A DNA stretch of 64,000 bases from a virus (Duplodnaviria; Caudoviricetes), in IMG/VR virus record IMGVR_UViG_3300037455_000250, positions 8,968-72,967 of that record; one strand, given 5' to 3'. The notes under the pieces were generated by a model that was given only the letters and a program-made list of their open reading frames with translations, had not been told where the DNA came from and did no database searches. Of this stretch, positions 1 through 64,000 are shown piece after piece. The translations under genes were made by a program, and so were the position numbers. How positions within the stretch are numbered: position 1 is the first letter of the stretch; each line of letters starts with the position of its first letter.

Positions 1-23
1 ACACAACGATATGTAAAGAAGGT

Positions 24-461
24 ATGAGTATGACAGATTTAGAAAGATTGGAACAATGTGTCAAAGAATATGTTGCTGACAAAATGGAAGAAGGCCCGTT
101 AAAAAAGAGAATTGAAGGCAATAATCTTCTTATTAAGCAACTAATGGAAACACTTAATAAAGAAAAGTATGTACTTGATAATGGTAAAAAAGTTGTGTAT
201 TCGGTTACATCTAAATCTATTACAGATGAAGAAAGATTAATTGCCGTTATAAAGAAGTATGTACCAACAAGTAAGTGCATTAAGACAAAAGAATATATAG
301 ACGGTGATGTTCTCGAGGCTGAAATGTATAAAGATGTTGACAAGCAGATGTTTACAGATGAGGCACTACAAGAAATGGGTAAGTGTACGACATATAAAGA
401 AGTGCCTACATTAAACATCAGAAAGGCTGCAAAGGGTGAAACTAATGACGATAACGATTAG
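24..461 (+). CDS. hypothetical phage protein
   Basis: 145-aa ORF with AAGAAGG RBS; no motif recognised. Confidence 0.7.
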   Translation: MSMTDLERLEQCVKEYVADKMEEGPLKKRIEGNNLLIKQLMETLNKEKYVLDNGKKVVYSVTSKSITDEERLIAVIKKYVPTSKCIKTKEYIDGDVLEAEMYKDVDKQMFTDEALQEMGKCTTYKEVPTLNIRKAAKGETNDDND

Positions 462-579
462 TCCTTTTGTTTTAGGTGTTTTATGCACAATCGGAGCAGA
501 AATTTTAGCGTTTATTCTTATCTGTATATACTATGCGATAAAGAATAGTCTTAAATCACGCAGAAATGCGTCTAAATGA
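445..579 (+). CDS. small membrane protein (44 aa)
   Basis: MTITISPFVLGVLCTIGAEILAFILICIYYAIKNSLKSRRNASK; overlaps the upstream stop; one hydrophobic helix; absent from the ORF track. Confidence 0.6.
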   Translation: MTITISPFVLGVLCTIGAEILAFILICIYYAIKNSLKSRRNASK

Positions 580-595
580 GCGAGGAGAATAAAAT

Positions 596-844
596 ATGAA
601 TAACGATACTAAATATGAAAGCAAAGCGATTACAACGCAAATTAGAGCGACTTCCAGAGTAAGTGCAAAAATCGGTGACGATTTCTACACATTAGAGTTC
701 TCCGAAGAAAGAACTATTCCTGATGTAGAGGGCATTGACCTTGAAAAAGAGCGTGAACTTCTGTGGGAAGATGTTAATTATTCCGTTGATACACAATTAC
801 AAGACACGATTAAATCTGTACTTGAAAGTAAGCGTAAGAAGTGA
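596..844 (+). CDS. hypothetical protein
   Basis: 82 aa, strong GAGGAG RBS. Confidence 0.75.
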   Translation: MNNDTKYESKAITTQIRATSRVSAKIGDDFYTLEFSEERTIPDVEGIDLEKERELLWEDVNYSVDTQLQDTIKSVLESKRKK

Positions 845-901
845 TATTATAATGAGTACATACTCATAGATTTTGTTTTTGCCATAAGAACAATATCTCT
901 T

Positions 902-999
902 GTCGGTTATTTGGTGTGAGCATTTAACCGCTATAATTGAATAACCGACGAACTAACTTGTCGATGGAGTTCTCACACAACTCTATTGACAAGTTTTTT
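902..999 (+). promoter_or_regulatory. structured leader / attenuator of the replication operon
   Basis: hairpin 902-911/940-949; 17-bp hairpin 955-971/979-995 followed by a T-run; loops GTGTGAG and CTCACAC are complementary. Confidence 0.7.
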
Positions 1000-1023
1000 A
1001 TTGCAAGATTTAGGAGTTATTTT

Positions 1024-1767
1024 ATGAATAGAGATTTTAAGGGAGTGTGGATTAGCAAAGATATTTGGCTTAATCCAGATTTAGATATAACAGAAAAGGC
1101 ATTATTTGCAGAGATTGATAGTTTAGACACTGAGAATGGGTGTACGGCAAGTAATAAATATTTTACAGAGTTTTTTAGAATTAGTGAGAGTACGGTAACC
1201 CGTGCTATCTCACACTTAAAAGAATTAGGGCTTATTGAGAGTTCGTTTGACGGAAAAATTAGAACTTTGAGAGTAGTCAAATTGACGAGGCAGAGTAGTC
1301 AAATTGACGAGCATATTAATACAGTTAATAGTGATATATCTAATACTCAATTAAATATTATTCAAGATAATACTAATATAACTAATAAAGAAGATACATA
1401 TAAAATAAAAGGGCAAAAATTCGTGGACGATTTTAACTCAATTTGTAAGTCGTTACCAAAATGCACTCGATTAACTGTTAAACGAAGTAAGGGTATATCA
1501 AATATATTAAAGAAATATTCCTATGACGATATTTTAACTGTTTTTGAAAAGTTAGAGGAGTCAGATTTTTGTACTAATCGTGGGGGCAAAGGATGGAGAG
1601 CAGACATTGATTTCATTTTAAGAGAGGATAAGTTTGTTAGTGTTTTAGAGGGTAAGTATGATAATCAAGGTCGAAGATGTAATGTAGAAACAATATCACA
1701 GGGAAATAAGAAACATCTTTCAGCAGAAGAAAGAGAGGCGATAATTAAGAATGGAAAGAAATTCTGA
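1024..1767 (+). CDS. replication initiator (N-terminal HTH, replisome organiser type)
   Basis: HTH-like ASNKYFTEFFRISESTVTRAISHLKELGLI; C-terminal WRADIDFILREDKFVSVLEGKY; internal iterons; upstream of helicase loader; start moved to ATG 1024 (AGGAG RBS). Confidence 0.8.
   Translation: MNRDFKGVWISKDIWLNPDLDITEKALFAEIDSLDTENGCTASNKYFTEFFRISESTVTRAISHLKELGLIESSFDGKIRTLRVVKLTRQSSQIDEHINTVNSDISNTQLNIIQDNTNITNKEDTYKIKGQKFVDDFNSICKSLPKCTRLTVKRSKGISNILKKYSYDDILTVFEKLEESDFCTNRGGKGWRADIDFILREDKFVSVLEGKYDNQGRRCNVETISQGNKKHLSAEEREAIIKNGKKF
1270..1311 (+). repeat. tandem iterons (2 x 20 bp), putative replication origin
   Basis: AGAGTAGTCAAATTGACGAG at 1270-1289 and 1292-1311, followed by an AT-rich tract. 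Confidence 0.75.
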
Positions 1768-2401
1768 TTGTTGGTATAGTCGTGTGTGTAATGACGATTG
1801 TGAGCGTTGCACGACATATCCTCAGATGTTATGGCAGTTTGAAAATAGCGGATTGCCTAAGTCAAAATATAAAGTAATTGATTTGTACGCAGGCGAAGAA
1901 GATTATGACGCTTTTACACGATTAGCCGAGATACGAAAGAACATAGCAGATTTCGTTGAACAAGGAAAGAATTTATATATCTGTGGGGCAACTCCCGGAA
2001 ACGGTAAGACTTCTTGGTCTATTAAGATGTTACAGACATACTTTCATTATGAGGCAGAAGGTAATTTATTTAATGTTATAGGTATGTTTGTTTCAGTACC
2101 AGATTTGCTTATTCGATTAAAAGATTTTAGTAATCCGTTAGATAACGAGTATAAAGAAAACATTAAAGCGTGTAATTTGTTAATTCTTGATGATATAGCC
2201 GTTACTGGTCTATCACAGTTTGATTATCTTCAACTGTTTACCATTATAGATAGTCGAATGTTATCAGGTAAATCTATTGTATTCACTTCAAACAATATCT
2301 CATTAAAAGATTTAGAAAAGTCTGTTGGTGAGCGTTTAGCGAGCAGAATATGGAACAACAGTGAAATAATCGAATTAAGAGGCGGTGATATGCGTGGTTG
2401 A
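1751..2401 (+). CDS. DnaC/IstB-like AAA+ helicase loader
   Basis: Walker A GATPGNGKTS, Walker B LLILDD, RLASRI; N-terminal Cys cluster; between initiator and helicase. Confidence 0.85.
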   Translation: MERNSDCWYSRVCNDDCERCTTYPQMLWQFENSGLPKSKYKVIDLYAGEEDYDAFTRLAEIRKNIADFVEQGKNLYICGATPGNGKTSWSIKMLQTYFHYEAEGNLFNVIGMFVSVPDLLIRLKDFSNPLDNEYKENIKACNLLILDDIAVTGLSQFDYLQLFTIIDSRMLSGKSIVFTSNNISLKDLEKSVGERLASRIWNNSEIIELRGGDMRG

Positions 2402-3704
2402 GTTACAGATAATCTCAAAGATATTAGAAACAGGAGATTTCTCAATAATTGAGGATAATCTTATAACTGATGATTATTTCAAAGACACAGGATGGGAAGA
2501 TGAGTTTTTATTCATCAAGAATTATTATCAAGAATATGGTACTGTGCCAGATAAATCAACATTCTTACACAAATTCAAAGACAGATTTAAGGGTGAGAAC
2601 CCTTTAGTTGATACTGAAAGAACCAGTAATGAATATCTTGTTGATACAATCCGTGAAGAATATCAGTTTAGAAAGTTAGCACCTGTAGTAGATAAGATTG
2701 CAGACATAGCCAATACTGACGCAAATAAAGCGTGTGAGTATATGTTGCAGGCTATGAAAGATTTGCAACCGAATTATCGTTTGGGTGGTATAGATATTAT
2801 TGCTAATGGTGATAAGAGATTAGAGAATTATAAGGATAGAGTTGAACATCAATCTGATTGGTATTTTTCAAGCGGTTTTCCAGAGTTAGATACTGTTACA
2901 CACGGCATACAAAGAGGGGAAGAATTTATTGTTATTTTTGCCCGTATCAATCAAGGTAAATCTTGGATATTAGAAAAGATGATAACGCACATTTGGTGTC
3001 AAGGGTTTAATGTTGCGTATATATCTCCAGAAATGGGTGATGATAGTATAGGATATAGATTTGATACTTTATTTAAGGGTTATCCTAACAGAAGTTTGAT
3101 GTGGGGTACATCAGAAGTAAATATCACAGAGTATGAGAACCACATTAGTACATTAAAGAATGACCATAAGAATAAATTTATTGTAGCAACTCCAGAAGAT
3201 TTTAATAGAAAAATAACTGTAAGCAAGTTACGCACATTTATTAAACAACATAAGTTAGACGCAATCGCAGTAGACGGCATTAAGTATATGACAGATGAAA
3301 GAGGAAGAAGAAATGATAGTGACGCTACCGCATTAACTAATATTAGTGCCGATTTAATGTCATTATCAGTCGAATTAAAAGTGCCTATTTTAGTTGTTCA
3401 TCAAGCAAACAGACAAGGTGTAATTGATAACGATAGTGAGGGTACTCCTGGTATGCACACAATAAAAGACAGTGACGGTATTGGGGCGTGTGCGTCAAAA
3501 GTATTTTCATTAAGACAAAAAGACGGTGCAGTATCTATTACTCCAGTAAAGCAGAGAAATGGCCCTGTCGGTGACACATTCAAATATCTTTGGAATATAA
3601 ATATCGGTGAGTTTATATACACCGCAGATAATAAAGATTACACACCAGAAGAAAAGAAAGAACGCAGAGAACGCAAAAAGAATGGAGGTAAAGATGTATT
3701 CTAA
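2394..3704 (+). CDS. dnaB: DnaB-like replicative helicase
   Basis: FARINQGKS Walker A, YISPEM, AVDG Walker B, VHQANR, VKQRNG; start could be 2385 or 2394. Confidence 0.85.
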   Translation: MVELQIISKILETGDFSIIEDNLITDDYFKDTGWEDEFLFIKNYYQEYGTVPDKSTFLHKFKDRFKGENPLVDTERTSNEYLVDTIREEYQFRKLAPVVDKIADIANTDANKACEYMLQAMKDLQPNYRLGGIDIIANGDKRLENYKDRVEHQSDWYFSSGFPELDTVTHGIQRGEEFIVIFARINQGKSWILEKMITHIWCQGFNVAYISPEMGDDSIGYRFDTLFKGYPNRSLMWGTSEVNITEYENHISTLKNDHKNKFIVATPEDFNRKITVSKLRTFIKQHKLDAIAVDGIKYMTDERGRRNDSDATALTNISADLMSLSVELKVPILVVHQANRQGVIDNDSEGTPGMHTIKDSDGIGACASKVFSLRQKDGAVSITPVKQRNGPVGDTFKYLWNINIGEFIYTADNKDYTPEEKKERRERKKNGGKDVF

Positions 3705-3849
3705 TGATGTTAACCTTACATTATGCAACAAATGTAAATCGTGTGTTGATGGAAAATGCACAGATAGTTTTGAACCCGGTGTTAGATATGCCTGTGTTAA
3801 TGTGATATTTAAGGAGAACACAGATGAATATAGACGGAACAATAATTAA
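3694..3849 (+). CDS. small Cys-rich protein
   Basis: GGAGG RBS; CNKCKSC...C...C. Confidence 0.5.
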   Translation: MYSNDVNLTLCNKCKSCVDGKCTDSFEPGVRYACVNVIFKENTDEYRRNNN

Positions 3850-4792
3850 CGCAGAACCAGAAGATATAATCACTGAGTTAAGAGCCCAGTTGGCAAAGAG
3901 CGGCATACAAAAGTTTGCGAAGATATTTGATAGTGGGGATGATTTAATGATTTGTTGCCCATATCATAAAGAAGGCCAAGAGCGTAATCCAAGTGCTGGC
4001 ATTAGAAAATCTGACGGACTATTTCACTGTCTTGCTTGTGGTGAAACACACGCATTAACCGAAATGATTAGTGATTGTTTGGGATATAATAACCCAATAT
4101 TAGGATATAAATGGCTGATACAGAATTTTGCAACAACAGAGGTCAGTTCTCGTGGAAAAATTATTGTTAATTATAGAAGGCTCAATAATGATAATGTGCC
4201 TGATATTAGTTCTCCAAAGATAAGTGAAGAAGAATTGGATAATTACCGATATATACACCCGTATCTGTATGAACGTGGTTTAACAGATGAAATTATAGAA
4301 AAGTTTGATATAGGGTATGACAAAGCGACTGACAGTATCACATTTCCTGTGAGAGATAATAATGGCGATTGTATGTTCGTTGCAAGACGGTCTGTTAAGA
4401 CACATCACTTTGATTTGCCTAAAGGCATAACAAAACCATTATATGGTATGTATGAGTTGACACATACAAAAGGGTTCGGAGTTAAATATCCTACAAAGTT
4501 ATATATCTGTGAAGGAACATTCGATTGTTTAAGATTTTGGTGTAATGATAAACTCGCAGTAGCGGGTTTTGGTTGTTTGTTTAATACATATCAGATAAAG
4601 CAAATACAAGATTTGCCGATTAGAACAGTAGTGATTGCCACAGACAACGATAAAGCAGGCTATGAGGCAAATAATAGATTGCGTAAACTATTAACAAACA
4701 AGGTAATCAAAGAAGTTATATGGCCAGAAGGTCGCAAAGACGCGGGCGAATGTACTGATGAAGAAATACAAAATCTCAAGGAGGTTCTATGA
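3824..4792 (+). CDS. dnaG: DNA primase (CHC2 zinc finger + TOPRIM)
   Basis: CCPYH...FHCLAC; ITFPVRD; CEGTFD; TDNDKAG. Confidence 0.9.
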   Translation: MNIDGTIINAEPEDIITELRAQLAKSGIQKFAKIFDSGDDLMICCPYHKEGQERNPSAGIRKSDGLFHCLACGETHALTEMISDCLGYNNPILGYKWLIQNFATTEVSSRGKIIVNYRRLNNDNVPDISSPKISEEELDNYRYIHPYLYERGLTDEIIEKFDIGYDKATDSITFPVRDNNGDCMFVARRSVKTHHFDLPKGITKPLYGMYELTHTKGFGVKYPTKLYICEGTFDCLRFWCNDKLAVAGFGCLFNTYQIKQIQDLPIRTVVIATDNDKAGYEANNRLRKLLTNKVIKEVIWPEGRKDAGECTDEEIQNLKEVL

Positions 4793-5460
4793 TATACACT
4801 TTTTGGGAAGGGTCAATGTCTGGATACATAAAATTGTGTTTAGATACTTGGCGTCAAGAGTTTACACTTTTGAATTATGACAACCTTAATAACTACACTA
4901 ACTTAGATATAAAGGCGTTACAGAATTATACCATTGCTCAAATATCCGATATTGTTCGTGTGCATATATTAAGAGATAACGGTGGATATTGGGTTGACGC
5001 AGATACTATTATGCTTACTGATTATTTGCCCGAAGAAAATATGATAGGTATGCCATCAGATAGAACTGCACATTGTGGGTATCTTCATTTTGATAAGAAC
5101 GCTACTATGCTAAAAGAGTGGGCAGAAAAGCAAGATATGATTATCAGTTCAGGTAGCACGGGTGAATGGGACTTATTTGCAAACTCTCTTTCTGACCCGC
5201 TTGTTAAGAAGTATGATGAAGTTACCATAAAAGACAGGCAATTATATTTTCCCGAAAGTTATATGTCTATTGAAAATAATCCATATTGTCAATACAGAGA
5301 TTTTTATTTTGATAATCATTATCAAGTATCGGATATAAAGCCGACTGAACTGCTTATGTTACACAATTCTTGGACACCATCTTGGTATAAAGATTTAAGT
5401 GAGATAGAGGTACTAACTAAAACAAGAACAATGTCAAATATATTAAAGGAGGTTTTATGA
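4789..5460 (+). CDS. GT32/capsular-polysaccharide-synthesis-like glycosyltransferase
   Basis: IYTFWEG, CLDTW, SDIVRVHILRDNGGYWVDAD (DXD). Confidence 0.75.
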   Translation: MIYTFWEGSMSGYIKLCLDTWRQEFTLLNYDNLNNYTNLDIKALQNYTIAQISDIVRVHILRDNGGYWVDADTIMLTDYLPEENMIGMPSDRTAHCGYLHFDKNATMLKEWAEKQDMIISSGSTGEWDLFANSLSDPLVKKYDEVTIKDRQLYFPESYMSIENNPYCQYRDFYFDNHYQVSDIKPTELLMLHNSWTPSWYKDLSEIEVLTKTRTMSNILKEVL

Positions 5461-6116
5461 GATACATAATTATGTGTGGTGGCAAGTATCATCAATGGAA
5501 AAAACCGAGACAACTCACACGAATATTTGGTGAAACACTTATTGAGCGTACAACTCGATTATTGAAGATGTGTGGAGTTAGTGGTCACGATATTTGGGTT
5601 AGTACATCTAATGCAGAAATGGTGCGTTCAATATTGCAAGAAGTGCCACATACACACATTGTGGTACACAATAATCCTTTTGAAGTGATTAGTCCGAGTA
5701 TTATTACTGGATATTGGTGTGACTGTTTTTATCCAATGACAGAGCCGTGTACTTATATAATGGGTGATGTTGTATTTTCAGAAAAAGCCATAGAAACGAT
5801 TGTTAAGACAGAAACTACCGATATTGAGTTTTTTGCGTCAGCGCCGCCATTTACTAAACAGTATTCAAAAGAGTGGGCAGAGCCTTTTGCTTTTAAGGTA
5901 TTTGACCAAGAACACTTGAAGTCTGCACAACTCAAAACAAAACAATTATGGGATGAACACAAATTTAATCGACACCCTATTGCGTGGGAGTTTTGGCAAG
6001 TAGTGAAAGATACACCACTAAATCAGATAGATTATACTAATTACACAGTTATTAATGATTATACCTGTGACATAGATAAGCCAGAAGATATTAAATACTT
6101 TGAAGGAGTAATGTAA
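5457..6116 (+). CDS. GT-A-fold nucleotidyltransferase-like protein (LicC/MobA-like)
   Basis: IIMCGG...KPRQL...GETLIERT N-terminus; IMGDVVF; C-terminal DIDKPED. Confidence 0.7.
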   Translation: MRYIIMCGGKYHQWKKPRQLTRIFGETLIERTTRLLKMCGVSGHDIWVSTSNAEMVRSILQEVPHTHIVVHNNPFEVISPSIITGYWCDCFYPMTEPCTYIMGDVVFSEKAIETIVKTETTDIEFFASAPPFTKQYSKEWAEPFAFKVFDQEHLKSAQLKTKQLWDEHKFNRHPIAWEFWQVVKDTPLNQIDYTNYTVINDYTCDIDKPEDIKYFEGVM

Positions 6117-6337
6117 TGATTAGGCGCAGAGTAGTTGAGTGTGATGTTTGTGGGGAAGAAGTTGGGGCTAATTCATATAAGATAATCAGAGCAAAGGATA
6201 TATTAAATTGTTGGGATGACCCTGTATTTGTTTTTTCAGATAAGTATATTCTTTGTGGAGATTGTGAGTATCGGATTAAACGCATAACAAAACGAATGAA
6301 AAATATTATAAATACTAAAGAGAAAGGAAAACGCTAA
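6116..6337 (+). CDS. small Zn-finger protein
   Basis: CDVC...CGDC; overlapping start/stop coupling. Confidence 0.65.
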   Translation: MIRRRVVECDVCGEEVGANSYKIIRAKDILNCWDDPVFVFSDKYILCGDCEYRIKRITKRMKNIINTKEKGKR

Positions 6338-7026
6338 TGGCATACTATTTAATTCATACTTGCAACCAACGATTTTGGTATGTAAAAGAGTATTTAATCC
6401 CGTCTATGATGTTACAAGGCATTCCAGCAGATAATATATTTGTCTATCGGGATTATAACGAGATTGGAAATCTAAGGGCATTCATTGATAGTTGTAATAA
6501 GAATGTTCAACAGTGCGAGAAGAATGGCATTAGCGGAGTTTGGCACTTACAAGATGATATAATTGTCAGTAATGACTTTGCACAAAAGACACAGTTATAT
6601 GATAACGGATTAGTTTGTGGGTTTACTTGTGCTTACGATAAACAACCAGAAGAGGGTTTCTTTCAGTTATATCAACAAAAGATGTGGTATAGTTTTCCGT
6701 GTATGCGAATACCAACAAGCGTGTTAAGAGCGTTCGTTGATTGGGCAAATGTAAATCTATGGCAAAGTAAATATTTTAAGTCGTGGGTTAAGAGAAACAA
6801 AGCAGATGATATGATTTTCAAAGAATGGCTATATGATAACTATCCAGATATGACACATCATAATCTTGCCCCAAACATTGTAAATCACATTGATAAGTAT
6901 TTAGGTGGTTCTGTTGTAAATACACAAAGAGATAAAGACCAAGATACTATGTCAATCTTTTGGGAAGACAACGGAGAGTTACAGAATGTAATGAAGTTCT
7001 TGCTTGACAGAAAACAGAATATTTAG
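6337..7026 (+). CDS. putative GT-A glycosyltransferase
   Basis: GNLRAF...HLQDDIIVS acidic motif, SFPC, PNIVNHID. Confidence 0.55.
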   Translation: MAYYLIHTCNQRFWYVKEYLIPSMMLQGIPADNIFVYRDYNEIGNLRAFIDSCNKNVQQCEKNGISGVWHLQDDIIVSNDFAQKTQLYDNGLVCGFTCAYDKQPEEGFFQLYQQKMWYSFPCMRIPTSVLRAFVDWANVNLWQSKYFKSWVKRNKADDMIFKEWLYDNYPDMTHHNLAPNIVNHIDKYLGGSVVNTQRDKDQDTMSIFWEDNGELQNVMKFLLDRKQNI

Positions 7027-7032
7027 TATAAT
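7004..7032 (+). promoter_or_regulatory. sigma-A promoter for ssb-polA
   Basis: TTGACA-17-TATAAT; -10 sits inside AATATT-N6-AATGTTT. Confidence 0.8.
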
Positions 7033-7085
7033 GTTTATAGTTTCATAAGAAACAAAACAGTAAAACAGTATAAAGGAGACAGTTT

Positions 7086-7766
7086 ATGGGCAGATTAACA
7101 GGCGACAACATTGAACAGTTTAGGAGTTACTCAGGTGACGGTTCAAACAACAGACGCAAATTTTTATCTCTTAAAGATAAGGGTTCAACCGCAAGAGGTA
7201 GAATTGTTTGTGAGAAAGCAGAAGATGTTGAGTGCTATGTAGTTCACAGAGTAAAAGTTGGTGACTACGAAAGAGAAGTAAATTGCTTGTATGAGCAGGG
7301 CGGTTCTATCGAAGATTGTCCGTTCTGCAAAGCAAAGTTAGACAGGTCAGCAAAGATTTATATCCCATTCTTTGACGAGGCAGATGGAGAAATTAAGATT
7401 TTTGAAAGACCTAACAGTTTTTACAGTAAGATTTCAAGTTATTGTTCCCGTTTCGCACCTATCGTTTCGTATGATATAGAGATTGTACGCAATCACGAAA
7501 AGGACAGTAAGAAACCCGATTTTGATATTTTCCCTGGTAAGTCAGATGGAGCAACTGTTGAGGATATTCTGGATGACGCAGGTGTTGAAGAATTGCCAAA
7601 GATTTTAGGTGTATATGTTCTTGACAAAACCGCAGATGATATGGAATATTATCTCGAACACAACGAGTTTCCAGAAACAAGAAGTGAAGATACTCCTATA
7701 AGACGAGGAAGTTCATCAGAAGAAGAAAGACCCCGTAGAAGAGGACGCAGTGGAGATAGGTTCTAA
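7086..7766 (+). CDS. gp32-like single-stranded DNA-binding protein
   Basis: FLSLKDKG, VVHRV, NCL...CPFC Zn motif, YDIEIVR; charged tail; immediately upstream of the polymerase. Confidence 0.7.
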   Translation: MGRLTGDNIEQFRSYSGDGSNNRRKFLSLKDKGSTARGRIVCEKAEDVECYVVHRVKVGDYEREVNCLYEQGGSIEDCPFCKAKLDRSAKIYIPFFDEADGEIKIFERPNSFYSKISSYCSRFAPIVSYDIEIVRNHEKDSKKPDFDIFPGKSDGATVEDILDDAGVEELPKILGVYVLDKTADDMEYYLEHNEFPETRSEDTPIRRGSSSEEERPRRRGRSGDRF

Positions 7767-10066
7767 TGTCACAGTTGTCTTTGTTCGGCGATAGGTTTGA
7801 CAAAGAAACCGATTTAGAAATCGCAAAACAATCTAAACAGAAGTCCAAGAGAAATGCCGTTACTGTAAAAGGTAACGGCATACTTGACAAGATAGCAATT
7901 ATTAGGAACAATGTCGAGAACGCACTTGGCAAATATAAAGACAGATATGTTTGTATTCAAGATATGGACACTTTGCGTAAATACATTGATACCTGTTTAG
8001 ATGATGGCAGAATTGCATTAGATACAGAAACGACAGGACTTAATGTATTCAAAGATAAGATAGTTGGTATATGTCTTAAATCAAAGAGCAATAAAGGAGC
8101 ATACATACCAATTAACCATGTTTCATATAACATAGCAGATAATACATTTACTCGTATTGATACCCAATTAACGATTGAGCAAGTAAGGCCTGAATTGAAA
8201 AGACTTGCCGAAAATATCAAAGAGGTTGATATGTTTAACTCATTCTTTGATAAGAGAGTAATCAAGCACAATTTTGGGCTTTACTTCCCTTGTACTTGGG
8301 AGTGTTCTATCGGAGCAAAGATACTTAATGAGAATATGAACGAGAAGGACTATAACTTAAAGTTCCAACATTCTTACTATGTTCTTAACGGCGAGGAAGA
8401 CGAGTTTAGATTTGGTGATTTGTTTAATGATATAGGGTTTGATAAATGTCCTATTGATTGTGCGACCATATATGGTGGGCATGACGCCGATGATACATTT
8501 GAGTTGTCAGATTTTCAGCGTGAGCATATCTATTATGAGCCGGATTGCACATTTGCAGATAGAAACGGAATGAATGGTGCGTCTTGGTGTTTCTTTAACA
8601 TTGAAATGCCGTGTGTTGACGCAACAATCGAACTTGAAGAAAACGGCATAGCACTTGACCTAAACTATCAAAAAGAATTATCAGAGAGATACAATAAAAA
8701 AGCAAAGGAAATACTTGATAGATTTAGTACAGAGTTAGAGCCATATAATGAGCAGTTAGACGCATTAAGACGGCAAGGTGTTAAACTCGATAATCCTATA
8801 AATATAGGCAGTCCAAAGCAGTTAGCAGTATTACTATATGATGTGCTTAATGTAGGTGTTATAGAGAAGAAAAGTCCGAGGGGTACAGGAGAAGAAATCT
8901 TAACAAAGATTGATAACCCTATTGTTAAAACTATTCTTGATTATCGTAGTGTTCAAAAACTTATAGGCACATATATTGATAAATTGCCTACTTGTCTTGA
9001 AGATGATGGAAGAATACACGCACAGTTTCATCAATATGGTGCGAGAACTGGTAGATTTAGTTCAAGTAATCCAAATTTACAAAATATTCCATCACACAAC
9101 AGAGATATTAGACCTATGTTTGTTGCAAGTCCAAATCATTTATTGATTTCTATGGACTACTCACAACAAGAGCCTTCGTGTCTTGCCGCTTTCTGTAAAA
9201 AGATGGGTTACGATAATCTGTTTAATGCACGATTTAAGGGAAATGACTTATACAGTGAGGTTGCAAGTGCTATCTTTAATCTTCCTTATGATGATTGTGT
9301 TGAGCATAGAGCAGACGGCACGATTAATAAAGAAGGTAAAGCAAGACGAAATGACGCTAAACCAGTTCTGTTAGGTATCTTATACGATAGAGGTGATGAT
9401 AGCGTTGCAGAGGCACTACACATAACATTAGAGCAAGCCAGACAACTTAAACGCAATCTGTATAAGAGATTTCCAGAGATACTTAAATTTGAGCAAGAGA
9501 GTGTCAGAATGGCGCAAGAGTTTGGTTATGTTGATACGATTTGTGGTCGTAAGTGTCGTATACCAGATATGATGTTAGATGATTATGACTTTAAGTGGAT
9601 TGACGCACCAAAAACTGATGATGTGCTTGATTTTGATGGTGATATTGTTGATGAAGTTCCAGACGAAATCTGTGATAAGTATTGGAACAGACTTCATCAA
9701 AAGTATGCAAAGAAAAGAGAAATCTTTGAAGAGGCAAATAAGAAAGACGGAATATGGATTATTGATAACACATTCAAGATAGCAGAGGCTACGAGAAAGT
9801 GTGTTAATTCTCGTATTCAAGGCAGTGCGGCAGACCTTACAAAGAAAGCAATGGCAGAAGTTCTTAAATGTAATCGACTGACAGAGTTAGGTTTCAAGTT
9901 ACTTATCCAAGTACACGACGAACTTATTGGAGAATGTCCAGAAGAAAATATTAAAGAATGTTCAAAGTTATTAGCAGAGGTAATGTCAAAGGCCGCAGAA
10001 GAACTTATCGGTATGCCGTTTAGTTGTGATGCAGAAATTACAAAAGCGTGGTACGGATTAGATTAA
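7766..10066 (+). CDS. polA: family A DNA polymerase with 3'-5' exonuclease
   Basis: ExoI DTETTG; TGRFSSSNPNLQNIP; motif A DYSQQE; motif B RNDAKPVLLGILY; NSRIQGSAAD; motif C QVHDEL; N-terminal QLSLF. Confidence 0.95.
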   Translation: MSQLSLFGDRFDKETDLEIAKQSKQKSKRNAVTVKGNGILDKIAIIRNNVENALGKYKDRYVCIQDMDTLRKYIDTCLDDGRIALDTETTGLNVFKDKIVGICLKSKSNKGAYIPINHVSYNIADNTFTRIDTQLTIEQVRPELKRLAENIKEVDMFNSFFDKRVIKHNFGLYFPCTWECSIGAKILNENMNEKDYNLKFQHSYYVLNGEEDEFRFGDLFNDIGFDKCPIDCATIYGGHDADDTFELSDFQREHIYYEPDCTFADRNGMNGASWCFFNIEMPCVDATIELEENGIALDLNYQKELSERYNKKAKEILDRFSTELEPYNEQLDALRRQGVKLDNPINIGSPKQLAVLLYDVLNVGVIEKKSPRGTGEEILTKIDNPIVKTILDYRSVQKLIGTYIDKLPTCLEDDGRIHAQFHQYGARTGRFSSSNPNLQNIPSHNRDIRPMFVASPNHLLISMDYSQQEPSCLAAFCKKMGYDNLFNARFKGNDLYSEVASAIFNLPYDDCVEHRADGTINKEGKARRNDAKPVLLGILYDRGDDSVAEALHITLEQARQLKRNLYKRFPEILKFEQESVRMAQEFGYVDTICGRKCRIPDMMLDDYDFKWIDAPKTDDVLDFDGDIVDEVPDEICDKYWNRLHQKYAKKREIFEEANKKDGIWIIDNTFKIAEATRKCVNSRIQGSAADLTKKAMAEVLKCNRLTELGFKLLIQVHDELIGECPEENIKECSKLLAEVMSKAAEELIGMPFSCDAEITKAWYGLD

Positions 10067-10144
10067 TTTACAAAAAGTTTACAGTTAAACATTATAATAA
10101 ATGTTATAATAAAGTATAGATAGAGTACGAGTGAGGTATATTAT

Positions 10145-11350
10145 ATGACAAGACGAATAGCGATAATTAATCCTGTTGGAGTAGAAGGCGGTGGCGCAAC
10201 AACTTTATGTGTGCAATATGCAGGATTAGGTATAGATTGTTGGATGAAAAATACCGTAGATTACGCAAACTCAATCGTAGCGACAATACCAAATATCAAG
10301 CCATATTCAACAGATAATGATTTGTTAGATATTGCAACGAAGTATGATAGGTTATTATTTGTAAATATGTGGTTTGGGCATACTATGCCCGATAATGTAA
10401 TAGATAATGTAATTAAGTTACGAAAAAATTATCCTAATTTAGAGATTTGCTATATACATTGTTGTAGAGGATTAGGTGATTTATATACTTTATTACCAGT
10501 TTGTCAGCAACATAATTTTATGTTTGATTATATTTTTTCTTTACATCCTCAAATTACTTCTTTTCCATATTGTAAATCAGTGTTTATGAATATTAATGCG
10601 TGTATTTTGCCTGATTATTCACCATTAAGTGTTAATGAGAGAAATAATATTGTATTCACATCTGGTAGAGTAGAGGGGTTTAAAGGAGTAGTTAAATATT
10701 TTAATTCTATTGATGATGATTTTTTGGCCTCAACAGGAAAGTTTACGTATATACACGAAGGTGCAAAATATTCACATCATAAGAATAATGATGGAATAAG
10801 TTGTCCACCTCAAATGCTTTCAATATTTGACACAACAACGTCTCCGAAATCACTTAAACCACAGTATGTATTACGTGATTATGGGCAAGAGCCTTTGTGT
10901 GATAAATTTAATATTTATCCGTCTTATGATATGCGTTTTATACGTGATAGATGGAAACATTATTTTGCTGGTATTTGTTGTGTTCTCGGAACAACAAGCG
11001 GATATATGGTGGAGCAGACATTATTTGGCACAGAATATAAAATCAAGGATAAGCGAGAGAGAACATTAATAGATAAGCGTACAAATGATTGGGGAGATAC
11101 CTTAGAGTACGCAGACATTGAAAAAATGTCATTTGGTGTACCAGTATTTTTTTCTCGTAAGTTCTCGCAGATAATTGGGTTTACAGATGAGAGGTTAATA
11201 TACAATTCGTTTTCAGAGATACCGGAAAAGGTAAAGTTATTACACACGTATTATGATGATGTGCGAGAGGCACAGTATACGTGGTTACACGAAAAGTTAC
11301 AGAATGTAAATGCAACGATTTTAGAAAAGTTTACAGGAGATATAAACTAA
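10145..11350 (+). CDS. T4 AGT-like GT-B DNA glycosyltransferase
   Basis: 401 aa; GVEGGGAT, SGRVEGFKG and TLEYADIEKMSFGVPVFF resemble T4 alpha-glucosyltransferase motifs as recalled from memory. Confidence 0.7.
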   Translation: MTRRIAIINPVGVEGGGATTLCVQYAGLGIDCWMKNTVDYANSIVATIPNIKPYSTDNDLLDIATKYDRLLFVNMWFGHTMPDNVIDNVIKLRKNYPNLEICYIHCCRGLGDLYTLLPVCQQHNFMFDYIFSLHPQITSFPYCKSVFMNINACILPDYSPLSVNERNNIVFTSGRVEGFKGVVKYFNSIDDDFLASTGKFTYIHEGAKYSHHKNNDGISCPPQMLSIFDTTTSPKSLKPQYVLRDYGQEPLCDKFNIYPSYDMRFIRDRWKHYFAGICCVLGTTSGYMVEQTLFGTEYKIKDKRERTLIDKRTNDWGDTLEYADIEKMSFGVPVFFSRKFSQIIGFTDERLIYNSFSEIPEKVKLLHTYYDDVREAQYTWLHEKLQNVNATILEKFTGDIN

Positions 11351-12201
11351 TGCGTAATGATTTTGCCGTTTTCATTATAACTCACGGACGTCCTGATAAA
11401 CAACTTACATATGATACCTTGCGTAGATGTGGATATAATGGTAAAATTTATCTTGTAGTAGATAATACGGACAATACAATACAACAACACATAGATAAAT
11501 ATGGCGCAGAAAATATCATTGTGTTCGATAAGAACCATTATATAAATTCAGACAGATTTGATAATGGAACAGAGGGTGTTTTTGCGTGTGCCGTTTATGC
11601 AAGACGAGCAGTGGAAGATATAGCAAAAAGTATGAAGTTGGCATACTTTTGTATGATAGATGATGATGTTACCGATTTATGTCTAAGGATTCCATTAGAA
11701 AACAAAGTACGCAGATTAAAAATATATAATATGGATGAAATATTTAATGCGTATTTAGAGTTGTTAGAGATAAAACAAATTAGTTGTCTTGGTTTTGGCT
11801 ATCAAACTCTTTATTTTTCTGGTATGAAGTATTTTACAACAGATTTTAGGCCATTACCTTTTAGACTATTCATAAGAAAAACATCAGTAGATATTGATTG
11901 GTCTAATTGGTATGGTGAAGATGAGATTGCAGGATATCAAAGCAATATAAAAGGTCTATTATGGACTGCTATACCATTAGTTATGGTGACAACATCAGAA
12001 GAGGCTACAGGCGCTATGCAAACAACATATGAACAAACAACCTCTTTTTTACGTTCAATAGTTGAGTTAAGGTATGTTCCATCACAAGTAGTAATTGCGA
12101 CTTGTACGAGAGGTAAAAAGAAAGGAACACAACATCTATATAGAAGAAATCAAGATTGGTTTCCTAAAATCATAAGTAGCACGTATAAAAAGGAGATATG
12201 A
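11350..12201 (+). CDS. TAGT/GREB1-like GT-A glycosyltransferase 1
   Basis: FAVFIITHGRP, YLVVD, YARR, MIDDD, GEDE; start moved to ATG 11350. Confidence 0.8.
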   Translation: MRNDFAVFIITHGRPDKQLTYDTLRRCGYNGKIYLVVDNTDNTIQQHIDKYGAENIIVFDKNHYINSDRFDNGTEGVFACAVYARRAVEDIAKSMKLAYFCMIDDDVTDLCLRIPLENKVRRLKIYNMDEIFNAYLELLEIKQISCLGFGYQTLYFSGMKYFTTDFRPLPFRLFIRKTSVDIDWSNWYGEDEIAGYQSNIKGLLWTAIPLVMVTTSEEATGAMQTTYEQTTSFLRSIVELRYVPSQVVIATCTRGKKKGTQHLYRRNQDWFPKIISSTYKKEI

Positions 12202-12599
12202 ATATGCAGTTAGAGTTTTTTAACACACCAGAGGTAGATAGCAACAACAAGTACACAAAAAAGATTGCAATTCCACAGTATGTGCCTTCTGAGGTTGCAC
12301 CCACATTAAACGAACTCTGTAATTTATCAAAATATTCCGAATTGTTACGAGATATAAAATCTTCAAATGTAACAGAGGAAGAAAAAGAGTTTTTAATACG
12401 TGCGGCTACACGACACATTGTATTTAATTATGCGAAAATAGCGGATTATTATGCACACGCAACACCTGAAATGCAAAAACTTATGGAGAAATCTGCGTTA
12501 GTTATTATTGATTATGAGGATGCAATAGCAAATGGTTATGTGAAATTAAGTAGCACGATAAAGTCAATCATAGAGGAAACAAACAAAAATGAGAACTGA
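12198..12599 (+). CDS. small helical protein associated with TAGT-like genes
   Basis: coupled between the two TAGT-like genes; FNYAKIADYYAH...LVIIDYEDAIANG; N-terminal QLEFF. Confidence 0.65.
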   Translation: MNMQLEFFNTPEVDSNNKYTKKIAIPQYVPSEVAPTLNELCNLSKYSELLRDIKSSNVTEEEKEFLIRAATRHIVFNYAKIADYYAHATPEMQKLMEKSALVIIDYEDAIANGYVKLSSTIKSIIEETNKNEN

Positions 12600-13455
12600 T
12601 TTTGCAGTATTCGTTTTAAGTCACGGCAGAGCAAAAAGTCTTAAAACAATTAATTCTTTATTGTCGAGAGGGTATACTGGTAGATGGTATATTATTGTTG
12701 ATGATGAGGATGACCAAATATCGTTGTATCAACAAAATTTTGGGGAAGACCATATAATTGTGTTTGATAAGAAAGAAGTCGGCAAAACATTCGATATAAT
12801 GGATAATTTTGAAGGTCGACAAGTGCCGACTTTTGCTCGAAATGCGGTGTACGATATAGCAGATAATCTTGGGTTAAAATACTTTTATGAGGCAGATGAT
12901 GATTTAGTATGCTTTAGAGCAAGATTATTAGACAGTGAGGGTGTATTACGTACAGTCTATTTTAATGATATGGATAAAGTGTTTTCTGCATATCTTGATT
13001 ATATGGATAATGCAGAACGTATAGATGTATTAGCGTTTGGACAAACTGGAGATTTAATCGGCGGAAGTGGCTCAAAACTTTTTATAAAAGGATATATTAG
13101 AAAAGCCATGCAGGGATTTATTGTACGTGTGTCGAGTAGAATAACATATGTAGGAAGATTTAATGATGATGTTAATGCGTATGTTGACGCGGGTAAAATA
13201 GGTTATTTGTTCATTACATATAAAGATGTGATAATGGACACAATAGAAACACAGAAAAGCAAAGGCGGTATAACGGAAAATTATAAGAAATATGGTACCT
13301 ATGTTAAGTCTTTTTATTCTGTAATATTAGACCCGAGTTGTGTATTTATAAGCACAATGGGCTTTGGTAATTATAGAATACATCATCAGATAGATTGGGA
13401 AAAAGCGGTGCCTAAAATAATAAGTAGCGATTTTAAGAAAGGAGAGGCAGAATGA
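12589..13455 (+). CDS. TAGT/GREB1-like GT-A glycosyltransferase 2
   Basis: FAVFVLSHGRA, YIIVDD, FARN, EADDD, GRFNDDV, QKSKGG, YVKSFYS, HHQIDW. Confidence 0.85.
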   Translation: MRTDFAVFVLSHGRAKSLKTINSLLSRGYTGRWYIIVDDEDDQISLYQQNFGEDHIIVFDKKEVGKTFDIMDNFEGRQVPTFARNAVYDIADNLGLKYFYEADDDLVCFRARLLDSEGVLRTVYFNDMDKVFSAYLDYMDNAERIDVLAFGQTGDLIGGSGSKLFIKGYIRKAMQGFIVRVSSRITYVGRFNDDVNAYVDAGKIGYLFITYKDVIMDTIETQKSKGGITENYKKYGTYVKSFYSVILDPSCVFISTMGFGNYRIHHQIDWEKAVPKIISSDFKKGEAE

Positions 13456-14192
13456 AAGTAGGATTGTTCCCTATGGTAGCAGATGTATTACACGCCGGTC
13501 ATATACTCGCTATCAAAGAGGCAAAAGCAAACTGTGATTACCTTATAGTTGCGTTATATTGTAAACCTAAGAGAAAACCAAATATTGTGCAGAGTATCTT
13601 TGAGAGATATACTCAACTATCCGCAATCAAATTTGTTGATGAAGTGATGCCTTACGAAGATGAAGAGGATGTTTATAGGGTGTTGCTCTCTATTAAATTT
13701 GATGTATATTTTCTCGGCGCAGATTACAAGAATAAACGATTTGAAGGACAAGACCTCGTTGAAAATTTAGGCAAAGAAATTTATTACTTATCCCGTAATC
13801 ACACAATGAGTAGTTCCAAATTAAAATCAGATATTATTAAAAATGGCGCAAAACAAGAAACGAAAGATAAAGTTATTGCGGTTGATTTTGATGGGTGTAT
13901 TTGTAGTATGAATTATCCTGATATAGGAGAGCCTAATTGGGATGTAATCAATGCTCTTAAACAAGAAAAAGAGAACGGCGCAAAAATCATTTTATGGTCT
14001 TGTCGTGCTGATGAATATTTACGTGCGGCGATAGAGGCGTGTGATGAATGGGGATTACAGTTTGACGCAGTAAATGAAAACGTACCAGAAAGATTAGTTA
14101 AGTATGGATATTCCGATTCTCGAAAGGTTAGTGCTGACGAGTATTGGGACGATTTAGCAAAAGTTATTAAATTTAAAGGAGGACAGAATTAA
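13452..14192 (+). CDS. TagD-like cytidylyltransferase fused to a HAD-family phosphatase domain
   Basis: DVLHAGH (HxGH), FERY, GADY, SSSKLK; second domain VIAVDFDG...LWSCRA...DEYWDD. Confidence 0.85.
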   Translation: MKVGLFPMVADVLHAGHILAIKEAKANCDYLIVALYCKPKRKPNIVQSIFERYTQLSAIKFVDEVMPYEDEEDVYRVLLSIKFDVYFLGADYKNKRFEGQDLVENLGKEIYYLSRNHTMSSSKLKSDIIKNGAKQETKDKVIAVDFDGCICSMNYPDIGEPNWDVINALKQEKENGAKIILWSCRADEYLRAAIEACDEWGLQFDAVNENVPERLVKYGYSDSRKVSADEYWDDLAKVIKFKGGQN

Positions 14193-15268
14193 TGTCGACA
14201 TTTACAACAGAGAGGTTAAAGCAGTTAGTAGCGTATGTGATTAAGGGAGCAGGGTTCAAACCTAACTTTGAATTATCTGATAAAATCGGTATACGAGTTA
14301 GAGATGGTGTCTTGTACTTAAATACAACAGATGGTACAAATTATTTGAGTGTATCAGATAGGTGTGTGTCGGATAATTTCGATATTGTAGTAAATGCAGA
14401 GGTATTTTCAAAACTCATTGGTAAGATTACATCAGAAACCGTAGATATTATTGTTGTTGATGATACAAAACTTGAAGTAACCGGTAATGGTAAATATACA
14501 CTTGAACTTGTGCCAAGTGAGAGCGGTGAATTACTTTCATTTCCTGATAAATTTCCTGAAAATACAGTTGAAAAAGGAACAATATCTGCAAGTGATATAG
14601 TTGCAATAAATACCACTCTTAGTGCGTCACTGTCAAATAAAATCGGCAGTATCTATACAAACTATTATTTTGGTGAAGTCGTTGCAAGTACAGACCGTGC
14701 TATGATGGCAATTTTCAATCGTAAATTAGTAGATGATGTATACCTGTTTAATAAAGAATTTGTTGAACTAATGACATTGAGTGGTGCAGAGGTTTCTATA
14801 TCACAGAATGATAATGTAATTGTGGCAGAAAGTTCAATTAGTGAACACGGCTCAATTCGTGTTTGCACTATACTTCCAACAGATGTTGATAAGTTTGAGA
14901 TTGATGGCATTCGTAAGTTTGTATCTATGGAACTAACATCATTCTGTCGTATTCGTAAAGCAGAAATATTGGCTCTCCTTGATAGACTTTCACTGTTTGT
15001 AAGTGATAAGTTTGATGATGGTGCAATCATTCTTAATTTTAAGAAAGAATATGTTGAGGTTTCATCATTAGCAAGTAGCGGTGTTGAGCGTATCGAATAC
15101 ACCGAGTGTAAAGAGCCGATTGAATTGCAAATCAAGATTAATATTGATAGACTGCGTGACCAGTTAAAGTCATATACATCTGATATGGTAGATTTGTATT
15201 ACGGTAGTGATTTGTGTATTAAACTCGTTGATGGAGATATGACACAGTTAATCGCTTTAATGAAGTAA
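14192..15268 (+). CDS. dnaN: DNA polymerase III beta-like sliding clamp
   Basis: 358 aa; LYLNTTDG, ASTDRAMMA, KINIDRLRDQL and C-terminal LIALMK parallel DnaN; clamp loader encoded downstream. Confidence 0.75.
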   Translation: MSTFTTERLKQLVAYVIKGAGFKPNFELSDKIGIRVRDGVLYLNTTDGTNYLSVSDRCVSDNFDIVVNAEVFSKLIGKITSETVDIIVVDDTKLEVTGNGKYTLELVPSESGELLSFPDKFPENTVEKGTISASDIVAINTTLSASLSNKIGSIYTNYYFGEVVASTDRAMMAIFNRKLVDDVYLFNKEFVELMTLSGAEVSISQNDNVIVAESSISEHGSIRVCTILPTDVDKFEIDGIRKFVSMELTSFCRIRKAEILALLDRLSLFVSDKFDDGAIILNFKKEYVEVSSLASSGVERIEYTECKEPIELQIKINIDRLRDQLKSYTSDMVDLYYGSDLCIKLVDGDMTQLIALMK

Positions 15269-15291
15269 AGATAACAAACAAAACATTTATG

Positions 15292-15320
15292 TAGGGACTT
15301 GAAATATAGTCCCTATTTTT
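15292..15320 (+). terminator. intrinsic terminator
   Basis: TAGGGACT/AGTCCCTA stem followed by TTTTT. Confidence 0.85.
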
Positions 15321-15336
15321 ATTATAAAATTCGCTA

Positions 15337-15372
15337 TTGCAATTCATTCAAACATTTAGTATAATGTTTACA
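15337..15372 (+). promoter_or_regulatory. sigma-A promoter with palindromic operator
   Basis: TTGCAA-17-TATAAT; AAACATT-N6-AATGTTT overlaps -10. Confidence 0.8.
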
Positions 15373-15408
15373 AGTTGAGATAAACTCAACAAGAAAGTGA
15401 GGTATCAT

Positions 15409-15615
15409 ATGAACAGAGAAGAACGACCTATCGTCTATACGATAACACAGATAACTCGTAACTTTGGTGGGTTATACACTATTAAAACATACGATAAAAG
15501 ATGTACTCCGCACAACTATACAGATGTAGGAGTTACACAGTTGTTTGCCATTTTAGAAATAATCACACAAGACCTTAATGATGAAGGCTATTCGGTAGTA
15601 TTTGAGGTAGATTGA
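15409..15615 (+). CDS. hypothetical protein
   Basis: GAAAGTGAGGT RBS, first gene after the promoter. Confidence 0.65.
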   Translation: MNREERPIVYTITQITRNFGGLYTIKTYDKRCTPHNYTDVGVTQLFAILEIITQDLNDEGYSVVFEVD

Positions 15616-15616
15616 T

Positions 15617-15862
15617 ATGAAACTGATAATTGATATGCCCGAAGATATATTGGCAGATATGAAAAACGGTCATACTCGTTTAGGCGAAATTGCAGATGTT
15701 GTTGCTAAAGGTACAGTTTTTAAAAAGGGCAAGTGGATAAGCCATTATGACGAACTTGGCTATACTTGTTCCGTTTGCGGTGCATTTAGAATGAGTGCAA
15801 AGACCGACAACTTTAAGTTTTGTCCTGATTGTGGTGCAGACTTACGAGGTGCAGAAAAATGA
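15617..15862 (+). CDS. small Zn-ribbon protein
   Basis: KGKWI...CSVCG...FCPDCGADLR. Confidence 0.7.
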   Translation: MKLIIDMPEDILADMKNGHTRLGEIADVVAKGTVFKKGKWISHYDELGYTCSVCGAFRMSAKTDNFKFCPDCGADLRGAEK

Positions 15863-16200
15863 AAGTTGTAATTGATATTGACGAAGAAGATTACAAGAAA
15901 ATCATCAAGATAACAAATGCTTGGAGATACACAGGCACAACAATAGTAGGGAGTGCTTATCACGCAATTGCTAATGGTCAAATTCTCCCAAAAGGACACG
16001 GAGATTTGATTGAGCGTAAGGAATTGAAAGAACACAAGTTCTTGTCGCCACAAGTCAAAGTAATTGGTGGTAGACATAGCGGAAAACTGAAAGAGCAGAT
16101 TACACAAGCCTATCAAAAAGGTTGGAATGATTGCATTGACGCAATTATCGACAATGCTCCCACAGTAATTGAAACAGATAAGGAGAAAGGACAATGCTGA
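15859..16200 (+). CDS. hypothetical protein (paralog of 18704-19054)
   Basis: MKVVIDI...LPKGHGDLI...IDNAPTVIE. Confidence 0.7.
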   Translation: MKVVIDIDEEDYKKIIKITNAWRYTGTTIVGSAYHAIANGQILPKGHGDLIERKELKEHKFLSPQVKVIGGRHSGKLKEQITQAYQKGWNDCIDAIIDNAPTVIETDKEKGQC

Positions 16201-16769
16201 CAATGCTTAAAGACTATAAAGGTTTGATTGAAATTAACGGAGAAAAGTACGATAGCGTTAAAACTGCATTAAATCGCTTTAAGAGTGATAGCGATACAAT
16301 TACGATTAAGTTATCGTCTAAACATCAAGAGAGCGTTAAATCAAGCGTAAGAGCGTCAGAGAGTAACACATTAAAAAAGATATATGTTAAACAGTATATG
16401 ACGAAAAAATCTTCTCCTGATTTTACATTTATGACACAGTATAATAATGACAATCCTATGCCATACAGAGAGATGATAGGCACTGTTGAGAAAGAAACTC
16501 GTGGCATGGTTTATATGAAACTTCACGCAGATATTTCGGCAGAGAGAACTTTTAGATGTATGTGTTGTGGAAGACCACTCACTAATCCAGTATCACAATA
16601 TTTCGGTATAGGACCAGAGTGTGGCGGACACAATTATGTTAATCCGTTTTACAACGAAGAAGAATTAAAGAAGGCAGTTAATGATTACCGAAAAGTGTTA
16701 CAGAATGTAACATGGGAAGGTTGGATAATTAAATCAGCAATTTTAGAAGAGGAGGAAATCACACAATGA
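16194..16769 (+). CDS. DUF6011-like Zn-finger protein
   Basis: CMCCGRPLTNPVSQYFGIGPECG. Confidence 0.65.
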   Translation: MLTMLKDYKGLIEINGEKYDSVKTALNRFKSDSDTITIKLSSKHQESVKSSVRASESNTLKKIYVKQYMTKKSSPDFTFMTQYNNDNPMPYREMIGTVEKETRGMVYMKLHADISAERTFRCMCCGRPLTNPVSQYFGIGPECGGHNYVNPFYNEEELKKAVNDYRKVLQNVTWEGWIIKSAILEEEEITQ

Positions 16770-16984
16770 GAACAGACGAAGTACCTAAGAATGTTCAGAA
16801 CAGACTTGAAATGTTGGGCAATCCAATCAGACGCTTGCTTAGAGATGAGGAAGACCCTGCCGTAGTTTGTGCCGTGTTATCCGCAAATCTCGATACTTGG
16901 GCACAGGAACACGGATATGACGCAAGCAACCTTGCAACTGCAATAGCCATTGCCGTTATTCATCATACGGAGGATAGAGTATGA
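16766..16984 (+). CDS. hypothetical protein
   Basis: coupled ORF with GAGGAGG RBS. Confidence 0.65.
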   Translation: MRTDEVPKNVQNRLEMLGNPIRRLLRDEEDPAVVCAVLSANLDTWAQEHGYDASNLATAIAIAVIHHTEDRV

Positions 16985-17163
16985 CAGAAAATCAAATGAA
17001 AGACTGGCGTGAGATTTGTCAAGCGTTTGCAGATAAGTACGGCTATAAGTTGCTTTTTGTGAATGAAGAAAGTTGCGGTGTAGAAATGAAAGACGGAAGT
17101 TTTGCTCACATTTATGCAGATGAAATGTCAGAAATGTTAAGGAGAAATTCGAATGTTAATTAA
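16981..17163 (+). CDS. hypothetical protein
   Basis: ATGA-coupled ORF. Confidence 0.6.
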   Translation: MTENQMKDWREICQAFADKYGYKLLFVNEESCGVEMKDGSFAHIYADEMSEMLRRNSNVN

Positions 17164-17398
17164 GTACGGTACACCAATCAGATACTTTGACAGTCTTGGT
17201 AATGAAATTCACGACGGCGATTACGTGATATTAGAAGGTCGAAAAGAAAGAGTTTATTTGACAGATGATGGTTATCTCGGAACAGACGCAACTAATCCGA
17301 AGTGGATAGAAACAGGCAGAGCATTTACTTGTCAGTATGGTATTTATCCGTTCAATGAAAAAGATGAACCTGTATTAGTGAAGGAGAACATAAGATGA
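17153..17398 (+). CDS. hypothetical protein
   Basis: AAGGAG RBS, 81 aa. Confidence 0.65.
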   Translation: MLIKYGTPIRYFDSLGNEIHDGDYVILEGRKERVYLTDDGYLGTDATNPKWIETGRAFTCQYGIYPFNEKDEPVLVKENIR

Positions 17399-17538
17399 GT
17401 GCATATAGCGATTGGAAATGTGGTGCTATGTCAGACGAGGAGTTTGAACAGTGGGGTATCAGATTTAATGCAGAGGAAAGATACTATGCGGCACACGAAT
17501 TTGACGAGCCATATAACGAGGACGATTATGACGAGTAA
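17395..17538 (+). CDS. small acidic protein (47 aa)
   Basis: MSAYSDWKCGAMSDEEFEQW...; AAGGAG RBS; absent from the ORF track. Confidence 0.6.
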   Translation: MSAYSDWKCGAMSDEEFEQWGIRFNAEERYYAAHEFDEPYNEDDYDE

Positions 17539-17689
17539 TACACATTTCGCGGGTTTAGAAGGACACTGGTCTTGTGTTGGTTGTAAACACGAACATTTAG
17601 CGTGTGCCGCAGAGCCGTGTTACAGTTGTCGCAACGGAGTGTGTGACGAATGTTTGAACAGAAAAGATAATTGGGAGCCACAAGAATGA
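17528..17689 (+). CDS. small Cys-rich protein
   Basis: CVGCKH...CYSC...CDEC; 3' part of track ORF 17399-17689. Confidence 0.55.
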   Translation: MTSNTHFAGLEGHWSCVGCKHEHLACAAEPCYSCRNGVCDECLNRKDNWEPQE

Positions 17690-18033
17690 ATAGACCAACT
17701 CGTTTTTACTCAAATAAACAGGAAAAGCATATTGCTAAAGTTGTTGGTGGCAAGAAAGTCGCTAATTCTGGTGCCACTGCATTTAATAAAGGTGATGTTA
17801 CATCTGAAAACTGGCTATTTGAGGCAAAGACAAAAACATCTGAAAGTCAATCTATGACGATTAAGAGAGAATGGTTAACAAAGAATAAGGAAGAAATGTT
17901 TGCTATGGGCAAATCGTATTGTGCTTTAGTGTTCGATTTTGGTGATGGTAATAATTATTATGTACTTGATGAAAAAACATTTTTACAGATGAAGGAGGCT
18001 TTAGAGATTAAAGATGAAGATAATTTGCACTAA
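17686..18033 (+). CDS. PD-(D/E)xK Holliday-junction-resolvase-like nuclease
   Basis: QEKHIAK...NSGA...KGDV...FEAKT. Confidence 0.7.
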   Translation: MNRPTRFYSNKQEKHIAKVVGGKKVANSGATAFNKGDVTSENWLFEAKTKTSESQSMTIKREWLTKNKEEMFAMGKSYCALVFDFGDGNNYYVLDEKTFLQMKEALEIKDEDNLH

Positions 18034-18167
18034 ACAGGAGAAAGATAATTTTATCCGAGCAACGATTAATAACAGATACTGTCCATTTTTATTTGAAGAA
18101 AAAACTTTTGAATGTATAAGCAAGTGTGGTATTTGTTGTGAAGAAAATATAGAGTGGGAGATTATTA

Positions 18168-18401
18168 ATGACTAAACAGGAGATTATCGACTATTTGTAT
18201 GATGTTAACTGTTATGCAGACTATACTATTGAGGATATTGCAGAAGATTTAGCAACACCCTGTGGTAGATGGAAACCATATATGGATGACACTTACATTT
18301 GCACAAATTGTTTAAGAAAAGCAAATGGAATGGTTTATCGTATAGACCACTTGTTTTGTAAAGACGAATTGAGTTCATTTTGTCCGTACTGTGGGGGCTG
18401 A
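18168..18401 (+). CDS. small Zn-ribbon protein
   Basis: GRW...CTNC...FCPYCG. Confidence 0.6.
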   Translation: MTKQEIIDYLYDVNCYADYTIEDIAEDLATPCGRWKPYMDDTYICTNCLRKANGMVYRIDHLFCKDELSSFCPYCGG

Positions 18402-18419
18402 TATGCGGGGTGATAACAA

Positions 18420-18707
18420 ATGACAACAATCTATAATCCTTTGAGTGACAATCCAAAATGGCGATATAGTGACGAGAATAACAAGCCAAAAACAAAAATC
18501 CATCCAAGAACTACCGAACAAAAAGCGTCTGCAAAATTATTTGCCAAAGCACTGATGAAAGAAATGAGCCAAGAAGAAATTGCATTATTGCTTTGGGAGG
18601 TCGAGTGTGAAGTTTGTGCATATCATAAATATTGTGCAGGGCGTTGTTCACATAAGCATTGTGCCGATGGATTAAAAGAAACATATTTAGCGAGGTACAA
18701 GAAATGA
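18420..18707 (+). CDS. small Cys-rich protein
   Basis: CEVC...C...C...C. Confidence 0.6.
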   Translation: MTTIYNPLSDNPKWRYSDENNKPKTKIHPRTTEQKASAKLFAKALMKEMSQEEIALLLWEVECEVCAYHKYCAGRCSHKHCADGLKETYLARYKK

Positions 18708-19054
18708 AAGTTGTAATTGATATATCCGCAGATGATTTTAATGCAATTCGTCAAGGTCGTTTATATTTTATCGGACACGATAGGTTAGACCAGTGTATAA
18801 CCGAGGCGTTTCAAAGTTCCACAATCATTCCAAAAGGACACGGAGATTTGATTGACAGAAATGCTTTCATTAAAAAGACAACAAATCTGTATTGTGAAAA
18901 TTGCGAGCGTAGAATGGGAATGAAAAAAGGCAAAAAGCAATTTGTATATGATATTGGAGACGCGCCTTGTCGAGCGTGTGAAGTATGCGATTTGATTGAT
19001 GATGTTGAAAACGCCCAGACAGTAATTGAGGCAGATAAGGAGAATGAAAAATGA
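18704..19054 (+). CDS. hypothetical protein (paralog of 15859-16200) with Cys insert
   Basis: MKVVIDI...IPKGHGDLI...CENC...CRAC...VENAQTVIE. Confidence 0.7.
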   Translation: MKVVIDISADDFNAIRQGRLYFIGHDRLDQCITEAFQSSTIIPKGHGDLIDRNAFIKKTTNLYCENCERRMGMKKGKKQFVYDIGDAPCRACEVCDLIDDVENAQTVIEADKENEK

Positions 19055-19215
19055 GCATTGAAAACGGAAAAGTTTGTTGTAATTGCCGACACAATATCAG
19101 AACAGGTGAAGTGCCAAAAATAGAATGTCATTGTGACATTGATGGTTCATGCATTGGTTATGTTCGAAGTAAGGTACATTGGTGTAAGCATTGGAGTAAG
19201 GAGAATAAAGAATGA
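19051..19215 (+). CDS. small Cys-rich protein
   Basis: CCNCRH...C..C...C; ATGA coupling; absent from the ORF track. Confidence 0.55.
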   Translation: MSIENGKVCCNCRHNIRTGEVPKIECHCDIDGSCIGYVRSKVHWCKHWSKENKE

Positions 19216-19415
19216 AATGCCCATATCAGACCATAACAACAGTTGAAACAATAAAGGCTATGGCAAAAGTAAATGAAGATATGCAAGTAGTAAAGACATA
19301 TTTTGCAGAGTGCTACAAAGAAGAATGTCCTTGGTATGTACCTGAAAGACAATTTAGTGGCGGAATTATCACAACAGACTATTGTTTAAGAGTAAGTAAG
19401 GAGAATAAAGAATGA
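19212..19415 (+). CDS. small Cys-rich protein
   Basis: MKCPY...ECYKEECPWY...YC; AAGGAG RBS. Confidence 0.7.
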   Translation: MKCPYQTITTVETIKAMAKVNEDMQVVKTYFAECYKEECPWYVPERQFSGGIITTDYCLRVSKENKE

Positions 19416-19588
19416 AACAGTATAAATCCACAGAGATAAGATGTTTGCGGTGCAATACTAAAGTAGGTGTAATACTTATGACAGAACCTATCGAAACGGT
19501 AAAAGCATTATGTCCTACCTGTGCATATATCGTACAACACCTTAACGGCGGCAGAGTTACCGCATATAGTAAAGGAGAGAAAGAATGA
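19412..19588 (+). CDS. small Zn-ribbon protein
   Basis: CLRC...CPTC; AAGGAG RBS; absent from the ORF track. Confidence 0.6.
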   Translation: MKQYKSTEIRCLRCNTKVGVILMTEPIETVKALCPTCAYIVQHLNGGRVTAYSKGEKE

Positions 19589-19824
19589 CAGATTATCAGA
19601 AAGGTTATCAAGACGGCTACAAAGACGCAAAAGAAGAAAGACCGCAAGGCGAGTGGATTAAGAACGAGGGAAAAGATATAAGAGATAATTTTTACACCTG
19701 TTCAAAGTGCGGCAGAAGTATCAATGTCATTTGTGGTGAAACAATAGAAGATTATCCATTCTGTCATTGTGGTGCAGATATGAGAGAGGTGATAAAGAAT
19801 GAACAACGATTTAATCAGCCGTGA
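19585..19824 (+). CDS. small Zn-ribbon protein
   Basis: RPQGEWI...CSKCG...FCHCGADMR. Confidence 0.7.
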   Translation: MTDYQKGYQDGYKDAKEERPQGEWIKNEGKDIRDNFYTCSKCGRSINVICGETIEDYPFCHCGADMREVIKNEQRFNQP

Positions 19825-20176
19825 GGCTTTGAAAAAGGAATTGCATAATTTCTTTGATGGAAAAGTTATTAATGAACCTACTTATATTTTGCGTGATGTT
19901 TTTTGTCATATTGACAATGCTCCGACAGAACCATTACCTGATTTCAAAGAAGGTTACAAGCAAGCCATAATTGACGGAAAGACTAACTATTCAAGACCAC
20001 AAGGCGAGTGGATAGAATGTACTAAATCGGGTATGCCTTTAACAGAATATGGAAGAATGACGGGCGAAAAGTGGTATGGGTTTAAGTGTTCACAATGCAA
20101 TTTCATATACAAAGGAAATGCTTTAATTGAAAGTCCTTACTGTCAAAAGTGCGGTGCAAAAATGACGATAGGCTAA
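19799..20176 (+). CDS. Zn-ribbon protein
   Basis: MNNDLISRE...IDNAPT...RPQGEWI...CSQC...YCQKCGAKM. Confidence 0.7.
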   Translation: MNNDLISREALKKELHNFFDGKVINEPTYILRDVFCHIDNAPTEPLPDFKEGYKQAIIDGKTNYSRPQGEWIECTKSGMPLTEYGRMTGEKWYGFKCSQCNFIYKGNALIESPYCQKCGAKMTIG

Positions 20177-20203
20177 TTCACTAAAATTGAAAGGCGGTGC
20201 GGA

Positions 20204-20395
20204 ATGAAGTATAGTTTACCATTAGAAACTGCATTACACGATTTATATATGATAAAACAAGGATATGAGCCAGATGGTATCTATCCTGCGTGTCTTGATG
20301 TTGCTATTGAATTATGTAAGGAACGAATAGAACACGAACATAGGTTAGAAAATATGGTTAATGAACTTGCGAGAGAGCATAATGCAGATGAATAA
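20204..20395 (+). CDS. hypothetical protein
   Basis: 63 aa with RBS. Confidence 0.6.
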   Translation: MKYSLPLETALHDLYMIKQGYEPDGIYPACLDVAIELCKERIEHEHRLENMVNELAREHNADE

Positions 20396-21038
20396 TCGAA
20401 CCTTTACAATATTAATATTGTCGTTATCTGTGTATTTATTGTTCTTGTGCTTTAGCGTGTTTGCAATAAATAACAGAGAAGATAAGGCACGATTACAACC
20501 AGTTTATACGGATATTCCAGCAAAAGATTTATATGTTGAGTTGCCAGATATAGAGTATATTCATCCCGTAATGTCTAATCTTGGTGAATTACAAGAACAG
20601 TACAGAGTAGTGGAAATAACATATAAAGAAATGCGACTAACATATTTAGGTACATATTTTATAACGGCATATTGTCCTGCTGAATGTGGTGGCTCTTGGT
20701 CTACTGCAAGCGGAGAAACTTGTCATAGAGCCGATTATGAGGACAGATTAGTTGAGCCTACTACTTGTGCAATAGATAGGCGTTTTCATTCTTTTGGAGA
20801 TACCTTCTATATAGAGGAATTTGACCGTACATTTGTTGCGGAAGATACTGGACCCGGAGTTCAAGGACATTGGTTAGATTTGTTTTATGAGGATTATGAT
20901 GATGTGTTATCATTCCCAACAGGATATTATACTGTGTACTCTGTTGAATGGGTTGATGTTACATTTATAACTGGTGAATATGAAGAAGGATATTTATTAT
21001 ATGAGCCCCCTACAAGTCAATATGAACGTGTAAATTAG
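20382..21038 (+). CDS. membrane-anchored 3D-domain (MltA-like) protein
   Basis: N-terminal TM; ITAYC...TASG...CAIDRR...GDTFYI...AEDTG...LDLF. Confidence 0.8.
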   Translation: MQMNNRTFTILILSLSVYLLFLCFSVFAINNREDKARLQPVYTDIPAKDLYVELPDIEYIHPVMSNLGELQEQYRVVEITYKEMRLTYLGTYFITAYCPAECGGSWSTASGETCHRADYEDRLVEPTTCAIDRRFHSFGDTFYIEEFDRTFVAEDTGPGVQGHWLDLFYEDYDDVLSFPTGYYTVYSVEWVDVTFITGEYEEGYLLYEPPTSQYERVN

Positions 21039-21041
21039 TTA

Positions 21042-21074
21042 TTGATTTTTAATCAAACATTTAGTATAATGTTT
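21042..21074 (+). promoter_or_regulatory. sigma-A promoter with palindromic operator
   Basis: TTGATT-17-TATAAT; AAACATT-N6-AATGTTT. Confidence 0.75.
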
Positions 21075-21115
21075 ACAGATAGTAAGATAATACTATTAGA
21101 AAGTGAGGTTATTCT

Positions 21116-21304
21116 ATGAAACGAAATAAGAGTGGGTCAGTCACACTAACAGAGAACGATTTTAGGGATATTTCAACAGATGTAGCCGCAGAGATATGTC
21201 AAAAGTTAGAGTGTGCTCCTAACGCAATATTATTATCTGCATTATTATGTGCTGAAATTTCAAAACGCATTTTTGATAATGAATTAATCATTGAGGAGAG
21301 GTAA
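21116..21304 (+). CDS. hypothetical protein
   Basis: GAAAGTGAGGT RBS. Confidence 0.65.
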   Translation: MKRNKSGSVTLTENDFRDISTDVAAEICQKLECAPNAILLSALLCAEISKRIFDNELIIEER

Positions 21305-21898
21305 TATGCCTGAAGATGAATTTGCAATTAAATCTAAGGACTTATATGACATCCTCGATAATCGTAAAAATATGGTATTAAAACTTGTTTATGGTAAAGT
21401 TGACTATGAAACATATAGACAGATTGAAGAGGTGTTTGAGGTTAAAGTATGAGTGAGTACAGATGTACGCAACGCTGGTGTTGTAGTGGAGATTGTAGCG
21501 AATGTGATAACTATACTCCTGAGTTCGACAAAGAGGCGTATGATGAATACTACAATATGTTAGAGGATAGAGAAAGAGATGGAAATTGATTTAACAGAAG
21601 AAGAATTGGAACATATTAATTATGCTTTATATGTAACAGAAATGCAGATGGGTTTAGCAACATTCACATTAACAGGTATGTTAGAAACACAAAAGAAAAT
21701 AAAATCAGCAATCGAAGGAGTTGCAAATGAATGAGCCTAAAGACAGTTTGTTATGTGATGTATGCAGAACTTGTATGAGGCGTAAGCGTTGTCCAAAAGC
21801 ACTAACTTATCCGCAAATAGATAAGTGCAACGCACACAGAACGAGTAAAAAACGCGGCCAAGAACCGCCAAATAAAAAACATAAGGAGACAGAACAAA

Positions 21899-22087
21899 AT
21901 GAAAGAAACAAAACCAACAAAAGAGCAGTTTGAGGAGTATGTAGCAATCAGAGATAGTGGAGTAACTAATATGTTTGATGTTAAGTTTATTGAAGGTTGC
22001 TCTTATTCTGGTCTTACAAAAGAGCACTGTATTTACATTATGAAACATTTTGAAGAATTAGCAGATGAATACGAGGTAGCAGTATGA
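21899..22087 (+). CDS. hypothetical protein (DUF5049-like)
   Basis: AIRDSGVTNMFD motif. Confidence 0.55.
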   Translation: MKETKPTKEQFEEYVAIRDSGVTNMFDVKFIEGCSYSGLTKEHCIYIMKHFEELADEYEVAV

Positions 22088-22308
22088 GAGGACAGAGAAA
22101 CGCAATTCTTAATCATTTGAAGTCAGGCAAGTCAATCACAAGTAAAGAGGCATTTGAGTTGTATGGAGTAACTCGTTTGTCAGCAATCATTCACGATTTA
22201 AGGTGTATGGGCTATCCTATTCATGCTTTCACAGTTGAAGGTACTACAAGATTTGGTGATAGTTGCAGATATGCGAAATACATTTTAGGAAAGACAGAGG
22301 AAGAGTAA
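22084..22308 (+). CDS. winged HTH protein
   Basis: ILNHLKSGKSITSKEAFELYGVTRLSAIIHDLR..GYPI. Confidence 0.8.
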   Translation: MRGQRNAILNHLKSGKSITSKEAFELYGVTRLSAIIHDLRCMGYPIHAFTVEGTTRFGDSCRYAKYILGKTEEE

Positions 22309-22309
22309 T

Positions 22310-22546
22310 ATGGGCGAAGATGTAAAAGAATTAGTTGAAAGACTTACTAATTTAGAGGTCAAATCAAGATATTTGGACACACTCGTTTCTGTGCTTTTGA
22401 GCGGTATGGAAAAAGGATATACAAAAGGAGAATATAGATTTTATAGCGACACAGAGGTTTGTGCGTTAATAAAACTTATCGCACCAGGCGCGTTTAATCT
22501 TCGAGTTGCAGAATTGGAAAAAGACAAAGTAAAGGGGGAAGACTAA
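22310..22546 (+). CDS. hypothetical protein
   Basis: coupled ORF. Confidence 0.65.
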   Translation: MGEDVKELVERLTNLEVKSRYLDTLVSVLLSGMEKGYTKGEYRFYSDTEVCALIKLIAPGAFNLRVAELEKDKVKGED

Positions 22547-22788
22547 TGACAGGATTAATTGTTGCAGTAACAATATTAGGAACATCATTTGTAGCATATG
22601 CAATATATAGTTTTATCCGTATGTATCAAATGACAAGAAATATGGACGCAATCGCACAGTGTTTTTTGACAATCGTGACACATCCAGAAGATGTGGATAT
22701 TATTGAAGATTACTCAACTAATGGCACAACATCAAAGTGTATGAAGTCTGATTGGAATTTTCCTAATACGGAGGGCGGTTTTCAATGA
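22546..22788 (+). CDS. small membrane protein
   Basis: N-terminal TM helix. Confidence 0.65.
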   Translation: MTGLIVAVTILGTSFVAYAIYSFIRMYQMTRNMDAIAQCFLTIVTHPEDVDIIEDYSTNGTTSKCMKSDWNFPNTEGGFQ

Positions 22789-23804
22789 GCGTATCACTTG
22801 CAATAAAATATAGACCCCAAAAGTTTGACGAGGTGGTAGAGCAATCTGCCACCAAGGTCATTCTCAAACAACAATTAGATAGCGGAGATATTAAGAACGC
22901 ATATTTATTCTGTGGTGGTGCAGGTACAGGCAAAACAACTTGTGCCAGAATATTTGCGAATGAAATTAATAAGGGTAAGGGTCTTCCCATTGAGTTAGAC
23001 GCCGCAAGTAATAACTCCGTAGATGATGTAAGAGAGATTATTCAGCAAGCCAAAACAAACGCATTAGATAGTGAGTATAAAGTGTTTATTATGGATGAAG
23101 TCCACGCACTATCAAACAATGCGTGGCAGGCTATGTTGAAGATACTCGAAGAACCACCAAAAAAGTCCATATTCATTATGTGTACGACAGACCCACAGAA
23201 GATACCAAAGACAATTCTTTCAAGAGTGCAGAGATACAATTTCCAACGAATTAGTCATAAGGCGATTGTTGAGAGATTATGGTATGTGGTTAAGTGTGAG
23301 TTTGAGAACGGTTACCAAATTCGAGCCACAGATGAGGCTCTTGATTTTATCGCAAAGCAGGCACAGGGCGGAATGAGGGACGCTTTGACAATGCTTGATA
23401 AGTGTCTCGCATATTCAGAAGATTTAACCATTGATAGTGTTGTTAAGGCATTAGGAATGTCTGATTATTCTTATATGATTGACTTGTTATATGCGGTTGT
23501 AATCGTAGATTGTAAAGGTCAGATAGATGTTATCAATAAAGTATATATGTCTGGTATTGACTTAAAGCAGTTTATTAAGGACTTTACAGTCTTTGTGTTA
23601 GATTGTTGCAAGTATGATTTACAGGTAGATTTTAAGCATTGTTCTTGTCCTGATACACCAGACATTTGTGATGTGTTTGAGAGTGCTTGTAAAGATATAG
23701 ATATTATTAACTTGTTACGCAGTCTTATTAGATTGCAAACAGATATTAAATGGGACACTAATCCGAAGAGCCGTCTGGAAGCCTGGTGCATAACTGGTGA
23801 ATAA
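22785..23804 (+). CDS. dnaX: DNA polymerase III gamma/tau-like clamp loader ATPase
   Basis: LAIKYRPQKF, GGAGTGKTT, ELDAASNNSVDD, MDEVHAL, LKILEEPP, ILSRVQ, GGMRDA. Confidence 0.95.
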   Translation: MSVSLAIKYRPQKFDEVVEQSATKVILKQQLDSGDIKNAYLFCGGAGTGKTTCARIFANEINKGKGLPIELDAASNNSVDDVREIIQQAKTNALDSEYKVFIMDEVHALSNNAWQAMLKILEEPPKKSIFIMCTTDPQKIPKTILSRVQRYNFQRISHKAIVERLWYVVKCEFENGYQIRATDEALDFIAKQAQGGMRDALTMLDKCLAYSEDLTIDSVVKALGMSDYSYMIDLLYAVVIVDCKGQIDVINKVYMSGIDLKQFIKDFTVFVLDCCKYDLQVDFKHCSCPDTPDICDVFESACKDIDIINLLRSLIRLQTDIKWDTNPKSRLEAWCITGE

Positions 23805-23860
23805 GTGCTATTGTGTACTATTTTATTGTGTGATATATTGTATGTGAAAGGAGCGTTTAT

Positions 23861-24535
23861 ATGAAATCATACAAAGTATATATTCACACATTTCCCAATA
23901 ATAAGCGTTATGTTGGCATTACAAGCAGTAGCACATTACACCGTTGGGGTGACCATGGACAAGGTTATGCAAATCAAAAATTGATGTGGAGAGCAATTCA
24001 AAAATACGGTTGGGATAATATCCAACACATTGTTATTGCAGACAATCTTACTAAAAAACAGGCGTGTGCATTAGAGATACAGTTAATTGCTCTCTTTCAA
24101 TCAAATAAACCAAGATATGGCTATAATGTTTCAGACGGAGGAAATATTCCTGCGCCTCGTTCAGAAGAAACACAAAGACGCATTACTGAAAAATTGCGTG
24201 GTAGAAAACTCTCGGAAGAAACAAAAAAGAAAATATCAAAAAGCCATCTTGGAGAATTAAACGCATTTTATGGTAAAAAGCACACGGAAGAAACAATAAC
24301 TAAATTAAGAATTGCACATACGGGTAAAAAAGCAACAGAGCGTACAAAACAAAAGTTAAGCGAACAACGGAAAGGAAAACATAAGTCGCAAGAGCATAAA
24401 AACAAATTGAGTAAGTCTTTGCTTGGACATTCTGTATCTGAGGAAACTCGATTGAAAATGTCATTGGCTAAAAAAGGACGAAAATTGTCAGAAGAAACTC
24501 GCAGAAAAATGAGCGAGGCACATAAACGAAAATAA
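23861..24535 (+). mobile_element. free-standing GIY-YIG homing endonuclease with NUMOD3-like repeats
   Basis: YKVYIH...KRYVGIT...RW, GYNVSDGG, repeated SEET(K/R)xKIS; inserted at the dnaX 3' end. Confidence 0.9.
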
Positions 24536-24537
24536 TA

Positions 24538-24573
24538 TCAAGAATAGAGGCTTGGTGTATTGCAAAGGAGTAA
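24538..24573 (+). pseudogene. stranded original 3' end of dnaX
   Basis: encodes SRIEAWCIAKE*, against the current dnaX end SRLEAWCITGE*. Confidence 0.8.
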
Positions 24574-24575
24574 CT

Positions 24576-25391
24576 ATGATTGGACAGACAGTATTAAGAG
24601 AGCGTATTAACGGTCAGATAGAGCGTAAGAAATTTCCGAGATTTTCAATCTTAATAGGTGAAAAGGGAAGTGGTAAGAAAACACTTGCCAAAGAGATTGC
24701 AAAGAATTTGGGAATAAGTGCCGTAATGACAGAAACCACAGTTGATAACATTCGACAGGTAATAGACGATTGTTATAAGATTATTGAGCCGTTGGTGTTT
24801 ATATTACCAGACTGTGACAATATGTCCTCTGCGGCGGCTAATGCTCTTTTGAAAGTAACAGAGGAACCTCCGCAAAGAGCCTACTTTATCCTTACCTGTG
24901 AAAGTATTGACAATCTTCTACCAACACTTAAAAGTCGTGGCGTAACTTATATGCTTGAACCTTATTCGTATGAGGATAAATGTGATTATCTTGATAATCT
25001 TGAAATGTCAGATGAAGATATGGAGTTTATTCTTGGAGTATCTTCAACTATAGGCGATGTTAAAACTATGTCAGAAATGAACATCACGGAGTTTAAAGAT
25101 TATGTTGAGTTGGTAATAGATAATATCGCAGAGGTATCTGTCAGCAACGCATTTAAGATAGGTGATAAGATTGCTCTTAAAGATGAGGAAGACAAATATA
25201 ATCTTAAACTTTTCTGGAAAGCGTTTAACGCAGTATGTGTGGACAGAATGAAACAAAGCGATTATCCTGTTATGTATTCAAACGCAATCGCAATTACTGG
25301 TGATTTTGCTCAACAGTTACATATAAGAGGTATAAACAAGCAAATGCTATTTGATGGTTGGCTACTTAAAATCAGAGAGGCTTGGGTATGA
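24576..25391 (+). CDS. holB: clamp loader delta-prime-like subunit
   Basis: GEKGSGKKTLA, VDNIR, AANALLKVTEEPP, LLPTLKSRG. Confidence 0.9.
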   Translation: MIGQTVLRERINGQIERKKFPRFSILIGEKGSGKKTLAKEIAKNLGISAVMTETTVDNIRQVIDDCYKIIEPLVFILPDCDNMSSAAANALLKVTEEPPQRAYFILTCESIDNLLPTLKSRGVTYMLEPYSYEDKCDYLDNLEMSDEDMEFILGVSSTIGDVKTMSEMNITEFKDYVELVIDNIAEVSVSNAFKIGDKIALKDEEDKYNLKLFWKAFNAVCVDRMKQSDYPVMYSNAIAITGDFAQQLHIRGINKQMLFDGWLLKIREAWV

Positions 25392-26332
25392 ACATTACTG
25401 ATGTTAAAACTCAAATCAAGAACAAGGATATACAGTCATACTATATCTTTGCTGGTGATGAGATTGAGATACAGAGAATATACATTAACAAGATTGCAGA
25501 GGTACTTGGCTATGAAGTAGTTAGAGCGGACACAATCGCAGATGTTTGGTCAAGTATCATAACACCAGCTTTGTTTGATAAACCTTGTGTGTATGTTGTT
25601 CGTGACGATAAAGACCTATTACAAAATGAAAAGTTAAATGAAAAGTTAAATAGTAAAACGGAAAACTTAAATGATAATGTCATTATCAATTTGATAACAA
25701 CAGTAGATAAGCGTACAAAATGGTATAAAGCAAATAGCGATAAAATCATTCTATTTGAGCGTTTAAGTGATACAGTCTTAAAGAAATACATTCAGCGTGA
25801 GATAGCACTAAATAACGCTAATTGTGAGCGTTTAATCGCTATATGTGAGAGTGATTATTCACGCATACTTTTAGAGATAGACAAAATCAAACGCTATGTT
25901 AATTATTTAGGACCGGCAGAGTTGTTTGACGGAGTATTTGTGAAGTTAGTTGAAGATGGGACAATTTACACGCCACCTAAAGACGCAATCTTTGATTTAG
26001 TGGACGCTATATTAAAGAGAAATGTTCCGCTTGTGTATGACTTGCTTGAACAGTGTTATGCAGTTGGAGAGGCAAATATGGTTATCTTGTCTGTTCTATA
26101 TAACAATGCAAAACAGGTGTTACAAGTTCAAGCGTGTGAAAGTTCGGATGTTTGTAAGTCAACAGGATTAACTTCTTGGCAAGTAAAGTGTGCAAAAGAA
26201 AAATGTGGTCATTATTCTCTTGGCGAGTTGGAACGCATTTTGAAATTGATACAAGAAACACAGAAAGGAATAATCACAGGACAGATTGAAGATAGTTTGT
26301 CCGTAGAAAGATTATTGGTAGAGATTTTATGA
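25388..26332 (+). CDS. holA: clamp loader delta-like subunit
   Basis: YYIFAGDE, LF..P, DKRTKWYK, EIDKI, AIFDLVDAI; follows dnaX/holB. Confidence 0.85.
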   Translation: MNITDVKTQIKNKDIQSYYIFAGDEIEIQRIYINKIAEVLGYEVVRADTIADVWSSIITPALFDKPCVYVVRDDKDLLQNEKLNEKLNSKTENLNDNVIINLITTVDKRTKWYKANSDKIILFERLSDTVLKKYIQREIALNNANCERLIAICESDYSRILLEIDKIKRYVNYLGPAELFDGVFVKLVEDGTIYTPPKDAIFDLVDAILKRNVPLVYDLLEQCYAVGEANMVILSVLYNNAKQVLQVQACESSDVCKSTGLTSWQVKCAKEKCGHYSLGELERILKLIQETQKGIITGQIEDSLSVERLLVEIL

Positions 26333-26619
26333 CAGACCAAGAGGCAATATCTCAATTAAAAGATTTGTATAATGGACCAGCACGATTAACACAGAAACAA
26401 TATATGGCATTAGACAAAGCAATCGAGGCTCTCAAACTGGCTATTTGTGTTGACGCAGTTTCGGATAGTATTGGCACACAGGATTTTTCTAATTCTAAAA
26501 ACTATACCAGATGTTTACGGTGTAATCGCACACTTAAAGACCCCATATCACAAGAAAGGGGTTATGGTGAGATTTGTTGGAAGAAACATATGTTAGATAC
26601 GCAACAGACCTTATTCTAA
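26329..26619 (+). CDS. DUF6011-like Zn-finger protein
   Basis: CLRCNRTLKDPISQERGYGEICW; C-terminal QQTLF. Confidence 0.7.
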   Translation: MTDQEAISQLKDLYNGPARLTQKQYMALDKAIEALKLAICVDAVSDSIGTQDFSNSKNYTRCLRCNRTLKDPISQERGYGEICWKKHMLDTQQTLF

Positions 26620-26690
26620 AATTCACAATTTGTTTACAGATTAAATCTATTCTAAAGCGTATAATTAAAGTATAGAAACTTGATAATTAA

Positions 26691-27007
26691 ATAAGTGAGT
26701 AAGCACCCTCTGTGACGCAATTCTTTCTTTCTCCGAGTAAGCAACCTCAATCGTATCGAATATTCTTAGTTCATTTGGTTTTTCTCAGCGTTGACAGTTA
26801 AGGTTTAAGACGATATGGCATACGCAACGCACTCCAGATAACCTTATAATCGTATGAGTTCATCAAATATCTTAAACAAAAGGTGCTTTTCTATATTGAG
26901 GTATGGTGTAATCGGTAGCACACGGGCCTTTGACGCCCTTAGTGAAGGTTCAAGTCCTTATACCTCAGCCAACCATACTCTCATTGTCAAGTATGGTCCT
27001 CACTTAT
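26691..27007 (+). ncRNA. candidate structured RNA enclosing tRNA-Gln
   Basis: closing stem ATAAGTGAG/CTCACTTAT; inner stem AAGCACC/GGTGCTT; hairpin ACCATAC/GTATGGT; no ORF. Confidence 0.5.
26897..26971 (+). tRNA. trnQ: tRNA-Gln(UUG)
   Basis: acceptor TGAGGTA/TACCTCA, D stem, anticodon loop CTTTGAC, TTCAAGT T-loop, encoded CCA; one mismatch each in the anticodon and T stems. Confidence 0.9.
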
Positions 27008-27081
27008 GCAGTATGTGAAATTCATAGCCTCGTTTGTGTGTTTAGGGGTCGTTAAAGCCGATTTTAGAAAGGAAAAATCAT

Positions 27082-27897
27082 ATGGCAAGAAATTTGAAAA
27101 ACATTACCAGATTAATTGAACGAGCAAACAGTGTGGTTCCCATAGAGCAACAGTTTCTTGATGATTTGAAAAGGTCAATAGAGATTTCTGATAAGAAAAA
27201 TTCCCGTAAACCAAGTGCAACATATAGTCCGTCTGGGATGGGGTGTATTCGTGCTATGTATTATAAGCGAGCAGGAATAGATGTTGAGGGTGATAGTAAT
27301 TACACAATGATTGGTATTTGTAATTCTGGGAGCGACCATCACAATCGTATTCAGACTGCAATTTCCCAGATGAAAGACAATGGGTTCGATTGTGAATATA
27401 TTGATGTAGCCGATTATGTTAAATCTCGTGGCTTAGATATTTATTTGGACATTGTAGATAAATGCGGAAATGAAACAAAACTCTTTGATAGAAACCGCAG
27501 TATCAGTTTTCTTTGTGACGGAATTATTCGTTATCAAGGTAAGTATTACATTGTTGAGTTTAAGACAGAAAGTTCATTTAAGTGGAGAGATAGAAAGGGA
27601 GTAGACCCTAAACATTACAATCAAGCAGTTACATATAGTTTGGAATTACAGTTAGATAATGTTATTTTCGTGTATATCAATAGGGATATATGTGATTATA
27701 AATCATACTTATTTGAAGTCACAGAGTACGACAGAGAGCGTATAGTCGATTTAATAGACACTTGTGAGAACTATGTAATCAACAAAGAGTTGCCGCCTAA
27801 GCCTAAGGACGCAACTGACAGGAAATGTGCGTATTGTGCATACCAAGAATTATGTAAGGTGAATAGTAATGGCTACAAACAAGGGGAAGAAGTTTGA
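27082..27897 (+). CDS. Cas4-like PD-(D/E)xK exonuclease
   Basis: YSPSGMGCIR..YY, GSDHH, CDGII...VEFKT, QAVTY, C-terminal CAYCAYQELC. Confidence 0.85.
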   Translation: MARNLKNITRLIERANSVVPIEQQFLDDLKRSIEISDKKNSRKPSATYSPSGMGCIRAMYYKRAGIDVEGDSNYTMIGICNSGSDHHNRIQTAISQMKDNGFDCEYIDVADYVKSRGLDIYLDIVDKCGNETKLFDRNRSISFLCDGIIRYQGKYYIVEFKTESSFKWRDRKGVDPKHYNQAVTYSLELQLDNVIFVYINRDICDYKSYLFEVTEYDRERIVDLIDTCENYVINKELPPKPKDATDRKCAYCAYQELCKVNSNGYKQGEEV

Positions 27898-28342
27898 GGA
27901 TGTAATCAAAGAGGCATTTCTAAAGGTTGAAGATATTTCAATAGACAGATTGCGTGACGCTCCAAAGAAATTAAAGGGAGTAGATAATCCATCAGATTTT
28001 ATCGTGTATAAAAAACCTCACGAATTGTATGTTGAGTGCAAATCACATAAGGGAGGAACTCTCCCTTTTTCTTGTATTCGACAAGAACAATGGAATGGAA
28101 TGTTAATGAAGTCCAAAATAGACGGTGTAAGAGCAGGCTTTATTATTTGGTTTATCGACCACGATAAGACATTTTGGGTAAGCATTGAGAACGCCACTTA
28201 TTTTTATCGTAATGGGTATAGGTCAATCAGACTTAAAGACCTGAATAATTATAACAGTATTGAGATACACGGAACGAAAAAGCGTGTGTATTTTGATTAT
28301 GATATGGATGAGTTTTTGGAGGAATTGTATGGTGCCACTTAG
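27869..28342 (+). CDS. recU: RecU-like Holliday junction resolvase
   Basis: NKGKKFE...PSDFI...ECKS...LPFSCIRQEQW. Confidence 0.75.
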   Translation: MATNKGKKFEDVIKEAFLKVEDISIDRLRDAPKKLKGVDNPSDFIVYKKPHELYVECKSHKGGTLPFSCIRQEQWNGMLMKSKIDGVRAGFIIWFIDHDKTFWVSIENATYFYRNGYRSIRLKDLNNYNSIEIHGTKKRVYFDYDMDEFLEELYGAT

Positions 28343-28580
28343 ATTTATGGTAATTGATAAAAAGACAGGAAAAGAGGCAGACACTTACGAGATTGCTTTA
28401 CACGAAGAATGGGCAAATCGTCTTTGTTTTTGTGATATGGAAGGTTGGTATATCGGAGAAGATGGATATTTAATGCTCGCAGACGAATGTGGTCAATATG
28501 CTTATCCACCTGACCCAGATAGATTTGAGGTAGTGTTTTTAACAGAGGAGGAACAGAATGGCGATAATACTGACGATTAG
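28329..28580 (+). CDS. hypothetical protein
   Basis: RFMVIDKKTGKE...DECGQYAY; start moved to 28329. Confidence 0.65.
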   Translation: MVPLRFMVIDKKTGKEADTYEIALHEEWANRLCFCDMEGWYIGEDGYLMLADECGQYAYPPDPDRFEVVFLTEEEQNGDNTDD

Positions 28581-28659
28581 TATTTGTCTGAATGTATTTC
28601 AGTTTATTTGGTTTTGGTTATTGATGTATACCTGGAAAAAGGAGAAAGACAATGAGTAA
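28558..28659 (+). CDS. small membrane peptide (33 aa)
   Basis: MAIILTISICLNVFQFIWFWLLMYTWKKEKDNE; GAGGAGG RBS. Confidence 0.55.
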   Translation: MAIILTISICLNVFQFIWFWLLMYTWKKEKDNE

Positions 28660-29173
28660 ATTTGACAATATTGATTTGGAAAAGATTAGTGCCATTCAAC
28701 TTCGTGTTGAAGATAGTTCAAAACAGATGGATGAAATCGTAAATGGCATTATTGAGGAATATGTTAGAGAACTTGATAACTATGTCGGACACATAGACGA
28801 TAGGCTCTGTGATAGAGATAATCCTCCCACTGACAGTGAGTTAGATAATTTCTGTATGAATTTAGGAACACTGATTTATTTTGCTGGTAGTATGTGTGAA
28901 AAGTTAGGTATTCGTGATGATATTGCAAAAGCAGTATATAAAGAAACTTATAACACATACAGAGATAATCAAGCAAAAGGAACAGTTCAAGATAAAAACA
29001 CAATGGCAGAGTTAAGTTCCCAACAGGAGCAACTCGTAAGTGTTTGTTATACGAGAGCATACAAGATTGTTAAAAGCAAAGTAGATAACGCACAAGAACT
29101 GTTAACAGGAGTTAAGAAGGTTATCAGTCGCAGGATGCAGGAACAACAACTCACACAAGTAGGAGGTAGATAA
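28652..29173 (+). CDS. coiled-coil protein, possible recombination mediator
   Basis: all-helical; near recA; function is inference only. Confidence 0.5.
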   Translation: MSKFDNIDLEKISAIQLRVEDSSKQMDEIVNGIIEEYVRELDNYVGHIDDRLCDRDNPPTDSELDNFCMNLGTLIYFAGSMCEKLGIRDDIAKAVYKETYNTYRDNQAKGTVQDKNTMAELSSQQEQLVSVCYTRAYKIVKSKVDNAQELLTGVKKVISRRMQEQQLTQVGGR

Positions 29174-29562
29174 TGCTTAAAGTAGTAGGAATGGGTAGTG
29201 TATGTTGTGCATTTTCTGAAATGTCTACAACAGAACTTTTCCAAATGAACGCTCCATTTAATTTTTATGTTGAGGCTCCCTTATATTGGTGGCTCGATTT
29301 TGATTACACAAAATTTGGTTTTGAATTAGGCGATTTCACTGAGGTTGATAAACTGAATATGTCTGTATCTACAATGGTCAAAGGTTGTGCGATATTGACC
29401 TATCAAGAAATTGTTACGATATGCCAAGAATACTGTAATGGCGTATATAAATATACTCACAAATCTTATGAATGGAATAATGAGCGTGAGTGGAACGATT
29501 TTTGTGAAACACTGTTAGATGTTAAAGGTGTAAGAGATTTAGTTGACGAGGAGGTATTTTAA
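29173..29562 (+). CDS. hypothetical protein
   Basis: AGGAGG RBS, coupled. Confidence 0.7.
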   Translation: MLKVVGMGSVCCAFSEMSTTELFQMNAPFNFYVEAPLYWWLDFDYTKFGFELGDFTEVDKLNMSVSTMVKGCAILTYQEIVTICQEYCNGVYKYTHKSYEWNNEREWNDFCETLLDVKGVRDLVDEEVF

Positions 29563-29563
29563 T

Positions 29564-30592
29564 ATGTCGAGCAGTATGGACGCGTTACTTGCTAAAGTAA
29601 ACAAAGAAGTCAAAGAGGAGATTATCTTTAAGGGACTTGCGAGTTATAACTACAATAAAATTCCCTTTTTATCTCCCAGATTTAATTATTGCACATACGG
29701 CGGGATTCCCGCTGGTAAAGTAATCGAACTCTTTGGTCCTGAACACGGGGGTAAAACAACAACGGCTCTTGGCGAACTTGCGGAGTTTCAGAGACTGGAA
29801 AGAAAACACGCAGAAGAGGACAACACTTATGTTGAAAGGGACGCCTTTTATGTTGATGTAGAAAATACACTTGATAGCGATTGGGCACAAAATTTAGGTG
29901 TTGACACGGATAAAATGTATCTCTTACAACCAAAATCTCAGAGTGCGGAAGTTATTTTTAATCTCATTACAGACGCTATTGAAACAGGTGATATTGGCTT
30001 TGTCGTGTTAGACAGTATTGCGGCTATGGTATCACAAGATGAATTAGAAAAGGACTATGATGAAAAATCTTTTGGTGGTATCAGTGGGCCTCTTTCGAGA
30101 TTTTCCCGTAAAATTGAAATGCTCTGTGCAAAATATAATTGTACCTTAATAGGTATTAACCAAGTTCGTGATGATGTTAACAGTTCTTGGGGTGGATATA
30201 AGACACCCGGTGGCCGTGCTTGGAAACACATTTGTATTATGCGTGTGGAGTTTAGAAAAGGAAAATTCATTGATGAAAACGGAGTAGAACTTTCTAATAA
30301 CACAGAAACACCCGCAGGCACTTTAATTACATTTACCGTAATCAAGAATAAGACTTGCCCTCCTGACAGACGAGTTGGTTTTTATACACTTCGTTGGAAC
30401 GGCGTTGATAAGATAGCAGACCTTATTGAGGTTGCAATTAAGTGTGGTATCATTGAAAAATCTGGTTCTTGGTTTATTATTCCAGAAGTATCAGAAAAGA
30501 TACAAGGACAAAATAATGTTCGTAAATATCTCGAGGAACATCAAGATGTATTAGCGAATTTGGAAGAGTTAGTTGCTGAAACAATATCTTGA
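29564..30592 (+). CDS. recA: RecA-family recombinase
   Basis: GGIPAGKVIELFGPEHGGKTT, YVDVE, VLDSIAA, INQVR, TPGGRAWK, VIKNK, EKSGSWF. Confidence 0.95.
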   Translation: MSSSMDALLAKVNKEVKEEIIFKGLASYNYNKIPFLSPRFNYCTYGGIPAGKVIELFGPEHGGKTTTALGELAEFQRLERKHAEEDNTYVERDAFYVDVENTLDSDWAQNLGVDTDKMYLLQPKSQSAEVIFNLITDAIETGDIGFVVLDSIAAMVSQDELEKDYDEKSFGGISGPLSRFSRKIEMLCAKYNCTLIGINQVRDDVNSSWGGYKTPGGRAWKHICIMRVEFRKGKFIDENGVELSNNTETPAGTLITFTVIKNKTCPPDRRVGFYTLRWNGVDKIADLIEVAIKCGIIEKSGSWFIIPEVSEKIQGQNNVRKYLEEHQDVLANLEELVAETIS

Positions 30593-30752
30593 TAAAACGC
30601 AAATAATTCCTATCGCGTATAACGCTCTGTATAGTGTCTATTTTGCGTCGGCATATACAATGAATATCTGTATATGTTTTCGATATGCCAAGATAAATTA
30701 GACATAATTCCGTAAGTTGTTAAAATTCATCATTTTGTATCACCCAAATAAT

Positions 30753-30793
30753 AAATTACCCCCGATAGATTTAGTATCTACCGAGGGTAATTT
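30753..30793. terminator. hairpin at the convergence of + and - operons
   Basis: AAATTACCC...GGGTAATTT with inner TAGAT/ATCTA stem. Confidence 0.7.
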
Positions 30794-30798
30794 GCGTT

Positions 30799-30873
30799 TC
30801 ATGGGTTTTGTTGTTGATGGTTTTCTTTGTCTGCCATAAGCATTAACCAATATTCGAGTTCCTCTTCCGACAT
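30799..30873 (-). CDS. 24-aa peptide in its own transcription unit
   Basis: MSEEELEYWLMLMADKENHQQQNP; GAGGTG RBS; promoter TTGTAT-17-TACAAT at 30929-30901. Confidence 0.55.
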   Translation of the reverse strand: MSEEELEYWLMLMADKENHQQQNP

Positions 30874-30929
30874 ACAATCACCTCAACTAATGATGATATT
30901 ATTGTATGCAAAAATTTCCATAAATACAA

Positions 30930-30960
30930 GTGCGGGCTATCCTACGCTAATAGCCCGCAC
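30930..30960 (-). terminator. terminator of the early (-) operon
   Basis: 11-bp stem GTGCGGGCTAT/ATAGCCCGCAC. Confidence 0.75.
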
Positions 30961-30992
30961 TCAATAAGGAAAGTGAGAAATATAGAAAAATG

Positions 30993-31238
30993 TTATCTTG
31001 TTGGATAACTATGAATTGCTCCTGTATTATCTGTCCAACAATTTACAGGTGCGTCATAGTCAGCGTTTTCGTGGTCCCAATATTTGTTATTTACCATTAT
31101 TGTTTCACTATTGCCAATACTCATAAACAGATATGCAGTACCCTCCATAAACGCTTTAGGATTGTATTTCTTGTATAATGCTTTAATGTCCTCTAATCTT
31201 GCAATAAGTTCTGCCTCAAAATCTCCTCTACTCATCAT
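30993..31238 (-). CDS. hypothetical early protein
   Basis: GAGGAGG RBS, coupled. Confidence 0.65.
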   Translation of the reverse strand: MMSRGDFEAELIARLEDIKALYKKYNPKAFMEGTAYLFMSIGNSETIMVNNKYWDHENADYDAPVNCWTDNTGAIHSYPTR

Positions 31239-31240
31239 AC

Positions 31241-31450
31241 TTATTCTTCCTCCTCATTCAAACTCTCAAATATTCTTACCGCTACATTTGCGGAATACAT
31301 AACAAGTAATTCACTTACTAAGTCCAATAAATCTTTGTCGCCTGTAAGTTTTGCCGCAAGTTCCGCTTTTGCTATTTCTTCGTGCATTATCTCCGCTAAT
31401 CTGTCACGGGTAATAGAAACTTCTCCGCTTAACCACTTTTCGTCTACCAT
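31241..31450 (-). CDS. hypothetical early protein
   Basis: AAGGAGG RBS. Confidence 0.65.
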   Translation of the reverse strand: MVDEKWLSGEVSITRDRLAEIMHEEIAKAELAAKLTGDKDLLDLVSELLVMYSANVAVRIFESLNEEEE

Positions 31451-31476
31451 ATTAATATTCCTCCTTCAATCGTATA

Positions 31477-31746
31477 TTAGTTTTCTTCTTTCCAATAAGA
31501 GCCTTCATCAATGAACTTCTTTGTCCCGTAAAGCAACTCTGGCGCATTTTTATTCATTGACGAATAATCCCGTAATAAAAATCTTTCTGCACCACTCACC
31601 GTCTTAAACTGTCTAATCGTATAGGTCATGATACTGTTTCCTCTTCGCATAAATCGTGCTACACAGTAACGACCAAGATGATACATAATACCAATCTGAC
31701 CATACTCGCCAAACTTAATCATATAGGCATATTTTCGTTCTTCCAT
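31477..31746 (-). CDS. hypothetical early protein
   Basis: GAGGT RBS. Confidence 0.65.
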   Translation of the reverse strand: MEERKYAYMIKFGEYGQIGIMYHLGRYCVARFMRRGNSIMTYTIRQFKTVSGAERFLLRDYSSMNKNAPELLYGTKKFIDEGSYWKEEN

Positions 31747-31748
31747 AA

Positions 31749-32066
31749 TTACTTACCTCTCATATCTGCGGTTGTGAGTGTTCTTGCTCCTTGATAGCCA
31801 CAATTCCACATTGTTGCACTTTTACCTTCATATTCAGTTACGGCATATCCATACTGCGATAACAAGAATTTTAATTCGGTCTGAATTTTTGAGGTTGTAC
31901 GGCTATACTTCTTAACATTGACCTTTGCCGTTTTATTTTCTCGGTCAATCTGACAAATTTCTGTGGAGTAGTTGAATAGGGTATCATTTGCACAACCTAA
32001 GTGCCCATATGCTCCAAACTTCTTCTTTCCTGTGATGTACTGTCTGATAAAATCGGTGTTATTCAT
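31749..32066 (-). CDS. hypothetical early protein
   Basis: GAGGG RBS; TLFNYSTEIC...YSRTTSKIQ. Confidence 0.7.
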   Translation of the reverse strand: MNNTDFIRQYITGKKKFGAYGHLGCANDTLFNYSTEICQIDRENKTAKVNVKKYSRTTSKIQTELKFLLSQYGYAVTEYEGKSATMWNCGYQGARTLTTADMRGK

Positions 32067-32079
32067 TGTTATTCCCTCC

Positions 32080-32724
32080 TTAACCTTCAAGTGCGTTTCT
32101 TTTCATAGCGTTATATCCAGCAGTTTTGCCTGTTCTAAATGCCTCTCCGTTATATGCTCGCGGTGTGCTTGTTCTTACTCGTCGGAATCCCTTTGTGTGG
32201 TCAGCATATAATTCTTTAACATCTTCTGGAACGACCACCATCAATGCTTTGCTCTGTTCAGCAAGGGCTTCTTTAATACCTTCAACAAAACCAATTACAC
32301 AGGAATTGTAAACATTATCGGCATATCCGTACTTCGCTTTAGCCTCTCTATACAGTTTATTTCCTAAACTGTTACCCATATCGAATAAGTAATTAAATGT
32401 TTCTGCGGCAATCATCACGTCGGTCTTGTGTCCAAAGAATACGATTGTACCCTTACCGTGTAAAAAGTGCTTACATCTGAAATTATCCGCTACGGTGCGA
32501 GCAAGTGAATACTTCCACTTCTTTGCGGGAACATCAATCTCTACTTCGCCGATAGGCTCTTCTTTTGTGATATCCACATTCTCGACCTCTGCCAAGGCAA
32601 TATTATACTGTTGCATTAATTCCTGTGCTTTGCAGGCAGCAGAGATTGCCTCTTCTTTGGACGGGTTGTTCTTGGATAACTCAAACAATTTCTTAATCTT
32701 TTCCAAAACCTTTTCATTTTCCAT
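32080..32724 (-). CDS. DUF2786-domain protein
   Basis: KVLEKIKKLFELSKNNPSKEEAISAACKAQELMQQYNI. Confidence 0.85.
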   Translation of the reverse strand: MENEKVLEKIKKLFELSKNNPSKEEAISAACKAQELMQQYNIALAEVENVDITKEEPIGEVEIDVPAKKWKYSLARTVADNFRCKHFLHGKGTIVFFGHKTDVMIAAETFNYLFDMGNSLGNKLYREAKAKYGYADNVYNSCVIGFVEGIKEALAEQSKALMVVVPEDVKELYADHTKGFRRVRTSTPRAYNGEAFRTGKTAGYNAMKRNALEG

Positions 32725-32772
32725 TTTAGTTTCCTCACTTTCTGTAAACATTATCTATCGTTTACACTTACT

Positions 32773-32828
32773 ATTATAATGGGAGAATATTAATATTTCT
32801 TACATATCCTGTGAATAAATTGTAAACA
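32773..32828 (-). promoter_or_regulatory. repeated early promoter module, copy 1
   Basis: TTTACA/TTCACA boxes 11 bp apart upstream of TATAAT; shares 20 bp exactly with 34152-34171. Confidence 0.7.
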
Positions 32829-32841
32829 TTATCATAAACGA

Positions 32842-33225
32842 TTATGTGAGCCGTGGCAGATAGTTTTCCACAAAGTCTTTATAAACTGGTTCGCTTGTAT
32901 ATCCTGCCATCCAATAATGTATTTCTCTTATCCACTGATAGATAAATTCGTCTTCATCACCTTTGTATTGATGTGTCCAGTTTTTCTTTGTAAATTCTTT
33001 GAAAATGGGCATATTGTGTTCTATCATTTCAGACCAATCACAGATGAGACCATCACGAACCTTCTTCTTAACGTCTACCAACTTTACTATACCACGGCAG
33101 AACTTTTCGTAGAAGTCCCTTTCTGTTCCAATCCAATCAACTGTAACGATGGCGTCAAAAGTATTATCGTAGGTATCAAAAGTACCTTCTGTAAGTTCCA
33201 ATAATTCGTATAATGTAATATTCAT
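32842..33225 (-). CDS. hypothetical early protein
   Basis: AGGAG RBS, MNITLYELL. Confidence 0.7.
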   Translation of the reverse strand: MNITLYELLELTEGTFDTYDNTFDAIVTVDWIGTERDFYEKFCRGIVKLVDVKKKVRDGLICDWSEMIEHNMPIFKEFTKKNWTHQYKGDEDEFIYQWIREIHYWMAGYTSEPVYKDFVENYLPRLT

Positions 33226-33378
33226 AATTGGTCTCCTAACCATTCTTTAAATAATTTTAATGCGTCTTTTTCGGAATAGCCTATATACTGTCGTTTAAAA
33301 AACATACCTTTGGCAACGGCACGTATTTCATATACATTCTTTGCCATTTTTGATATTGATAGCCGTACGTTTATCTGT

Positions 33379-34092
33379 TCACCCATATATAGTACACTCC
33401 TTCAGGTCTGTTAAAATCGACTGTTCTATTACCTCATCCGGAATTTTAGGTACATATACGCGTTTTACATCTTCTCCCGGCCATCTGATGAGTGCCTCTC
33501 CATACATTGGTAATTCTTCACAACCACTAACTTCAATGATATTTCGTGAGTGTTGTGCGGTAGCGGTATGTAATCCAATTAGCACAGGAAAATTCACCTT
33601 AATTCGTGTTGGAATTACACTGGCTAATGGACACTGTGTTGCTACTATTACTTGAACTTTTGTGGCTCTTCCCAACTGGCATATTCTTTGTAATAAATTA
33701 GCGGCTTTTTTGCTCGTAAGCATAAGGTCTGCCATTTCATCTACCACTAAATGTACGGTAGACTTGTCGTATAACTGAATGCCTCGTGATTTCATATCAT
33801 CTAATCTTGCCATCACCATTCTTAATACACCTTCAAGTGTATTTTCGGCATCCTCAATACTTGTGGCACATCTGATACAGTGTTTGGTGTTTTCAAATCG
33901 AGATAATTCAACCATTTTCACATCAATAAGTACGGACTTATGTTCGTTCACGTCCTTAAGCGACAATACTTCCAATAATGATGTAATCAGTGTTGACTTT
34001 CCTGAGCCAGGACATCCCGCAATTAATGTGTGCTTGCCACTATTTAATATATCTTCATATAGTGGCGCGGTTAATCCAACAAATTCTTCCAT
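33379..34092 (-). CDS. stand-alone FtsK/SpoIIIE-family ATPase
   Basis: HTLIAGCPGSGKS, LIDVKMVEL, VVDEMADLM, GRATKVQVIVATQCP, LPMYGEAL. Confidence 0.9.
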   Translation of the reverse strand: MEEFVGLTAPLYEDILNSGKHTLIAGCPGSGKSTLITSLLEVLSLKDVNEHKSVLIDVKMVELSRFENTKHCIRCATSIEDAENTLEGVLRMVMARLDDMKSRGIQLYDKSTVHLVVDEMADLMLTSKKAANLLQRICQLGRATKVQVIVATQCPLASVIPTRIKVNFPVLIGLHTATAQHSRNIIEVSGCEELPMYGEALIRWPGEDVKRVYVPKIPDEVIEQSILTDLKECTIYG

Positions 34093-34136
34093 ATATAGTC
34101 CTCACTTTCTGATTGCTTGTGTGCAATACTGTATAT

Positions 34137-34193
34137 AGTATAGATTGGCGTATATTAATATTTCTTACATACCGTGTGAATATTCTGTAAACA
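34137..34193 (-). promoter_or_regulatory. repeated early promoter module, copy 2
   Basis: same boxes and spacing as copy 1; -10 TATACT. Confidence 0.7.
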
Positions 34194-34746
34194 GTTCTTC
34201 CCAAACTTCATCATTTCTTGCCACACTATCAATAAACTGTAAGAGGTCAGTAATATCCGCCTCGCAATTCGTGTACTTGGCAAGTAAGACTGCCCCTGCC
34301 TCTCTCAAAGGATTAAGATGTGCTAATTTTTCCCTTGCTCGATTGTATTCGTCCACATAACACTTCAGGTCGAACGGGATACAATTTCTATATGCGCCTT
34401 CAAGTATTGTTTCCGCAATTTCGTCTGTATCAAGGTCATACCAAATATCGTTGGTAAAATCAATGTCGCTATATCCATCACAAGTGAAGAAGTCCGCATA
34501 CTCATCATATTCCAGATTAATAAGGTCCCAAGGGTCCCAGTTTGCTAACTGGTCGTTGATGTTTTCCGCATTGTTCTCATATAAACGGTCATACCTGTTG
34601 TTATCTCTGATTTCGTTTCCCAATTCGAGTGCGTCCTCATTACTCATATAATCCAACGCATCCACAACAAACTCTTTTGCCTCTTCCCATAACTCCTCGA
34701 GTGTCTTAAATCTGCCATTTTCCTTCTTAATTTCGATGTTTTCCAT
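34165..34746 (-). CDS. acidic hypothetical early protein
   Basis: 193 aa, D/E-rich; AAGGAG RBS. Confidence 0.75.
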   Translation of the reverse strand: MENIEIKKENGRFKTLEELWEEAKEFVVDALDYMSNEDALELGNEIRDNNRYDRLYENNAENINDQLANWDPWDLINLEYDEYADFFTCDGYSDIDFTNDIWYDLDTDEIAETILEGAYRNCIPFDLKCYVDEYNRAREKLAHLNPLREAGAVLLAKYTNCEADITDLLQFIDSVARNDEVWEELFTEYSHGM

Positions 34747-34762
34747 AGTGCTGTCTCCTTCC

Positions 34763-35041
34763 TTATGCTACTTCCTGTAAGTTTAATAATGGTTCCATTT
34801 CTGCGGCGTCATATATTTCATATCCGCCTTCTTTCCATTCAATGTATGCCTCAATATCTCCGTCGTAATAACTTGCCAGATATCCGCTCTCGACAAGTGT
34901 AGATATAATATTTTTGCACACTATCGACCAATCATCTGGGCTCGTATCAATCGAAACTCTTCCAATAACTCTCCAATCATTTACTGTCCAACCCTCACAG
35001 TCAGACCATACATCTAACCATACAACCTCGTACTCTCGCAT
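34763..35041 (-). CDS. hypothetical early protein
   Basis: LDVWSDCEGWTVND motif; AAGGAG RBS. Confidence 0.7.
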   Translation of the reverse strand: MREYEVVWLDVWSDCEGWTVNDWRVIGRVSIDTSPDDWSIVCKNIISTLVESGYLASYYDGDIEAYIEWKEGGYEIYDAAEMEPLLNLQEVA

Positions 35042-35042
35042 A

Positions 35043-35522
35043 TTATTTCTCCTTCCATAAAAGTTTATAGACTTCTTCCATAATTGCTGGGATTACTTCC
35101 TTATTTATGCGTTTGTATTCGTCCTCATTCTTAATGGTGTCTTTCGCAGGGTTAGTAGTATAGTGTGCTCCACCTATGGATAACATATCGGAATATGCCC
35201 TTGCGATATAGAAACTCCTCATCAACTCTACTAATTGCCATGTTTCCTTATCTGTTAAAACGGTTTCGGTAAAGAACTCCGTGAAAGCGTCATATCCATT
35301 TTTATCGGGGTTCTTAAAGAACAGTCCGTCAAAGTGCTGGTGGCTTGCAATATCTCTTGACAGATGAGGTATTCGGTTGTTCGTGTACGTTTCAACATAG
35401 CCAAAGCCCCAATACCAGCCACAATCCCAACTTCCACTTTCGAGAAAATACTTAATACCGTCTTTGTCTGTTCCAAGTAAGAAACAATCCTTACCAAATT
35501 TGTGCATAACATATTTCTTCAT
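35043..35522 (-). CDS. hypothetical early protein
   Basis: SWDCGWYWGFG motif; AAGGAGG RBS. Confidence 0.75.
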   Translation of the reverse strand: MKKYVMHKFGKDCFLLGTDKDGIKYFLESGSWDCGWYWGFGYVETYTNNRIPHLSRDIASHQHFDGLFFKNPDKNGYDAFTEFFTETVLTDKETWQLVELMRSFYIARAYSDMLSIGGAHYTTNPAKDTIKNEDEYKRINKEVIPAIMEEVYKLLWKEK

Positions 35523-35535
35523 GGGTTATTCCTCC

Positions 35536-35823
35536 TTAATCGTCATACGCCCAACCGGGTTCTACCTGAACTTCATATCCTTCTAATGACGCTTTTGGTC
35601 CATAGCATACCCACATCATTCCAAAACTTGCTCTATCCATTCCTCGTTCTATATAGTAATCTTCAATCCGATTAAATATTTCCTTTCCCACTTCAATCTT
35701 GGTGCAATCATAATGGTCAAATGATTTTCCTTCAATAGCGTCTGCCATCATCTCATAGAGGTCAACAATCCCACATTTTGCTAATTCGGGGTTCATAATC
35801 CAAGTTTCTTTTGTCTTTTCCAT
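35536..35823 (-). CDS. hypothetical early protein
   Basis: GAGG RBS before MEKTKETW. Confidence 0.7.
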   Translation of the reverse strand: MEKTKETWIMNPELAKCGIVDLYEMMADAIEGKSFDHYDCTKIEVGKEIFNRIEDYYIERGMDRASFGMMWVCYGPKASLEGYEVQVEPGWAYDD

Positions 35824-35833
35824 AATATTTTCC

Positions 35834-36121
35834 TCACAGTTCATATTCAATTTCCTCTATTCTTACATTGTCATAGCACGGAATACTGATAACTCCGTCC
35901 TCGTTCTTCTTGGTCAGGTGTTCTTTTATATACTTCTTTGCCTCAGCCTCAGTTTCAAACCATTTCAGGTCCAGATGACTTTCTGTAAGTGAGGACTTAA
36001 ATACATATATCTTGTATTTATTCCTCATTGTGTAGAGATATTTAGGTTCTCTACCAATTCCATCTTTCTTTGTTTCGTCATATACAAAGTAATCTACCTT
36101 GATAACATAGTATTTTGCCAT
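35834..36121 (-). CDS. hypothetical early protein
   Basis: coupled ORF. Confidence 0.7.
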   Translation of the reverse strand: MAKYYVIKVDYFVYDETKKDGIGREPKYLYTMRNKYKIYVFKSSLTESHLDLKWFETEAEAKKYIKEHLTKKNEDGVISIPCYDNVRIEEIEYEL

Positions 36122-36357
36122 TATTCTTCACCTTCTTCCTCAACAATATTTGCAACAAGAACTCCGGTCTCACCTACAATAGCTCTGACTTCATCACACG
36201 CGGCAAATTTAGCGTCCAGTAACGCTTTTGCTCTCTTTTCCACATCACTCTCAGGAATTTCCGCAATTTCAATTTCAGGATAAAATGTTCCGAAAGGCTC
36301 TCTTCCCTTCTTTCTATCCGTTGTTGTCTTGTAATACTTAACCTCAAACTTTGCCAT
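36121..36357 (-). CDS. hypothetical early protein
   Basis: AAGGAG RBS before MAKFEV. Confidence 0.7.
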   Translation of the reverse strand: MAKFEVKYYKTTTDRKKGREPFGTFYPEIEIAEIPESDVEKRAKALLDAKFAACDEVRAIVGETGVLVANIVEEEGEE

Positions 36358-36408
36358 AATTCTTTCTCCTTTCATTATTGGCTTGCGTTTTCGCTTTTCG
36401 CTACACTA

Positions 36409-36465
36409 ATTATAGACAGGTAATTATTACTAAATCATCAATACCTTGTGAATATTTTGTAAACA
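36409..36465 (-). promoter_or_regulatory. repeated early promoter module, copy 3
   Basis: plus-strand TGTGAATA and TGTAAACA 11 bp apart; same spacing to TATAAT as copy 2. Confidence 0.7.
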
Positions 36466-36508
36466 AACTATGACGGTTGTAGACACACTATCATATAGAT
36501 ATGGTAGT

Positions 36509-36856
36509 TTATTTATATTCGTCAAGGACAACCTCTTCCCATAACCGCACATTCTCACAGTATTCATCTACTTCCAAAAAATACGGTTTATAATACTCGG
36601 TATAATCATAACTTCCTATTACAATTAACTTTCCTTCTTCGTCCTCAATCATTATCGGATAATTTAATTGGTAGAACTGTCCGAGTGCATACAGTTTTCC
36701 CTTATGCCTAAAGTAAATTAAATCGCCACAGGGCTCGGCATAATCGAATAGTTGATGGCGTTTGGTAACATACGTGCAGTTTATCTTTATCCATCGGCTT
36801 GCTTTGATGTACCCATATTTAGGATTAGGTTCTTTCGGAATATAAATTTTAGCCAT
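36509..36856 (-). CDS. hypothetical early protein
   Basis: AAGGAG RBS before MAKIYIP. Confidence 0.7.
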   Translation of the reverse strand: MAKIYIPKEPNPKYGYIKASRWIKINCTYVTKRHQLFDYAEPCGDLIYFRHKGKLYALGQFYQLNYPIMIEDEEGKLIVIGSYDYTEYYKPYFLEVDEYCENVRLWEEVVLDEYK

Positions 36857-37134
36857 GATGCTTTCTCCTTTCTGTTGCAGGGCTTGTTGTATTGTCTCCT
36901 CTAAAGTTAGGTCCAAATACGCGGTGACGCGGAAATTCTTTTTCATCTATTTCCCGTATATCTCCTTTTACTTTAACCCACGGGTTTACTTCCCCGAGTG
37001 TAAACTCTCTTGCCAAGGTTTTATTCGGGGCTTCCACATAATACCACTTTTTTCCCCAATTCGGGTCATAAATTGGCACGGCAAAACATTTCCACTGTGA
37101 ATATGGAATACTCCAATACTTCTTCAACAACTCT

Positions 37135-37368
37135 TTACTTGGCATACAGGTCAATCTCCTTTTCCAATCGAATTTCAACCAATTCATCTTTCTTGTGGTC
37201 ATATCGGGTGAAAATCATCCTTCCCGGCTCACTCTCCGTTGCCTCATATTCATAGCCTATGGCTTTAATTGTGCTGATGGCATACTGCAATTTACTGTCC
37301 TCAAATTCTGTTTGGTTCAGAACTTTAGGATATAGTCCAGATAATTTCCAAGTCGTGCAACTCCACAT
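37135..37368 (-). CDS. hypothetical early protein
   Basis: AAGGAG RBS before MWSCTT. Confidence 0.65.
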   Translation of the reverse strand: MWSCTTWKLSGLYPKVLNQTEFEDSKLQYAISTIKAIGYEYEATESEPGRMIFTRYDHKKDELVEIRLEKEIDLYAK

Positions 37369-37400
37369 ATTATTCTCCTTTCTTTTATGACGGTTGTAGA

Positions 37401-37607
37401 TTAGAACGGTAATAGAAGTTCTCCAATCTCTCTTCCAAGAATGTCCATTCTGTATAATGGGTCGTGTCCTTTTGCTTGTCGTACTGTTATGCGGTGCGGG
37501 CACGTACTATCCTCGTGACGAGCATACCAATAATTTTTTCCGTTAATCGTCTTTTTGTAAATTAGATAGTGGTCACGGTACTCAATAAATTTCATATCCT
37601 CGTTCAT
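37401..37607 (-). CDS. hypothetical early protein
   Basis: GAAGGTGAG RBS before MNEDMK. Confidence 0.6.
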   Translation of the reverse strand: MNEDMKFIEYRDHYLIYKKTINGKNYWYARHEDSTCPHRITVRQAKGHDPLYRMDILGREIGELLLPF

Positions 37608-37623
37608 AATCTCACCTTCTCTC

Positions 37624-37953
37624 TTACAGGAAAAAGTCATTTTGGAAATAACTGTCTGCCATATCGTGGGCGTATTCCTCTGGGTCAGTATCAATCTCAT
37701 CTTCGTGCGCCAACGCCCACTCATATTCCTCGTTATAAATTCTTTCCCATTCGTCGGCTATCTGTTCTCCGTACGATTTAACATCCTCACGGTAAACACA
37801 TCTTGCCTCAGGATAGTTTAATCGTATCTCGTTAATCCGCATTTCCACAAAACTATCAAGATGTTCACCCATAGCCTCAACCGCTTTAGCCTCGATAGTA
37901 TCCGCAATAACTTCCGAGCCACATTCGTCTATCAAAACAATCTGTACCTTCAT
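37624..37953 (-). CDS. acidic hypothetical early protein
   Basis: GAGG RBS before MKVQIV. Confidence 0.7.
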   Translation of the reverse strand: MKVQIVLIDECGSEVIADTIEAKAVEAMGEHLDSFVEMRINEIRLNYPEARCVYREDVKSYGEQIADEWERIYNEEYEWALAHEDEIDTDPEEYAHDMADSYFQNDFFL

Positions 37954-38127
37954 ATTATTCTTCCTCGCTTTCACATATAATTTCCACAATTTCTATTCCA
38001 TCGTAGAGTAGGGAGAATGTCTCCCGCACATCATCTTCATCATATCCATCAATAAGGGTTTGACCTAACAGTTCAGGATGGGCGTAATCCGTGTGTATCA
38101 CGGTGTAAAGTTTCTTAATTCCCATAT

Positions 38128-38358
38128 TCATTCCTCCTCATTGTTATAGCAGATAACCATACGACCATCCGCAAGTGTGTATAAGTCAGTGACTTCCTCT
38201 TCCTGAATTTCATCAAACAGGTCTGTCATTTTGAAGTCGCTAACCTCTCCCTCAAACCTCTCTCCAGAGTCCTCATCATTAATAAAGGCGTCATTCTGGA
38301 CAATGATATTAAAATTCATATTGTCCATCCTGTATAACAAATCATAAATAGTCCACAT
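38128..38358 (-). CDS. acidic hypothetical early protein
   Basis: GAAAGTGAGG RBS before MWTIY. Confidence 0.7.
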   Translation of the reverse strand: MWTIYDLLYRMDNMNFNIIVQNDAFINDEDSGERFEGEVSDFKMTDLFDEIQEEEVTDLYTLADGRMVICYNNEEE

Positions 38359-38419
38359 ATTGTTCTTCCTCACTTTCTCCCCGTATAGTCGATAGGACAA
38401 CTCTTTGACGGTTGTAGAT

Positions 38420-38761
38420 TTATTCGAGTGTTACTCCTAACTTGTCGGCTAATCTATCTAATTTGATGTTCATTCGGTCGGTAAAGTCGGTTATCTCTTG
38501 TATCATATAGGCTACTGCCTCTTCTTCTTCGTGACAAGCGTGGATAAACGCATCTTCGGGGCACTGGAAGTAGTGACCTTGTCCCCAATACATCAGTCGG
38601 TCTGTGTTTTCATCACTGTTATCAGGACGTCGCTCTCCCTTAACTCCTTTTATTCGAGGTGACCAACACGCTATCCATTGATAATCACCATTTCTTTCCC
38701 ATCTCACTACTGCATAATCGGATAAAGGAAATACCTTAAGAACTTTAACTGTCTGTGCCAT
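38420..38761 (-). CDS. hypothetical early protein
   Basis: GAGGAGG RBS. Confidence 0.7.
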   Translation of the reverse strand: MAQTVKVLKVFPLSDYAVVRWERNGDYQWIACWSPRIKGVKGERRPDNSDENTDRLMYWGQGHYFQCPEDAFIHACHEEEEAVAYMIQEITDFTDRMNIKLDRLADKLGVTLE

Positions 38762-38762
38762 A

Positions 38763-38861
38763 TTATTCCTCCTCTCTGTTGTCCCAGATAAACGCTAACT
38801 GGACGGCTTTAATTATCACAAGAATAATTCCTACAAACCAAGCGATAACTTCAGGCTGCAT
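38763..38861 (-). CDS. small membrane peptide (32 aa)
   Basis: MQPEVIAWFVGIILVIIKAVQLAFIWDNREEE; AGGAGG RBS. Confidence 0.6.
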   Translation of the reverse strand: MQPEVIAWFVGIILVIIKAVQLAFIWDNREEE

Positions 38862-38876
38862 TGTTTGGTTCCTCCT

Positions 38877-39083
38877 TTAAAGTAAAATATCATCAAGGTA
38901 ATCAGGTTCAAGGTCATATCCTGCAAGGATATCTTCTATCTCCTCACTGCCTTCAAGGATATCTTCTAAGTCCATTGTTGCGAGTACTCCATTAATTTCT
39001 GATTTAAGGATACGGTATTCGTCCTTTGCAACCTCTTCACTCATCCCATCTCTTTCCATAAAAATCTTGATAATTCTGTTCAT
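38877..39083 (-). CDS. acidic hypothetical early protein
   Basis: IFMERDGMS...DYLDDIL. Confidence 0.7.
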   Translation of the reverse strand: MNRIIKIFMERDGMSEEVAKDEYRILKSEINGVLATMDLEDILEGSEEIEDILAGYDLEPDYLDDILL

Positions 39084-39124
39084 ACTGTTCTCCTTTCCTT
39101 TTTGAACTTTGTAGATTTGTTGTT

Positions 39125-39346
39125 TTATGCCTCTGAAAGTATTTCTCCATCAAGAGTTGCTATGGTTCTAAGTCCCGTTCCTTGATACGCAAACGGCATT
39201 CCAACAATCTCCTCAACTGCTTTCCCAGCGGCTAACCATCTGTTGTGTTCCTCTTCTGACTTCGGGCAGAGATATAAATCCTGATATACTTTCTCAGGTA
39301 TCTCAATTATTTCTTCCTTGCAAATAGTGACTTTAACCTGTATCAT
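39125..39346 (-). CDS. hypothetical early protein
   Basis: GAAAGTGAGG RBS. Confidence 0.65.
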   Translation of the reverse strand: MIQVKVTICKEEIIEIPEKVYQDLYLCPKSEEEHNRWLAAGKAVEEIVGMPFAYQGTGLRTIATLDGEILSEA

Positions 39347-39350
39347 ATTC

Positions 39351-39560
39351 TTACCTCACTTTCGTAATAATTCCATCTTCGAGTGTTACACTTGCGTACC
39401 ATCTATGCGGTTCGGGGTAGTGCGGTCCCTCCACACAAACTGTTCCATTACTCGGCTCGTTCCCACCGAACGGTCCTGGCTGATAAACTCTCACCTTCTG
39501 TCCATTGGCAACGGCCTCCTTGAGTGCTTTCTTGGTCTTGAAGTTGATTGTGGTATACAT
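39351..39560 (-). CDS. conserved small phage protein
   Basis: NFKTKKALKEAV...EGPHYPEPHRWYA. Confidence 0.75.
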   Translation of the reverse strand: MYTTINFKTKKALKEAVANGQKVRVYQPGPFGGNEPSNGTVCVEGPHYPEPHRWYASVTLEDGIITKVR

Positions 39561-39776
39561 ATTCAGTCCTCCTTCTTAAATCTCTTCGTTAGCAAGTATT
39601 TCCTTATAGGTCATAATAAGCACTTCGTCAGTGCAGGCTCTAATCCAATCCTCACTCCAACCTCTCTTACGCAACTCCTGTCTGATACATTCCATCACCA
39701 GCATATTAATTCTCCTTTCTTTCAAACCAAATTTCTTCCATTACGTTCTCAAAATCTTCTAACATCGGGTATCACC

Positions 39777-40022
39777 TCACTCTCTTTCTTCAACCGGCAG
39801 GTATTCCATTGTTATTTTTCTGGTTTTCTGTAAATCTTCTACGTCTCCGTAGGCATAAATTCTATCCACTTTGTACTGTCCATCTGGGTTAAGGATGTTG
39901 TAAACCCTCATCACGTTGGGCAATTCTTCTGGTGTGGTATCTAATTTCAAGATTTCCGCAGTCGCAAGGTTGATAACCTCGATTGTCATCCTTACGGTCT
40001 TAACTCTACCGAACATTGTCAT
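39777..40022 (-). CDS. hypothetical early protein
   Basis: AAGGAG RBS. Confidence 0.65.
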   Translation of the reverse strand: MTMFGRVKTVRMTIEVINLATAEILKLDTTPEELPNVMRVYNILNPDGQYKVDRIYAYGDVEDLQKTRKITMEYLPVEERE

Positions 40023-40106
40023 ATTCTTTCTCCTTTCACTTGACTGGTGTAGATTTAGTTTTTATTCAATCAAGCACACAGACTATTCGCACGGAAGGGT
40101 ATCTAT

Positions 40107-40301
40107 TTAGAACTCGTTGGGATCGGTGTCGTATTCCCAATCATATGTTCCGTGATAGCGGTTCTGCTCTTCAAGGAACTCCAATCTTTCTTCTTCTTCA
40201 ATGTGGTTGTAGGCGTCTTCAATGTCGATAGCGGATAGCGGACAACGCATTTCATCTAATCTTCTTTGGCACTCTGCCAGAACTTTCTCAATTTTTGTCA
40301 T
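40107..40301 (-). CDS. hypothetical early protein
   Basis: GGAGG RBS. Confidence 0.65.
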   Translation of the reverse strand: MTKIEKVLAECQRRLDEMRCPLSAIDIEDAYNHIEEEERLEFLEEQNRYHGTYDWEYDTDPNEF

Positions 40302-40438
40302 AGGTCACTTTCCTCCGAATGTATGTATCGTGTTAAACCAGCGGACAAATTCTGCCCCGTATAATTCTCTGCAAATTCTAAAACCGAACTTTTCGTACTG
40401 GCTTGCGTAGTATTTAGCCATATCTTTAGTCCTCCTTA

Positions 40439-40627
40439 TTAGTAATTAAGTGATAGGATTGCTCTCATATAGTCTTCCGCACAGTGGATTCCCATATCCA
40501 AATCAAATCTTCCTTCGGCTTTGTACTTTTCATATTCTTGTGTCATTTCTTGATAACCCTCATCGGTTATGATTGCGGTACAGGATGCGCCCTGTCTATA
40601 AGAATAATATTTAATCTTGTGGTCCAT
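40439..40627 (-). CDS. hypothetical early protein
   Basis: AAGGGGG RBS. Confidence 0.65.
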   Translation of the reverse strand: MDHKIKYYSYRQGASCTAIITDEGYQEMTQEYEKYKAEGRFDLDMGIHCAEDYMRAILSLNY

Positions 40628-40679
40628 TTTAATTTCCCCCTTTCTTAGGTGCGAATAATCTGTATTCTTGATTGACTTC

Positions 40680-41293
40680 AGGCGTGTTTTGCGGACACTT
40701 ACTAATGCGTGTTATTTATTTATGCTATGAACTCTGTAGATGCGAGTTCGTTTCGGCTTGTGTTATGCGGGAGCATTTTCTTTTGTAATCTGACGGAAGA
40801 CGATTTCGGGCTTGTCTTTCTTCTTGGGAGCGGCTGCAGGTTTCTTGCTTTCGGCTTTCTTATCTGCGGGCTTCTTTTCGGCGGGTTTCTTCTTGTCAGG
40901 ACGTTCCTTGACTGTGGCAAACTGGACATCTTTCAGGTTGTCTTTCAGGAACTTCTTGATAGCGTCAACTGCGGTCTCTTTTTCGCCAACTTTGATAAGT
41001 TTCATATACTCGTAATCGTCGGGATTCTTCTCGAGGTCGGGCTTTAACTTCACGCCCTCAAGGTTCTTAAAAGTGTCATTCCAGTTTTTGTGCAGGTAAA
41101 CGTGTGCTGTGGACGAATTTGCCTTCTTATATGCGAAAACAATTTGCTTGTCCTCAGTATAGAAACGGAATGTGGTGTTCTGTGCAAAAATCTTAATTTT
41201 CATGGTAAGTTCCTCCTTATGAACTAAAATATTATTGTGTTTGGGTGGGTGCATAAATAATACACGCATAGTAAGTATCTCCAAAACACGCCT
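40680..41293. repeat. about 45-bp imperfect inverted repeat pair (40680-40725 / 41251-41293)
   Basis: AGGCGTGTTTTG..ACTTACTA(A)TGCGTGT..TTTATGC in opposite orientations; brackets gene 40763-41203. Confidence 0.85.
40763..41203 (-). CDS. first early gene: Lys-rich protein with histone-H1-like PAEKK tail
   Basis: AAGGAGG RBS before MKIKIF; KKPAEKKPADKKAESKKPAAAPKKK. Confidence 0.75.
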   Translation of the reverse strand: MKIKIFAQNTTFRFYTEDKQIVFAYKKANSSTAHVYLHKNWNDTFKNLEGVKLKPDLEKNPDDYEYMKLIKVGEKETAVDAIKKFLKDNLKDVQFATVKERPDKKKPAEKKPADKKAESKKPAAAPKKKDKPEIVFRQITKENAPA

Positions 41294-41563
41294 GTTTTTG
41301 CGGTAGAAGAACCGGACGCCATCTCGTTTTACGCGATACTCTCGTATCTCCCATTCAGAGCCTCTCCTGGTTGAGGGTTATATGCTATTTTCTTCTGGAC
41401 TTTATTGGGGGTGCGAGCCCTACTGAGGTGCCATACTAAGATAGTCAGTTACTCCGAGCGACGTATATTCAGTTGTACTTTTTATTATTCTTATCTTCTT
41501 GCTTACATCACTTCTTTCTGTATCTGTATTTCAATCTTGCTTTTGTGCTTGATTGATGGCTTC

Positions 41564-41607
41564 AGTCTAACACTGCAAAAATTACGTTTCTGTTAATAAA
41601 ATATGAA
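41564..41607 (-). promoter_or_regulatory. leftward early promoter (TTCATA-5-TTAACA-21-TAGACT)
   Basis: same phased-box layout as 10067, 26622 and 41864. Confidence 0.5.
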
Positions 41608-42030
41608 TTTTTAACGTTTAACGATAAATTTTCACGATTTTTGTTAATCATTTATGAACAAAAAATTAAGTCAAGAATTTTTTAACAATTTTCTTTGACA
41701 TTTATTGTTTCCCAATAAAAATTTGTTGTTTTACGATATGAATATTTATGCAATTTGATTTATAATATTGTATTCTTTTATGCAATGTTTTATCGTTTTT
41801 CGATAAATAAATGAATATTCACTGTATAATGTCAAATAAAATTTATATGTAAATTTTTTGTAAACTTTATCAGACTAAAGAAAATATTAACAAACTGTTA
41901 AAATCAATCTCTTTTGTGTAAACGAATATGAATTATTTGTGTCATATATTATGGAATTGTAAAAAGTATCAACCACCGTGTTTTTATATCATGTTTTTGT
42001 TGTGCTATTTGTCAAGTATATTTACTTTAC
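41580..42030. other. very AT-rich non-coding block between the divergent early and late regions
   Basis: no ORF; A/T tracts; several TGTAAA/TGTTAA boxes. Confidence 0.7.
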
Positions 42031-42212
42031 AGGGCTAATTCGAGTACCAAGCGGGATCTCCTTTGCTCCAGACCGTTTCTTATATTAGCATAGTCTGGCC
42101 CTCTCCTACGCGAGGGACACGCAGCCAGAGCGTTCCAGCCCTATATTGACACGTGAGCAAAACAGAAAACAGATGGCGGGGTGGCGTGGCTGAGCTACGG
42201 AGAATTACACGT

Positions 42213-42400
42213 GGACTGTTGTAGATAAAGTATGCGATAACGCTGGATATACGTAACCATACATAAAAGTAAGCTGAATGACCTGCTGGATAAACGGAAT
42301 GAGGACGTGTTTCTGGACGCGTCCTAGGACAGGAAAAACAAAAATAAAATAGATTTTCAAAGTGGTTGTCTGATTTATGTGGGACTGTTGTAGATAAAGT
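42213..42400 (+). repeat. 19-bp direct repeat GGACTGTTGTAGATAAAGT (42213-42231, 42382-42400)
   Basis: exact copies 169 bp apart, just upstream of the late promoter. Confidence 0.8.
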
Positions 42401-42410
42401 GTTCAAAGTA

Positions 42411-42439
42411 TTGACTTATATATAGGCAGATGTTATTTT
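42411..42439 (+). promoter_or_regulatory. promoter of the packaging/structural operon
   Basis: TTGACT-17-TATTTT with extended TG. Confidence 0.6.
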
Positions 42440-42573
42440 AAGTGTATAAACAAGATATTCATTGTATCGGGGGTCTCTGAAATGGTCCTGAGGACGAGTA
42501 AGAACGACGGGTGATTAACAGTTTATCTTATTTATATTAGAAAGACAGACAATTAAATATGCGAGGTGTATGT

Positions 42574-42828
42574 ATGGATAATCAAACACTGGCAAGTGAA
42601 ATGCTACACGAACTTAAGGCAAGTAACCGAAGGTGGTTTATAGCGTTTATAGTCGTTTTGGTATTATGGTTTGCTACTATAGGTATCTTTATTTGGTATG
42701 TGTCTTTGCCGATTGATGAATATACGGTAGACCAATATGCTGATGGAGATACTAACACTATGATAGGTGTAGGTGACTTAAATGGCTACGCGACAAAGAG
42801 TGACACGCAGACGGAGAGCATCCCGTAG
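42574..42828 (+). CDS. small membrane protein
   Basis: GAGGTG RBS; TM segment RWFIAFIVVLVLWFATIGIFIWYV. Confidence 0.75.
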   Translation: MDNQTLASEMLHELKASNRRWFIAFIVVLVLWFATIGIFIWYVSLPIDEYTVDQYADGDTNTMIGVGDLNGYATKSDTQTESIP

Positions 42829-42844
42829 TCGTAGGAGAAGATAA
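42782..42844 (+). CDS. 20-aa arginine-rich peptide
   Basis: MATRQRVTRRRRASRSRRRR; AGGTGA RBS; stop is 2 nt before the next ATG. Confidence 0.6.
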   Translation: MATRQRVTRRRRASRSRRRR

Positions 42845-42846
42845 TT

Positions 42847-43167
42847 ATGGGTGCGGGCGCTCAAACTAAAACTATAAAAACTTTGCAGAGGGCTCTCCAG
42901 CACGAAGGAGAGTTTATTTTAATCAATACCTCACAGTTTTATAGTATTGATAAACATAAAACAGTTACCCGCTATCATATTAAAAAACAAGTTCAATCAT
43001 TAGATAGTAAGAATAAATCTACTATGGTTGAACTCTTTTCATCTTGTTCCCAAATTCAGATAACCCTGTTTTTAAGAGATTATTATTTTGAGATTACAGG
43101 ACAAGAGATACCTCACGATAATCCTTATTGGGAGCAGGTTAAAGCAGAATATTTTAAGGAGCACTGA
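42847..43167 (+). CDS. hypothetical protein
   Basis: AGGAG RBS. Confidence 0.7.
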   Translation: MGAGAQTKTIKTLQRALQHEGEFILINTSQFYSIDKHKTVTRYHIKKQVQSLDSKNKSTMVELFSSCSQIQITLFLRDYYFEITGQEIPHDNPYWEQVKAEYFKEH

Positions 43168-43169
43168 AT

Positions 43170-43685
43170 ATGGCACGAGGAAAAAGTGAAGGCAACGCAA
43201 AAGGACAAGAGTATAAAATGTCTGTCCGTGAACAGAAATTCGTATTGTTTTATCTGGAACACGGTGACGCTACCAAAGCAGTAGTTGACGCCAAATTTAA
43301 TACTAACGCTCCTAAACAATATGGTAAGAAACTTCTGGCAAAGCCGAAGATACAAAGAGAGATTGCCAAACAGTGGGAACTGTTTCAAAATGAACGAATT
43401 GCAGGCTCACAAGAAATTATGGGCTTTTATACTGCCGTTATGAGAGGTCAAGTTAAAGACCAATTCGGATTAGAGGCAACTCTCGCAGATAGATTAAAGG
43501 CAACTGACTCCCTTGCTAAAAGACAGATTGACGCCCAGACACTGGCGCAAAAGGGAATTGATAATCAAGTTACGATTAAACTTTGTTGGGATAGAGATAA
43601 TACAGTTCAAGAGCCCGATATACCTGTAATTGATGATGATTACATAGATGATATTCCTGAAGAGGGCGAAGATGGCAACGAGTAA
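43170..43685 (+). CDS. terS: terminase small subunit
   Basis: REQKFVLFYL..GDATKAV...LLAKPKIQREI...EIMGFYTAVMRG...DRLKATDSLAKR. Confidence 0.9.
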   Translation: MARGKSEGNAKGQEYKMSVREQKFVLFYLEHGDATKAVVDAKFNTNAPKQYGKKLLAKPKIQREIAKQWELFQNERIAGSQEIMGFYTAVMRGQVKDQFGLEATLADRLKATDSLAKRQIDAQTLAQKGIDNQVTIKLCWDRDNTVQEPDIPVIDDDYIDDIPEEGEDGNE

Positions 43686-44052
43686 ATGGTTACAAATTGA
43701 TGGCGTAGAGTATCAAGTGCCAATTGTTGACTTGCAGAGAAAAGGAGACATTCTTGACCTTACTGCAAATCGTACAGAGGACGGTGTTCTTCATAGAGAT
43801 GTTATAGGCACATACTATAACTATACACTTAATATTGGTCGTGTACGTGACCAGAGTGTAAATGAGGCACTTTGGTGGGCATTAACTGCTCCTGTAGCAA
43901 GCCATCAAGTTCAGTTACCGTATCAACCTGAGCCTTTTGAAGGATATTTTGGTAGTTGCAAAGATAACATTACGTTGATAGACGCAAACGGACAAAAAAC
44001 GAAAGGACTGTCTTTTAACTTAATCGCTACAAGACCCTCACGCAATGCCTGA
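43672..44052 (+). CDS. distal-tail (Dit/DUF6711)-like protein located between terS and terL
   Basis: IDGVEY...RKGDILD...RTEDGVLHRDVIGTYYNYTL...QLPY...FEGY...GLSFNLIA. Confidence 0.6.
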   Translation: MATSKWLQIDGVEYQVPIVDLQRKGDILDLTANRTEDGVLHRDVIGTYYNYTLNIGRVRDQSVNEALWWALTAPVASHQVQLPYQPEPFEGYFGSCKDNITLIDANGQKTKGLSFNLIATRPSRNA

Positions 44053-45304
44053 AATAAATATCAATATACAAGACTGTATTATACCTATGTATGATGAGGT
44101 GCTTAAGGACATACTGTCACATAAGCACACTCACTATGTGTTTCCTGGAGGAAGAGGTAGTTGTAAATCATCTTTCGTAGGACTCGCTATTCCATTAATC
44201 ATTGTAAATAATCCACAAGTACACGCCGCTTGTTTCAGAAAGATAGGAAATACCATTCAAAACTCTATTAGGGCGCAGATTGAGTGGGGAATTAGTAAAT
44301 TAGGACTGGAAAGTCTGTTCTTAATGCCAAAATCATATGCTAATCCTATCGTTTTTAAGCCTACGGGACAGTGTATTCACTTTTTGGGTTTGGATAAACC
44401 ACAAAAAATCAAATCAATTAAGCCTAAATTCGGATATATAGGAGTTACTTGGTTCGAGGAGTTAGACCAATTTGCAGGAGAGAATGAACTTCGTACTGTA
44501 ACGCAGTCAACAATGAGAGGTGGTTCCACTTATTGGGACTTTAGAACTTTCAACCCACCTATTTCAAAGAATAATTGGGCTAATATGTATGCAGAAAAAG
44601 CATATAAACGCTCTCCAAGTACAATAGTTACACGTAATACTTATTTAGATGTTCCACCGTCTTGGTTAGGTACACAGTTTTTTGAAGAGGCAAACGAACT
44701 TAAAGAGATTAACCCGAGAGCGTATGAACACGAATATCTTGGAATTGCTACAGGCACAGGCGGTGATGTGTTTGAAAATGCGTGTGAACTTGATATGACG
44801 CAGATGATACCAAGGTTTGACCATATTTATAATGGAATTGACTGGGGTTTTGCAAGAGACCCTTTCAGATTTGTCCGTATGCACTTTGACGCCAAGAAAC
44901 TTGATTTGTATATATTTGACGAGTTTACTACTTATAAAACCCGTAATGAGGACACTTTCCATAGACTTTATGATGAAGAAAAGAAGATATACAGACAGGA
45001 ATTAGTTACCGCAGATAGTGCGGAAGAAAAATCTGTTGCTGATTTTAGAGCCTATGGAGCATTTATTAGACCTGCAAAGAAGGGTCCTGATAGTGTTCGT
45101 TATGGAATTAAGTGGTTACAAGGTTTAAGACATATTTATATAGACAAAAATCGTTGTCCAGAGACCTATTATGAGTTTGTCAACTATGAATATGAGAGAG
45201 ATAAAGACGGAAACTTTATTAGTGCTTATCCTGACGCAGATAACCACTCTATTGACGCAGTTAGATACGCTCTGGAGAACTACTGTAATAGACGAGGAAA
45301 CTAA
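44045..45304 (+). CDS. terL: terminase large subunit (PBSX-like)
   Basis: GGRGSCKS, GLDKPQKIKS, WFEELDQF, TFNPP, EHEYLG, GIDWGF, DNHSIDAVRY. Confidence 0.95.
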   Translation: MPEININIQDCIIPMYDEVLKDILSHKHTHYVFPGGRGSCKSSFVGLAIPLIIVNNPQVHAACFRKIGNTIQNSIRAQIEWGISKLGLESLFLMPKSYANPIVFKPTGQCIHFLGLDKPQKIKSIKPKFGYIGVTWFEELDQFAGENELRTVTQSTMRGGSTYWDFRTFNPPISKNNWANMYAEKAYKRSPSTIVTRNTYLDVPPSWLGTQFFEEANELKEINPRAYEHEYLGIATGTGGDVFENACELDMTQMIPRFDHIYNGIDWGFARDPFRFVRMHFDAKKLDLYIFDEFTTYKTRNEDTFHRLYDEEKKIYRQELVTADSAEEKSVADFRAYGAFIRPAKKGPDSVRYGIKWLQGLRHIYIDKNRCPETYYEFVNYEYERDKDGNFISAYPDADNHSIDAVRYALENYCNRRGN

Positions 45305-45318
45305 TTTTTCCCGTTTTA

Positions 45319-45347
45319 TTTACTTTCATCTACAACTGTTATAAAAT
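45319..45347 (+). promoter_or_regulatory. internal promoter, probably giving a leaderless mRNA
   Basis: TTTACT-17-TAAAAT; predicted +1 falls on ATG 45354; no SD. Confidence 0.5.
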
Positions 45348-45353
45348 TGTAGT

Positions 45354-45971
45354 ATGAGCGAACATCTTAACTTACTTACTATGGCATTTGACGGTGTTGG
45401 CGAATACAGAATACCGCAAATTAAGCCCGTTACTGAACTCTATGTGAAAGATTGGATAGGGTTTAACTTCGTTGCGACAACAAAAAAGCAACGAGAAACA
45501 ACTGGAATACACTTTTATATAGACGATTATCAATTTGAGCGTGTTTGGAACTATCCGTGGCGATACTCAAAGACATTTAAAGAATTTGGTGCGATAATGG
45601 CACCAAATTTCTCAACTTATCTTGATTTTCCTAAAGCGGTACGTATATTTAATCAGTATAGGTCATACTGGTGTGGTGCTTATTGGCAAGAAATGGGGGC
45701 TATTGTTATACCCTCTGTTGAATGGGGATTGCCTGAGGATTATGATTGGTGTTTTGACGGTGCGCCAGAAGGCGGAATTGTAGCAGTTTCAAATGTAGGA
45801 TGTATGCGAGATAAAGAGGCAAGACAGGTTTTTATGGATGGATATAAGGAAATGCTTATTCGACTACAACCAAAAGAAGTATTAATGTTTGGTCATTTAT
45901 TTGACGATTATCCAGGTCCTGTGCATTATATTAAGTATCAACAAGCAAAAGGCACACAAGGAGACGAATAA
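45354..45971 (+). CDS. DUF4417-family protein
   Basis: HFYIDDYQFERVWNYP, PNFSTYLDFP, YWQEMG..VIPSVEW, FDGAP. Confidence 0.85.
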   Translation: MSEHLNLLTMAFDGVGEYRIPQIKPVTELYVKDWIGFNFVATTKKQRETTGIHFYIDDYQFERVWNYPWRYSKTFKEFGAIMAPNFSTYLDFPKAVRIFNQYRSYWCGAYWQEMGAIVIPSVEWGLPEDYDWCFDGAPEGGIVAVSNVGCMRDKEARQVFMDGYKEMLIRLQPKEVLMFGHLFDDYPGPVHYIKYQQAKGTQGDE

Positions 45972-45972
45972 T

Positions 45973-46332
45973 ATGGGAAAAGCGAGATATTATGGAATGG
46001 CTACGAGGGAAGAGAAACAAGATGTTTCTCGTTCTGATAGAGGCGCAAGAGTATATGGAGGGGGTCCCTTGACGTATTCTGCGGTAGTTACTGCAATCCT
46101 TAATTATAAAGATACACACCCGAATTTTGATAATTTAACTACTACTGCGGCTGCCAGTGCAATCGCAAAAGAGTTAAAAGACACGGGAAAATATGGCAGT
46201 GTGTCCGCATCGGGTTCAAGAATTAAAGGAGAAGGGTATTCTATTGCTCTTACAAAGGGCGGGAGTACAGGCGGTATGATAGTTGCGAGTAAGGCCTCCG
46301 AACAAATCAATACCGATAAGAAAAAGAAGTGA
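45973..46332 (+). CDS. hypothetical protein
   Basis: AGGAG RBS, basic C-terminus. Confidence 0.65.
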   Translation: MGKARYYGMATREEKQDVSRSDRGARVYGGGPLTYSAVVTAILNYKDTHPNFDNLTTTAAASAIAKELKDTGKYGSVSASGSRIKGEGYSIALTKGGSTGGMIVASKASEQINTDKKKK

Positions 46333-46340
46333 GGCGAAAT

Positions 46341-48116
46341 ATGAGTTTATGGAGTACAATAACCGATAGAGTAAAGGGGATATTTAATAAAATGTTTGGC
46401 AAATCAACGATAGAAGAAGTATTACACATTACTCCTGCAATTTCTGACAAGATGTTCAATGCGATTAATCTTTGGACAAAAATGTATGAAGGAAATGCTC
46501 CGTGGTTAAAAGCACCTACTGAGGAAGACCCGAGTTGTGTTAAATCTCTCGGTTTGCCTCAGTTGATTGCGTGTGAAAAAACCAGAACGGCTCTTATTGA
46601 GTTTGAAAGTGAAATCACTACGCCAATTAAAGATATTAAACCCGCTACTCCTAATTATATGGACAATCGTAATATAGGTACAGACGGAAAACCTCAACCA
46701 ATGATTGCTAATCACGTAATTCCAGAAGATGTGCCTAAAGGGTCTACTGATAGGGCAGAGTTTCTTAATAACCAGTACGCTAAACTTAAAGACGCTTTGC
46801 GTGTTCAGATTGAATATGGTATTGCGAAAGGCGGATTAGTAATTAAACCTTATCCTGTAAAACATAACATAGACATACAACAAACAAATATGCTCACAGG
46901 AAAAGTTATACAAAAAGACACTACAAACCCCTGGACAATAGAATTTGATTATATTCAGGCAAGTGACTTTTATCCTCTCGCGTTTGACGCAAGTGGAAAG
47001 ATAACAGAGGCGGCATTTGTTGAGCGTAAGATGGATAAAGGCATTGTATATAGTCGTGTAGAGTATCATAAACTGACAGAAACGGGTATAACTGTCATTA
47101 ATAAAGCATTTAAGACAAAAGTAGTAGATGGCAGAGCAGACCAAGATTATTTAGGAGAAGAAATCAAACTGAGTGAAGTGCCTGAGTGGGCAGGTTTTTC
47201 CGAAGAAACAACCGTTGCAGGTGTAAATCGTTTACTTTTTGCATACTTTAAAATGCCCGAGGCTAATACGATTGATACTCATTCTCCTCTCGGCGTAAGC
47301 GGTTTTGATAAAGTAAAAGGACTTATCGAGGAGGCTGACAAACAATATTCTCGTATGCTTTGGGAATTTGAAGGCGGTGAACTTGCTATTGATATTGATA
47401 GACAGGCATTGAGATGGTTGGAAGACCCAGATAATCCCGATAAAGGACATTCAGTTATGGGTACACTTCAACAAAGATTATATCGTAAAGTAGACCTTAA
47501 TGAGGATAATACTTATAATGTATTTTCTCCTGCTTTGCGTGACCAATCCCTTATTAATGGACTTAATTGTCTGTTAATGAGAATTGAAGATGGTGCGGGT
47601 ATCTCTCGTGGTACTCTGTCTGATGTTACAACTGAGGCAAAGACGGCTACTGAATTAAGGATGTTGCGTATTCGTAGTTATGAGACCAACGCACATATTC
47701 AAAAGGCAATCCAACACGCATTAGAGGATGCGATTTATGTTATGAACGCTTATTGTGATTTGTATGATATTACACCTGATGGTGAGTATGAAGTTTCTTA
47801 CGAATGGGATGATAGTATCATCAATGATAGTGATACCGAACTTACTAAGAGGATGATATTGGTTCAAAATGGAATTGCGTCTAAACTCGAAACTCGTATG
47901 TGGTATTTTGGTGAAACAGAAAATCAAGCAAGAGAGGCATTACGCCGGGTTCAGGTTGAAAGTATGGAAAGCGTTGAACAGAATATCGCAGAAATGCAAA
48001 TGATGGGACAACCTCCAGAAAGTAAAAAAGAGGAAAGTCCGAAAGACCAAAACAAAAATAGTAACACTAACTCCGCAAACAACTTTAAGAGTGGCGATAA
48101 CCAATATAGTGAATAA
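46341..48116 (+). CDS. portal protein (A118-type)
   Basis: WTKMYEGNAPW, EYGIAKGG..IKPY, FAYFKMP..N....SPLGVS, SPALRD, KTATE; downstream of terL. Confidence 0.9.
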   Translation: MSLWSTITDRVKGIFNKMFGKSTIEEVLHITPAISDKMFNAINLWTKMYEGNAPWLKAPTEEDPSCVKSLGLPQLIACEKTRTALIEFESEITTPIKDIKPATPNYMDNRNIGTDGKPQPMIANHVIPEDVPKGSTDRAEFLNNQYAKLKDALRVQIEYGIAKGGLVIKPYPVKHNIDIQQTNMLTGKVIQKDTTNPWTIEFDYIQASDFYPLAFDASGKITEAAFVERKMDKGIVYSRVEYHKLTETGITVINKAFKTKVVDGRADQDYLGEEIKLSEVPEWAGFSEETTVAGVNRLLFAYFKMPEANTIDTHSPLGVSGFDKVKGLIEEADKQYSRMLWEFEGGELAIDIDRQALRWLEDPDNPDKGHSVMGTLQQRLYRKVDLNEDNTYNVFSPALRDQSLINGLNCLLMRIEDGAGISRGTLSDVTTEAKTATELRMLRIRSYETNAHIQKAIQHALEDAIYVMNAYCDLYDITPDGEYEVSYEWDDSIINDSDTELTKRMILVQNGIASKLETRMWYFGETENQAREALRRVQVESMESVEQNIAEMQMMGQPPESKKEESPKDQNKNSNTNSANNFKSGDNQYSE

Positions 48117-49303
48117 TGCTTACTGACGAACAAATTGAGCAGATTTTATATAAGTATACCAGTCGGCAAGACGAATTTAATCTCTCCGTAATAACTGTAA
48201 TTGCGGAGAGATTATCTAAACTTGCCGATTTTGATAGTCTCTCCACTTTAAGTGGCTCAACAACCGTGATTTCAGATATTGCGGAAATGAACGATATTCA
48301 TAAAAAATATATCAAAAAACAGAAAAAAGCCCTTGAAGAAGATTTTTGGTGGATTGCTTTTTTACTTTATGCAGAGGCATTAGGGTTTTATGATGTTCAA
48401 TTATCTATTCGAGAAAACACGGAAGTATATAACGCAGTTGTGAAAGCAATAAAAGAGGCGCAAACAAAATTAGAGGAAGTTGTTAAATATCCTGTTTTTG
48501 TTATTCGTGATTTAAAAAATCCCGCTATCCTTAAAGCATATAATTTTGAAAAAACTTATAGGTCTGTTATCACAGAGGCATTTAATTATCGTAATGTGTC
48601 GAAAGAACTTCAAAGCATAGCGTTAAAACGCACGGAAATGCAGTTATTTGATAGTGGCGTACACTATATGATAGATAACTCATCTGACAGTGCAAAAGAC
48701 GCTAAAAACGCAAATCTCGCAGTTAGGTTTAATGTGCTTGATAGTATGAAAAATTTGATAAATACAATGCAAGATATTATGGGTAACCAGTTTGGCGCAG
48801 ATGGTCTCGAATTATCCGCTCATATTTTTCCTGCTCCTGACCATGCACCGGCACAAGGACACCAGTTTACATTTGAAGAAGTAGAAAAAATGCAAAATGG
48901 AGAAGATTTTAAAGATGTTACAGGACGAGAGTATGTGGGGTTTGTTCGTAATATCGGAGAATGGAACTGTCGCCATTATTTTATGCAGATAAAATTAGGG
49001 GCTAAACCGGAACACTCTCAAAAAGAGTTAGATAAAATACTGGAAGAAAATGAACGAGGATATACTGACGAAAACGGAAAACACCGAACATTATACGAGT
49101 GTACTCAGGTTCAGCGTAGATATGAACGAGAAATCAGGTACGCTAAACAAAAATATTTATATGGTAAAGCATTAAATGATACCAGTATAATGTCCGCGGC
49201 CCGTAACAGAGTGGGAAAATTAACCACTCAATACAAACAGTTTAGTAAGAACTGCAATATACCAGCACAGTTAGAGCGAATACGTGTCAATGGTTACCAA
49301 TAA
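48116..49303 (+). CDS. minor capsid protein (A118/Phage_min_cap2-like)
   Basis: LSAH..PAPDHAPAQG, GEWNCRHYF, YECTQVQRRYEREIR. Confidence 0.85.
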   Translation: MLTDEQIEQILYKYTSRQDEFNLSVITVIAERLSKLADFDSLSTLSGSTTVISDIAEMNDIHKKYIKKQKKALEEDFWWIAFLLYAEALGFYDVQLSIRENTEVYNAVVKAIKEAQTKLEEVVKYPVFVIRDLKNPAILKAYNFEKTYRSVITEAFNYRNVSKELQSIALKRTEMQLFDSGVHYMIDNSSDSAKDAKNANLAVRFNVLDSMKNLINTMQDIMGNQFGADGLELSAHIFPAPDHAPAQGHQFTFEEVEKMQNGEDFKDVTGREYVGFVRNIGEWNCRHYFMQIKLGAKPEHSQKELDKILEENERGYTDENGKHRTLYECTQVQRRYEREIRYAKQKYLYGKALNDTSIMSAARNRVGKLTTQYKQFSKNCNIPAQLERIRVNGYQ

Positions 49304-49306
49304 TCG

Positions 49307-49335
49307 TTGACGCTAAAAGGATTATATATTATAAT
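49307..49335 (+). promoter_or_regulatory. sigma-A promoter for scaffold/capsid genes
   Basis: TTGACG-17-TATAAT. Confidence 0.8.
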
Positions 49336-49340
49336 ATTGT

Positions 49341-49476
49341 AAATTAAGGATAATTATTACCTTAATTTAGGTTCTTCAAAATAATTACGGCGATAAGTCG
49401 TGTTATATAGTCACGCCAAGACGCTTAAAATGGCACAATCCACGCAGACCGCGCCTGCGACATTATAAATTAAGCG
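49341..49476 (+). ncRNA. structured 5' leader with predicted pseudoknot upstream of the GP20 scaffold gene
   Basis: hairpin 49341-49368; GCCA/TGGC; CGCTTAA/TTAAGCG; CGCAG/CTGCG. Confidence 0.55.
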
Positions 49477-49508
49477 GATATAAAAGATTGTTTTAGGAGG
49501 ACTTTTTC

Positions 49509-50186
49509 GTGAACATTAAGGACATTTTCGACAAATCAGAAACAGGCTCAATGACTTATGCAGAGTTCGAGGCCGCACTTAAGGATAGTGGTGCGAAGTT
49601 CGCGGACTTATCCGAGGGCAAGTATGTAAGCAAGTCAAAGTATGATGATGATATTAAGGCAAAAGATGGTTCTATTGAAGAACTGAATGCCACTATCACA
49701 CAAAGAGATACAGACCTTGCTGACTTAAAGGGAAAACTTGCAGAGGCTGGCACAGACGCAACGAAGTTATCAGAACTCCAAACGAATTTTGATAACCTGC
49801 AGAGCAAGTACACAACCGATATGCAAGAATATCAACAGAAACTTGCTGACCAGAAGTACGAATTTGCGGTAAAAGAATACGCAAACGGCAAAGAATTTAC
49901 CAGTCAAGCCGCAAAGAGAGATTTTATTAGGTCTCTTATGAGTGAAAAGTTGAAGATGAAAAACGACACAATCATTGGTGCAGATGATTTCGCTAACACT
50001 TATGCTACAGAAAATGCAGACGCATTTAAACCTGTAGAGCAAACAGAAACCACACCTGCACAACAGACAGTCGCTAACAAACCGCAGTTCGTGGGCGCAA
50101 CACCGGGAACCCAAGAACAAAAAAAGCCGTCATTATCCGATATGATGAGAGCGGCAAATGAAAATCCTGGTGCAAACTCTTATTAA
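49509..50186 (+). CDS. head scaffolding protein (Phage GP20-like)
   Basis: GKYVSKSKYD...TQRDTDLADLK; coiled coil; upstream of the major capsid gene. Confidence 0.85.
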   Translation: MNIKDIFDKSETGSMTYAEFEAALKDSGAKFADLSEGKYVSKSKYDDDIKAKDGSIEELNATITQRDTDLADLKGKLAEAGTDATKLSELQTNFDNLQSKYTTDMQEYQQKLADQKYEFAVKEYANGKEFTSQAAKRDFIRSLMSEKLKMKNDTIIGADDFANTYATENADAFKPVEQTETTPAQQTVANKPQFVGATPGTQEQKKPSLSDMMRAANENPGANSY

Positions 50187-50214
50187 TAAATACTAAAGAA
50201 GGAGAAAAGAATTT

Positions 50215-51633
50215 ATGGGACTTTTTGACGCAAAACTCTTTAATGGTGAAGTGTTCCAGAAGTATATGGACCGCATTCCCAACACAAAGTTGAATGAACT
50301 CGTTAAGTCAAGAGCCATCGTTGCTCGTCCTGAACTTGCAACGGCTATGGCAGACCAAGTAGGTGGTAACTATCTTACAACTCCCTTGAAGGGTCTTATC
50401 AGTGGTGCAGTTCCGCTTAACTATGACGGTCAGACAAACATCACATCCAATAGCACAAAGACATTCTCTCATTCAAGAGTAGTTGTTGGTCGTGCAAATG
50501 CTTGGACAGAAAAGGACTTCTCTTACGACATTACTGGTGGCGTAGACTTTATGGAGAATGTTGCTCAACAGATTTCCGAGTATTGGGATGAGATTGACCA
50601 AGACACAATCGTACATATCCTCAACGGTATCTTTAAGATGGAAGATGATGAGGGTGCAAAGTTCGTACAGAGCCACACCTATGATGTATCTGCCGCTACA
50701 AACACAGAGAATGTTGTAGGTTATATGGATGGTACAACACTCAATACTGCTATTCAGAGAGCGTGTGGAGACCACAAGGGCAAGTTCTCTCTTGCTATTA
50801 TGCACTCTTTCGTAGCAACAAACCTTGAGAACCTTAAGTTGCTTGTTTATCTGAAATACAATGACGCTAACGGACTTCAGAGAGACCTCTCTATCGGTAC
50901 TCTTAATGGTAGACTTGTTATGGTAGATGATAGTATGCCTACTACTGATATAGTTTCTACACCTGGCGTATGGAACTTCGAGGTTACTACACCCGCAGTT
51001 GCTGGTGATAAGATTACGATTTTCGATAAGACATACACATTTATTGCCAATTCCTCTACACCTGCCGCAGACGAGATTAAGGTTGGCACAAACGGTACTG
51101 CCGCACAACAGGCTACTAACATTGTTGCTAAACTCAATGCTCTCACAACGGGTCCCGCAACACAGTACACAATCGCAGTTGCAAGTAGCACAAAGGTACA
51201 GTTCACACAGAAGGCTACGGCTTATGGTGCTGGTGCTCCTACTGCATCCGCAGAGCAGGTTGGTACAAGCGGTGCAATCGTAATCTCTGATGTTGCAAAC
51301 ACAACTCCTAAGGTTGAAGTTACAAAGTACACAACTTATGTATTCGGCGATGGTGCTATTGAGTACACAAACTGTGGTGCAAAGGTACCTTACGAAATGT
51401 ATCGTGACCCTGCTACAAACGGCGGTCAGGACACACTCTATTCTCGTCAGAGAAAGTGCTTTGCTCCTTACGGCATTTCGTTCACAAAGGCATCCATGTC
51501 TAAACTCTCTCCTACAGACGCAGAGTTGGAGACGGGTGCTAACTGGGAACTCGTTAATAGCAACGAAGATGGTACAAAGGAGTACATCAGCCTGAAGGCT
51601 ATCCCGATTGCAAGAATTATCTCTCTCGGTTGA
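50215..51633 (+). CDS. major capsid protein with an internal inserted domain
   Basis: FNGEVF, NYDGQTNI, GRANAWTEKDF, MHSFVA, GRLVMVDDSMP, YTTYVFGDGA, RDPATNGGQDTLYSR. Confidence 0.92.
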   Translation: MGLFDAKLFNGEVFQKYMDRIPNTKLNELVKSRAIVARPELATAMADQVGGNYLTTPLKGLISGAVPLNYDGQTNITSNSTKTFSHSRVVVGRANAWTEKDFSYDITGGVDFMENVAQQISEYWDEIDQDTIVHILNGIFKMEDDEGAKFVQSHTYDVSAATNTENVVGYMDGTTLNTAIQRACGDHKGKFSLAIMHSFVATNLENLKLLVYLKYNDANGLQRDLSIGTLNGRLVMVDDSMPTTDIVSTPGVWNFEVTTPAVAGDKITIFDKTYTFIANSSTPAADEIKVGTNGTAAQQATNIVAKLNALTTGPATQYTIAVASSTKVQFTQKATAYGAGAPTASAEQVGTSGAIVISDVANTTPKVEVTKYTTYVFGDGAIEYTNCGAKVPYEMYRDPATNGGQDTLYSRQRKCFAPYGISFTKASMSKLSPTDAELETGANWELVNSNEDGTKEYISLKAIPIARIISLG

Positions 51634-51670
51634 TTTAACACTGACTAAAAGAATTTAAGGAGGGTCTCTG

Positions 51671-52108
51671 ATGGTTTACTACTTAACTTTTGCGGAATAT
51701 CAAGAAATGGGTGGTACGCTTGACGAGGCCCTCTTTAGTTCTCTTGAACTTGACGCACAGGGTTATATTGACTGGCATACTTTCAACAGATTATGGAAAG
51801 AAGAATGGCGCACAGAAGATATTATGGAGCGAGTTAAAATCTGTATGTATCAACTTATTAAGTTGCTTGCAGTAACAAATAATATGCTTACTCCAGATGT
51901 TCAGGCAACGCACGGAATTAACGTGAATGCCCAAGTAACAACACAATCAAATGATGGCGTTTCTTCAACATACGCAGTATTTTCCGCAGATATTCTGTAT
52001 GAGAAAGCCAAAAGAGAGATTAACGATTGCATTACACGAAATCTGTCTGGCATAATGAACAATGCGGGCAGAAAACTGTTGTATAGGGGATTATATCCAA
52101 ATGAGTAA
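51671..52108 (+). CDS. head-tail connector
   Basis: YLTFAEYQEMGG, IDWHTFNR, SNDGVSSTY, LLYRG. Confidence 0.8.
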   Translation: MVYYLTFAEYQEMGGTLDEALFSSLELDAQGYIDWHTFNRLWKEEWRTEDIMERVKICMYQLIKLLAVTNNMLTPDVQATHGINVNAQVTTQSNDGVSSTYAVFSADILYEKAKREINDCITRNLSGIMNNAGRKLLYRGLYPNE

Positions 52109-52571
52109 TTTTCCTTTTCAGTGGTGGGATAAGACCATTACAATCTATAACAAGTTAATTGACCCATCAACCCAACGGGTTAGTTGGTATAAAAATACTT
52201 GTGAGAATTGCTTTTGGAAATGTATCAATAACACGTACACAATAGGCAGAGGCCGTGTGTCCTCATCCGGTGTTGTGTTAGAAACAAAAAATATTGTCTG
52301 CAGGATACCTAAAGACGATAAATTTGTGACTAAACGTGTATGGAAAACTCTCACGGATAGTGAAAAAGCAACCCATTTTACGTTAAGTAACGGTGATATA
52401 ATCGTACTGGGCGAAGTTACAGATGTTATTGATGAGTACACAGACGGTCAACGCTCTACGGACTTGCTTGCTAAATATAAAGAATTTGATGAGTGTTTAG
52501 AGATTGACGCCTACGTGAACAATACAGGAGAAGGTTTAGGTGTAGAACATTATCGTATAGTTGGTAAGTAA
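52101..52571 (+). CDS. head closure/neck protein (DUF6751-like)
   Basis: TITIYNK...FTLSNGDIIVLG...HYRIVG. Confidence 0.7.
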   Translation: MSNFPFQWWDKTITIYNKLIDPSTQRVSWYKNTCENCFWKCINNTYTIGRGRVSSSGVVLETKNIVCRIPKDDKFVTKRVWKTLTDSEKATHFTLSNGDIIVLGEVTDVIDEYTDGQRSTDLLAKYKEFDECLEIDAYVNNTGEGLGVEHYRIVGK

Positions 52572-52572
52572 T

Positions 52573-53151
52573 ATGCAGTTTATTATTAAAAAAACACCCA
52601 ATATGGAAAAATATATTACGGCATTTGCTGATTTAGAAACATCTGCCAATATGAGTGTTGCGGGTCAAATAGCGGCATATTATATCAAGCAAAAAGTTCC
52701 TACAAGAACAGGTGCTTTGAGAGTGGCATATACGATAGACAGTACATCTAATTCCTTTGCAGTAGATTGGGGTGGTAGTAATGCTTTGCCCTATTCTCGC
52801 TATCAATTTTACGGAAGAGTGTACGAAATTAATAAAGCGGTATTCGCTAATGGACAACATATGGGCTGGGTATCTCCAATTAAACCAAAGAGACCTACAG
52901 AACGTATGATGGGCACACCCGCTGAGATACCCTTAAAAGATGGTCGCGTGATTATCATAGAGGGCTATCATACACCAAACACAGGCCCAGAATGGACAGA
53001 CAGTCCAAATACTGATATGGAAATCTCTCAACCTATACAGTATGGAATTGGTCGCTACTTATATGAACAGTATTGTAAAGCAACAGACACAAAACCTGTC
53101 GGAGGTTTTCAAGTATTAGAGTGGGCGGAGAAGTTGAATAATGCCAGTTGA
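52573..53151 (+). CDS. neck/minor capsid protein
   Basis: KVPTRTGAL, PYSRYQFYG, TGPEW. Confidence 0.7.
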   Translation: MQFIIKKTPNMEKYITAFADLETSANMSVAGQIAAYYIKQKVPTRTGALRVAYTIDSTSNSFAVDWGGSNALPYSRYQFYGRVYEINKAVFANGQHMGWVSPIKPKRPTERMMGTPAEIPLKDGRVIIIEGYHTPNTGPEWTDSPNTDMEISQPIQYGIGRYLYEQYCKATDTKPVGGFQVLEWAEKLNNAS

Positions 53152-53620
53152 TAAGAACCAAGCAGTCTTAAATTTTCTTGCAACATACGATGGTATGGAG
53201 ACAAACCCTATCTTCATAAACTTTATTAATGCAAAAAATAATGATGTGCAATATCTGACGTCATCCAATGATAGGTCATTAAATAAGAAATTTGTGGACG
53301 GCAGTATATTAAAGCGTTTCACATTTTCTATCGTCATAACTAAATCAATTACAAGTATGGCAATAGCAAAAGATATAATGATGAATGAGAATATTACAGA
53401 TATTGCCAACATTCAAACATTTATGGATTGGGTCAATGAACAAGGAGAAAATCAGAATTTTCCAGATTTTGGGACAAATTGTGTAATTGAAGAAATGCAC
53501 ACTACCGCAGACAACCCGTTATTAAACGGCATTAACACAGAGGTTACTCCTGCTCTGGCTTTATACAGTACAGAGATTAGGATTGACTATATTGATTATT
53601 CAAAAATAATTTGGTCATAA
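53141..53620 (+). CDS. tail terminator-like protein
   Basis: FINF, KKFVDGS, WVNEQ...NFPDFG; sits before the major tail gene. Confidence 0.65.
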   Translation: MPVDKNQAVLNFLATYDGMETNPIFINFINAKNNDVQYLTSSNDRSLNKKFVDGSILKRFTFSIVITKSITSMAIAKDIMMNENITDIANIQTFMDWVNEQGENQNFPDFGTNCVIEEMHTTADNPLLNGINTEVTPALALYSTEIRIDYIDYSKIIWS

Positions 53621-53636
53621 GAAAGGAGAAACAGTT

Positions 53637-54197
53637 ATGGCTATAAGTGAATTTAACTTGGCTCAACACCAGAGAGCCGCTCGTAAGTTGCTTATCACAG
53701 TAGCAGAATGGGAAGACCCTAATGGTTCCATCACTATTGGTGAAGGTACAAGTTCGTACAAGGTAAATCGTGAAATTCTCGGCCGTAGAACTGAGGACAG
53801 TTCCATCGAGTACAATGCTGATATTGAGACCACAACAGATATTCTCGGTATCAACTATACTGATGTTAATAGAACACAACCTCAGCAGGACTTTGACCCT
53901 TACCTCATTCTCGGTGGTTCAAAGTTGGGTGCGAAGTTGAACGATATTCGTAAGAGAAACGCTCTCACGGAACTCAATGCGTTTACACTTTACATCATTA
54001 CGGCATATATTGGAGATAGTTCCAACGGCTATGAGGCAGAAAAGCAAAGTAATTGCACAATCACCTACAACTCTTTGGGCGGTGACGCAAATGTTAATAT
54101 GCCTATTTCCGCATACTTCTCTAATGAGAGCGTAACAGGCACCGTTAATAAGTTGAGCGACGATTTCACATTCCAAGAAGACACACCTGGAGCGTGA
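53637..54197 (+). CDS. major tail protein
   Basis: EILGRRTED, YNADIETTTDILG, SLGGD; synteny. Confidence 0.85.
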   Translation: MAISEFNLAQHQRAARKLLITVAEWEDPNGSITIGEGTSSYKVNREILGRRTEDSSIEYNADIETTTDILGINYTDVNRTQPQQDFDPYLILGGSKLGAKLNDIRKRNALTELNAFTLYIITAYIGDSSNGYEAEKQSNCTITYNSLGGDANVNMPISAYFSNESVTGTVNKLSDDFTFQEDTPGA

Positions 54198-54215
54198 GAT
54201 TAATTGATTTAAGTG

Positions 54216-54247
54216 TCTCCTGTATGCGATAATATCCATACAGGAGA
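54216..54247 (+). terminator. 11-bp hairpin after the major tail gene (no U-tract)
   Basis: TCTCCTGTATG/CATACAGGAGA. Confidence 0.55.
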
Positions 54248-54272
54248 TTACTAAATCTATATGGAGGTCATT

Positions 54273-54842
54273 ATGATTGACGAAATTAAGAAAGACACAG
54301 AACTTAACAAAGAAAAGACAGAACTTGAACAGGAAAATACTTCTCCTGCAGTTTCTACTCCGATAAATACAGAGTCCGACATTGTTGATGTTGATTTAGG
54401 CTTTGTTGAAAAGAAAAGGTTTAGAATTGCAGGCGATTACAATAGAATGTTGGAACTTAATGTTTCTGACCTCAATGCTCTTGTAAGATTAAAAGCCGGA
54501 TATCCTAAACTTCAAAAGTTGTTTGAGAAAGCCACAACAAATATAAGCAAGTTAGATGATAATATGGATGATTTAGAGGGTCTCGGAATAATCGCAGATA
54601 CACTGGAAAGTATTGACAAGGATATGCGTGATATTATTGACAGTATTTTTGACGCTAATGTATCAGCAGTTGTGGCCCCTTCTGGAAATATGTTTGACCC
54701 TGTTGGCGGACAATATAGATTTCAGCGTGTAATTGACATTGTATCTGGTTTGTACTCGACAGGACTTAACGCAGAATTTGAAAAGATGAAAAATAAGGTA
54801 GAGAAAAAAACAAGCAAGTACACAAAGAAGTACCATAATTAA
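54273..54842 (+). CDS. tail assembly chaperone
   Basis: synteny between major tail and tape measure genes; GGAGG RBS favours start 54273. Confidence 0.7.
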   Translation: MIDEIKKDTELNKEKTELEQENTSPAVSTPINTESDIVDVDLGFVEKKRFRIAGDYNRMLELNVSDLNALVRLKAGYPKLQKLFEKATTNISKLDDNMDDLEGLGIIADTLESIDKDMRDIIDSIFDANVSAVVAPSGNMFDPVGGQYRFQRVIDIVSGLYSTGLNAEFEKMKNKVEKKTSKYTKKYHN

Positions 54843-54844
54843 AA

Positions 54845-55435
54845 ATGTATGAGTTACCAACAACAATAACGATTAATGGAACAATCTATACCATACGATT
54901 AAGAGGTGATTATCGTGTGGTATTAGATTGTTTTGCAGTTCTTAATGATGTTGAATTAACACAACAGGAACGCACTTTAGCGTGTTTACTTATTTTCATT
55001 GAAGATTTTAATGAGATTGAAGATGTATTATCTATTAACGAGGAGAACCTTCGCCTGTTAATAGATAATACATTTTTGTTCTTTAATTGTGGGCAACCAG
55101 ATTGTCCTTCTGCCAAGATGAATTTTAAAACCATTGATTGGGAAAAGGACGCACAATTAATCAGTTCCGCAGTAAATAAGGTAGCAGGAAAAGAAATCAG
55201 AACAGAGCCTTATATGCACTGGTGGACTTTTATGGGATATTTTAACGCAGTCGGAGAAAGTGCGTTATCCACTGTTGTAGGTATAAGAACGAAGATTGCA
55301 AAGAATGAAACCTTAGAGAAGTACGAAAGAAAATTTAGAGCAGATAATCCTCAATACTTTAGTTGGGATATGCGTACTTTACAACAGAAGGAAGAGGACG
55401 AATTACTTAATCAAATCTGGAATAGGGGTGATTGA
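54845..55435 (+). CDS. Gp15-like tail assembly chaperone
   Basis: MYELPT, IRLRGDYR, DWEKDAQLISSA, YMHWWTFMGYF. Confidence 0.85.
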   Translation: MYELPTTITINGTIYTIRLRGDYRVVLDCFAVLNDVELTQQERTLACLLIFIEDFNEIEDVLSINEENLRLLIDNTFLFFNCGQPDCPSAKMNFKTIDWEKDAQLISSAVNKVAGKEIRTEPYMHWWTFMGYFNAVGESALSTVVGIRTKIAKNETLEKYERKFRADNPQYFSWDMRTLQQKEEDELLNQIWNRGD

Positions 55436-55437
55436 TA

Positions 55438-58400
55438 ATGGCAAATGAGAATAGAATGAAATTCGAGGCCGAGTTCAACTTTAATACCAAGACTGCGGCG
55501 CGAAAAGCACAACAACTGTTATACACCCTCAATCAGTTTAAAGATGTTGAAGTTCAAGGAAGTGAAGAGGCTAAAAGACTGCAACGCGGATTAAGCGGTG
55601 TTGCAAAAGAGGCTACAAAAGCGTTTGGAGAACAAGGCATCGGTCGTTTCTCCACTAATGTACGTAATATTGACAGATGGAACACTAAATTAGAAAAGAC
55701 AAGAACAGAAATAGCCGCTACAAAGACAGAATTAGCCCAATTAACTTCTGTTAGTAATAAAACAGAGGCACAACGTAACATAGATTTAGCCGCTGCCGTT
55801 GGTGTGCGTGAACACCTAAAGAAGTTGGAAAATGACCGTTACGAGTTAGCGTTAAAGATTAAGAGAGCAGAGCAGGATAACGCATCCATTAATGCCAAAG
55901 CAGAAAATTATATCAAACAGTATAATGACGCATTTAATCGTGCCATTGATATACGAGCAATCCGTATAGAAAAGATTGCCCAGAATGAGATTAATTTTGC
56001 AACAGAGGCCGCACAACTCCAACGTAGTGCGACCGCAAATGCTCAAAAAACCGCTGACGCAACGGAAAACATTATTAATGCTCAAAAGAGGTCTAACGAA
56101 GAGGCTGCCAAGTTCCAACAACAACAAAGGGCTGCCGCATCCAGCGCGGCCTCAGACGCTACGACAAAGAATATTACAGACACGACAACGGCAGTATCAC
56201 AAGAGGCGAATGAGTTTAAAGCACTCGTTCAGGAAATTGCGTTGTTACGCAATAGCGGACAAGACGCATCCAAACAATTTGCAGAATTGGAGACACGTTT
56301 ACGCTCTTTTGATACCACTACCGCAGATTTTTACCAATTAGATAAATACCTTACAAACATTAAAGAAACTATTGCATATATTAAAAAGGACTTGAATAAT
56401 CCTTCTAATCTTGCAGATGTGGCAAATAGTTTGTTTTCTGCGAGAGTGCCTGCCCAGAGAGCACAGGCCAAATTAAACAAACAGGCTGAAACTACGGGTA
56501 ACACGGCCGCTCAACAAGCGGCACAAAGAGCAGAAATGGAAAAAGAGCGGGTTCTTATGGAGAAAGAACGTGCCGCTCAACAGGCAGCCCAAGAAAAGTG
56601 GGATGCCCAGCAAAAGGCACAAAGAGAAAAAGAACTGGCTCAAATGGAGAAAGACAGAGCCGCTAAACAAGCCGCACAAGAAAAATGGGAAGCCAAGCAA
56701 GCCGCACAACTGGAAAAAGAAAGACTCCAGATGGAAAAAGAACTGGCTGCCCGACAGGCTGCGGAAGACAAATATAATGCTAAACAACAAGCAAAACAAG
56801 AGGCACACGCGGCTGCCCAACAGAAAATATATGACAGAGTTAATGCTCAACAACAGCAGGCAGTGCAGGCAAAGCAAGCCGCTATCATGGCATTAATAGC
56901 GGCAGACACACAATATAAAACAACTATGCAGGCCGTTCTTGACACCACTGACAAAGTTAGTGCGTCAATGCGTATGGAAGGGGCTAATGCGGGAATTGCT
57001 GAACTTATCAGACGATTAACAGAGTTAAAGGCAGCAAAAAAGGCACTTGAAGATTATGGATTACCCAAAGAAATGGATGCTCGTTATGCTATGCTCATCC
57101 AAATGATTGCTCAAACAGAGCACCAAATACAGTCGTATAATAGTGAACTTAAAGCGTCCACAACTGCGGCAGATAATGCTGGTAAAGCAGGACAACAAAG
57201 TGCAAACAACATTAAAAAAGGGTTCAAAGAACTTCCTGCTATTCTTAAAGCAGTAAAGAAAGGGTTTAAGTCATTATCATCACTTGCAAATAAAACACGC
57301 TCTTCCGTTGGCGGAATGGCTAAGTCTATGCAATCAAATTTCAAGCGTATGCTTTCCACGCTTACAAAGTACGTGTTTGGTTTCAGGAGTTTGTTTTTCC
57401 TTGTTCGTAGACTGAGGAGGTATATCGGAGAAGGAATTAAAAATATGGCTCAATTTAACGATGGCAACAACCACGTTAATGAGAGCATTACCAAATTGTT
57501 ATCGTCATTACTGTATCTTAAAAATGCGTGGGCAACGGCATTCTCACCAATATTGCAGTTCGTTACTGTATGGCTTTCTAATCTTATTGATAGTCTTGCA
57601 GAGGCAGGAAATGCTTTTTCAAGATTTTTAGGACGTCTTATGGGTGTTGGCTCTGTATTTCAGGCGGTTAAAGTTGACGCGGCTGACTACGCAAAGAGTT
57701 TGGATAACGCAGCAGGCAGTGCTGGTAGCGCGGCAGATAAGACAAAGAAACTTACAGATAGACTTGCCGCATTTGATGATTTGAATGTGCTGGGTGTTGA
57801 TAACGATAATGACGGCTCAGGCGGAGGCGGTGGAAGTGATATTGAGGATTATGTGCCTGACCCGAACGAAATGTTTACAATTCTTGATGTTGCACAGGAT
57901 GTTAAAGACAAATTAATCGCTATGTGGACTGCGGGAGATTTTACAGACCTCGGTAAAAATATTGCCCAAAGTATAAAAGACGGATTATTGTCACTCAACG
58001 AACAGTGGCCAGAAATACAAGAAACCGCACATAAAATAGGTACAAGTATCGGCACATTCTTAAATGGCTTGTTAAGTGACCCAACTGTGTTTGAAGAGGC
58101 TGGCAAGGCAGTTGCCGGTGGTCTTAACACTGTTGGTCAGGCTATTGCGGGCTTTTTTGAAACATATGAAAAAGGTAGTATTGGTTCTTCAATCGCAACA
58201 TTCTTTAGAGGAATATTTGAAGATTTTGATTGGGGTACTGCCGGTGGTAATGTTGGAGAACTTGTTACCACATTCTTTACAGAAGTATCTGCTTTGTTAA
58301 AAGAATTTCCTACAGAGGATGTTGTCACGGGTATTCAAGAGTTCTTTGAAGGCATTAAATGGGATGAAGTTGTTGCCTCTATTTTTGAGTTTATTGGTTC

Positions 58401-59616
58401 TGCGGCAAGTTTTATTGGTGCAGTTACCAAAGGCTTTGCACATCTTCTTGATAATATTACTTCTGAGGATATTGTTGCCGCATTTGAAGATATTGATTGG
58501 CAAGATGTTGCAGACGGTATCGGTGAATTACTTGGTGCCGCTATTGCATTAACATTTACGAGCGTTACTTTACCAATGAAAATCGGTAAAGCGATAATCA
58601 CTGGAATTGCAAATGCACTGTTAGAAGATATACAGAATACAGGTTCTATGGGTAAACTCCAAGAGGGTATTCAAGAGAACGATTGGGTTAAAATAGGAAC
58701 TGCTATGATTGACGGCTTATTCTACGGCATAGGAGAGGCTCTTATGAACGCAGGCCAATGGGTCGCTGATAATATTATTGCTCCTATTGTTGACGCAGTA
58801 AAAGAGGGTTTTGATATTCACTCTCCTTCTGGTGTATTTGAAGATATTGGTAAGGCCTTAATAGAGGGTCTTATGTCAGGTATTAACTTACTGATAGAGG
58901 ACGCCAAGCAGATTTTCACAGATTTACAAGACTGGCTCACAGAAAAATGGGATGGTATTAAATCTGACGCCTCTGAAAAGTGGGGTTTGATTAAATCAAC
59001 TGTTACTACAAAGGCAACGGAACTTAAAGACAAAGTGACTGAAAAGATAACAGACTTAAAAGATAAATTATCTGAAACTTGGTCAGATATTAAGAGTGAC
59101 GCGTATGAGAAATTTATTATTATGCGTGTGGCTATTGTTGAGTGTTTTAATGTGTTAAAGGATAAATTAAAAGACCCCGTCAATGGTATTATTGATATTA
59201 TTGAGGACTTGGTAAATTTTGCAATTAGAGGTATTAATAAACTCATAGGCGGAGTTAATTCTGGAATAGATTTACTTGGTCCTGCGGCCGCAACATTGAA
59301 TATGCCTACATTCTCAATATCAACTATTCCTGAAATTTCTCTTCCTCGTCTTGCACAAGGTGCCGTCATTCCACCGAACAAGGAATTTATGGCAGTTCTT
59401 GGTGACCAGAAGAACGGTACAAACATTGAGGCTCCGCTTGATACAATTAAACAAGCAGTTGCGGAAGTTGCTGGTAACGAGGAAGTGATACAATTATTAC
59501 AACAACTTATTGCTGTTGTTGAGAACAAGAACTTGTCAATCGGCGATAAAGAAATAGGTAGAGCAAACGCGAGATACACCACTCAGCAGAATAGAATTAG
59601 AGGAGTTAGTTTCTAA
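55438..59616 (+). CDS. tape measure protein
   Basis: about 1390 aa; coiled-coil N-terminal half, LAAFDDLNVL, W-periodic repeats, FDIHSPS, LPRLAQGAVIPP. Confidence 0.92.
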   Translation: MANENRMKFEAEFNFNTKTAARKAQQLLYTLNQFKDVEVQGSEEAKRLQRGLSGVAKEATKAFGEQGIGRFSTNVRNIDRWNTKLEKTRTEIAATKTELAQLTSVSNKTEAQRNIDLAAAVGVREHLKKLENDRYELALKIKRAEQDNASINAKAENYIKQYNDAFNRAIDIRAIRIEKIAQNEINFATEAAQLQRSATANAQKTADATENIINAQKRSNEEAAKFQQQQRAAASSAASDATTKNITDTTTAVSQEANEFKALVQEIALLRNSGQDASKQFAELETRLRSFDTTTADFYQLDKYLTNIKETIAYIKKDLNNPSNLADVANSLFSARVPAQRAQAKLNKQAETTGNTAAQQAAQRAEMEKERVLMEKERAAQQAAQEKWDAQQKAQREKELAQMEKDRAAKQAAQEKWEAKQAAQLEKERLQMEKELAARQAAEDKYNAKQQAKQEAHAAAQQKIYDRVNAQQQQAVQAKQAAIMALIAADTQYKTTMQAVLDTTDKVSASMRMEGANAGIAELIRRLTELKAAKKALEDYGLPKEMDARYAMLIQMIAQTEHQIQSYNSELKASTTAADNAGKAGQQSANNIKKGFKELPAILKAVKKGFKSLSSLANKTRSSVGGMAKSMQSNFKRMLSTLTKYVFGFRSLFFLVRRLRRYIGEGIKNMAQFNDGNNHVNESITKLLSSLLYLKNAWATAFSPILQFVTVWLSNLIDSLAEAGNAFSRFLGRLMGVGSVFQAVKVDAADYAKSLDNAAGSAGSAADKTKKLTDRLAAFDDLNVLGVDNDNDGSGGGGGSDIEDYVPDPNEMFTILDVAQDVKDKLIAMWTAGDFTDLGKNIAQSIKDGLLSLNEQWPEIQETAHKIGTSIGTFLNGLLSDPTVFEEAGKAVAGGLNTVGQAIAGFFETYEKGSIGSSIATFFRGIFEDFDWGTAGGNVGELVTTFFTEVSALLKEFPTEDVVTGIQEFFEGIKWDEVVASIFEFIGSAASFIGAVTKGFAHLLDNITSEDIVAAFEDIDWQDVADGIGELLGAAIALTFTSVTLPMKIGKAIITGIANALLEDIQNTGSMGKLQEGIQENDWVKIGTAMIDGLFYGIGEALMNAGQWVADNIIAPIVDAVKEGFDIHSPSGVFEDIGKALIEGLMSGINLLIEDAKQIFTDLQDWLTEKWDGIKSDASEKWGLIKSTVTTKATELKDKVTEKITDLKDKLSETWSDIKSDAYEKFIIMRVAIVECFNVLKDKLKDPVNGIIDIIEDLVNFAIRGINKLIGGVNSGIDLLGPAAATLNMPTFSISTIPEISLPRLAQGAVIPPNKEFMAVLGDQKNGTNIEAPLDTIKQAVAEVAGNEEVIQLLQQLIAVVENKNLSIGDKEIGRANARYTTQQNRIRGVSF

Positions 59617-61589
59617 TGTATATTCCTGAACACGCAAGCGAGTATAAGACCGCTATAAGAAAAGCAAGCAGACCCTATAATACAGTCTATGGTACTATCA
59701 CATTTCCTGATAGTACCACTATGCTGGTCAATAGTTCTAATATGCCGACAAACTCAATTACCATTAGTAAACAATGCGTTGATAGTAATGAGTTGATGTT
59801 TGGTGGTGTATTTATGAGTACGCTTAAATTATCTATTCTTACCGATATGAGTAGATATGCGTTTTATAATGCCAAAGTCGAACTCACATTCAAGATTAAA
59901 GTTGATGAAGATACTTCTGGAACTTCTTCTATCCCAATCTATTCTGAGGTGCCGCTTGGTGTCTTTACAGTATCAGAGGCAGAAAGACCCACAAATATGG
60001 TAACGCTTACGGCTGACGATAATATGTCTATGCTTGATGTGGATATTGGTGGTGAGATTGTTTCTGGCACGCCTTGGCAAGTATTCTCGTTTGTTTCTGC
60101 ACAAACTGGTATGCAGTTGGCGTTTACTGAAAATGATTTGGCTGATTTCATTAACAATAATTACGCTATTTCTGTATCTGAGGCGGGTGGTATTCATACA
60201 TACAGAGAAGTCGTTAAGGTTGTCTGTCAGATGTTGGGTTGTTTTGCTTACGCAGACAGACAAGGCAAACTCGCATTAAAGATGTTCTCCTCTGTTGCAG
60301 ATGATACGCTTACTACTGGTGATTGGTACTCTTGTGTACCCGCTGATTATCAGTGTAAGTATGTTGCACTTTCAATCACAAGTATGGCTGGTACTTGGTT
60401 AAAGACAGTTCAAGACCCAAATGAGGTCGGTAACATAATGAAAATCGAGGACGCTCCTGCTTGGGACTATGGTAGTGCAGAGGCACAGAATACCAAAGCA
60501 CAAAATCTGTTTGATTTACTTACAAGCATAGATGAATACACCCCTTGTGATTTAAGTATGCCGTCTGACCCGGCATTTGATTGTGGGGATAGATTACATC
60601 TTGTAACAAAGACAGAGCCTGTCGACACACTCATAATGTATATCGAGTGGAAGTTCCATCAAGGAATGGACATTACGAGTGAGGGCATAAACCCTTACAC
60701 AGAAGGTAGTAGTGCATTAACAACCGAGAGTACGAGAATACTTAATCAGGCGGTAGAAAGAAGTAAGTTACAATTTCTTGCTTTTACCAATCCGCAAGTA
60801 AAAGTTCTTACACCAAATAATAATGTTGAGATATGCAAAGCAGAGTTCACGCCTACGGCTGATACAAACGCTCTGTTCGTTGCCACGATATTAGTTGATG
60901 TTTCTATTGATGATGATACGGAAAGCGAAACAGAGATAGTGGAAGTGCCTATAGAGGTCACAGACCAACAAGGGCAACCCGCTATTGTCACAGACTTGCA
61001 AGGCAATCCTCTCACGCTCAAAGGAAATGCTACGAACACATATACATATTATCGTGACGGCAAATGCCCTATCTCTATTTGGTACACATTCAACGGCATT
61101 AAAGTGCCGAGTGATGAAGAACCGTATGTGGCGATAGACAACATTGAAAAGGGAAAACACATTATAACAGTAAGTTATCCTATAACCGGACTTACTGCAT
61201 ATCAAGCCGCAGATTGGCGTGTGTATATGAAGTGCGGTAGTGGTACAGTTACTATTGAGGCGTTTACAACTAAAGCAACAATTCTTGGTCAAGAGATTAT
61301 GGATAGCAACCGTATCAACGGTCCTATTGAAGGCTTTAGTGATACTTACCTTGAAGAACTTGGACACCTCGGAGTTGTTGAACTTACAGATGAGGGTGAA
61401 GTTACAATCAATGAGGCAATATTGTATAATATTAGTGATGATTTTGATTTGTTAGATATAGGCGCTTTAGAGCCTATTACTTTGATAGATACACCACAAA
61501 TCTTTATGGAGAGTTTGAAGTTAAAGAGACTTACTGAAAGCGGTAAGAGAAGAATTACCGAAGATGGTAAACACAGAGTATCAGAATAA
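59616..61589 (+). CDS. baseplate hub/tail tip protein
   Basis: LMFGGV...LKLSI, PLGVFTV, LTADDNM, PAFDCGDR; follows the tape measure gene. Confidence 0.75.
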   Translation: MYIPEHASEYKTAIRKASRPYNTVYGTITFPDSTTMLVNSSNMPTNSITISKQCVDSNELMFGGVFMSTLKLSILTDMSRYAFYNAKVELTFKIKVDEDTSGTSSIPIYSEVPLGVFTVSEAERPTNMVTLTADDNMSMLDVDIGGEIVSGTPWQVFSFVSAQTGMQLAFTENDLADFINNNYAISVSEAGGIHTYREVVKVVCQMLGCFAYADRQGKLALKMFSSVADDTLTTGDWYSCVPADYQCKYVALSITSMAGTWLKTVQDPNEVGNIMKIEDAPAWDYGSAEAQNTKAQNLFDLLTSIDEYTPCDLSMPSDPAFDCGDRLHLVTKTEPVDTLIMYIEWKFHQGMDITSEGINPYTEGSSALTTESTRILNQAVERSKLQFLAFTNPQVKVLTPNNNVEICKAEFTPTADTNALFVATILVDVSIDDDTESETEIVEVPIEVTDQQGQPAIVTDLQGNPLTLKGNATNTYTYYRDGKCPISIWYTFNGIKVPSDEEPYVAIDNIEKGKHIITVSYPITGLTAYQAADWRVYMKCGSGTVTIEAFTTKATILGQEIMDSNRINGPIEGFSDTYLEELGHLGVVELTDEGEVTINEAILYNISDDFDLLDIGALEPITLIDTPQIFMESLKLKRLTESGKRRITEDGKHRVSE

Positions 61590-61601
61590 GGAGAGTAAGT
61601 T

Positions 61602-62510
61602 ATGGCAGATGAACTTGATGAATATAGAATATCAGAGTTAGATACCGCACCATCACTCGGTGCCAATGACTTAATGGAAGTAGCGGTTGTTGATGGTGAC
61701 GCAGAAAGTGGCTATCACTCATATAAATCTCCGTTATCCTTGTTGGGTGATTTCTTTAACACTATTCTGCAATATGTCACCTCACTAAAGACAGGCAATA
61801 AGACGATTACTGGTGCTATAAATCAGACCATTTCAAACTTTGCCAATGATTATGACGCAACTGCTACTTATGATGTTGGTGATTGTGTTCTCTATGCTGG
61901 TGTTCTTTATAAGTGTACTACGGCAATAACAACGGCAGAGGCTTGGGACGCTACACACTGGACTGCGGTTAAAGCAGTAGATATGGGTGGTGGCGGAGCA
62001 TTATCTGAATTGACAGATGTTGCAATTACAACACCGTCAAACGGACAAATCTTGCAATATGATAGTCAGACAGATACTTGGAAGAACGAAACCCTTACTG
62101 TGGTTGCAAGTTTTTCAGAATTAAGTGATGTTAGTTTAAGTACACTCTATAACAATGATGTGCCTGTATATAACTCAACGACACAGAAATGGGAAAACAG
62201 AACGGGTTATATCCCTTTCAAGGATATAAGCGGAACACTTTCAGCAGGAGAAACATCTATCACACTGTCAAGCGGCTACATCACAACCGCAAGTGTGGTA
62301 GACATATATGTTGATGATGGAACTAACACAGACCCAGGTATTCAACCCACTTCAAAGACAGTCGCTACGGGTTCGATTACACTTACTTTTTTGCCTCAAT
62401 CGGTTAATATAACAGTAATGGCGAGAATATCTTGTGAAGTGATAAGCGTTGGCGGATTGCAATCGGCAGACTATACACCAACAACAAGTGAATATACGAC
62501 AGGAGGCTAA
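61602..62510 (+). CDS. tail fibre / receptor-binding protein with CBM5/12-like module
   Basis: RISEL.TA N-terminus; YDATATYDVGDCVLYAGVLYKC...WDATHW; two LSEL(T/S)DV...WKN/WEN repeats. Confidence 0.75.
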   Translation: MADELDEYRISELDTAPSLGANDLMEVAVVDGDAESGYHSYKSPLSLLGDFFNTILQYVTSLKTGNKTITGAINQTISNFANDYDATATYDVGDCVLYAGVLYKCTTAITTAEAWDATHWTAVKAVDMGGGGALSELTDVAITTPSNGQILQYDSQTDTWKNETLTVVASFSELSDVSLSTLYNNDVPVYNSTTQKWENRTGYIPFKDISGTLSAGETSITLSSGYITTASVVDIYVDDGTNTDPGIQPTSKTVATGSITLTFLPQSVNITVMARISCEVISVGGLQSADYTPTTSEYTTGG

Positions 62511-62516
62511 TAAACA

Positions 62517-63125
62517 ATGGCAAAAGTTGATTTCGTGAGCAAACAGTATAACGAGTTCGGCGGATATTTTAGTGGTTTGGGTAGTTCACTTATTACTGTA
62601 AGTGGAAATACAGTTACGGTTGGTGGAAAGTTGGTTTTTTCTACGGCACAGTGGAATATCACCGCCTCTTGGAATGGAACACAGTTGTTTTCTATTGCCG
62701 TAAACTATCCTCACTCTTTAGAGGTATATTCTTCCGATACTTTGTTTTATCTTCAAGGTGTTGACCCACAGGGTAGACGTTATCTGCTTATGTATGAGAA
62801 GATTGGAGATACCGTTCTTTACGGACAGTTAAATGGTGGTGCAGGAACGGGTATTTCAAGATATGCTATGACTTCTGTTACATTAACTGACGCCTCAAAT
62901 AGTGGTAAAACCTATGTTCACGGCACAGTATTTAATTACGCAACCGATGTAGGCAAGATTGACTATGCTAAATCTTCTGCATTGTTCAATAACTCAATTA
63001 AGAAACTCACAGACACTAACTTTATGGCTTGCTCTACCGTAACGCAAGGTTCAGTTGTTACGATAGCGGGTGAAAACTACTATGCGGTAACAACAAAGGA
63101 ATTGTTGCCGATAGACAGTAATTAA
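62517..63125 (+). CDS. putative tail-associated beta-rich protein
   Basis: AGGAGG RBS; G/S/T-rich; synteny. Confidence 0.6.
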   Translation: MAKVDFVSKQYNEFGGYFSGLGSSLITVSGNTVTVGGKLVFSTAQWNITASWNGTQLFSIAVNYPHSLEVYSSDTLFYLQGVDPQGRRYLLMYEKIGDTVLYGQLNGGAGTGISRYAMTSVTLTDASNSGKTYVHGTVFNYATDVGKIDYAKSSALFNNSIKKLTDTNFMACSTVTQGSVVTIAGENYYAVTTKELLPIDSN

Positions 63126-63129
63126 GGCG

Positions 63130-63870
63130 GTGACTAATATGGCATATTTCCACACTAATGTATTAGACCCACAAATAAAAGCCTTGCCGACTATTGGCAC
63201 GGCACAAGGTTCAGTGGCAAGTTTTGAAACTGATATGACCGAAGATTTAATTGAGGTTGTTTGCGATATTCAGTATAGTCAGGCAAGCGGTATACCAACA
63301 CCCACTAATCCTATACCGATTACTGTTTATAGTTCACTTAATCTTTCACATAGTGGTGCTGATACATCAAACCCGACAATTACAAACATTCCATTTGGTC
63401 AGACAGTAGCAATTGGAACACTTGATGTTTTGAGCGGTGTTTTAACAATCGAAAAGGGTGCAAGTATGTTTGATGGTTCGTCTGATGAAGTGTGGAGTGC
63501 ATATTCAGCGGGAAATGGATATTATATAAATGTTCCTGAAATGAAATCAGGTAATAATTTACCTTCAATTTCTAATTCATTTCCGCAATATTCAGGTGTA
63601 AATGCTATTGGTTTAAGGTTTGGTTTTAATAATACCTATGCATATTTTTATCAGGCAAATACCATTGATAATATTACTGATTTAGCAAGTTGGAAAACTT
63701 GGTTAAATAATAACCCTATTACTATTGTATATGACCTTGAAACAACAACGAAAGAACAGTTAAACAGTAATCAGATAACGGCACTATTAAACGAAAACAA
63801 TATTTGGCACGATTGCAACGGAGATACAGAAGTTAAATATATCCTGTCAGTGGGCAAATTGATAAGTTAA
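63130..63870 (+). CDS. putative tail-associated protein
   Basis: GTLDVLSGVLT, FDGSSDEVW, WKTWLNNNPITIVYDL; start could be 63139. Confidence 0.65.
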   Translation: MTNMAYFHTNVLDPQIKALPTIGTAQGSVASFETDMTEDLIEVVCDIQYSQASGIPTPTNPIPITVYSSLNLSHSGADTSNPTITNIPFGQTVAIGTLDVLSGVLTIEKGASMFDGSSDEVWSAYSAGNGYYINVPEMKSGNNLPSISNSFPQYSGVNAIGLRFGFNNTYAYFYQANTIDNITDLASWKTWLNNNPITIVYDLETTTKEQLNSNQITALLNENNIWHDCNGDTEVKYILSVGKLIS

Positions 63871-63882
63871 GGTGGTGAATGT

Positions 63883-64000
63883 ATGACAGAACTAATTGCA
63901 ATTCTTATACCTTGCTTTATGATTATTTTTCAGATTGTCGGTATGACATTTTTGTATTTCATACCTAACAAGTCAATCATAAAAGGGTTGAAAGAGTGGT
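63883..64000 (+). CDS. small membrane protein, truncated by the window end
   Basis: GGTGGTGA RBS; hydrophobic N-terminus. Confidence 0.5.
   Translation, partial: MTELIAILIPCFMIIFQIVGMTFLYFIPNKSIIKGLKEW

Follow-up and report, generated by a model that had tools for sequence, protein, structure and literature searches.

A leader RNA with conserved kissing loops, one of them the loop of a predicted terminator, precedes phage replication initiator genes

Introduction

Is the synthesis of a phage replication initiator controlled by contacts between RNA loops? Loop-loop RNA control of initiator synthesis is a classic of plasmid biology. The question is raised for a phage by a 72,967-bp IMG/VR virus, judged to be complete, in which two hairpins with complementary loops lie just before the replication initiator gene, and the second hairpin is a predicted intrinsic terminator. 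We analyzed bases 8968-72967 of this record, a stretch of 64,000 nucleotides that we call the window. All positions are those of the window unless another sequence is named, and homologous leaders are referred to by L numbers.

Every gene around the leader is on the plus strand (Table 1), and the initiator is the first gene of an initiator-loader-helicase-primase block. No tyrosine integrase was found in the phage genome, and the nearest relatives of its DNA polymerase, at about 40% identity, are from virulent phages of Clostridium (phiCTP1) and Streptococcus (Dp-1). The phage is apparently virulent and of Bacillota type, and its host is probably a member of the Bacillota. The contigs with homologous leaders come from metagenomes of ruminant and other guts. 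Because a DNA similarity search of public phage records gave no match, and because the 82-aa protein encoded next to the leader has no homologue among isolated phages, we have no cultured model for this element.

Table 1. Positions of the leader's features and of the neighboring genes in the window.
Feature	Position	Strand	Description
Genes upstream of the 82-aa gene		+	Helicase and small ORFs
82-aa gene	596-844	+	Unknown function; about 1,960 metagenome homologues in the protein database
Leader promoter (predicted)	822-850	+	-35 TTGAAA (822-827), 17-nt spacer, extended -10 TG-a-TATTAT (842-850)
Leader region	845-1023	+	Between the 82-aa gene and the replication initiator gene
Palindrome	852-867	+	ATGAGTA-ca-TACTCAT, arms 852-858/861-867; specific to the window
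HP0 (5'-proximal hairpin)	868-898	+	From folding; relatives carry a hairpin of different sequence there
HP1, outer conformer	902-911/940-949	+	From folding; 10-bp stem, 28-nt loop
HP1, inner (nascent) conformer	904-909/925-930 and 912-913/921-922	+	Shows L1 as a 7-nt loop
L1	914-920	+	GTGTGAG; 5' partner of the loop-loop helix
HP2 (predicted intrinsic terminator)	955-999	+	Stem 955-971/979-995; T-tract 994-999
L2	972-978	+	CTCACAC; entire terminator loop, 3' partner of the loop-loop helix
RBS	1012-1016	+	AGGAG
Replication initiator gene	1024-1767	+	ATG at 1024; HTH_36 domain; PHROG "replication initiation protein"
Genes 3' of the initiator		+	IstB-like loader, DnaB helicase, and primase; further on, family A DNA polymerase

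Results

Collection of homologous leaders

Homologous leaders were collected by three routes. The first went via the replication initiator protein. The second was a DNA pattern on the stem of hairpin 1 (HP1), run against viral, metagenome, and genome collections, which gave 16 distinct true leaders. The third used an alignment of the 82-aa protein (A2) together with homologues from a protein database that were traced to their contigs. This last route does not depend on the sequence of the RNA, and it recovered leaders with wholly different stems (L047, L048-50, and L051). To score leaders 3' of the 82-aa gene, we used a detector that finds the terminator from its predicted fold and takes no account of HP1; it scored 24 distinct leaders. 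The formal covariation alignment (A5) contains 21 distinct leaders. A covariance model (R1) found a single copy of the element in this phage genome and did not reach the divergent relatives.

When 185,579 species genomes were scanned with the pattern, there was one hit, in a Lacticaseibacillus contig (L036), which has no terminator and looks unrelated. Another locus that looks unrelated, on a metagenome contig (L031, 2942-3030), has the words of the HP1 stem with an unrelated loop between them, and 3' of these come a T-run and another copy of GTCGGTTAT.

The two loops are complementary in every leader

The original prediction was that the loops of the two hairpins are complementary over 7 nt, and it proposed covariation across related leaders as a check. 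The stem of HP1 and both loops are at the positions that it gave, and L1 and L2 can form seven Watson-Crick pairs. Across the related leaders, complementarity was present in every homologue and was conserved by compensatory change, with 14 variants of the loop pair in total. In all 16 of the pattern-found leaders, every nucleotide of the terminator loop (6-7 nt) is matched by a complementary motif at a fixed offset in the loop of HP1. The stem-blind detector found complementary loops in 24 of 24 leaders, with the partners 55-68 nt apart, and complementarity also holds in the four distant leaders that were checked separately (L045, L047, L048, and L051). In alignment A5, all 147 cells of the helix (21 leaders) are Watson-Crick, and five of the seven pairs, amounting to 40 cells, changed on both sides. 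None of 500 shuffles matched the observed pairing or the observed covariation score, and sliding the columns by 1-3 positions gave just 28-59% pairing. The changes can be followed between close relatives: for example, L057 and L060 are one compensated loop substitution apart. Pairing is also specific, as each leader's loops pair with each other (24/24), while loops from different variants never do (0/506). Matched loop mutations in related phages are therefore the mark of a real RNA element; judged by its covariation, the L1-L2 helix is a real and conserved RNA feature.

Such matches are rare by chance. A shuffled terminator loop met an upstream complement in 0.8% of trials, and among the window's 15 terminator-like hairpins, hairpin 2 (HP2) is the only one with a 7-nt loop complement upstream. 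A terminator-like hairpin near 58153 has a 6-nt loop complement, which we attribute to chance because the site is within an ORF of 1,394 aa and its folding energy is not distinct from that of shuffled sequences (z = -1.1).

The pairing ends exactly at the borders of the loops: the flanking nucleotides cannot extend the helix, and the terminator stem is never involved. Since the helix uses loop nucleotides only, it is compatible with a folded terminator. In all 21 leaders, the kissing state (the best fold with free loops plus the L1-L2 duplex) matches or surpasses the stability of the best fold without a pseudoknot (medians of -41.0 versus -37.3 kcal/mol, with -7 to -11 from the duplex and no pseudoknot penalty counted). 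The 5' end of L2 reads C-U-N-R, which is a YUNR-type motif, in 10 of the 11 seven-nt variants. YUNR motifs accelerate RNA-RNA pairing in antisense systems (PMC6562991), and a 5' YUNR in one loop, the mark of an antisense-type recognition loop, is thus present in the sequence of L2.

The class of loop pair is independent of the type of initiator, in that the same loops are found with different initiators and vice versa, which argues against a binding site for the initiator. Identical 82-aa proteins are found upstream of three loop classes. We considered diversifying selection on the loops and rejected it, as their entropy is equal to that of other free or compensated positions. Two or three loop-pair classes can be present within a single metagenome (L023, L024, and L034 in AUXO01; L008 and L011 in 3300003523; L025, L032, and L033 in JAEIGA01).

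Hairpin 2 resembles an intrinsic terminator

HP2 had been described as a long stem, with G-U pairs as its two deviations, that is closed by the L2 loop and ends in six T's. This geometry is correct to the nucleotide, and the T-tract is conserved. The stem has 17 bp, five of which are G-C, and it is followed by TTTTTT; a stable stem-loop and a U-tract on the transcribed strand, which characterize intrinsic terminators, are both present at the sequence level. Among plus-strand terminator-like sites in the first 8 kb, HP2 ranks as the strongest. The terminator hairpins of the homologues have folding energies of -15 to -25 kcal/mol, with a T-tract in all of them.

Thirteen of the 17 pairs of the terminator stem changed on both sides, and G-U oppositions far outnumber A-C oppositions in these stems (26 versus 3). 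This excess indicates that the structure was selected on the plus strand, as single-stranded RNA. The whole 186-nt region folds with -58.3 kcal/mol, as compared to -31.8 +/- 3.6 for shuffled sequences (z = -7.3; 0/200). The linker between the closed outer stem of HP1 and HP2 is 5 nt.

Hairpin 1 has two alternative folds

The original prediction noted that CGGTTA (904-909) has two alternative partners. Indeed, TAACCG is present at both 925-930 and 942-947, either copy can pair with CGGTTA, and the alternative pairing is conserved among the homologues. If the RNA ends before the outer 3' arm, then the inner hairpin is the predicted fold in 16 of 16 leaders (-8 to -11.5 kcal/mol), and it exposes L1, in most cases on a loop of exactly 7 nt. 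For the whole HP1 segment, the outer stem is favored (-12.6 to -21.7 kcal/mol). The pairs that close the loop of the inner hairpin covary, with three pairs changed on both sides and 89.5% pairing versus 30-42% when slid. In one loop class, the inner and outer 3' arms form a 10-nt direct repeat.

Among the pattern-found leaders the outer stem does not vary, which is an effect of ascertainment (the pattern was anchored on this stem). In the distant homologues, an outer stem is present but has a different sequence. Three of the distant leaders (L045, L047, and L048) have a nascent hairpin that shows L1, and L051 has it only partly.

Promoter and 5' end of the leader

A consensus scan identified a sigma-A-like promoter, which sits inside the 3' end of the 82-aa gene. 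The predicted start is near 857, and a terminated RNA from this start would be about 140 nt long. TGnTAnnnT and a TTGnnn -35 hexamer are present in 25 of 25 plus-strand leaders, with a spacer of 17 nt in 24 of them and of 18 nt in one. The original prediction had placed a TATAAT just before a palindrome. The palindrome is as described (Table 1), but the TATAAT (848-853) overlaps it and does not precede it, and the promoter at 822-850 gives the best fit. Compared to the related leaders, the palindrome is an insertion that only the window has, located at the predicted start, and it lies outside the conserved element; the distance from the -10 element to HP1 is 51 nt in the window, versus 33-40 nt in most relatives. 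The palindrome also doubles (852-869) as a mini-ORF of five codons (ATG AGT ACA TAC TCA TAG), which has no RBS and is absent from the relatives. We found no conserved small ORF with an RBS in the leader alignment.

Another TATAAT lies inside HP1 (932-937). We rejected it as a promoter because it is not conserved: the relatives have TATAAC, CTGAAC, or TTAAC. A promoter scan of the minus strand identified no promoter-like site in 850-1020, and neither hairpin is followed by a T-run on that strand.

The leader stands before three types of initiator gene

The position before the replication initiator, as originally described, was maintained in the homologues with a readable downstream gene, except that at three loci a small ORF is the first gene after the leader (in some contigs, this is an ORF of 55 aa or 164 aa). 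There are three main types of downstream gene. All of them match replication-initiator PHROGs and have a DnaD-like C-terminal part in common; the types differ in their N-terminal domains (L002, L008, L019, L025, L032, and L033). On its 5' side, the leader adjoins the 82-aa gene in all homologues where this is readable. The leader marks a recombination-prone module boundary.

From the T-tract to the initiator's ATG, no promoter was predicted by the consensus scan. The next strong promoter-like site, at 7004-7032, is a perfect sigma-70 consensus (TTGACA, 17 nt, TATAAT). Expression of the genes from the initiator to the primase should therefore need read-through of HP2. It is because of this dependence, as expected from the consensus scans, that we call the leader an attenuator.

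As for the 82-aa protein, it has no match in Pfam (E <= 10), PHROG, or PDB. Its structural model (a long beta-hairpin and a long helix; pLDDT 86) gave nothing below E = 0.6 in Foldseek. The idea that it is an RNA-binding partner of the leader is unsupported, as the Foldseek and Pfam searches were empty and the atlas returned unnamed viral clusters only. The atlas also gave a weak lead to the Enc34 ssDNA-binding protein (0.82). The label "Csm3" that JGI gives to two of the homologues has no support.

Comparison to known RNA systems

An Rfam search had been proposed as a check, and it identified no family match for the window or for seven divergent homologues. With Rfam 15, positions 400-1500 of the window (E up to 10) had chance-level hits only, far below the gathering scores, and the seven homologues had nothing at E <= 0.1, including to C4/IsrK (RF01695). 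In our literature searches we found no description of the leader; a survey of candidate structured RNAs in IMG/VR (PMC10690425) could include it. The leader is a well-supported phage RNA family that is undescribed in the databases and papers searched. A riboswitch or T-box is not indicated, as there is no Rfam match and no conserved core that overlaps the terminator stem.

The leader can be compared to several systems that control replication initiators. In ColIb-P9 repZ (IncI-alpha/IncB), the loop of a leader hairpin controls expression of the initiator by pairing further along the same RNA, just before the initiator's start, and this pseudoknot competes with antisense kissing at one loop (PMC4705826). 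Here too, an upstream hairpin loop pairs with a distal site in the same RNA before the rep start, and the pairing is short (7 bp in our case). However, the partner in IncI-alpha/IncB is a linear stretch beside the RBS, and the pairing activates translation, whereas the partner in the phage leader is the loop of a terminator, with the L2 site 34-40 nt 5' of the RBS. Also, IncI-alpha/IncB needs a leader peptide, translation of which exposes the distal site, and has a competing antisense Inc RNA from a separate transcript, and we found neither a conserved leader peptide nor an antisense promoter.

Among phages, the immunity of satellite phage P4 relies on the CI RNA, which is made by processing, pairs with two linear sites in the lysogen, and governs premature termination, and the short IsrK RNA acts on its own read-through transcript (PMC4825925). 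The leader is like the P4 CI RNA (C4/IsrK) in having same-strand complementarity within the leader of a phage replication operon, and P4 also derives specificity from short complements. Unlike in P4, there is no match to Rfam's C4 family and no integrase, and the pairing is from loop to loop with a terminator.

The plasmids pT181, pIP501, and pAMbeta1 share with our phage an intrinsic terminator in the initiator's leader, in Gram-positive elements, and the use of kissing loops for recognition. But their control depends on a countertranscript and on a pre-emptor stem that excludes the terminator stem and vice versa, and we found neither. ColE1's RNA I and RNA II form fully paired 7-nt loop-loop helices, but these are opposite-strand RNAs with three loop pairs and the protein Rop; the phage leader has the same fully paired 7-nt loops between stable hairpins, with one pair and on one strand. 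In phi29 pRNA and in the X-Y kissing domain of the enterovirus 3' UTR, covariation preserves the match between the loops even though their letters vary among relatives. These RNAs belong to other viruses and serve in the ring of a packaging motor or in RNA replication, without a terminator.

The proposed likeness to plasmid copy-control attenuators therefore holds in part. The terminator-like HP2 and the conserved kissing agree with it. An antisense promoter and a conserved antiterminator pairing do not appear: in the leader alignments, we found no conserved upstream partner for either arm of the terminator. We rejected similarities of HP0 to the terminator arms (in L008, L025, and L033) as a candidate antiterminator, as they are absent in L057, which has the same HP0. 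Because the pairing is confined to the loops and there is no conserved antiterminator, a classical terminator/antiterminator switch is not evident.

Discussion

What might the loop-loop helix do? The reading that we favor, with about an even chance, is a kinetic attenuator, in which capture of L2 by L1 tunes read-through into the replication operon. A leader RNA of about 140 nt would run from the sigma-A-type promoter through HP0 and the two-state HP1 to HP2, and it would also exist as a small RNA that ends at this terminator. The genes from the initiator to the primase would be expressed solely by read-through of HP2. During transcription, the inner hairpin would first present L1 on a pre-organized 7-nt loop, and L1 would be packed away again when the polymerase has completed the outer 3' arm (940-949). 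Whether or not L1 captures L2 in the brief time before termination would set the fraction of polymerases that read through. That the helix alters termination is something we infer, and the direction of the effect is not deducible. As no conserved partner for the terminator arms was found, there is no obvious route by which the helix could switch termination.

The helix might also act in trans, as a self-targeting sensor of dose. In this scenario, which we consider unlikely, L2 of the terminated leader kisses L1 of nascent leaders. The terminated leader, in its outer-stem form, would build up with the number of genome copies and would compete with the cis pairing, so that read-through is shut down as copies rise; the loop variants would define classes of phages that do not cross-regulate each other. 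Given the promoter and the efficient-looking terminator, the short RNA is expected to be abundant, L2 carries the YUNR-type motif that is typical of fast-pairing antisense loops, and this expected abundance and the motif are why we keep the trans-acting reading open. Also, L1 is on a pre-organized loop in the nascent fold only. The 14 variants are mutually orthogonal (0/506), several classes are present in one metagenome, and leaders of three loop classes can follow genes for the same upstream protein. There are precedents in the competition between pseudoknot and antisense RNA in ColIb-P9 (PMC4705826) and in IsrK and the P4 CI RNA (PMC4825925). On the other hand, intramolecular pairing should outcompete intermolecular pairing when both loops are free, the loops do not have excess diversity, and for a phage in which no integrase was found, it is not apparent why copy control or immunity would be needed. 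Similarly doubtful is a copy-sensing timer that works without an antisense gene, in which one transcription unit would make both the regulator, a terminated leader with L2 on its stable terminator hairpin, and the target, a nascent leader that shows L1 transiently, and competition between pairing in cis and in trans would set read-through into the replication genes.

A role in structure or stability alone is another improbable reading. The terminator would then be constitutive and the helix would compact the small RNA or the 5' UTR, leaving read-through unchanged; it might protect against ribonucleases, or form a long quasi-continuous helix for processing by RNase III. The compatibility of the helix with the folded terminator, the lack of any visible switch structure, and a kissing state that equals or exceeds the best pseudoknot-free fold in stability would all be expected, and a conserved 5' hairpin such as HP0 is typical of stabilizers. 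However, this would leave unexplained the transient inner hairpin, whose closing pairs covary, and the strict placement right before three types of initiator.

Finally, it is very improbable that the element is a DNA-level signal, with the 7-mers as inverted half-sites of an operator or origin or with hairpins in single-stranded DNA. In favor of this, all pairs of the loop helix are Watson-Crick and none is G-U, as in an inverted repeat of DNA, and iteron-like repeats are nearby within the initiator gene, but the half-sites are about 58 bp apart and each lies exactly in a hairpin loop, the covariation of the stems includes many G-U pairs that are valid on the plus strand only (26 versus 3), the loop class varies independently of the initiator type, and a conserved promoter and T-tract bracket the element.

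These leaders are from a large group of uncultured gut phages in which both kissing partners are on one strand, one of them is the loop of a terminator, and no antisense gene was found. If the helix does tune read-through, as in the kinetic attenuator, then this would be a new way to regulate an intrinsic terminator and a new device for the timing or dosage of phage replication. If the trans-acting reading is true, then the orthogonal loop pairs would be specificity classes that prevent cross-regulation among co-infecting relatives. Whatever the mechanism, the RNA family marks the start of the replication module and could aid annotation, and, as a natural collection of no fewer than 14 mutually orthogonal kissing pairs of 7 bp on a common scaffold, it may be useful for RNA engineering.

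Short repeats within the initiator gene

The initiator gene itself contains two kinds of short repeats. A copy of the L2 heptamer, within codons for A-I-S-H-L, is found as CTCACAC at 1209-1215 of the window and as CTCACCT in L002 (3188-3194) and L005. As a control, the other variants were searched for in the same sequences and had no matches (0/180), and the copy is absent from the 20 other loci. This copy may have arisen by chance, or it may be a third pairing site that is specific to the lineage. The initiator ORF also contains 19-bp direct repeats (1271-1289 and 1293-1311) with a period of 22 bp, each with the palindrome GTCAA-a-TTGAC. These repeats look iteron-like, and 1271-1311 is probably the replication origin.

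Follow-up and report, generated by a model that had tools for sequence, protein, structure and literature searches.

A distant relative of T4 DNA alpha-glucosyltransferase among the replication genes of an uncultured Clostridia-type siphophage

The gene string around the AGT-like gene

The window considered here, meaning the whole stretch of 64,000 nucleotides of DNA that was analyzed, comes from an uncultured Clostridia-type siphophage and carries, within the phage's replication operon, a gene for a GT-B glycosyltransferase that resembles the alpha-glucosyltransferase (AGT) of phage T4. The gene is a + strand ORF of 401 aa with an ATG start (10145..11350), and a Shine-Dalgarno-like GAGGT, read from the sequence, lies on the same strand 7 nt before the ATG (10133..10137). 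The gene is real, as shown by conservation from end to end in 35 homologues with identities of 36-63%. All four segments that the first-pass annotation had quoted from this ORF are present in it (RIAIINPVGVEGGGATT, SGRVEGFKG, TLEYADIEKMSFGVPVFF and YDDVREAQYTWL). The same annotation had assigned the DNA to a Bacillota siphophage, which agrees with a DNA polymerase nearest to those of Clostridium phages phiCTP1/FA88 and Streptococcus phage Dp-1 (approximately 40% identity) and with a tape-measure protein of 1394 aa. Its view that an AGT is unexpected in this context was overstated, since Bacillus phage G, cyanophage S-TIM5 and uncultured siphoviruses already have divergent AGT homologues in their annotation (PMC6024577; PMC13216743). 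In addition, multi-GT DNA-glycan clusters have been described in metaviromes (bioRxiv 10.1101/2023.12.21.572611).

The surrounding genes form a co-directional string on the + strand. Immediately upstream lies a family A DNA polymerase gene (PolA, 7766..10066; PF00476, PF01612), whose product begins with MSQLSLF, a clamp-binding-type motif as read from the sequence. Downstream is the first of two paralogous genes for TAGT enzymes, which are GT-A glycosyltransferases of family PF20691. TAGT1 (11350..12201; PF20691 E 3.6e-22, phrog_842 E 5e-26) is present only in this phage and one relative (L011). The ATG at 11350, sharing nucleotides with the stop codon of the AGT-like gene (TAATG), is likely its true start; a GGAG ribosome-binding site supports this start, as does the N-terminus MRNDFAVF, which compares with MRTDFAVF in TAGT2. 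Judged from this overlap, the AGT-like gene is predicted to be translationally coupled to a TAGT. TAGT2 (12589..13455; PF20691 E 1.9e-27, phrog_842 E 6e-52, and synteny) is the copy conserved in nearly all relatives. The PHROG family that it matches is annotated 'beta-glucosyl-HMC-alpha-glucosyltransferase' and is that of the T2/T6 enzyme that extends glucosyl-hmC on DNA (PMC13216743).

Between the two TAGT genes lies p133 (12198..12599, + strand), which corresponds to the linker and C-terminal domain of ParB-like proteins of the hypermodification type but stands alone. No member of the module is better conserved: p133 has 12 orthologues and a mean column identity of 66%. At least 4657 longer homologues exist, mostly consisting of ParB_N (PF02195) plus the p133 domain, at 50-62% identity. 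By comparison, p133 has no ParB_N nucleotide-binding domain and equals the linker plus C-terminal part (alignment A8); its match to phrog_620 (ParB-like) is weak. In other phages, ParB_N-p133 fusions stand directly before a TAGT gene, without any AGT-like gene (L022-L024), and in thousands of phages TAGT has as its partner a ParB-type protein ending in the p133 domain. In hypermodification clusters, the DNA-modifying enzyme is activated on double-stranded DNA by its ParB homologue, and in ParB176 both halves are required for activation (PMC13229309). The N-terminal tip of p133, M-x-x-L-F, is conserved and resembles the N-terminus of PolA. Its interpretation as a beta-clamp-binding motif is weakened, because in the ParB_N fusions this tip aligns with the interdomain linker.

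The string continues with a gene for a fusion of a TagD/HldE-domain-II-like nucleotidyltransferase with a HAD phosphatase (13452..14192, + strand; PF01467). The product also matches the NCBIfam models rfaE_dom_II, g3p_cytidyltrns and HAD BT0820, all below equivalog cut-offs, and probably makes an activated sugar or polyol donor. This gene is an accessory, and is absent from relatives that have a radical SAM gene instead. The string ends with a phage DnaN-type beta sliding clamp (14192..15268, + strand; a weak PF00712 match), which is conserved in relatives and in phiCTP1. A consensus scan detected a terminator-like hairpin at 15291..15316, the only one on the + strand from the AGT-like gene to the end of the clamp gene; as evidence it is weak, since counts of such sites were not above those in shuffled sequences. 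Promoter-like sites were likewise not above shuffles.

In 14 related phage loci, the order is PolA, AGT-like, p133, TAGT and beta-clamp, and in these the AGT-like gene always lies between the PolA and beta-clamp genes. Every member of the clade has it, including the locus with a minimal module (L015). The conserved core is AGT-like gene, p133 and TAGT, and sugar-donor genes are variable accessories among the relatives. Two accessories lie upstream on the + strand of our phage: a GT32-like DXD glycosyltransferase gene (4789-5460; PF05704/PF04488) and a MobA/LicC-like nucleotidyltransferase gene (5457-6116; PF12804). These upstream sugar genes (4789..6116) occur only in this phage and, in part, in L010. 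In phiCTP1, an N6/N4 DNA methyltransferase gene occupies the slot of the AGT-like gene; phiCTP1 gp50-52 were considered as homologues of the module and rejected on comparison.

Kinship with T4 AGT in sequence profiles and predicted fold

The protein had been called AGT-like on the strength of segments that parallel those of T4 AGT. In the T4 a-gt sequence (NC_000866, 16628-17827, - strand), the segments quoted for it, RICIFMARGLEGCGVTK, IGRTTTWKG, SLEYTHLELGACGTIPVFW and YDREREKAYEFL, proved literally correct, and BLASTP and hhalign align them in the same order with the ORF segments, end to end, in proteins of 400 and 401 aa that share 21% identity. The pairwise sequence signal is weak (BLASTP E 0.003 in a single comparison, and only 21% probability when the ORF is aligned by hhalign with the lone T4 AGT sequence), and the motif match alone is thus not convincingly above chance.

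Profiles carry more information. Comparison of the AGT-like family profile (A1) with a profile of the AGT family (A3) by hhalign gave a probability of 95.9%, E 6.5e-9, over 343 columns, and in an hmmsearch of PDB with a broadened profile (A2), AGT was the sole significant match (E 4.8e-10). Searches of PDB sequences with phmmer and with the narrow profile A1 did not find AGT and returned only chance matches (ficin, plasmoredoxin); sequence methods alone therefore miss the kinship, and we do not treat these searches as counter-evidence. PF11440 itself is silent: hmmscan of the ORF against Pfam at E<=1 matched no family at all, including the GT4-type families PF00534 and PF13692. Scans with PHROG and NCBIfam also gave nothing, and none of 50,697 deposited phages was matched by tblastn. 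All 93 of 93 true T4 AGT relatives carry PF11440. Only a distant, intermediate relative, P0055, passes the Pfam AGT gathering cut-off (29.2 bits, with a cut-off of 25), and some distant intermediates match PF00534/PF13692 (for example, P0058 at 8.7e-11), which demonstrates a wider kinship of these GT-B families.

Structure prediction yielded a confident AlphaFold (AF2) model (pLDDT 92, pTM 0.89). In a Foldseek search of PDB with this model, the top nine matches are T4 AGT chains (E 1e-14 to 3e-12, TM 0.62-0.69), followed by T4 BGT (1e-9) and generic GT-B structures (1e-7). In VIA comparisons, AGT scores Z 28.2-28.7 with an rmsd of 3.0-3.1 A over 330-338 residues, the second-best family being TarM (Z 21.6), with BGT at Z 19. 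The model also matches, at TM 0.75, an ESM-Atlas cluster that is 100% PF11440. T4 AGT leads all other structures by far in both Foldseek and VIA, and the outcome that would have spoken against the first-pass annotation, a non-DNA GT-B enzyme as best match, did not occur. The modeled protein is thus a GT-B fold that superposes best on AGT.

Because profiles and structure both support it, we consider the kinship with T4 AGT significant: the protein shares common, very distant ancestry with the T4 DNA alpha-glucosyltransferase (CAZy GT72 / Pfam AGT). In a tree with the T4 AGT family, however, the AGT-like proteins form a separate clade on a long branch, and this clade is previously unannotated and outside PF11440. 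The description "AGT-like" holds at the level of profiles and fold, but not as Pfam membership, nor for one invariant motif of AGT.

This motif emerged when residues of T4 AGT were mapped onto the AGT-like protein by profile alignment, not by superposition. The C-domain nucleotide-sugar site is retained, with its GR..KG, EG and E-x4-E motifs. T4 residues G203-R204 correspond to G174-R175, K209-G210 to K180-G181, E232-G233 to E205-G206, R283 to R269, E306-Y307 to E321-Y322, E311 to E326, and G316 and P319 to G331 and P333; among these, G174-R175, K180-G181, E205-G206, E321 and E326 are invariant in the AGT-like family. In contrast, the invariant H114-D115-H116 of AGT aligns with C106-C107-R108 (C-x-R). 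C106 is conserved in 33 of 34 sequences, and R108 is invariant, also in the broad alignment A2. We take H114-D115-H116 to be the HD.H motif common to retaining GT-B enzymes of the glycogen synthase/OtsA type. T4 AGT H309 is likewise replaced, by D324. In view of these two replacements, donor, acceptor or mechanism may differ from those of AGT. The clade also has conserved segments specific to it, such as AGVCCILGT and an invariant E305.

Acceptor base and function

If the enzyme glucosylated hydroxymethylcytosine, as the first-pass annotation implied, a source of the modified base would be expected. A six-frame search of the phage's own 72,967-bp genome found no PF00303, PF02511, PF00145 or PF12851, and no Thymidylat_synt, Thy1, C5 DNA_methylase, Tet_JBP or 2OG-FeII_Oxy_3 was found there; PF02511 and PF00145 were sought in this genome only. 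Among relatives of 90-100% completeness, of which one has terminal repeats, no PF00303, PF12851 or PF13640 was found, and in four genomes at least 90% complete neither PF12851 nor PF13640 appeared even at E<=10. The TET model was run without a positive control, and phage 5mYOX can escape such a model (PMC13229309). A permissive scan of mid-size unannotated ORFs revealed no oxygenase (including 2OG types), methyltransferase or TS-like enzyme. No dCTPase, dUTPase or dNMP kinase was among the matches of ORFs scanned with Pfam and PHROG, in a general and not family-specific scan. The substrate supply that hmC glucosylation implies is thus not seen in the phage's own genome (TS-type hydroxymethylase, ThyX, C5-methyltransferase or TET/JBP), and the complete relatives also have no homologues of TS-type hydroxymethylase or TET/JBP. 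A T4-like route is probably not where the acceptor comes from.

A 229-aa ORF (6337-7026) was considered as the missing base-activating enzyme and rejected. It matches no family, the genes at the same position in L003 and L005 are non-homologous (16-18% identity), and its only homologue is in L010. The neighborhoods of four intermediate relatives (P0044, P0047, P0051 and P0054) showed no base-activating genes; P0055 alone among the intermediates is flanked by a ThyX-like gene and a dUTPase gene.

We consider the most likely function to be post-replicative glycosylation of the phage's own DNA, with a probability of about 0.6. Homology, fold, conserved nucleotide-sugar-binding residues and strict synteny are observed; DNA as the acceptor, the AGT-like enzyme as primer and restriction evasion as the purpose are inferred. 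Expressed from the replication operon alongside p133 and one or two TAGT enzymes, the AGT-like enzyme would, by analogy with T2/T6, where the alpha-GT primes and TAGT extends, place the first sugar on a base. The TAGTs and the GT32-like enzyme of this genome would then lengthen the glycan, with sugar donors coming partly from the two phage nucleotidyltransferases, and the modified DNA would evade restriction. This explanation is supported by the position of the module in the PolA-clamp slot, by the membership of TAGT2 in the PHROG of the T2/T6 extender and by the derivation of p133 from ParB. Clusters of several GTs that build hexose/HexNAc/heptose glycans on phage DNA have been established experimentally (bioRxiv 10.1101/2023.12.21.572611).

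Pyle et al. warn that DNA is a less obvious target for GT contigs lacking ThyS/5mYOX, and approximately 65% of phage GT contigs are of this kind (bioRxiv 10.1101/2023.12.21.572611). The AGT-like enzyme might instead, together with the donor genes and the GT32-like enzyme, remodel a host glycopolymer (wall teichoic acid or capsule) or add sugar to a protein, and might thereby, for instance, prevent superinfection or stop progeny from adsorbing to debris. This is rather unlikely in our estimation, although it would accommodate the lack of a detected base-activating enzyme in complete genomes. Two observations were counted against DNA as the acceptor. The neighboring nucleotidyltransferases are similar to donor enzymes of the teichoic-acid/heptose kind (glycerol-3-phosphate cytidylyltransferase and heptose adenylyltransferase), and TarM, second among the fold families, is a teichoic-acid alpha-GlcNAc transferase. 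Phage GT-A enzymes that act on DNA also resemble the prophage teichoic-acid GT TarP (bioRxiv 10.1101/2023.12.21.572611). However, AGT scores 7 Z units above TarM, the donor genes that suggest teichoic acid vary among relatives and lie outside the core, and no core gene encodes a signal peptide or membrane protein. Moreover, the module never leaves its slot between PolA and clamp, which in phiCTP1 holds a DNA methyltransferase, and p133 derives from ParB-type, DNA-associated proteins (PMC13229309). Isoelectric point and net charge did not separate DNA from non-DNA GTs.

Other assignments retain DNA as the target. A literal equivalent of T4 AGT, transferring glucose from UDP-glucose to form alpha-glucosyl-5-hydroxymethylcytosine in phage DNA, would fit the fold, the length, the colinear motifs, the conserved diphosphate- and ribose-binding residues and a TAGT partner as in T2/T6 (PMC13216743). 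It is nevertheless very improbable: neither dCMP hydroxymethylase nor a C5-methyltransferase plus TET route was found in this genome and its complete relatives, the dCTPase and dNMP kinase needed for a T4-like replacement pathway are not among the scanned ORFs, PF11440 does not match, and the lost HDH motif should, by analogy with retaining GT-B enzymes, contact glucose. The GT-B enzyme might also be an extender, given that GT-A enzymes prime the base in TET-type clusters. A secondary role, extending or branching glycans on bases primed by TAGT-type GT-A enzymes and p133, is suggested by the widespread ParB_N-p133 plus TAGT modules without any AGT-like gene, to which this gene would be a clade-specific addition, and by JGT-like phage GT-A enzymes that prime 5hmC directly (bioRxiv 10.1101/2023.12.21.572611). 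We judge it distinctly unlikely, because the sole characterized AGT primes the base and the sole characterized TAGT extends (PMC13216743), and because the AGT-like gene stands ahead of the others and every member of the clade retains it, even the one with the minimal module. More speculatively, and with rather low odds, AGT-like enzyme, p133 lacking the nucleotide-binding domain and TAGT might glycosylate DNA without a TS-type hydroxymethylase/hydroxylase or O2-dependent TET/JBP. The sugar would be attached to a canonical-base position or the backbone, or the acceptor would come from an unrecognized O2-independent enzyme, perhaps the radical SAM protein in some relatives.

Phage DNA glycosylation is a major strategy against restriction and CRISPR and a source of epigenetic-mapping tools. 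To it, the present work adds a deeply divergent AGT lineage that is invisible to surveys based on Pfam, PHROG, NCBIfam and PSI-BLAST-type searches, and phages that seemingly have TAGT only may carry a priming GT-B enzyme. With a strictly conserved three-gene core (AGT-like enzyme, ParB-C-terminal-domain protein and TAGT) in complete genomes without a known route to hmC, hmU or 5-hydroxycytosine, the question of orphan phage DNA-type glycosyltransferases becomes a defined, clonable test case. Where AGT has HD.H, this clade has an invariant Arg, suggesting that donor or acceptor differs; such a difference could broaden the enzymatic toolbox. If true, a route free of hydroxymethylase and dioxygenase would mean new DNA-glycosylation chemistry, characteristic of phages that infect anaerobic Bacillota, and would account for some of the numerous 'solitary TAGT' phages. 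Should the acceptor not be DNA, the result would instead mean that enzymes of the AGT and TAGT types have come to serve other substrates.

Comparison with known systems

T4 AGT (GT72; PF11440; PDB 1XV5, 1Y6F, 1Y8Z) has the same GT-B fold and length as our protein (Z 28.7, rmsd 3.1 A, 336 residues), with colinear motifs that include the N-terminal Gly loop, GR..KG, EG, E-x4-E and the G..P loop. Both genes lie among replication genes, and TAGT co-occurs as in T2/T6. Identity between the two is only 15-21%, however, and our protein leaves PF11440, PHROG and NCBIfam silent, belongs to a separate clade with its own conserved segments, and has C-x-R and D in place of HDH and H309. Its genome has no detected hydroxymethylase, a Bacillota-type host, a siphovirus virion and an obligatory p133 neighbor. 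T4 AGT uses UDP-glucose as donor, transfers it with retention (alpha) and partially flips bases in double-stranded DNA. It also binds the phage sliding clamp gp45 (Sommer 2004, PMC13216743); the AGT-like gene lies close to the clamp gene.

The pairing of a GT-B enzyme with a PF20691 GT-A enzyme recalls the alpha-GT and TAGT of T2/T6, and by this analogy the adjacency suggests a primer and an extender. In contrast to that pair, there are two TAGT paralogues here, with a ParB-type domain protein placed between the genes. To PSI-BLAST or Pfam, the AGT-like clade would look like a 'solitary TAGT' phage (PMC13216743), as the divergence of its GT-B partner is too great for recognition.

The 5mYOX (TET/JBP)-ParB-GT hypermodification clusters known from phage metaviromes (PMC8256090, PMC13229309, bioRxiv 10.1101/2023.12.21.572611) share with our module a TAGT-type GT and a ParB-derived partner, along with additional GTs and sugar-nucleotide enzymes, possibly for a heptose-type donor, near polymerase and clamp genes. 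They differ in that no 5mYOX or C5-methyltransferase was found here, in that the ParB partner here is the C-terminal half without the nucleotide-binding domain, and in that the GT-B enzyme here is AGT-like and not beta-GT-like. The hosts are probably anaerobes, in which, we reason, an O2-dependent dioxygenase would not work. Finally, the GT4-type retaining transferases for teichoic acids and glycolipids (TarM, PimA, BshA and HepE) share the GT-B fold (Z approximately 19-21), an E-x-n-E-type C-domain motif and Arg/Lys phosphate binders with our protein, but they match it clearly less well than AGT does, PF00534 is absent, and the setting of the AGT-like gene is replication and not envelope biosynthesis.

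Relationship of the AGT-like protein to T4 AGT

The ORF of 401 amino acids at 10145..11350 (+), with GAGGT located 7 nt upstream of its ATG, was proposed in the first-pass annotation to encode an enzyme resembling the T4 DNA alpha-glucosyltransferase (AGT), based on four peptide segments that parallel segments of T4 AGT. The ORF listing of the window contains all quoted segments exactly, and the four T4 segments set beside them are correct when checked against the T4 a-gt sequence from NC_000866 (L002:16628-17827:-). They are colinear, being in register in a BLASTP alignment that joins the two proteins (400 vs 401 aa) end to end at 21% identity. Because the pairwise statistics are weak (E 0.003 as a single comparison, and only 21% hhalign probability for the AGT-like family against the lone T4 sequence), the motif match alone is a lead, not proof.

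The AGT-like protein is invisible to annotation libraries: no family in Pfam, PHROG or NCBIfam matches it. Searches of the PDB by phmmer or with a profile of close relatives had no match, and a tblastn search of 50,697 deposited phages matched nothing. The family is rare, with only 38 representatives in 1.84 billion proteins. An alignment of 35 unnamed metagenomic homologues (alignment A1; 36-63% identity) was used to build a confident AlphaFold2 model (pLDDT 92.1, pTM 0.89). When this model was compared with the PDB by using Foldseek, ranks 1-9 were T4 AGT chains (E 1.2e-14 to 3.2e-12, TM 0.62-0.69), ahead of T4 beta-GT (approximately 1e-9) and generic GT-B enzymes (approximately 1e-7). VIA-align likewise favored AGT (Z 28.2-28.7, rmsd 3.0-3.1 A over 330-338 residues); TarM was the next family (Z 21.6), and T4 BGT scored Z 19.1. 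One nearest cluster in the ESM Atlas is 100% PF11440 (the Pfam AGT family), with TM 0.75 both ways, and the nearest named BFVD matches are "DNA alpha-glucosyltransferase" proteins encoded by cyanophage S-TIM5 and an uncultured siphovirus.

With profiles, the relationship also emerges at the sequence level. Comparison of A1 with a 36-member AGT-family profile (A3) by using hhalign gave 95.9% probability (E 6.5e-9, 343 columns), and a profile broadened with distant relatives (A2) had AGT as its sole significant PDB match (E 4.8e-10). One distant relative, P0055, exceeds the gathering cut-off of Pfam AGT. In a quick maximum-likelihood tree with SH-aLRT support values, canonical AGTs (support 99) are separate from the AGT-like core (support 98), which is nested within a grade of intermediates; a long branch lies between the core and canonical AGTs. 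Given the structural matches, the profile matches and the tree, we are nearly certain that the protein is homologous to AGT, as first proposed, although its family is a distinct lineage.

In its own phage (L004 8583-11699), the P0055 gene has a gene for a ThyX-like protein (332 aa) on one side and one for a dUTPase on the other, and genes for a nucleoside deoxyribosyltransferase and HD hydrolases are nearby. This pyrimidine-nucleotide context could reflect modified-base supply in that phage. An intermediate relative, P0047, is present as a tandem pair of 409-aa genes (L019 6772-9230) on a 392-kb contig that may derive from either a jumbo phage or a cell.

We also mapped the invariant positions of the AGT family to their equivalents in the AGT-like family. 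The T4 residues G10 and G15 (G12 and G17 in the AGT-like protein), G203-R204 (G174-R175), K209-G210 (K180-G181), E232-G233 (E205-G206), R283 (R269), E306-Y307 (E321-Y322), E311 (E326), and G316 and P319 (G331 and P333) are kept. We take these to be the C-domain set that binds the nucleotide diphosphate and ribose in retaining GT-B enzymes. H309 is replaced by D324, and the N-domain motif H114-D115-H116 by C106-C107-R108, in which C106 is nearly invariant and R108 is invariant even in distant relatives. R46, S82, P84, R123 and N124 are without counterpart in the AGT-like family, which has distinctive conserved C-domain stretches (AGVCCILGT, LIY and an invariant E305). Because the C-domain set is kept and the N-domain motif is changed, the predicted nucleotide-sugar site resembles that of AGT, but the part of the cleft predicted to face the sugar or acceptor does not. 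Four cysteines (C102, C106, C278 and C279) are fully or almost fully conserved in the core family, unlike in canonical AGT; they may constitute a metal or redox site.

A conserved module between PolA and the clamp

The 72,967-bp record, whose positions 8968-72967 form the window, has a CheckV completeness of 100%. Its PolA is most closely related (approximately 40% identity) to those of the Clostridium siphophages phiCTP1 and FA88 and Streptococcus phage Dp-1, and genes for terminase, portal, capsid and a 1394-aa tape-measure protein were found; the assignment to a Bacillota siphophage is therefore reasonable. A DUF4417 protein (45354-45971; 181 bits) is encoded between the large terminase and portal genes, and phage DUF4417 is frequently fused to ParB-CTPase folds (bioRxiv 10.1101/2025.10.10.680097). 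Upstream of the window (L001 5846-6283), in a cassette after an SH3_3 endolysin, is a protein with an exosporium-type BclA C-terminal domain, which would fit a spore-forming host within the Bacillota.

The AGT-like gene resides in a co-directional string of replication genes: an initiator, DnaC-like loader, DnaB and primase; a GT32-like glycosyltransferase, a MobA/LicC-like nucleotidyltransferase and a 229-aa unknown; SSB, PolA and the AGT-like gene; TAGT1 (11350..12201; TAGTs are PF20691 GT-A glycosyltransferases), p133 (12198..12599), TAGT2 (12589..13455) and a TagD/HldE-like nucleotidyltransferase-HAD fusion; and a DnaN-type clamp, clamp loader, Cas4-like exonuclease, RecU and RecA. For TAGT1, the most probable start codon is the ATG at 11350 rather than the GTG at 11281 that gives the longest ORF. 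This ATG has a GGAG ribosome-binding site and overlaps the stop codon of the AGT-like gene in the sequence TAATG, an arrangement of translational coupling, and the resulting N-terminus (MRNDFAVF) resembles that of TAGT2 (MRTDFAVF). The sole + strand terminator-like hairpin between the AGT-like gene and the clamp follows the clamp gene.

The order SSB, PolA, AGT-like, p133, TAGT, clamp, Cas4, RecU is kept in 14 related loci, as far as the contigs reach. One locus (L015) has the minimal module of AGT-like, p133 and TAGT genes. Other modules carry either a radical SAM protein (approximately 321-329 aa) between p133 and TAGT (L003 11567-12535, and ORFs after p133 in L010, L013, L014 and L016) or a TagD/HldE-like, cytidylyltransferase-type gene after TAGT; the two never occur together among the relatives, and L015 has neither. 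The extras in the window's genome are the GT32-like gene, the MobA-like gene (also in L010, with the 229-aa ORF) and the second TAGT (also in L011). In L005 (6782-10008) and L015, PolA is split into two ORFs, between which a GIY-YIG homing-endonuclease gene is located; in L015, a 538-aa PolA ORF is followed by an unannotated ORF of 232 aa, the GIY-YIG gene and a 303-aa PolA ORF.

Cultured phage phiCTP1 shares this backbone, with three other genes filling the PolA-clamp slot. One of them, gp51 (L017 9928-10827), is annotated as a "hypothetical protein" and is an N6/N4 DNA methyltransferase (PF01555, 49 bits). Therefore, the slot holds DNA-modification cargo. The N-terminus of gp51 (MKNRLFDF) has the R-L-F tip found in most p133 orthologues, and that of PolA is MSQLSLF; such tips may be a shared clamp-tether motif.

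Within the module, conservation is highest in p133, with a mean column identity of 66%. At least 4657 longer proteins (approximately 240-260 aa) match nearly its full length at 50-62% identity, and almost all have an N-terminal ParB_N domain (PF02195). By alignment, p133 corresponds to the linker and C-terminal domain (CTD) of these fusion proteins. At all three loci examined, representing two fusion proteins (L022 7001-8597, L023 7001-8597 and L024 7001-10378, all temperate-type siphophage regions), a TAGT gene is directly 3' of the fusion gene, and in L024 a second TAGT and a radical SAM gene follow. No AGT, thymidylate-synthase-type (ThyS) or TET gene was called near the fusion genes in these loci. 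ParB homologues of hypermodification clusters have a nucleotide-binding domain (NBD)-linker-CTD architecture and activate their cognate DNA-modifying enzyme on double-stranded DNA (PMC13229309).

Acceptor supply and the likely substrate

Hydroxymethylases of the thymidylate-synthase (TS) type produce hmC and hmU, and TET/JBP-type 5-methylpyrimidine dioxygenases (5mYOX) oxidize T or 5mC. Hydroxylases of the TS type yield 5-hydroxycytosine (PMC13326640). Six-frame searches of the whole genome, with controls that responded, detected no Thymidylat_synt, Thy1 or C5 DNA methylase; a six-frame search for Tet_JBP, which had no positive control, was likewise empty. Thymidylat_synt is likewise absent from relatives with a completeness of 90-100%, one of which has terminal repeats, and searches of such relatives for Tet_JBP and 2OG-FeII_Oxy_3 were empty at a threshold as permissive as E<=10. 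A scan of the remaining unannotated ORFs for a base-activating enzyme revealed nothing suitable. None of the three known sources of glycosylatable pyrimidines (TS-type hydroxymethylase, TS-type hydroxylase and 5mYOX) is therefore accounted for. PF12851 can miss phage 5mYOX enzymes (PMC13229309); if the hosts are anaerobic Clostridia, as the PolA relatives suggest, an O2-dependent dioxygenase is not expected anyway. Approximately 65% of phage glycosyltransferase contigs lack a nearby ThyS or 5mYOX (Pyle et al., bioRxiv 10.1101/2023.12.21.572611).

Our best explanation, with a probability of roughly 0.6, is that the module glycosylates DNA, in which case the AGT-like enzyme would be either the priming or the extending transferase. 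Several observations favor a DNA substrate: the kinship with AGT, the coupled TAGTs, the ParB-derived partner p133, a constant location between the polymerase and clamp genes, and the methyltransferase that phiCTP1 carries in this slot. Counting against a DNA substrate are the lack of a base supplier, the teichoic-acid-like character of accessory donor enzymes and the altered N-domain motif. We consider a non-DNA acceptor rather improbable. The same altered motif, and the failure to find a known hmC-supplying enzyme, make glucosylation of hmC, the literal reading of the first-pass annotation, very unlikely.

Comparison with known systems

Earlier work has described phage DNA glycosyltransferases, AGT and TAGT pairs, multi-sugar DNA glycans and ParB-associated hypermodification clusters, and divergent AGT homologues beyond T-even phages have been annotated before, for example, gp306 of Bacillus phage G (PMC6024577). 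New here are complete genomes without any known base-activating enzyme, the obligatory coupling of the AGT-like gene to TAGT and p133, an NBD-less ParB-type protein, and a distinct, so far unannotated AGT-related clade in which an active-site motif has changed. In T2 and T6, TAGT adds the second glucose onto glucosyl-hmC (PMC13216743, PMC13390438), and a "solitary" TAGT, unaccompanied by any recognizable alpha- or beta-GT, occurs in 288 of 753 glycosyltransferase-bearing phages (PMC13216743). The unit of ParB_N-p133 fusion and TAGT may be what surveys term a solitary TAGT, and phages of the AGT-like clade would score in this category despite their cryptic AGT homologue.

Follow-up and report, generated by a model that had tools for sequence, protein, structure and literature searches.

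A glycosyltransferase module with a ParB-like partner domain in the replication operon of a phage genome without a recognised base-supplying enzyme

Every DNA glycosylation known to us is O-linked to a hydroxylated base. Phage T4 carries the alpha-glucosyltransferase AGT (CAZy GT72), and the T2/T6 beta-glucosyl-HMC-alpha-glucosyltransferase is the prototype of the TAGT family. Other phages carry C5-MT/5mYOX(TET)+GT clusters, which frequently have genes for ParB, clamp, polymerase or terminase close by (Burke et al., 2021; PMC8256090), and a HAD-kinase, cytidylyltransferase and GT-B set yields heptosyl-5hmC in E. coli (bioRxiv 10.1101/2023.12.21.572611). In the 5mYOX176/ParB176 system, a ParB-like protein made of a nucleotide-binding domain (NBD) and a C-terminal domain (CTD), with no DNA-binding domain, is locked genetically to a DNA-modifying enzyme, and activates this thymine dioxygenase on double-stranded DNA only (O'Toole et al., PNAS 2026; PMC13229309). 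Rac-like E. coli prophages, L. delbrueckii phage c5, L. gasseri phi jlb1 and halovirus HHTV-2 carry, upstream of the terminase gene, a two-gene cassette of a ParB-like (YnaK) gene and a TAGT gene.

The DNA analysed here (the window, 64 kb) belongs to a complete phage genome of 72,967 bp (~73 kb; CheckV completeness 100%; label G000), whose host is probably an anaerobic member of the Bacillota. The family A polymerase of G000 is 40% identical to that of Clostridium phage phiCTP1. The DNA-replication operon encodes five glycosyltransferases along with two enzymes that activate sugars, types of enzyme that in phages serve to decorate DNA. The central part comprises:

7004 to 7032, + strand: promoter-like sequence TTGACA-17-TATAAT (12/12) preceding the SSB gene (consensus scan)
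7766 to 10066, + strand: family A DNA polymerase, upstream neighbour (Pfam DNA_pol_A, 5.8e-85)
10145 to 11350, + strand: AGT-like GT-B glycosyltransferase, 401 aa (predicted structure match to T4 AGT)
11350 to 12201, + strand: TAGT1, TAGT-family GT-A, 283 aa from the revised start (PF20691, 3.6e-22)
12198 to 12599, + strand: stand-alone ParB-like CTD, 133 aa, partner of TAGT2 (51% identity over 110 aa to an L013 protein)
12589 to 13455, + strand: TAGT2, core TAGT-family GT-A glycosyltransferase, 288 aa (PF20691, 1.9e-27; phrog_842, 6.4e-52)
13452 to 14192, + strand: cytidylyl/adenylyltransferase-HAD phosphatase fusion, 246 aa (CTP_transf_like, 9.2e-9; BT0820 HAD, 1.2e-22)
14192 to 15268, + strand: beta-clamp-like processivity factor, downstream neighbour, 1-nt overlap with the fusion gene (phrog_947, 1.1e-23; DNA_pol3_beta, 3.1e-4)
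15291 to 15316, + strand: terminator-like site at the end of the unit, a hairpin with a T run after it (scan)

A sequence-only reading had proposed one coupled operon of five genes at 10145-14192, and all five ORFs lie there on the + strand in the order polA, five genes, clamp gene. Successive junctions from the AGT-like gene to the clamp gene overlap by 1, 4, 11, 4 and 1 nt, so that translational coupling runs without a break as far as the clamp gene. The polA-clamp position is syntenic in relatives L002, L003, L063 and L064, and in five related phages the core module has the polymerase gene on one side and the clamp gene on the other. A single unit of SSB, polA, glycosylation and clamp genes may be driven from 7004-7032, a site that is suggestive only, as promoter-like sites in total are no more numerous than in shuffled sequence. 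The hairpin 3' of the clamp gene is the only + strand terminator-like site in the scan.

The borders first drawn were too narrow, as further glycosylation genes, newly recognised here, lie upstream of the five-gene module:

4789 to 5460, + strand: GT32-like DXD glycosyltransferase, 223 aa (Pfam Caps_synth PF05704, 1.4e-10; Gly_transf_sug, 2.9e-4)
5457 to 6116, + strand: MobA-like NTP transferase, 219 aa (Pfam NTP_transf_3, 2.8e-6)
6116 to 6337, + strand: 73-aa ORF, coupled between the NTP transferase and ORF229 (ORF call only)
6337 to 7026, + strand: ORF229, GT-A-fold glycosyltransferase (AF2 model, pLDDT 93; Foldseek)

The GT32-like gene overlaps the primase stop, is missing from L002 and L003, and is probably accessory. 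The NTP transferase is a second nucleotide-sugar or alcohol-activating enzyme and forms a mobile pair with ORF229; a 206-aa gene that adjoins an ORF229 homologue in L025 encodes a product 45% identical to it. ORF229 has no Pfam, PHROG or NCBIfam match, but the Foldseek matches of its model are all GT-A enzymes (Mimivirus R655, beta-1,4-GalT, heparosan synthase, TarP and GLT25D1; E 4e-6 to 1e-4), and the motifs WHLQDD and NHID are invariant. It has 171 homologues.

The 401-aa protein has no match in Pfam, PHROG or NCBIfam either. The best Foldseek match of its AF2 model (pLDDT 91) is T4 alpha-glucosyltransferase (E about 1e-14 to 1.9e-14), with a VIA comparison giving Z 28.6 and rmsd 3.1 A over 336-339 residues at only 17-18% identity; the next unrelated GT-B reaches Z 21.6, and T4 beta-GT likewise ranks high. 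The model thus bears out the proposed AGT-like GT-B, and the protein is a specific structural homologue of T4 AGT. Its homologues number 35 in metagenomes and 0 in cultured phages.

As had also been proposed, the module encodes two TAGT-like GT-A enzymes, both above the 27.5-bit cut-off of Pfam TAGT (PF20691), a family that includes the T2/T6 enzyme and TET-associated DNA glycosyltransferases. For TAGT1 the family assignment stands and the start first given, 11281, does not; the true start is almost certainly the ATG at 11350, because of a TAATG overlap with the upstream stop, an AGGAG 11 nt upstream and homologues that start there. TAGT1 keeps a DDD motif without the RIHH motif of the TAGT2 clade, is missing from L063 and L064, and is an optional second transferase. 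TAGT2 homologues (40-74% identity) occur in phages of Bacillota, Bacteroidota, Enterobacteria and Vibrio, in Methanosphaera and in a Haloarcula virus, with 67 invariant alignment columns that include DDED, FDIMDNF and D104-D105. Since phages with the CTD and TAGT2 alone exist, TAGT2 rather than the AGT-like enzyme is the indispensable transferase, and probably also the initiating one.

The 133-aa protein had been described simply as a small helical partner, a description that fits, and its identity can now be revised. It aligns with residues 139-248 of a ParB_N-containing protein (L013:8286-9047) and matches the phrog_620 C-terminus (1.9e-9), and a search for a ParB NBD in G000 found none; it is the C-terminal domain of a ParB-like protein whose NBD has been lost in G000. 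In 48 of 53 loci, in bacterial and archaeal viruses, the CTD gene lies directly upstream of a TAGT2-type gene, while no other enzyme family is shared across these loci and terminases are the next commonest neighbours. This CTD (1,387 family representatives at 50% identity) is therefore a near-obligate partner of TAGT2-type enzymes, and both its ParB-like identity and this linkage are new here. P0283 carries a natural fusion between a TAGT of the TAGT1 kind and the CTD, and downstream of it come another TAGT and, after that, terminase.

G000 combines the same two folds or families as the T4 and T2/T6 enzymes, with a similar logic of sequential sugar addition. Unlike T4, it lacks dCMP hydroxymethylase, dCTPase and other pre-replicative machinery, its probable host is anaerobic Bacillota rather than an enterobacterium, it has no sequence-family match to T4 AGT, and it carries the CTD partner and a dedicated nucleotidyltransferase-phosphatase as extras. 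With the 5mYOX+GT clusters and the HAD-APH, cytidylyltransferase and GT-B pathway it shares a post-replicative logic and the use of GT-A and GT-B DNA glycosyltransferases with their own HAD and cytidylyltransferase supply (PMC8256090; bioRxiv 10.1101/2023.12.21.572611), but it has no methyltransferase, 5mYOX or APH-type kinase, and its phosphatase is fused to the transferase. Relatives of the locus show the ParB176-type NBD+CTD arrangement upstream of TAGT2, a likeness of architecture in which the partner is a glycosyltransferase instead of a dioxygenase. G000 and its lineage have the CTD only, whereas ParB176 needs both domains, an observation that speaks against the reading favoured below. 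The YnaK-TAGT cassette matches G000 in CTD, TAGT2 clade (40-46% identity), gene order, gene overlap and the absence of TS and TET. It stands next to terminase, however, whereas in G000 the cassette lies inside the replication operon, has lost the ParB NBD and has acquired an AGT-like GT-B, another TAGT and an enzyme that supplies the donor.

No thymidylate-synthase-like, TET/JBP or methylase gene had been seen in the 64 kb, and the check suggested at the time, a search of the rest of the genome, extends this absence to the remaining 8,967 bases. The whole of G000 holds no thymidylate-synthase-like, TET/JBP, other 2OG-dioxygenase, radical SAM, TGT or DNA methylase gene, and a six-frame search at E<=1 gave no match to TS, Tet_JBP, 2OG-FeII_Oxy_2, 2OG-FeII_Oxy_3 or radical SAM. 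An acceptor-making enzyme was likewise found neither in 14 related records nor in four complete cultured phages. TS and TET are missing from these four phages, which carry the CTD-TAGT2 pair, and from four near-complete relatives; in the Tet_JBP searches of relatives and cultured phages no positive control exceeded its cut-off. The idea that the acceptor is made outside the window is therefore excluded. Absence of a base-supplying enzyme is a trait of the whole family, and none of the known phage routes (TS-type hydroxymethylase or hydroxylase, TET/JBP, methylase with TET, or DpdA) supplies the acceptor.

We consider it reasonably probable that the module glycosylates the phage's own DNA after replication, with TAGT2 and its CTD partner starting the process. 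DNA is favoured as the target because of the AGT-like structural match, two TAGTs above the Pfam cut-off, coupling to the polA and clamp genes, the near-obligate CTD-TAGT2 pairing, the natural fusion in P0283 and the ParB-like precedent on double-stranded DNA. The glycosylation genes would share a transcript with those for SSB, polymerase and clamp, and their products would act once DNA has been replicated. By analogy with ParB176, the CTD would hold or activate TAGT2 on double-stranded DNA, TAGT1 and the AGT-like enzyme would add further sugars or a second linkage, and the GT32-like enzyme and the NTP-transferase/ORF229 pair may make more additions or serve another target. That the acceptor is DNA without a phage-made hydroxymethyl base is a more tentative proposal, though the likeliest of three readings of the acceptor; a target other than DNA comes somewhat behind it, and a hydroxymethyl or hydroxy base from an unrecognised or host enzyme last.

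It is rather doubtful, though worth weighing, that the target is instead a protein, a cell-envelope polymer or a small nucleotide, and that the ParB-like domain plays no role on DNA. The protein could be a virion component, a host factor or the CTD itself, whose invariant motif Y-[TS]-x-K-x3-P-x-Y-x-P could be an acceptor peptide at its Tyr/Thr, with the ParB-like domain binding nucleotides or serving as a scaffold. Proteins can be glycosylated by relatives of TAGT (animal GREB1), and ParB/Srx-fold proteins include small-molecule kinases. An acceptor base is available neither in G000 nor in its relatives or the complete cultured phages, and G000 falls among the ~65% of phage GT contigs with no 5mYOX or ThyS neighbour, for which DNA pathways were judged 'less likely' (bioRxiv 10.1101/2023.12.21.572611). 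The NTP-transferase/ORF229 pair, moreover, has the portal gene on one side and the scaffold gene on the other in L025, and follows lysis genes elsewhere, so that a position in the replication module is no proof of a DNA target. Against this, the solved enzyme structurally closest to the GT-B is by a wide margin a DNA glucosyltransferase, the core module keeps its place between polymerase and clamp genes, and the characterised ParB-like partner of this architecture acts on double-stranded DNA (PMC13229309). Viruses of Bacteroidota, Bacillota, Proteobacteria, a methanogen and a haloarchaeon, whose hosts have unrelated envelopes and whose virions are unrelated, also share 40-46% identity in TAGT2. 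Conservation of this breadth points to an acceptor present everywhere, for instance nucleic acid, rather than to an envelope polymer of particular hosts or a structural protein of particular phages.

It is unlikely that the sugars are placed on a 5-hydroxymethyl- or 5-hydroxy-pyrimidine supplied by a small ORF that profiles fail to recognise or by a host enzyme, the type of pathway found in T-even, RB69 and TET-type phages. The nearest solved relative of the AGT homologue does act on 5hmC, about 40 small ORFs of G000 have no annotation, and PF12851 is reported to miss thousands of contigs with divergent 5mYOX (PMC13229309). In L063 a radical SAM gene lies between the CTD and TAGT2, and could encode an oxygen-independent activator. 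However, besides the empty six-frame search, the largest unknown ORF of the cluster (ORF229) proved to be a GT-A enzyme, G000, L002, L003 and L004 share no enzyme-size unannotated ORF beside the module, and phage c5, which has the pair in a genome of 31.8 kb, is too compact to house a known activator. Most occurrences of the pair are in strict anaerobes, where O2-dependent dioxygenases should fail.

Returning to glycosylation of the phage's own DNA, the last of the five module genes would supply the donor. A TagD-like cytidylyltransferase-HAD fusion had been proposed, and the domains are there (CTP_transf_like at residues 11-106, BT0820-type HAD phosphatase at 141-235, with HAGH and DFDG motifs; PDB sequence matches 1coz and 2obb), whereas TagD specificity lacks support, as HldE domain II scores equally well or better (rfaE_dom_II 2e-16, TagD 3.9e-15, these two far below and BT0820 HAD also below the equivalog cut-offs). 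Phosphatase and nucleotidyltransferase are paired in two non-homologous forms, HAD in G000 and His_Phos_1 in L006-L016 (fused to the transferase in some relatives; in others the transferase stands alone), and an unrelated phosphatase in the same role implies a sugar-1-phosphate supply logic. A sugar kinase for a heptose route was looked for and not found. By analogy, the product is better explained as a dedicated NDP-sugar, which precedent suggests to be heptose-like, than as a polyol-phosphate, with the fusion converting a sugar bisphosphate via sugar-1-phosphate to this donor. The polyol-phosphate cap suggested earlier, made from CDP-glycerol at the glycan end, is very improbable: TagD (1coz, 7.8e-10) is the best sequence match to the transferase domain among solved structures and TIGR01518 does match, but at 56 bits against a 165-bit cut-off, the L064 orthologue prefers rfaE_dom_II by six orders of magnitude, no glycerophosphotransferase of the TagB/TagF/LicD type was found in the scanned G000 regions, and CDP-glycerol synthesis gives the fused phosphatase no role.

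The G000 locus is thus an unusually elaborate variant of a ParB-TAGT core, embedded in a replication operon. It brings together kinds of transferase that decorate DNA with no known enzyme for the acceptor base, which makes the recipient of the sugars a testable question.

The sequence-only reading described one coupled operon running from polA to the clamp gene, and this stands: all five open reading frames of the module are present, and each gene overlaps the next by 1-11 nt as far as the clamp gene, 3' of which lies the sole terminator-like site on the + strand. The module comprises, in order:

10145-11350, AGT-like GT-B glycosyltransferase
11350-12201, TAGT1, a GT-A enzyme of the PF20691 family
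12198-12599, CTD, a stand-alone ParB-like C-terminal domain
12589-13455, TAGT2, a second PF20691 GT-A enzyme
13452-14192, CT-HAD, a cytidylyltransferase-HAD phosphatase fusion

The 401-aa AGT-like protein has no match in Pfam, PHROG or NCBIfam, and a profile of its family searched against PDB sequences did not recover AGT, giving only spurious plasmoredoxin matches. The closest solved structure to its AlphaFold model (pLDDT 91) is T4 alpha-glucosyltransferase (VIA-align Z 28.6, rmsd 3.1 Å over 336-339 of 401 residues; 17-18% identity by structural alignment), with TarM as the next unrelated GT-B at Z 21.6. Foldseek agrees, finding T4 AGT at E 1.9e-14 and T4 beta-glucosyltransferase as the next family. 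The protein shares with T4 AGT (GT72) the GT-B fold with two Rossmann-like domains, so that the earlier assignment is borne out by fold. It has 35 metagenomic homologues, and neither tblastn of the protein nor Megablast of the module region found any match in 50,697 phage records.

Both GT-A genes proposed as TAGT-like exceed the Pfam gathering cut-off for PF20691 (79.7 bits for TAGT1 and 97 for TAGT2, against 27.5). The acidic (DXD-type) residues D104-D105, and also D38/D41, are invariant in 17/17 TAGT1 and TAGT2 sequences; a TAGT profile returned nothing useful from PDB sequences. The most likely start of TAGT1 is the ATG at 11350, which overlaps the upstream stop (TAATG), follows an AGGAG and is where homologues begin.

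The 133-aa protein between the TAGT genes is, by sequence, a ParB C-terminal domain, sharing 51% identity over 110 residues with the C-terminal part of a 253-aa protein that has an N-terminal ParB_N. ParB_N (PF02195) itself is kept in the orthologous proteins of the related viral records L006-L018 and others, and gave no match at E<=1 in a six-frame search of the whole genome. We compared 53 loci with a TAGT2-type gene (viral contigs, cultured phages, genomes or MAGs), the genome-contig profile search for which used a TAGT2-only alignment. CTD lies directly 5' of the TAGT2-type gene in 48 of these, either stand-alone (130-160 aa) or as ParB_N+CTD (240-310 aa). A cytidylyltransferase is present in 16/53 loci, terminase large subunits are the next commonest neighbours, and no further enzyme family is common to the 53.

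The CTD family comprises 1,387 representatives at 50% identity. ParB_N is recognised (E<=0.001) in 32 of the best 150 of these, and one of the 150, P0283, is a TAGT-CTD fusion (534 aa; JGI sample 3300072015, 16.6-kb contig), with a TAGT domain at residues 5-193 and beyond and CTD at 404-516. The fusion is found on three contigs. Downstream of its gene come a second TAGT gene and, next, a large terminase gene, the same order as TAGT1, CTD and TAGT2 here; a Dam methylase gene lies two genes 5' of P0283.

Gene content between polA and the clamp varies among related viruses. Record L003 has the same five genes as this virus and L002 lacks the AGT-like gene. L064 has AGT-like, CTD, TAGT2 and cytidylyltransferase genes, and L063 has AGT-like, CTD, radical SAM and TAGT2 genes. 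Only CTD and TAGT2 are constant across these five. In L064 (3782-7008), the family A polymerase gene is broken into ORFs of 528 and 309 aa by a GIY-YIG endonuclease gene. Carriers of the CTD-TAGT2 pair extend to Bacteroidaceae, Clostridia, Blautia, Oscillospiraceae, Desulfovibrionaceae, Methanosphaera, Vibrio phages, the halovirus HHTV-2 and Rac-like prophages of E. coli. The E. coli cassette (L023:5217-6933, from Escherichia phage vB_EcoS-666R9) sits in Rac-like prophages between trkG and the small terminase gene, and its ParB-like gene is named ynaK by PGAP. Its DNA matches 1,580 of 5,426 complete E. coli genomes, 889 of which cover at least 80% of the cassette. Searching the literature on ynaK/ydaY and on the L. 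delbrueckii phage ParB/glucosyltransferase, we found no functional study.

To our knowledge, every characterised DNA glycosylation requires a hydroxylated pyrimidine, made by a thymidylate synthase (TS)-type enzyme or a TET/JBP dioxygenase. No TS-like, TET/JBP or methylase gene had been visible in the window, and this absence holds for the whole 72,967-bp genome: six-frame profile searches at E<=1 matched no TS, Tet_JBP, C5 methylase, N6/N4 methylase, TGT, 2OG-FeII_Oxy_2, 2OG-FeII_Oxy_3 or radical SAM, with the qualification that Tet_JBP (PF12851) positive controls themselves scored under the cut-off. The earlier suggestion of an acceptor base made outside the window thus gains no candidate enzyme from the full record, and the TS, Tet_JBP and C5 methylase searches leave the genome with no source of 5hmC, the base in duplex DNA that receives glucose from UDP-glucose in the GT72 (T4 AGT) reaction. 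Pfam scans of about 55 of its ORFs gave functions limited to replication, recombination, lysis and structure. Nor does the TAGT module keep company elsewhere with a TET/JBP dioxygenase or TS-type hydroxymethylase that could supply the acceptor, with zero TS (PF00303) or Tet_JBP matches in 14 related viral records, four of them at least 91% complete, and in four complete genomes, those of phages c5 (31.8 kb) and phi jlb1, of HHTV-2 and of vB_EcoS-666R9. Many divergent phage 5mYOX (TET-type dioxygenases) are reported to escape the PF12851 model (PMC13229309). An O2-dependent dioxygenase would probably not be a universal source of the acceptor, because most carriers infect strict anaerobes.

The IMG/VR record, of which bases 8968-72967 form the window, is rated 100% complete by CheckV, and no terminal repeats were found in it. 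We infer an anaerobic member of the Bacillota as host from the polymerase (40% identity to its counterparts in Clostridium phage phiCTP1 and in Streptococcus phage Dp-1), from the G+C of 32-43%, from close module relatives on MAG contigs labelled Firmicutes (L029) and Candidatus Fimenecus (L061), and from the 9 kb beyond the window, which encode an SH3 lysin, a BclA_C protein and a rubrerythrin-like ORF. The rubrerythrin-like ORF is consistent with an anaerobic host. The phage also has, besides its own clamp, a complete bacterial-type clamp loader (DnaX-like, delta-prime-like and delta-like genes, 22785-26332), with a GIY-YIG/NUMOD3 homing endonuclease (23861-24535) lodged between the first and second of these genes. 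On the minus strand, about 30 small ORFs, most lacking a family assignment, form a block at 31749-42406 across which GC skew flips. Features of these regions are:

L001:5846-6772 (genome bases, outside the window), BclA C-terminal-domain protein and 96-aa rubrerythrin-like ORF, just 5' of an SNF2 helicase gene
32080-32751, minus strand, DUF2786/DUF7168 protein, within the small-ORF block
33379-34092, minus strand, FtsK/SpoIIIE-like ATPase, within the small-ORF block

The module most likely glycosylates phage DNA after replication. The initiating, indispensable step would fall to TAGT2 together with CTD, the donor would come from CT-HAD, and additional sugars would be attached by TAGT1 and the AGT-like enzyme. 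DNA is favoured as the target because the module contains two DNA-glucosyltransferase families, lies inside a replisome operon and includes a ParB-derived partner, for which ParB176, which activates its dioxygenase specifically on dsDNA (PMC13229309), is the precedent; TAGT2 is also strongly conserved across unrelated host envelopes and unrelated phage virions. As in the 5mYOX/ParB system of ParB-dependent DNA modification, a ParB-like C-terminal domain is tightly linked to the gene of the putative modifying enzyme, whereas the ParB N-terminal nucleotide-binding domain is absent here. It is possible, and we put it forward tentatively, that CTD-TAGT2 acts on DNA in which no hydroxymethyl or hydroxy base has been installed beforehand, placing the sugar straight onto a canonical base (e.g. 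at an exocyclic amine) or another DNA atom, and that this virus extends it into a multi-sugar glycan through the AGT-like enzyme, TAGT1 and a dedicated NDP-sugar.

A target other than DNA would account for the missing acceptor-making enzyme, and we regard it as rather doubtful, set against the replisome setting and the conservation of TAGT2 noted above. It draws further support from the start of CTD (12240-12290; alignments A3/A6), where an almost invariant Tyr/Thr/Pro motif, Y-[TS]-x-K-x3-P-x-Y-x-P, is followed by AAxRHxVFNYxKIADYYAH. The conservation of this motif far exceeds the needs of a plain dimerisation domain; an Atlas search of CTD (poor model, pLDDT 0.45) gave no usable feature match. 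Also in its favour is the mobile behaviour of a second set of genes. Four more ORFs lie between the primase and SSB genes, and the second and fourth form a pair seen elsewhere:

4789-5460, GT32-like DXD transferase
5457-6116, MobA-like NTP transferase
between the MobA-like NTP transferase and ORF229, 73-aa ORF
6337-7026, ORF229, GT-A fold, no sequence family
L025:7396-8651, NTP-transferase/ORF229 pair of a related 70.8-kb phage, with an ADP-ribosyltransferase-toxin-like gene (PF03496) and a DUF4417 gene 5'

The ORF229 model (pLDDT 93) has only GT-A glycosyltransferases as its top Foldseek matches, hhalign shows no relation to TAGT, and its profile returned nothing useful from PDB sequences. 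A hidden dioxygenase is ruled out for ORF229 by this fold. The pair lies between the portal and scaffold genes in L025 and after the lysis genes in another relative, so its target may differ from that of the polA-clamp module. Its placement in L025 looks moron-like and hints at glycosylation of a virion protein or other non-DNA target.

Glycosylation of DNA could alternatively depend on an activator, hidden or supplied by the host, that makes the acceptor, which we consider unlikely. The best lead among relatives is the 322-aa radical SAM enzyme of L063 (8567-9535, on a 70.6-kb phage contig), encoded between CTD and TAGT2 where this virus has TAGT1 and CT-HAD; radical SAM is, however, absent from the present genome. 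With generic MoaA/SPASM-like matches and no equivalog, the L063 protein might activate a base without oxygen or, alternatively, tailor a sugar nucleotide.

The cytidylyltransferase-HAD fusion was correctly recognised, with a cytidylyltransferase-fold domain bearing the HxGH motif as HAGH and a HAD phosphatase bearing DFDG, of BT0820 type and not GmhB. Its proposed TagD-like identity is not sustained at equivalog level, at 56.1 bits against an equivalog cut-off of 165.4 (TIGR01518); it scores 60.1 bits on rfaE_dom_II (HldE domain II; cut-off 181.5). The polyol-phosphate cap built on that identity is very improbable, since the transferase needed to install it is missing from the genome regions scanned. 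In this lineage the nucleotidyltransferase is joined to a HAD phosphatase, in the L006-L016 group to His_Phos_1, and two unrelated phosphatases filling the same role point to a probable phosphatase-then-nucleotidyltransferase route to an NDP-sugar. A heptose-like donor is a weak guess, based on an HldE-domain-II score no lower than that for TagD and on the published route in which HAD-APH, a cytidylyltransferase and a GT-B yield heptosyl-5hmC (bioRxiv 10.1101/2023.12.21.572611); it is weak because the scanned ORFs include no kinase for the heptose route.

About 65% of phage glycosyltransferase contigs lack a 5mYOX or ThyS neighbour, and ParB, clamp and polymerase genes often neighbour phage glycosyltransferases (bioRxiv 10.1101/2023.12.21.572611). 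ParB has been linked with TET/JBP clusters since Iyer et al. 2013 (NAR 41:7635), according to the passage of PMC8256090 that cites it. Peculiar to the present locus are a CTD-TAGT2 pair inside a replication operon with the ParB nucleotide-binding domain lost, its joining to an AGT homologue, a second TAGT and a fused donor-supply enzyme, the two further GT-A enzymes and second nucleotidyltransferase nearby, and a complete genome with no known activator. There is a substantial chance that the underlying chemistry is new.

This virus has homologues of both classical DNA glucosyltransferase families and its own donor supply, yet neither a TS-type nor a TET/JBP enzyme, and the CTD-TAGT2 core shows the same gap in complete cultured phage genomes and about 1,580 of 5,426 complete E. 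coli genomes. The targets of orphan phage glycosyltransferases are now directly testable in E. coli Rac-like prophages and Lactobacillus phages c5 and jlb1. Direct glycosylation of unhydroxylated DNA, if true, would add a chemical class to the known DNA modifications, one that is widespread among viruses infecting anaerobic bacteria and archaea and occurs in a quarter of E. coli genomes. With DNA as the target, either the acceptor chemistry would be new or there would be a new way of activating the base without oxygen, and each would bear on how phages evade restriction and CRISPR, on biased sequencing of gut viromes and on enzyme tools. With any other target, TAGT enzymes and the ParB-like proteins paired with them would have to be assigned a new function.
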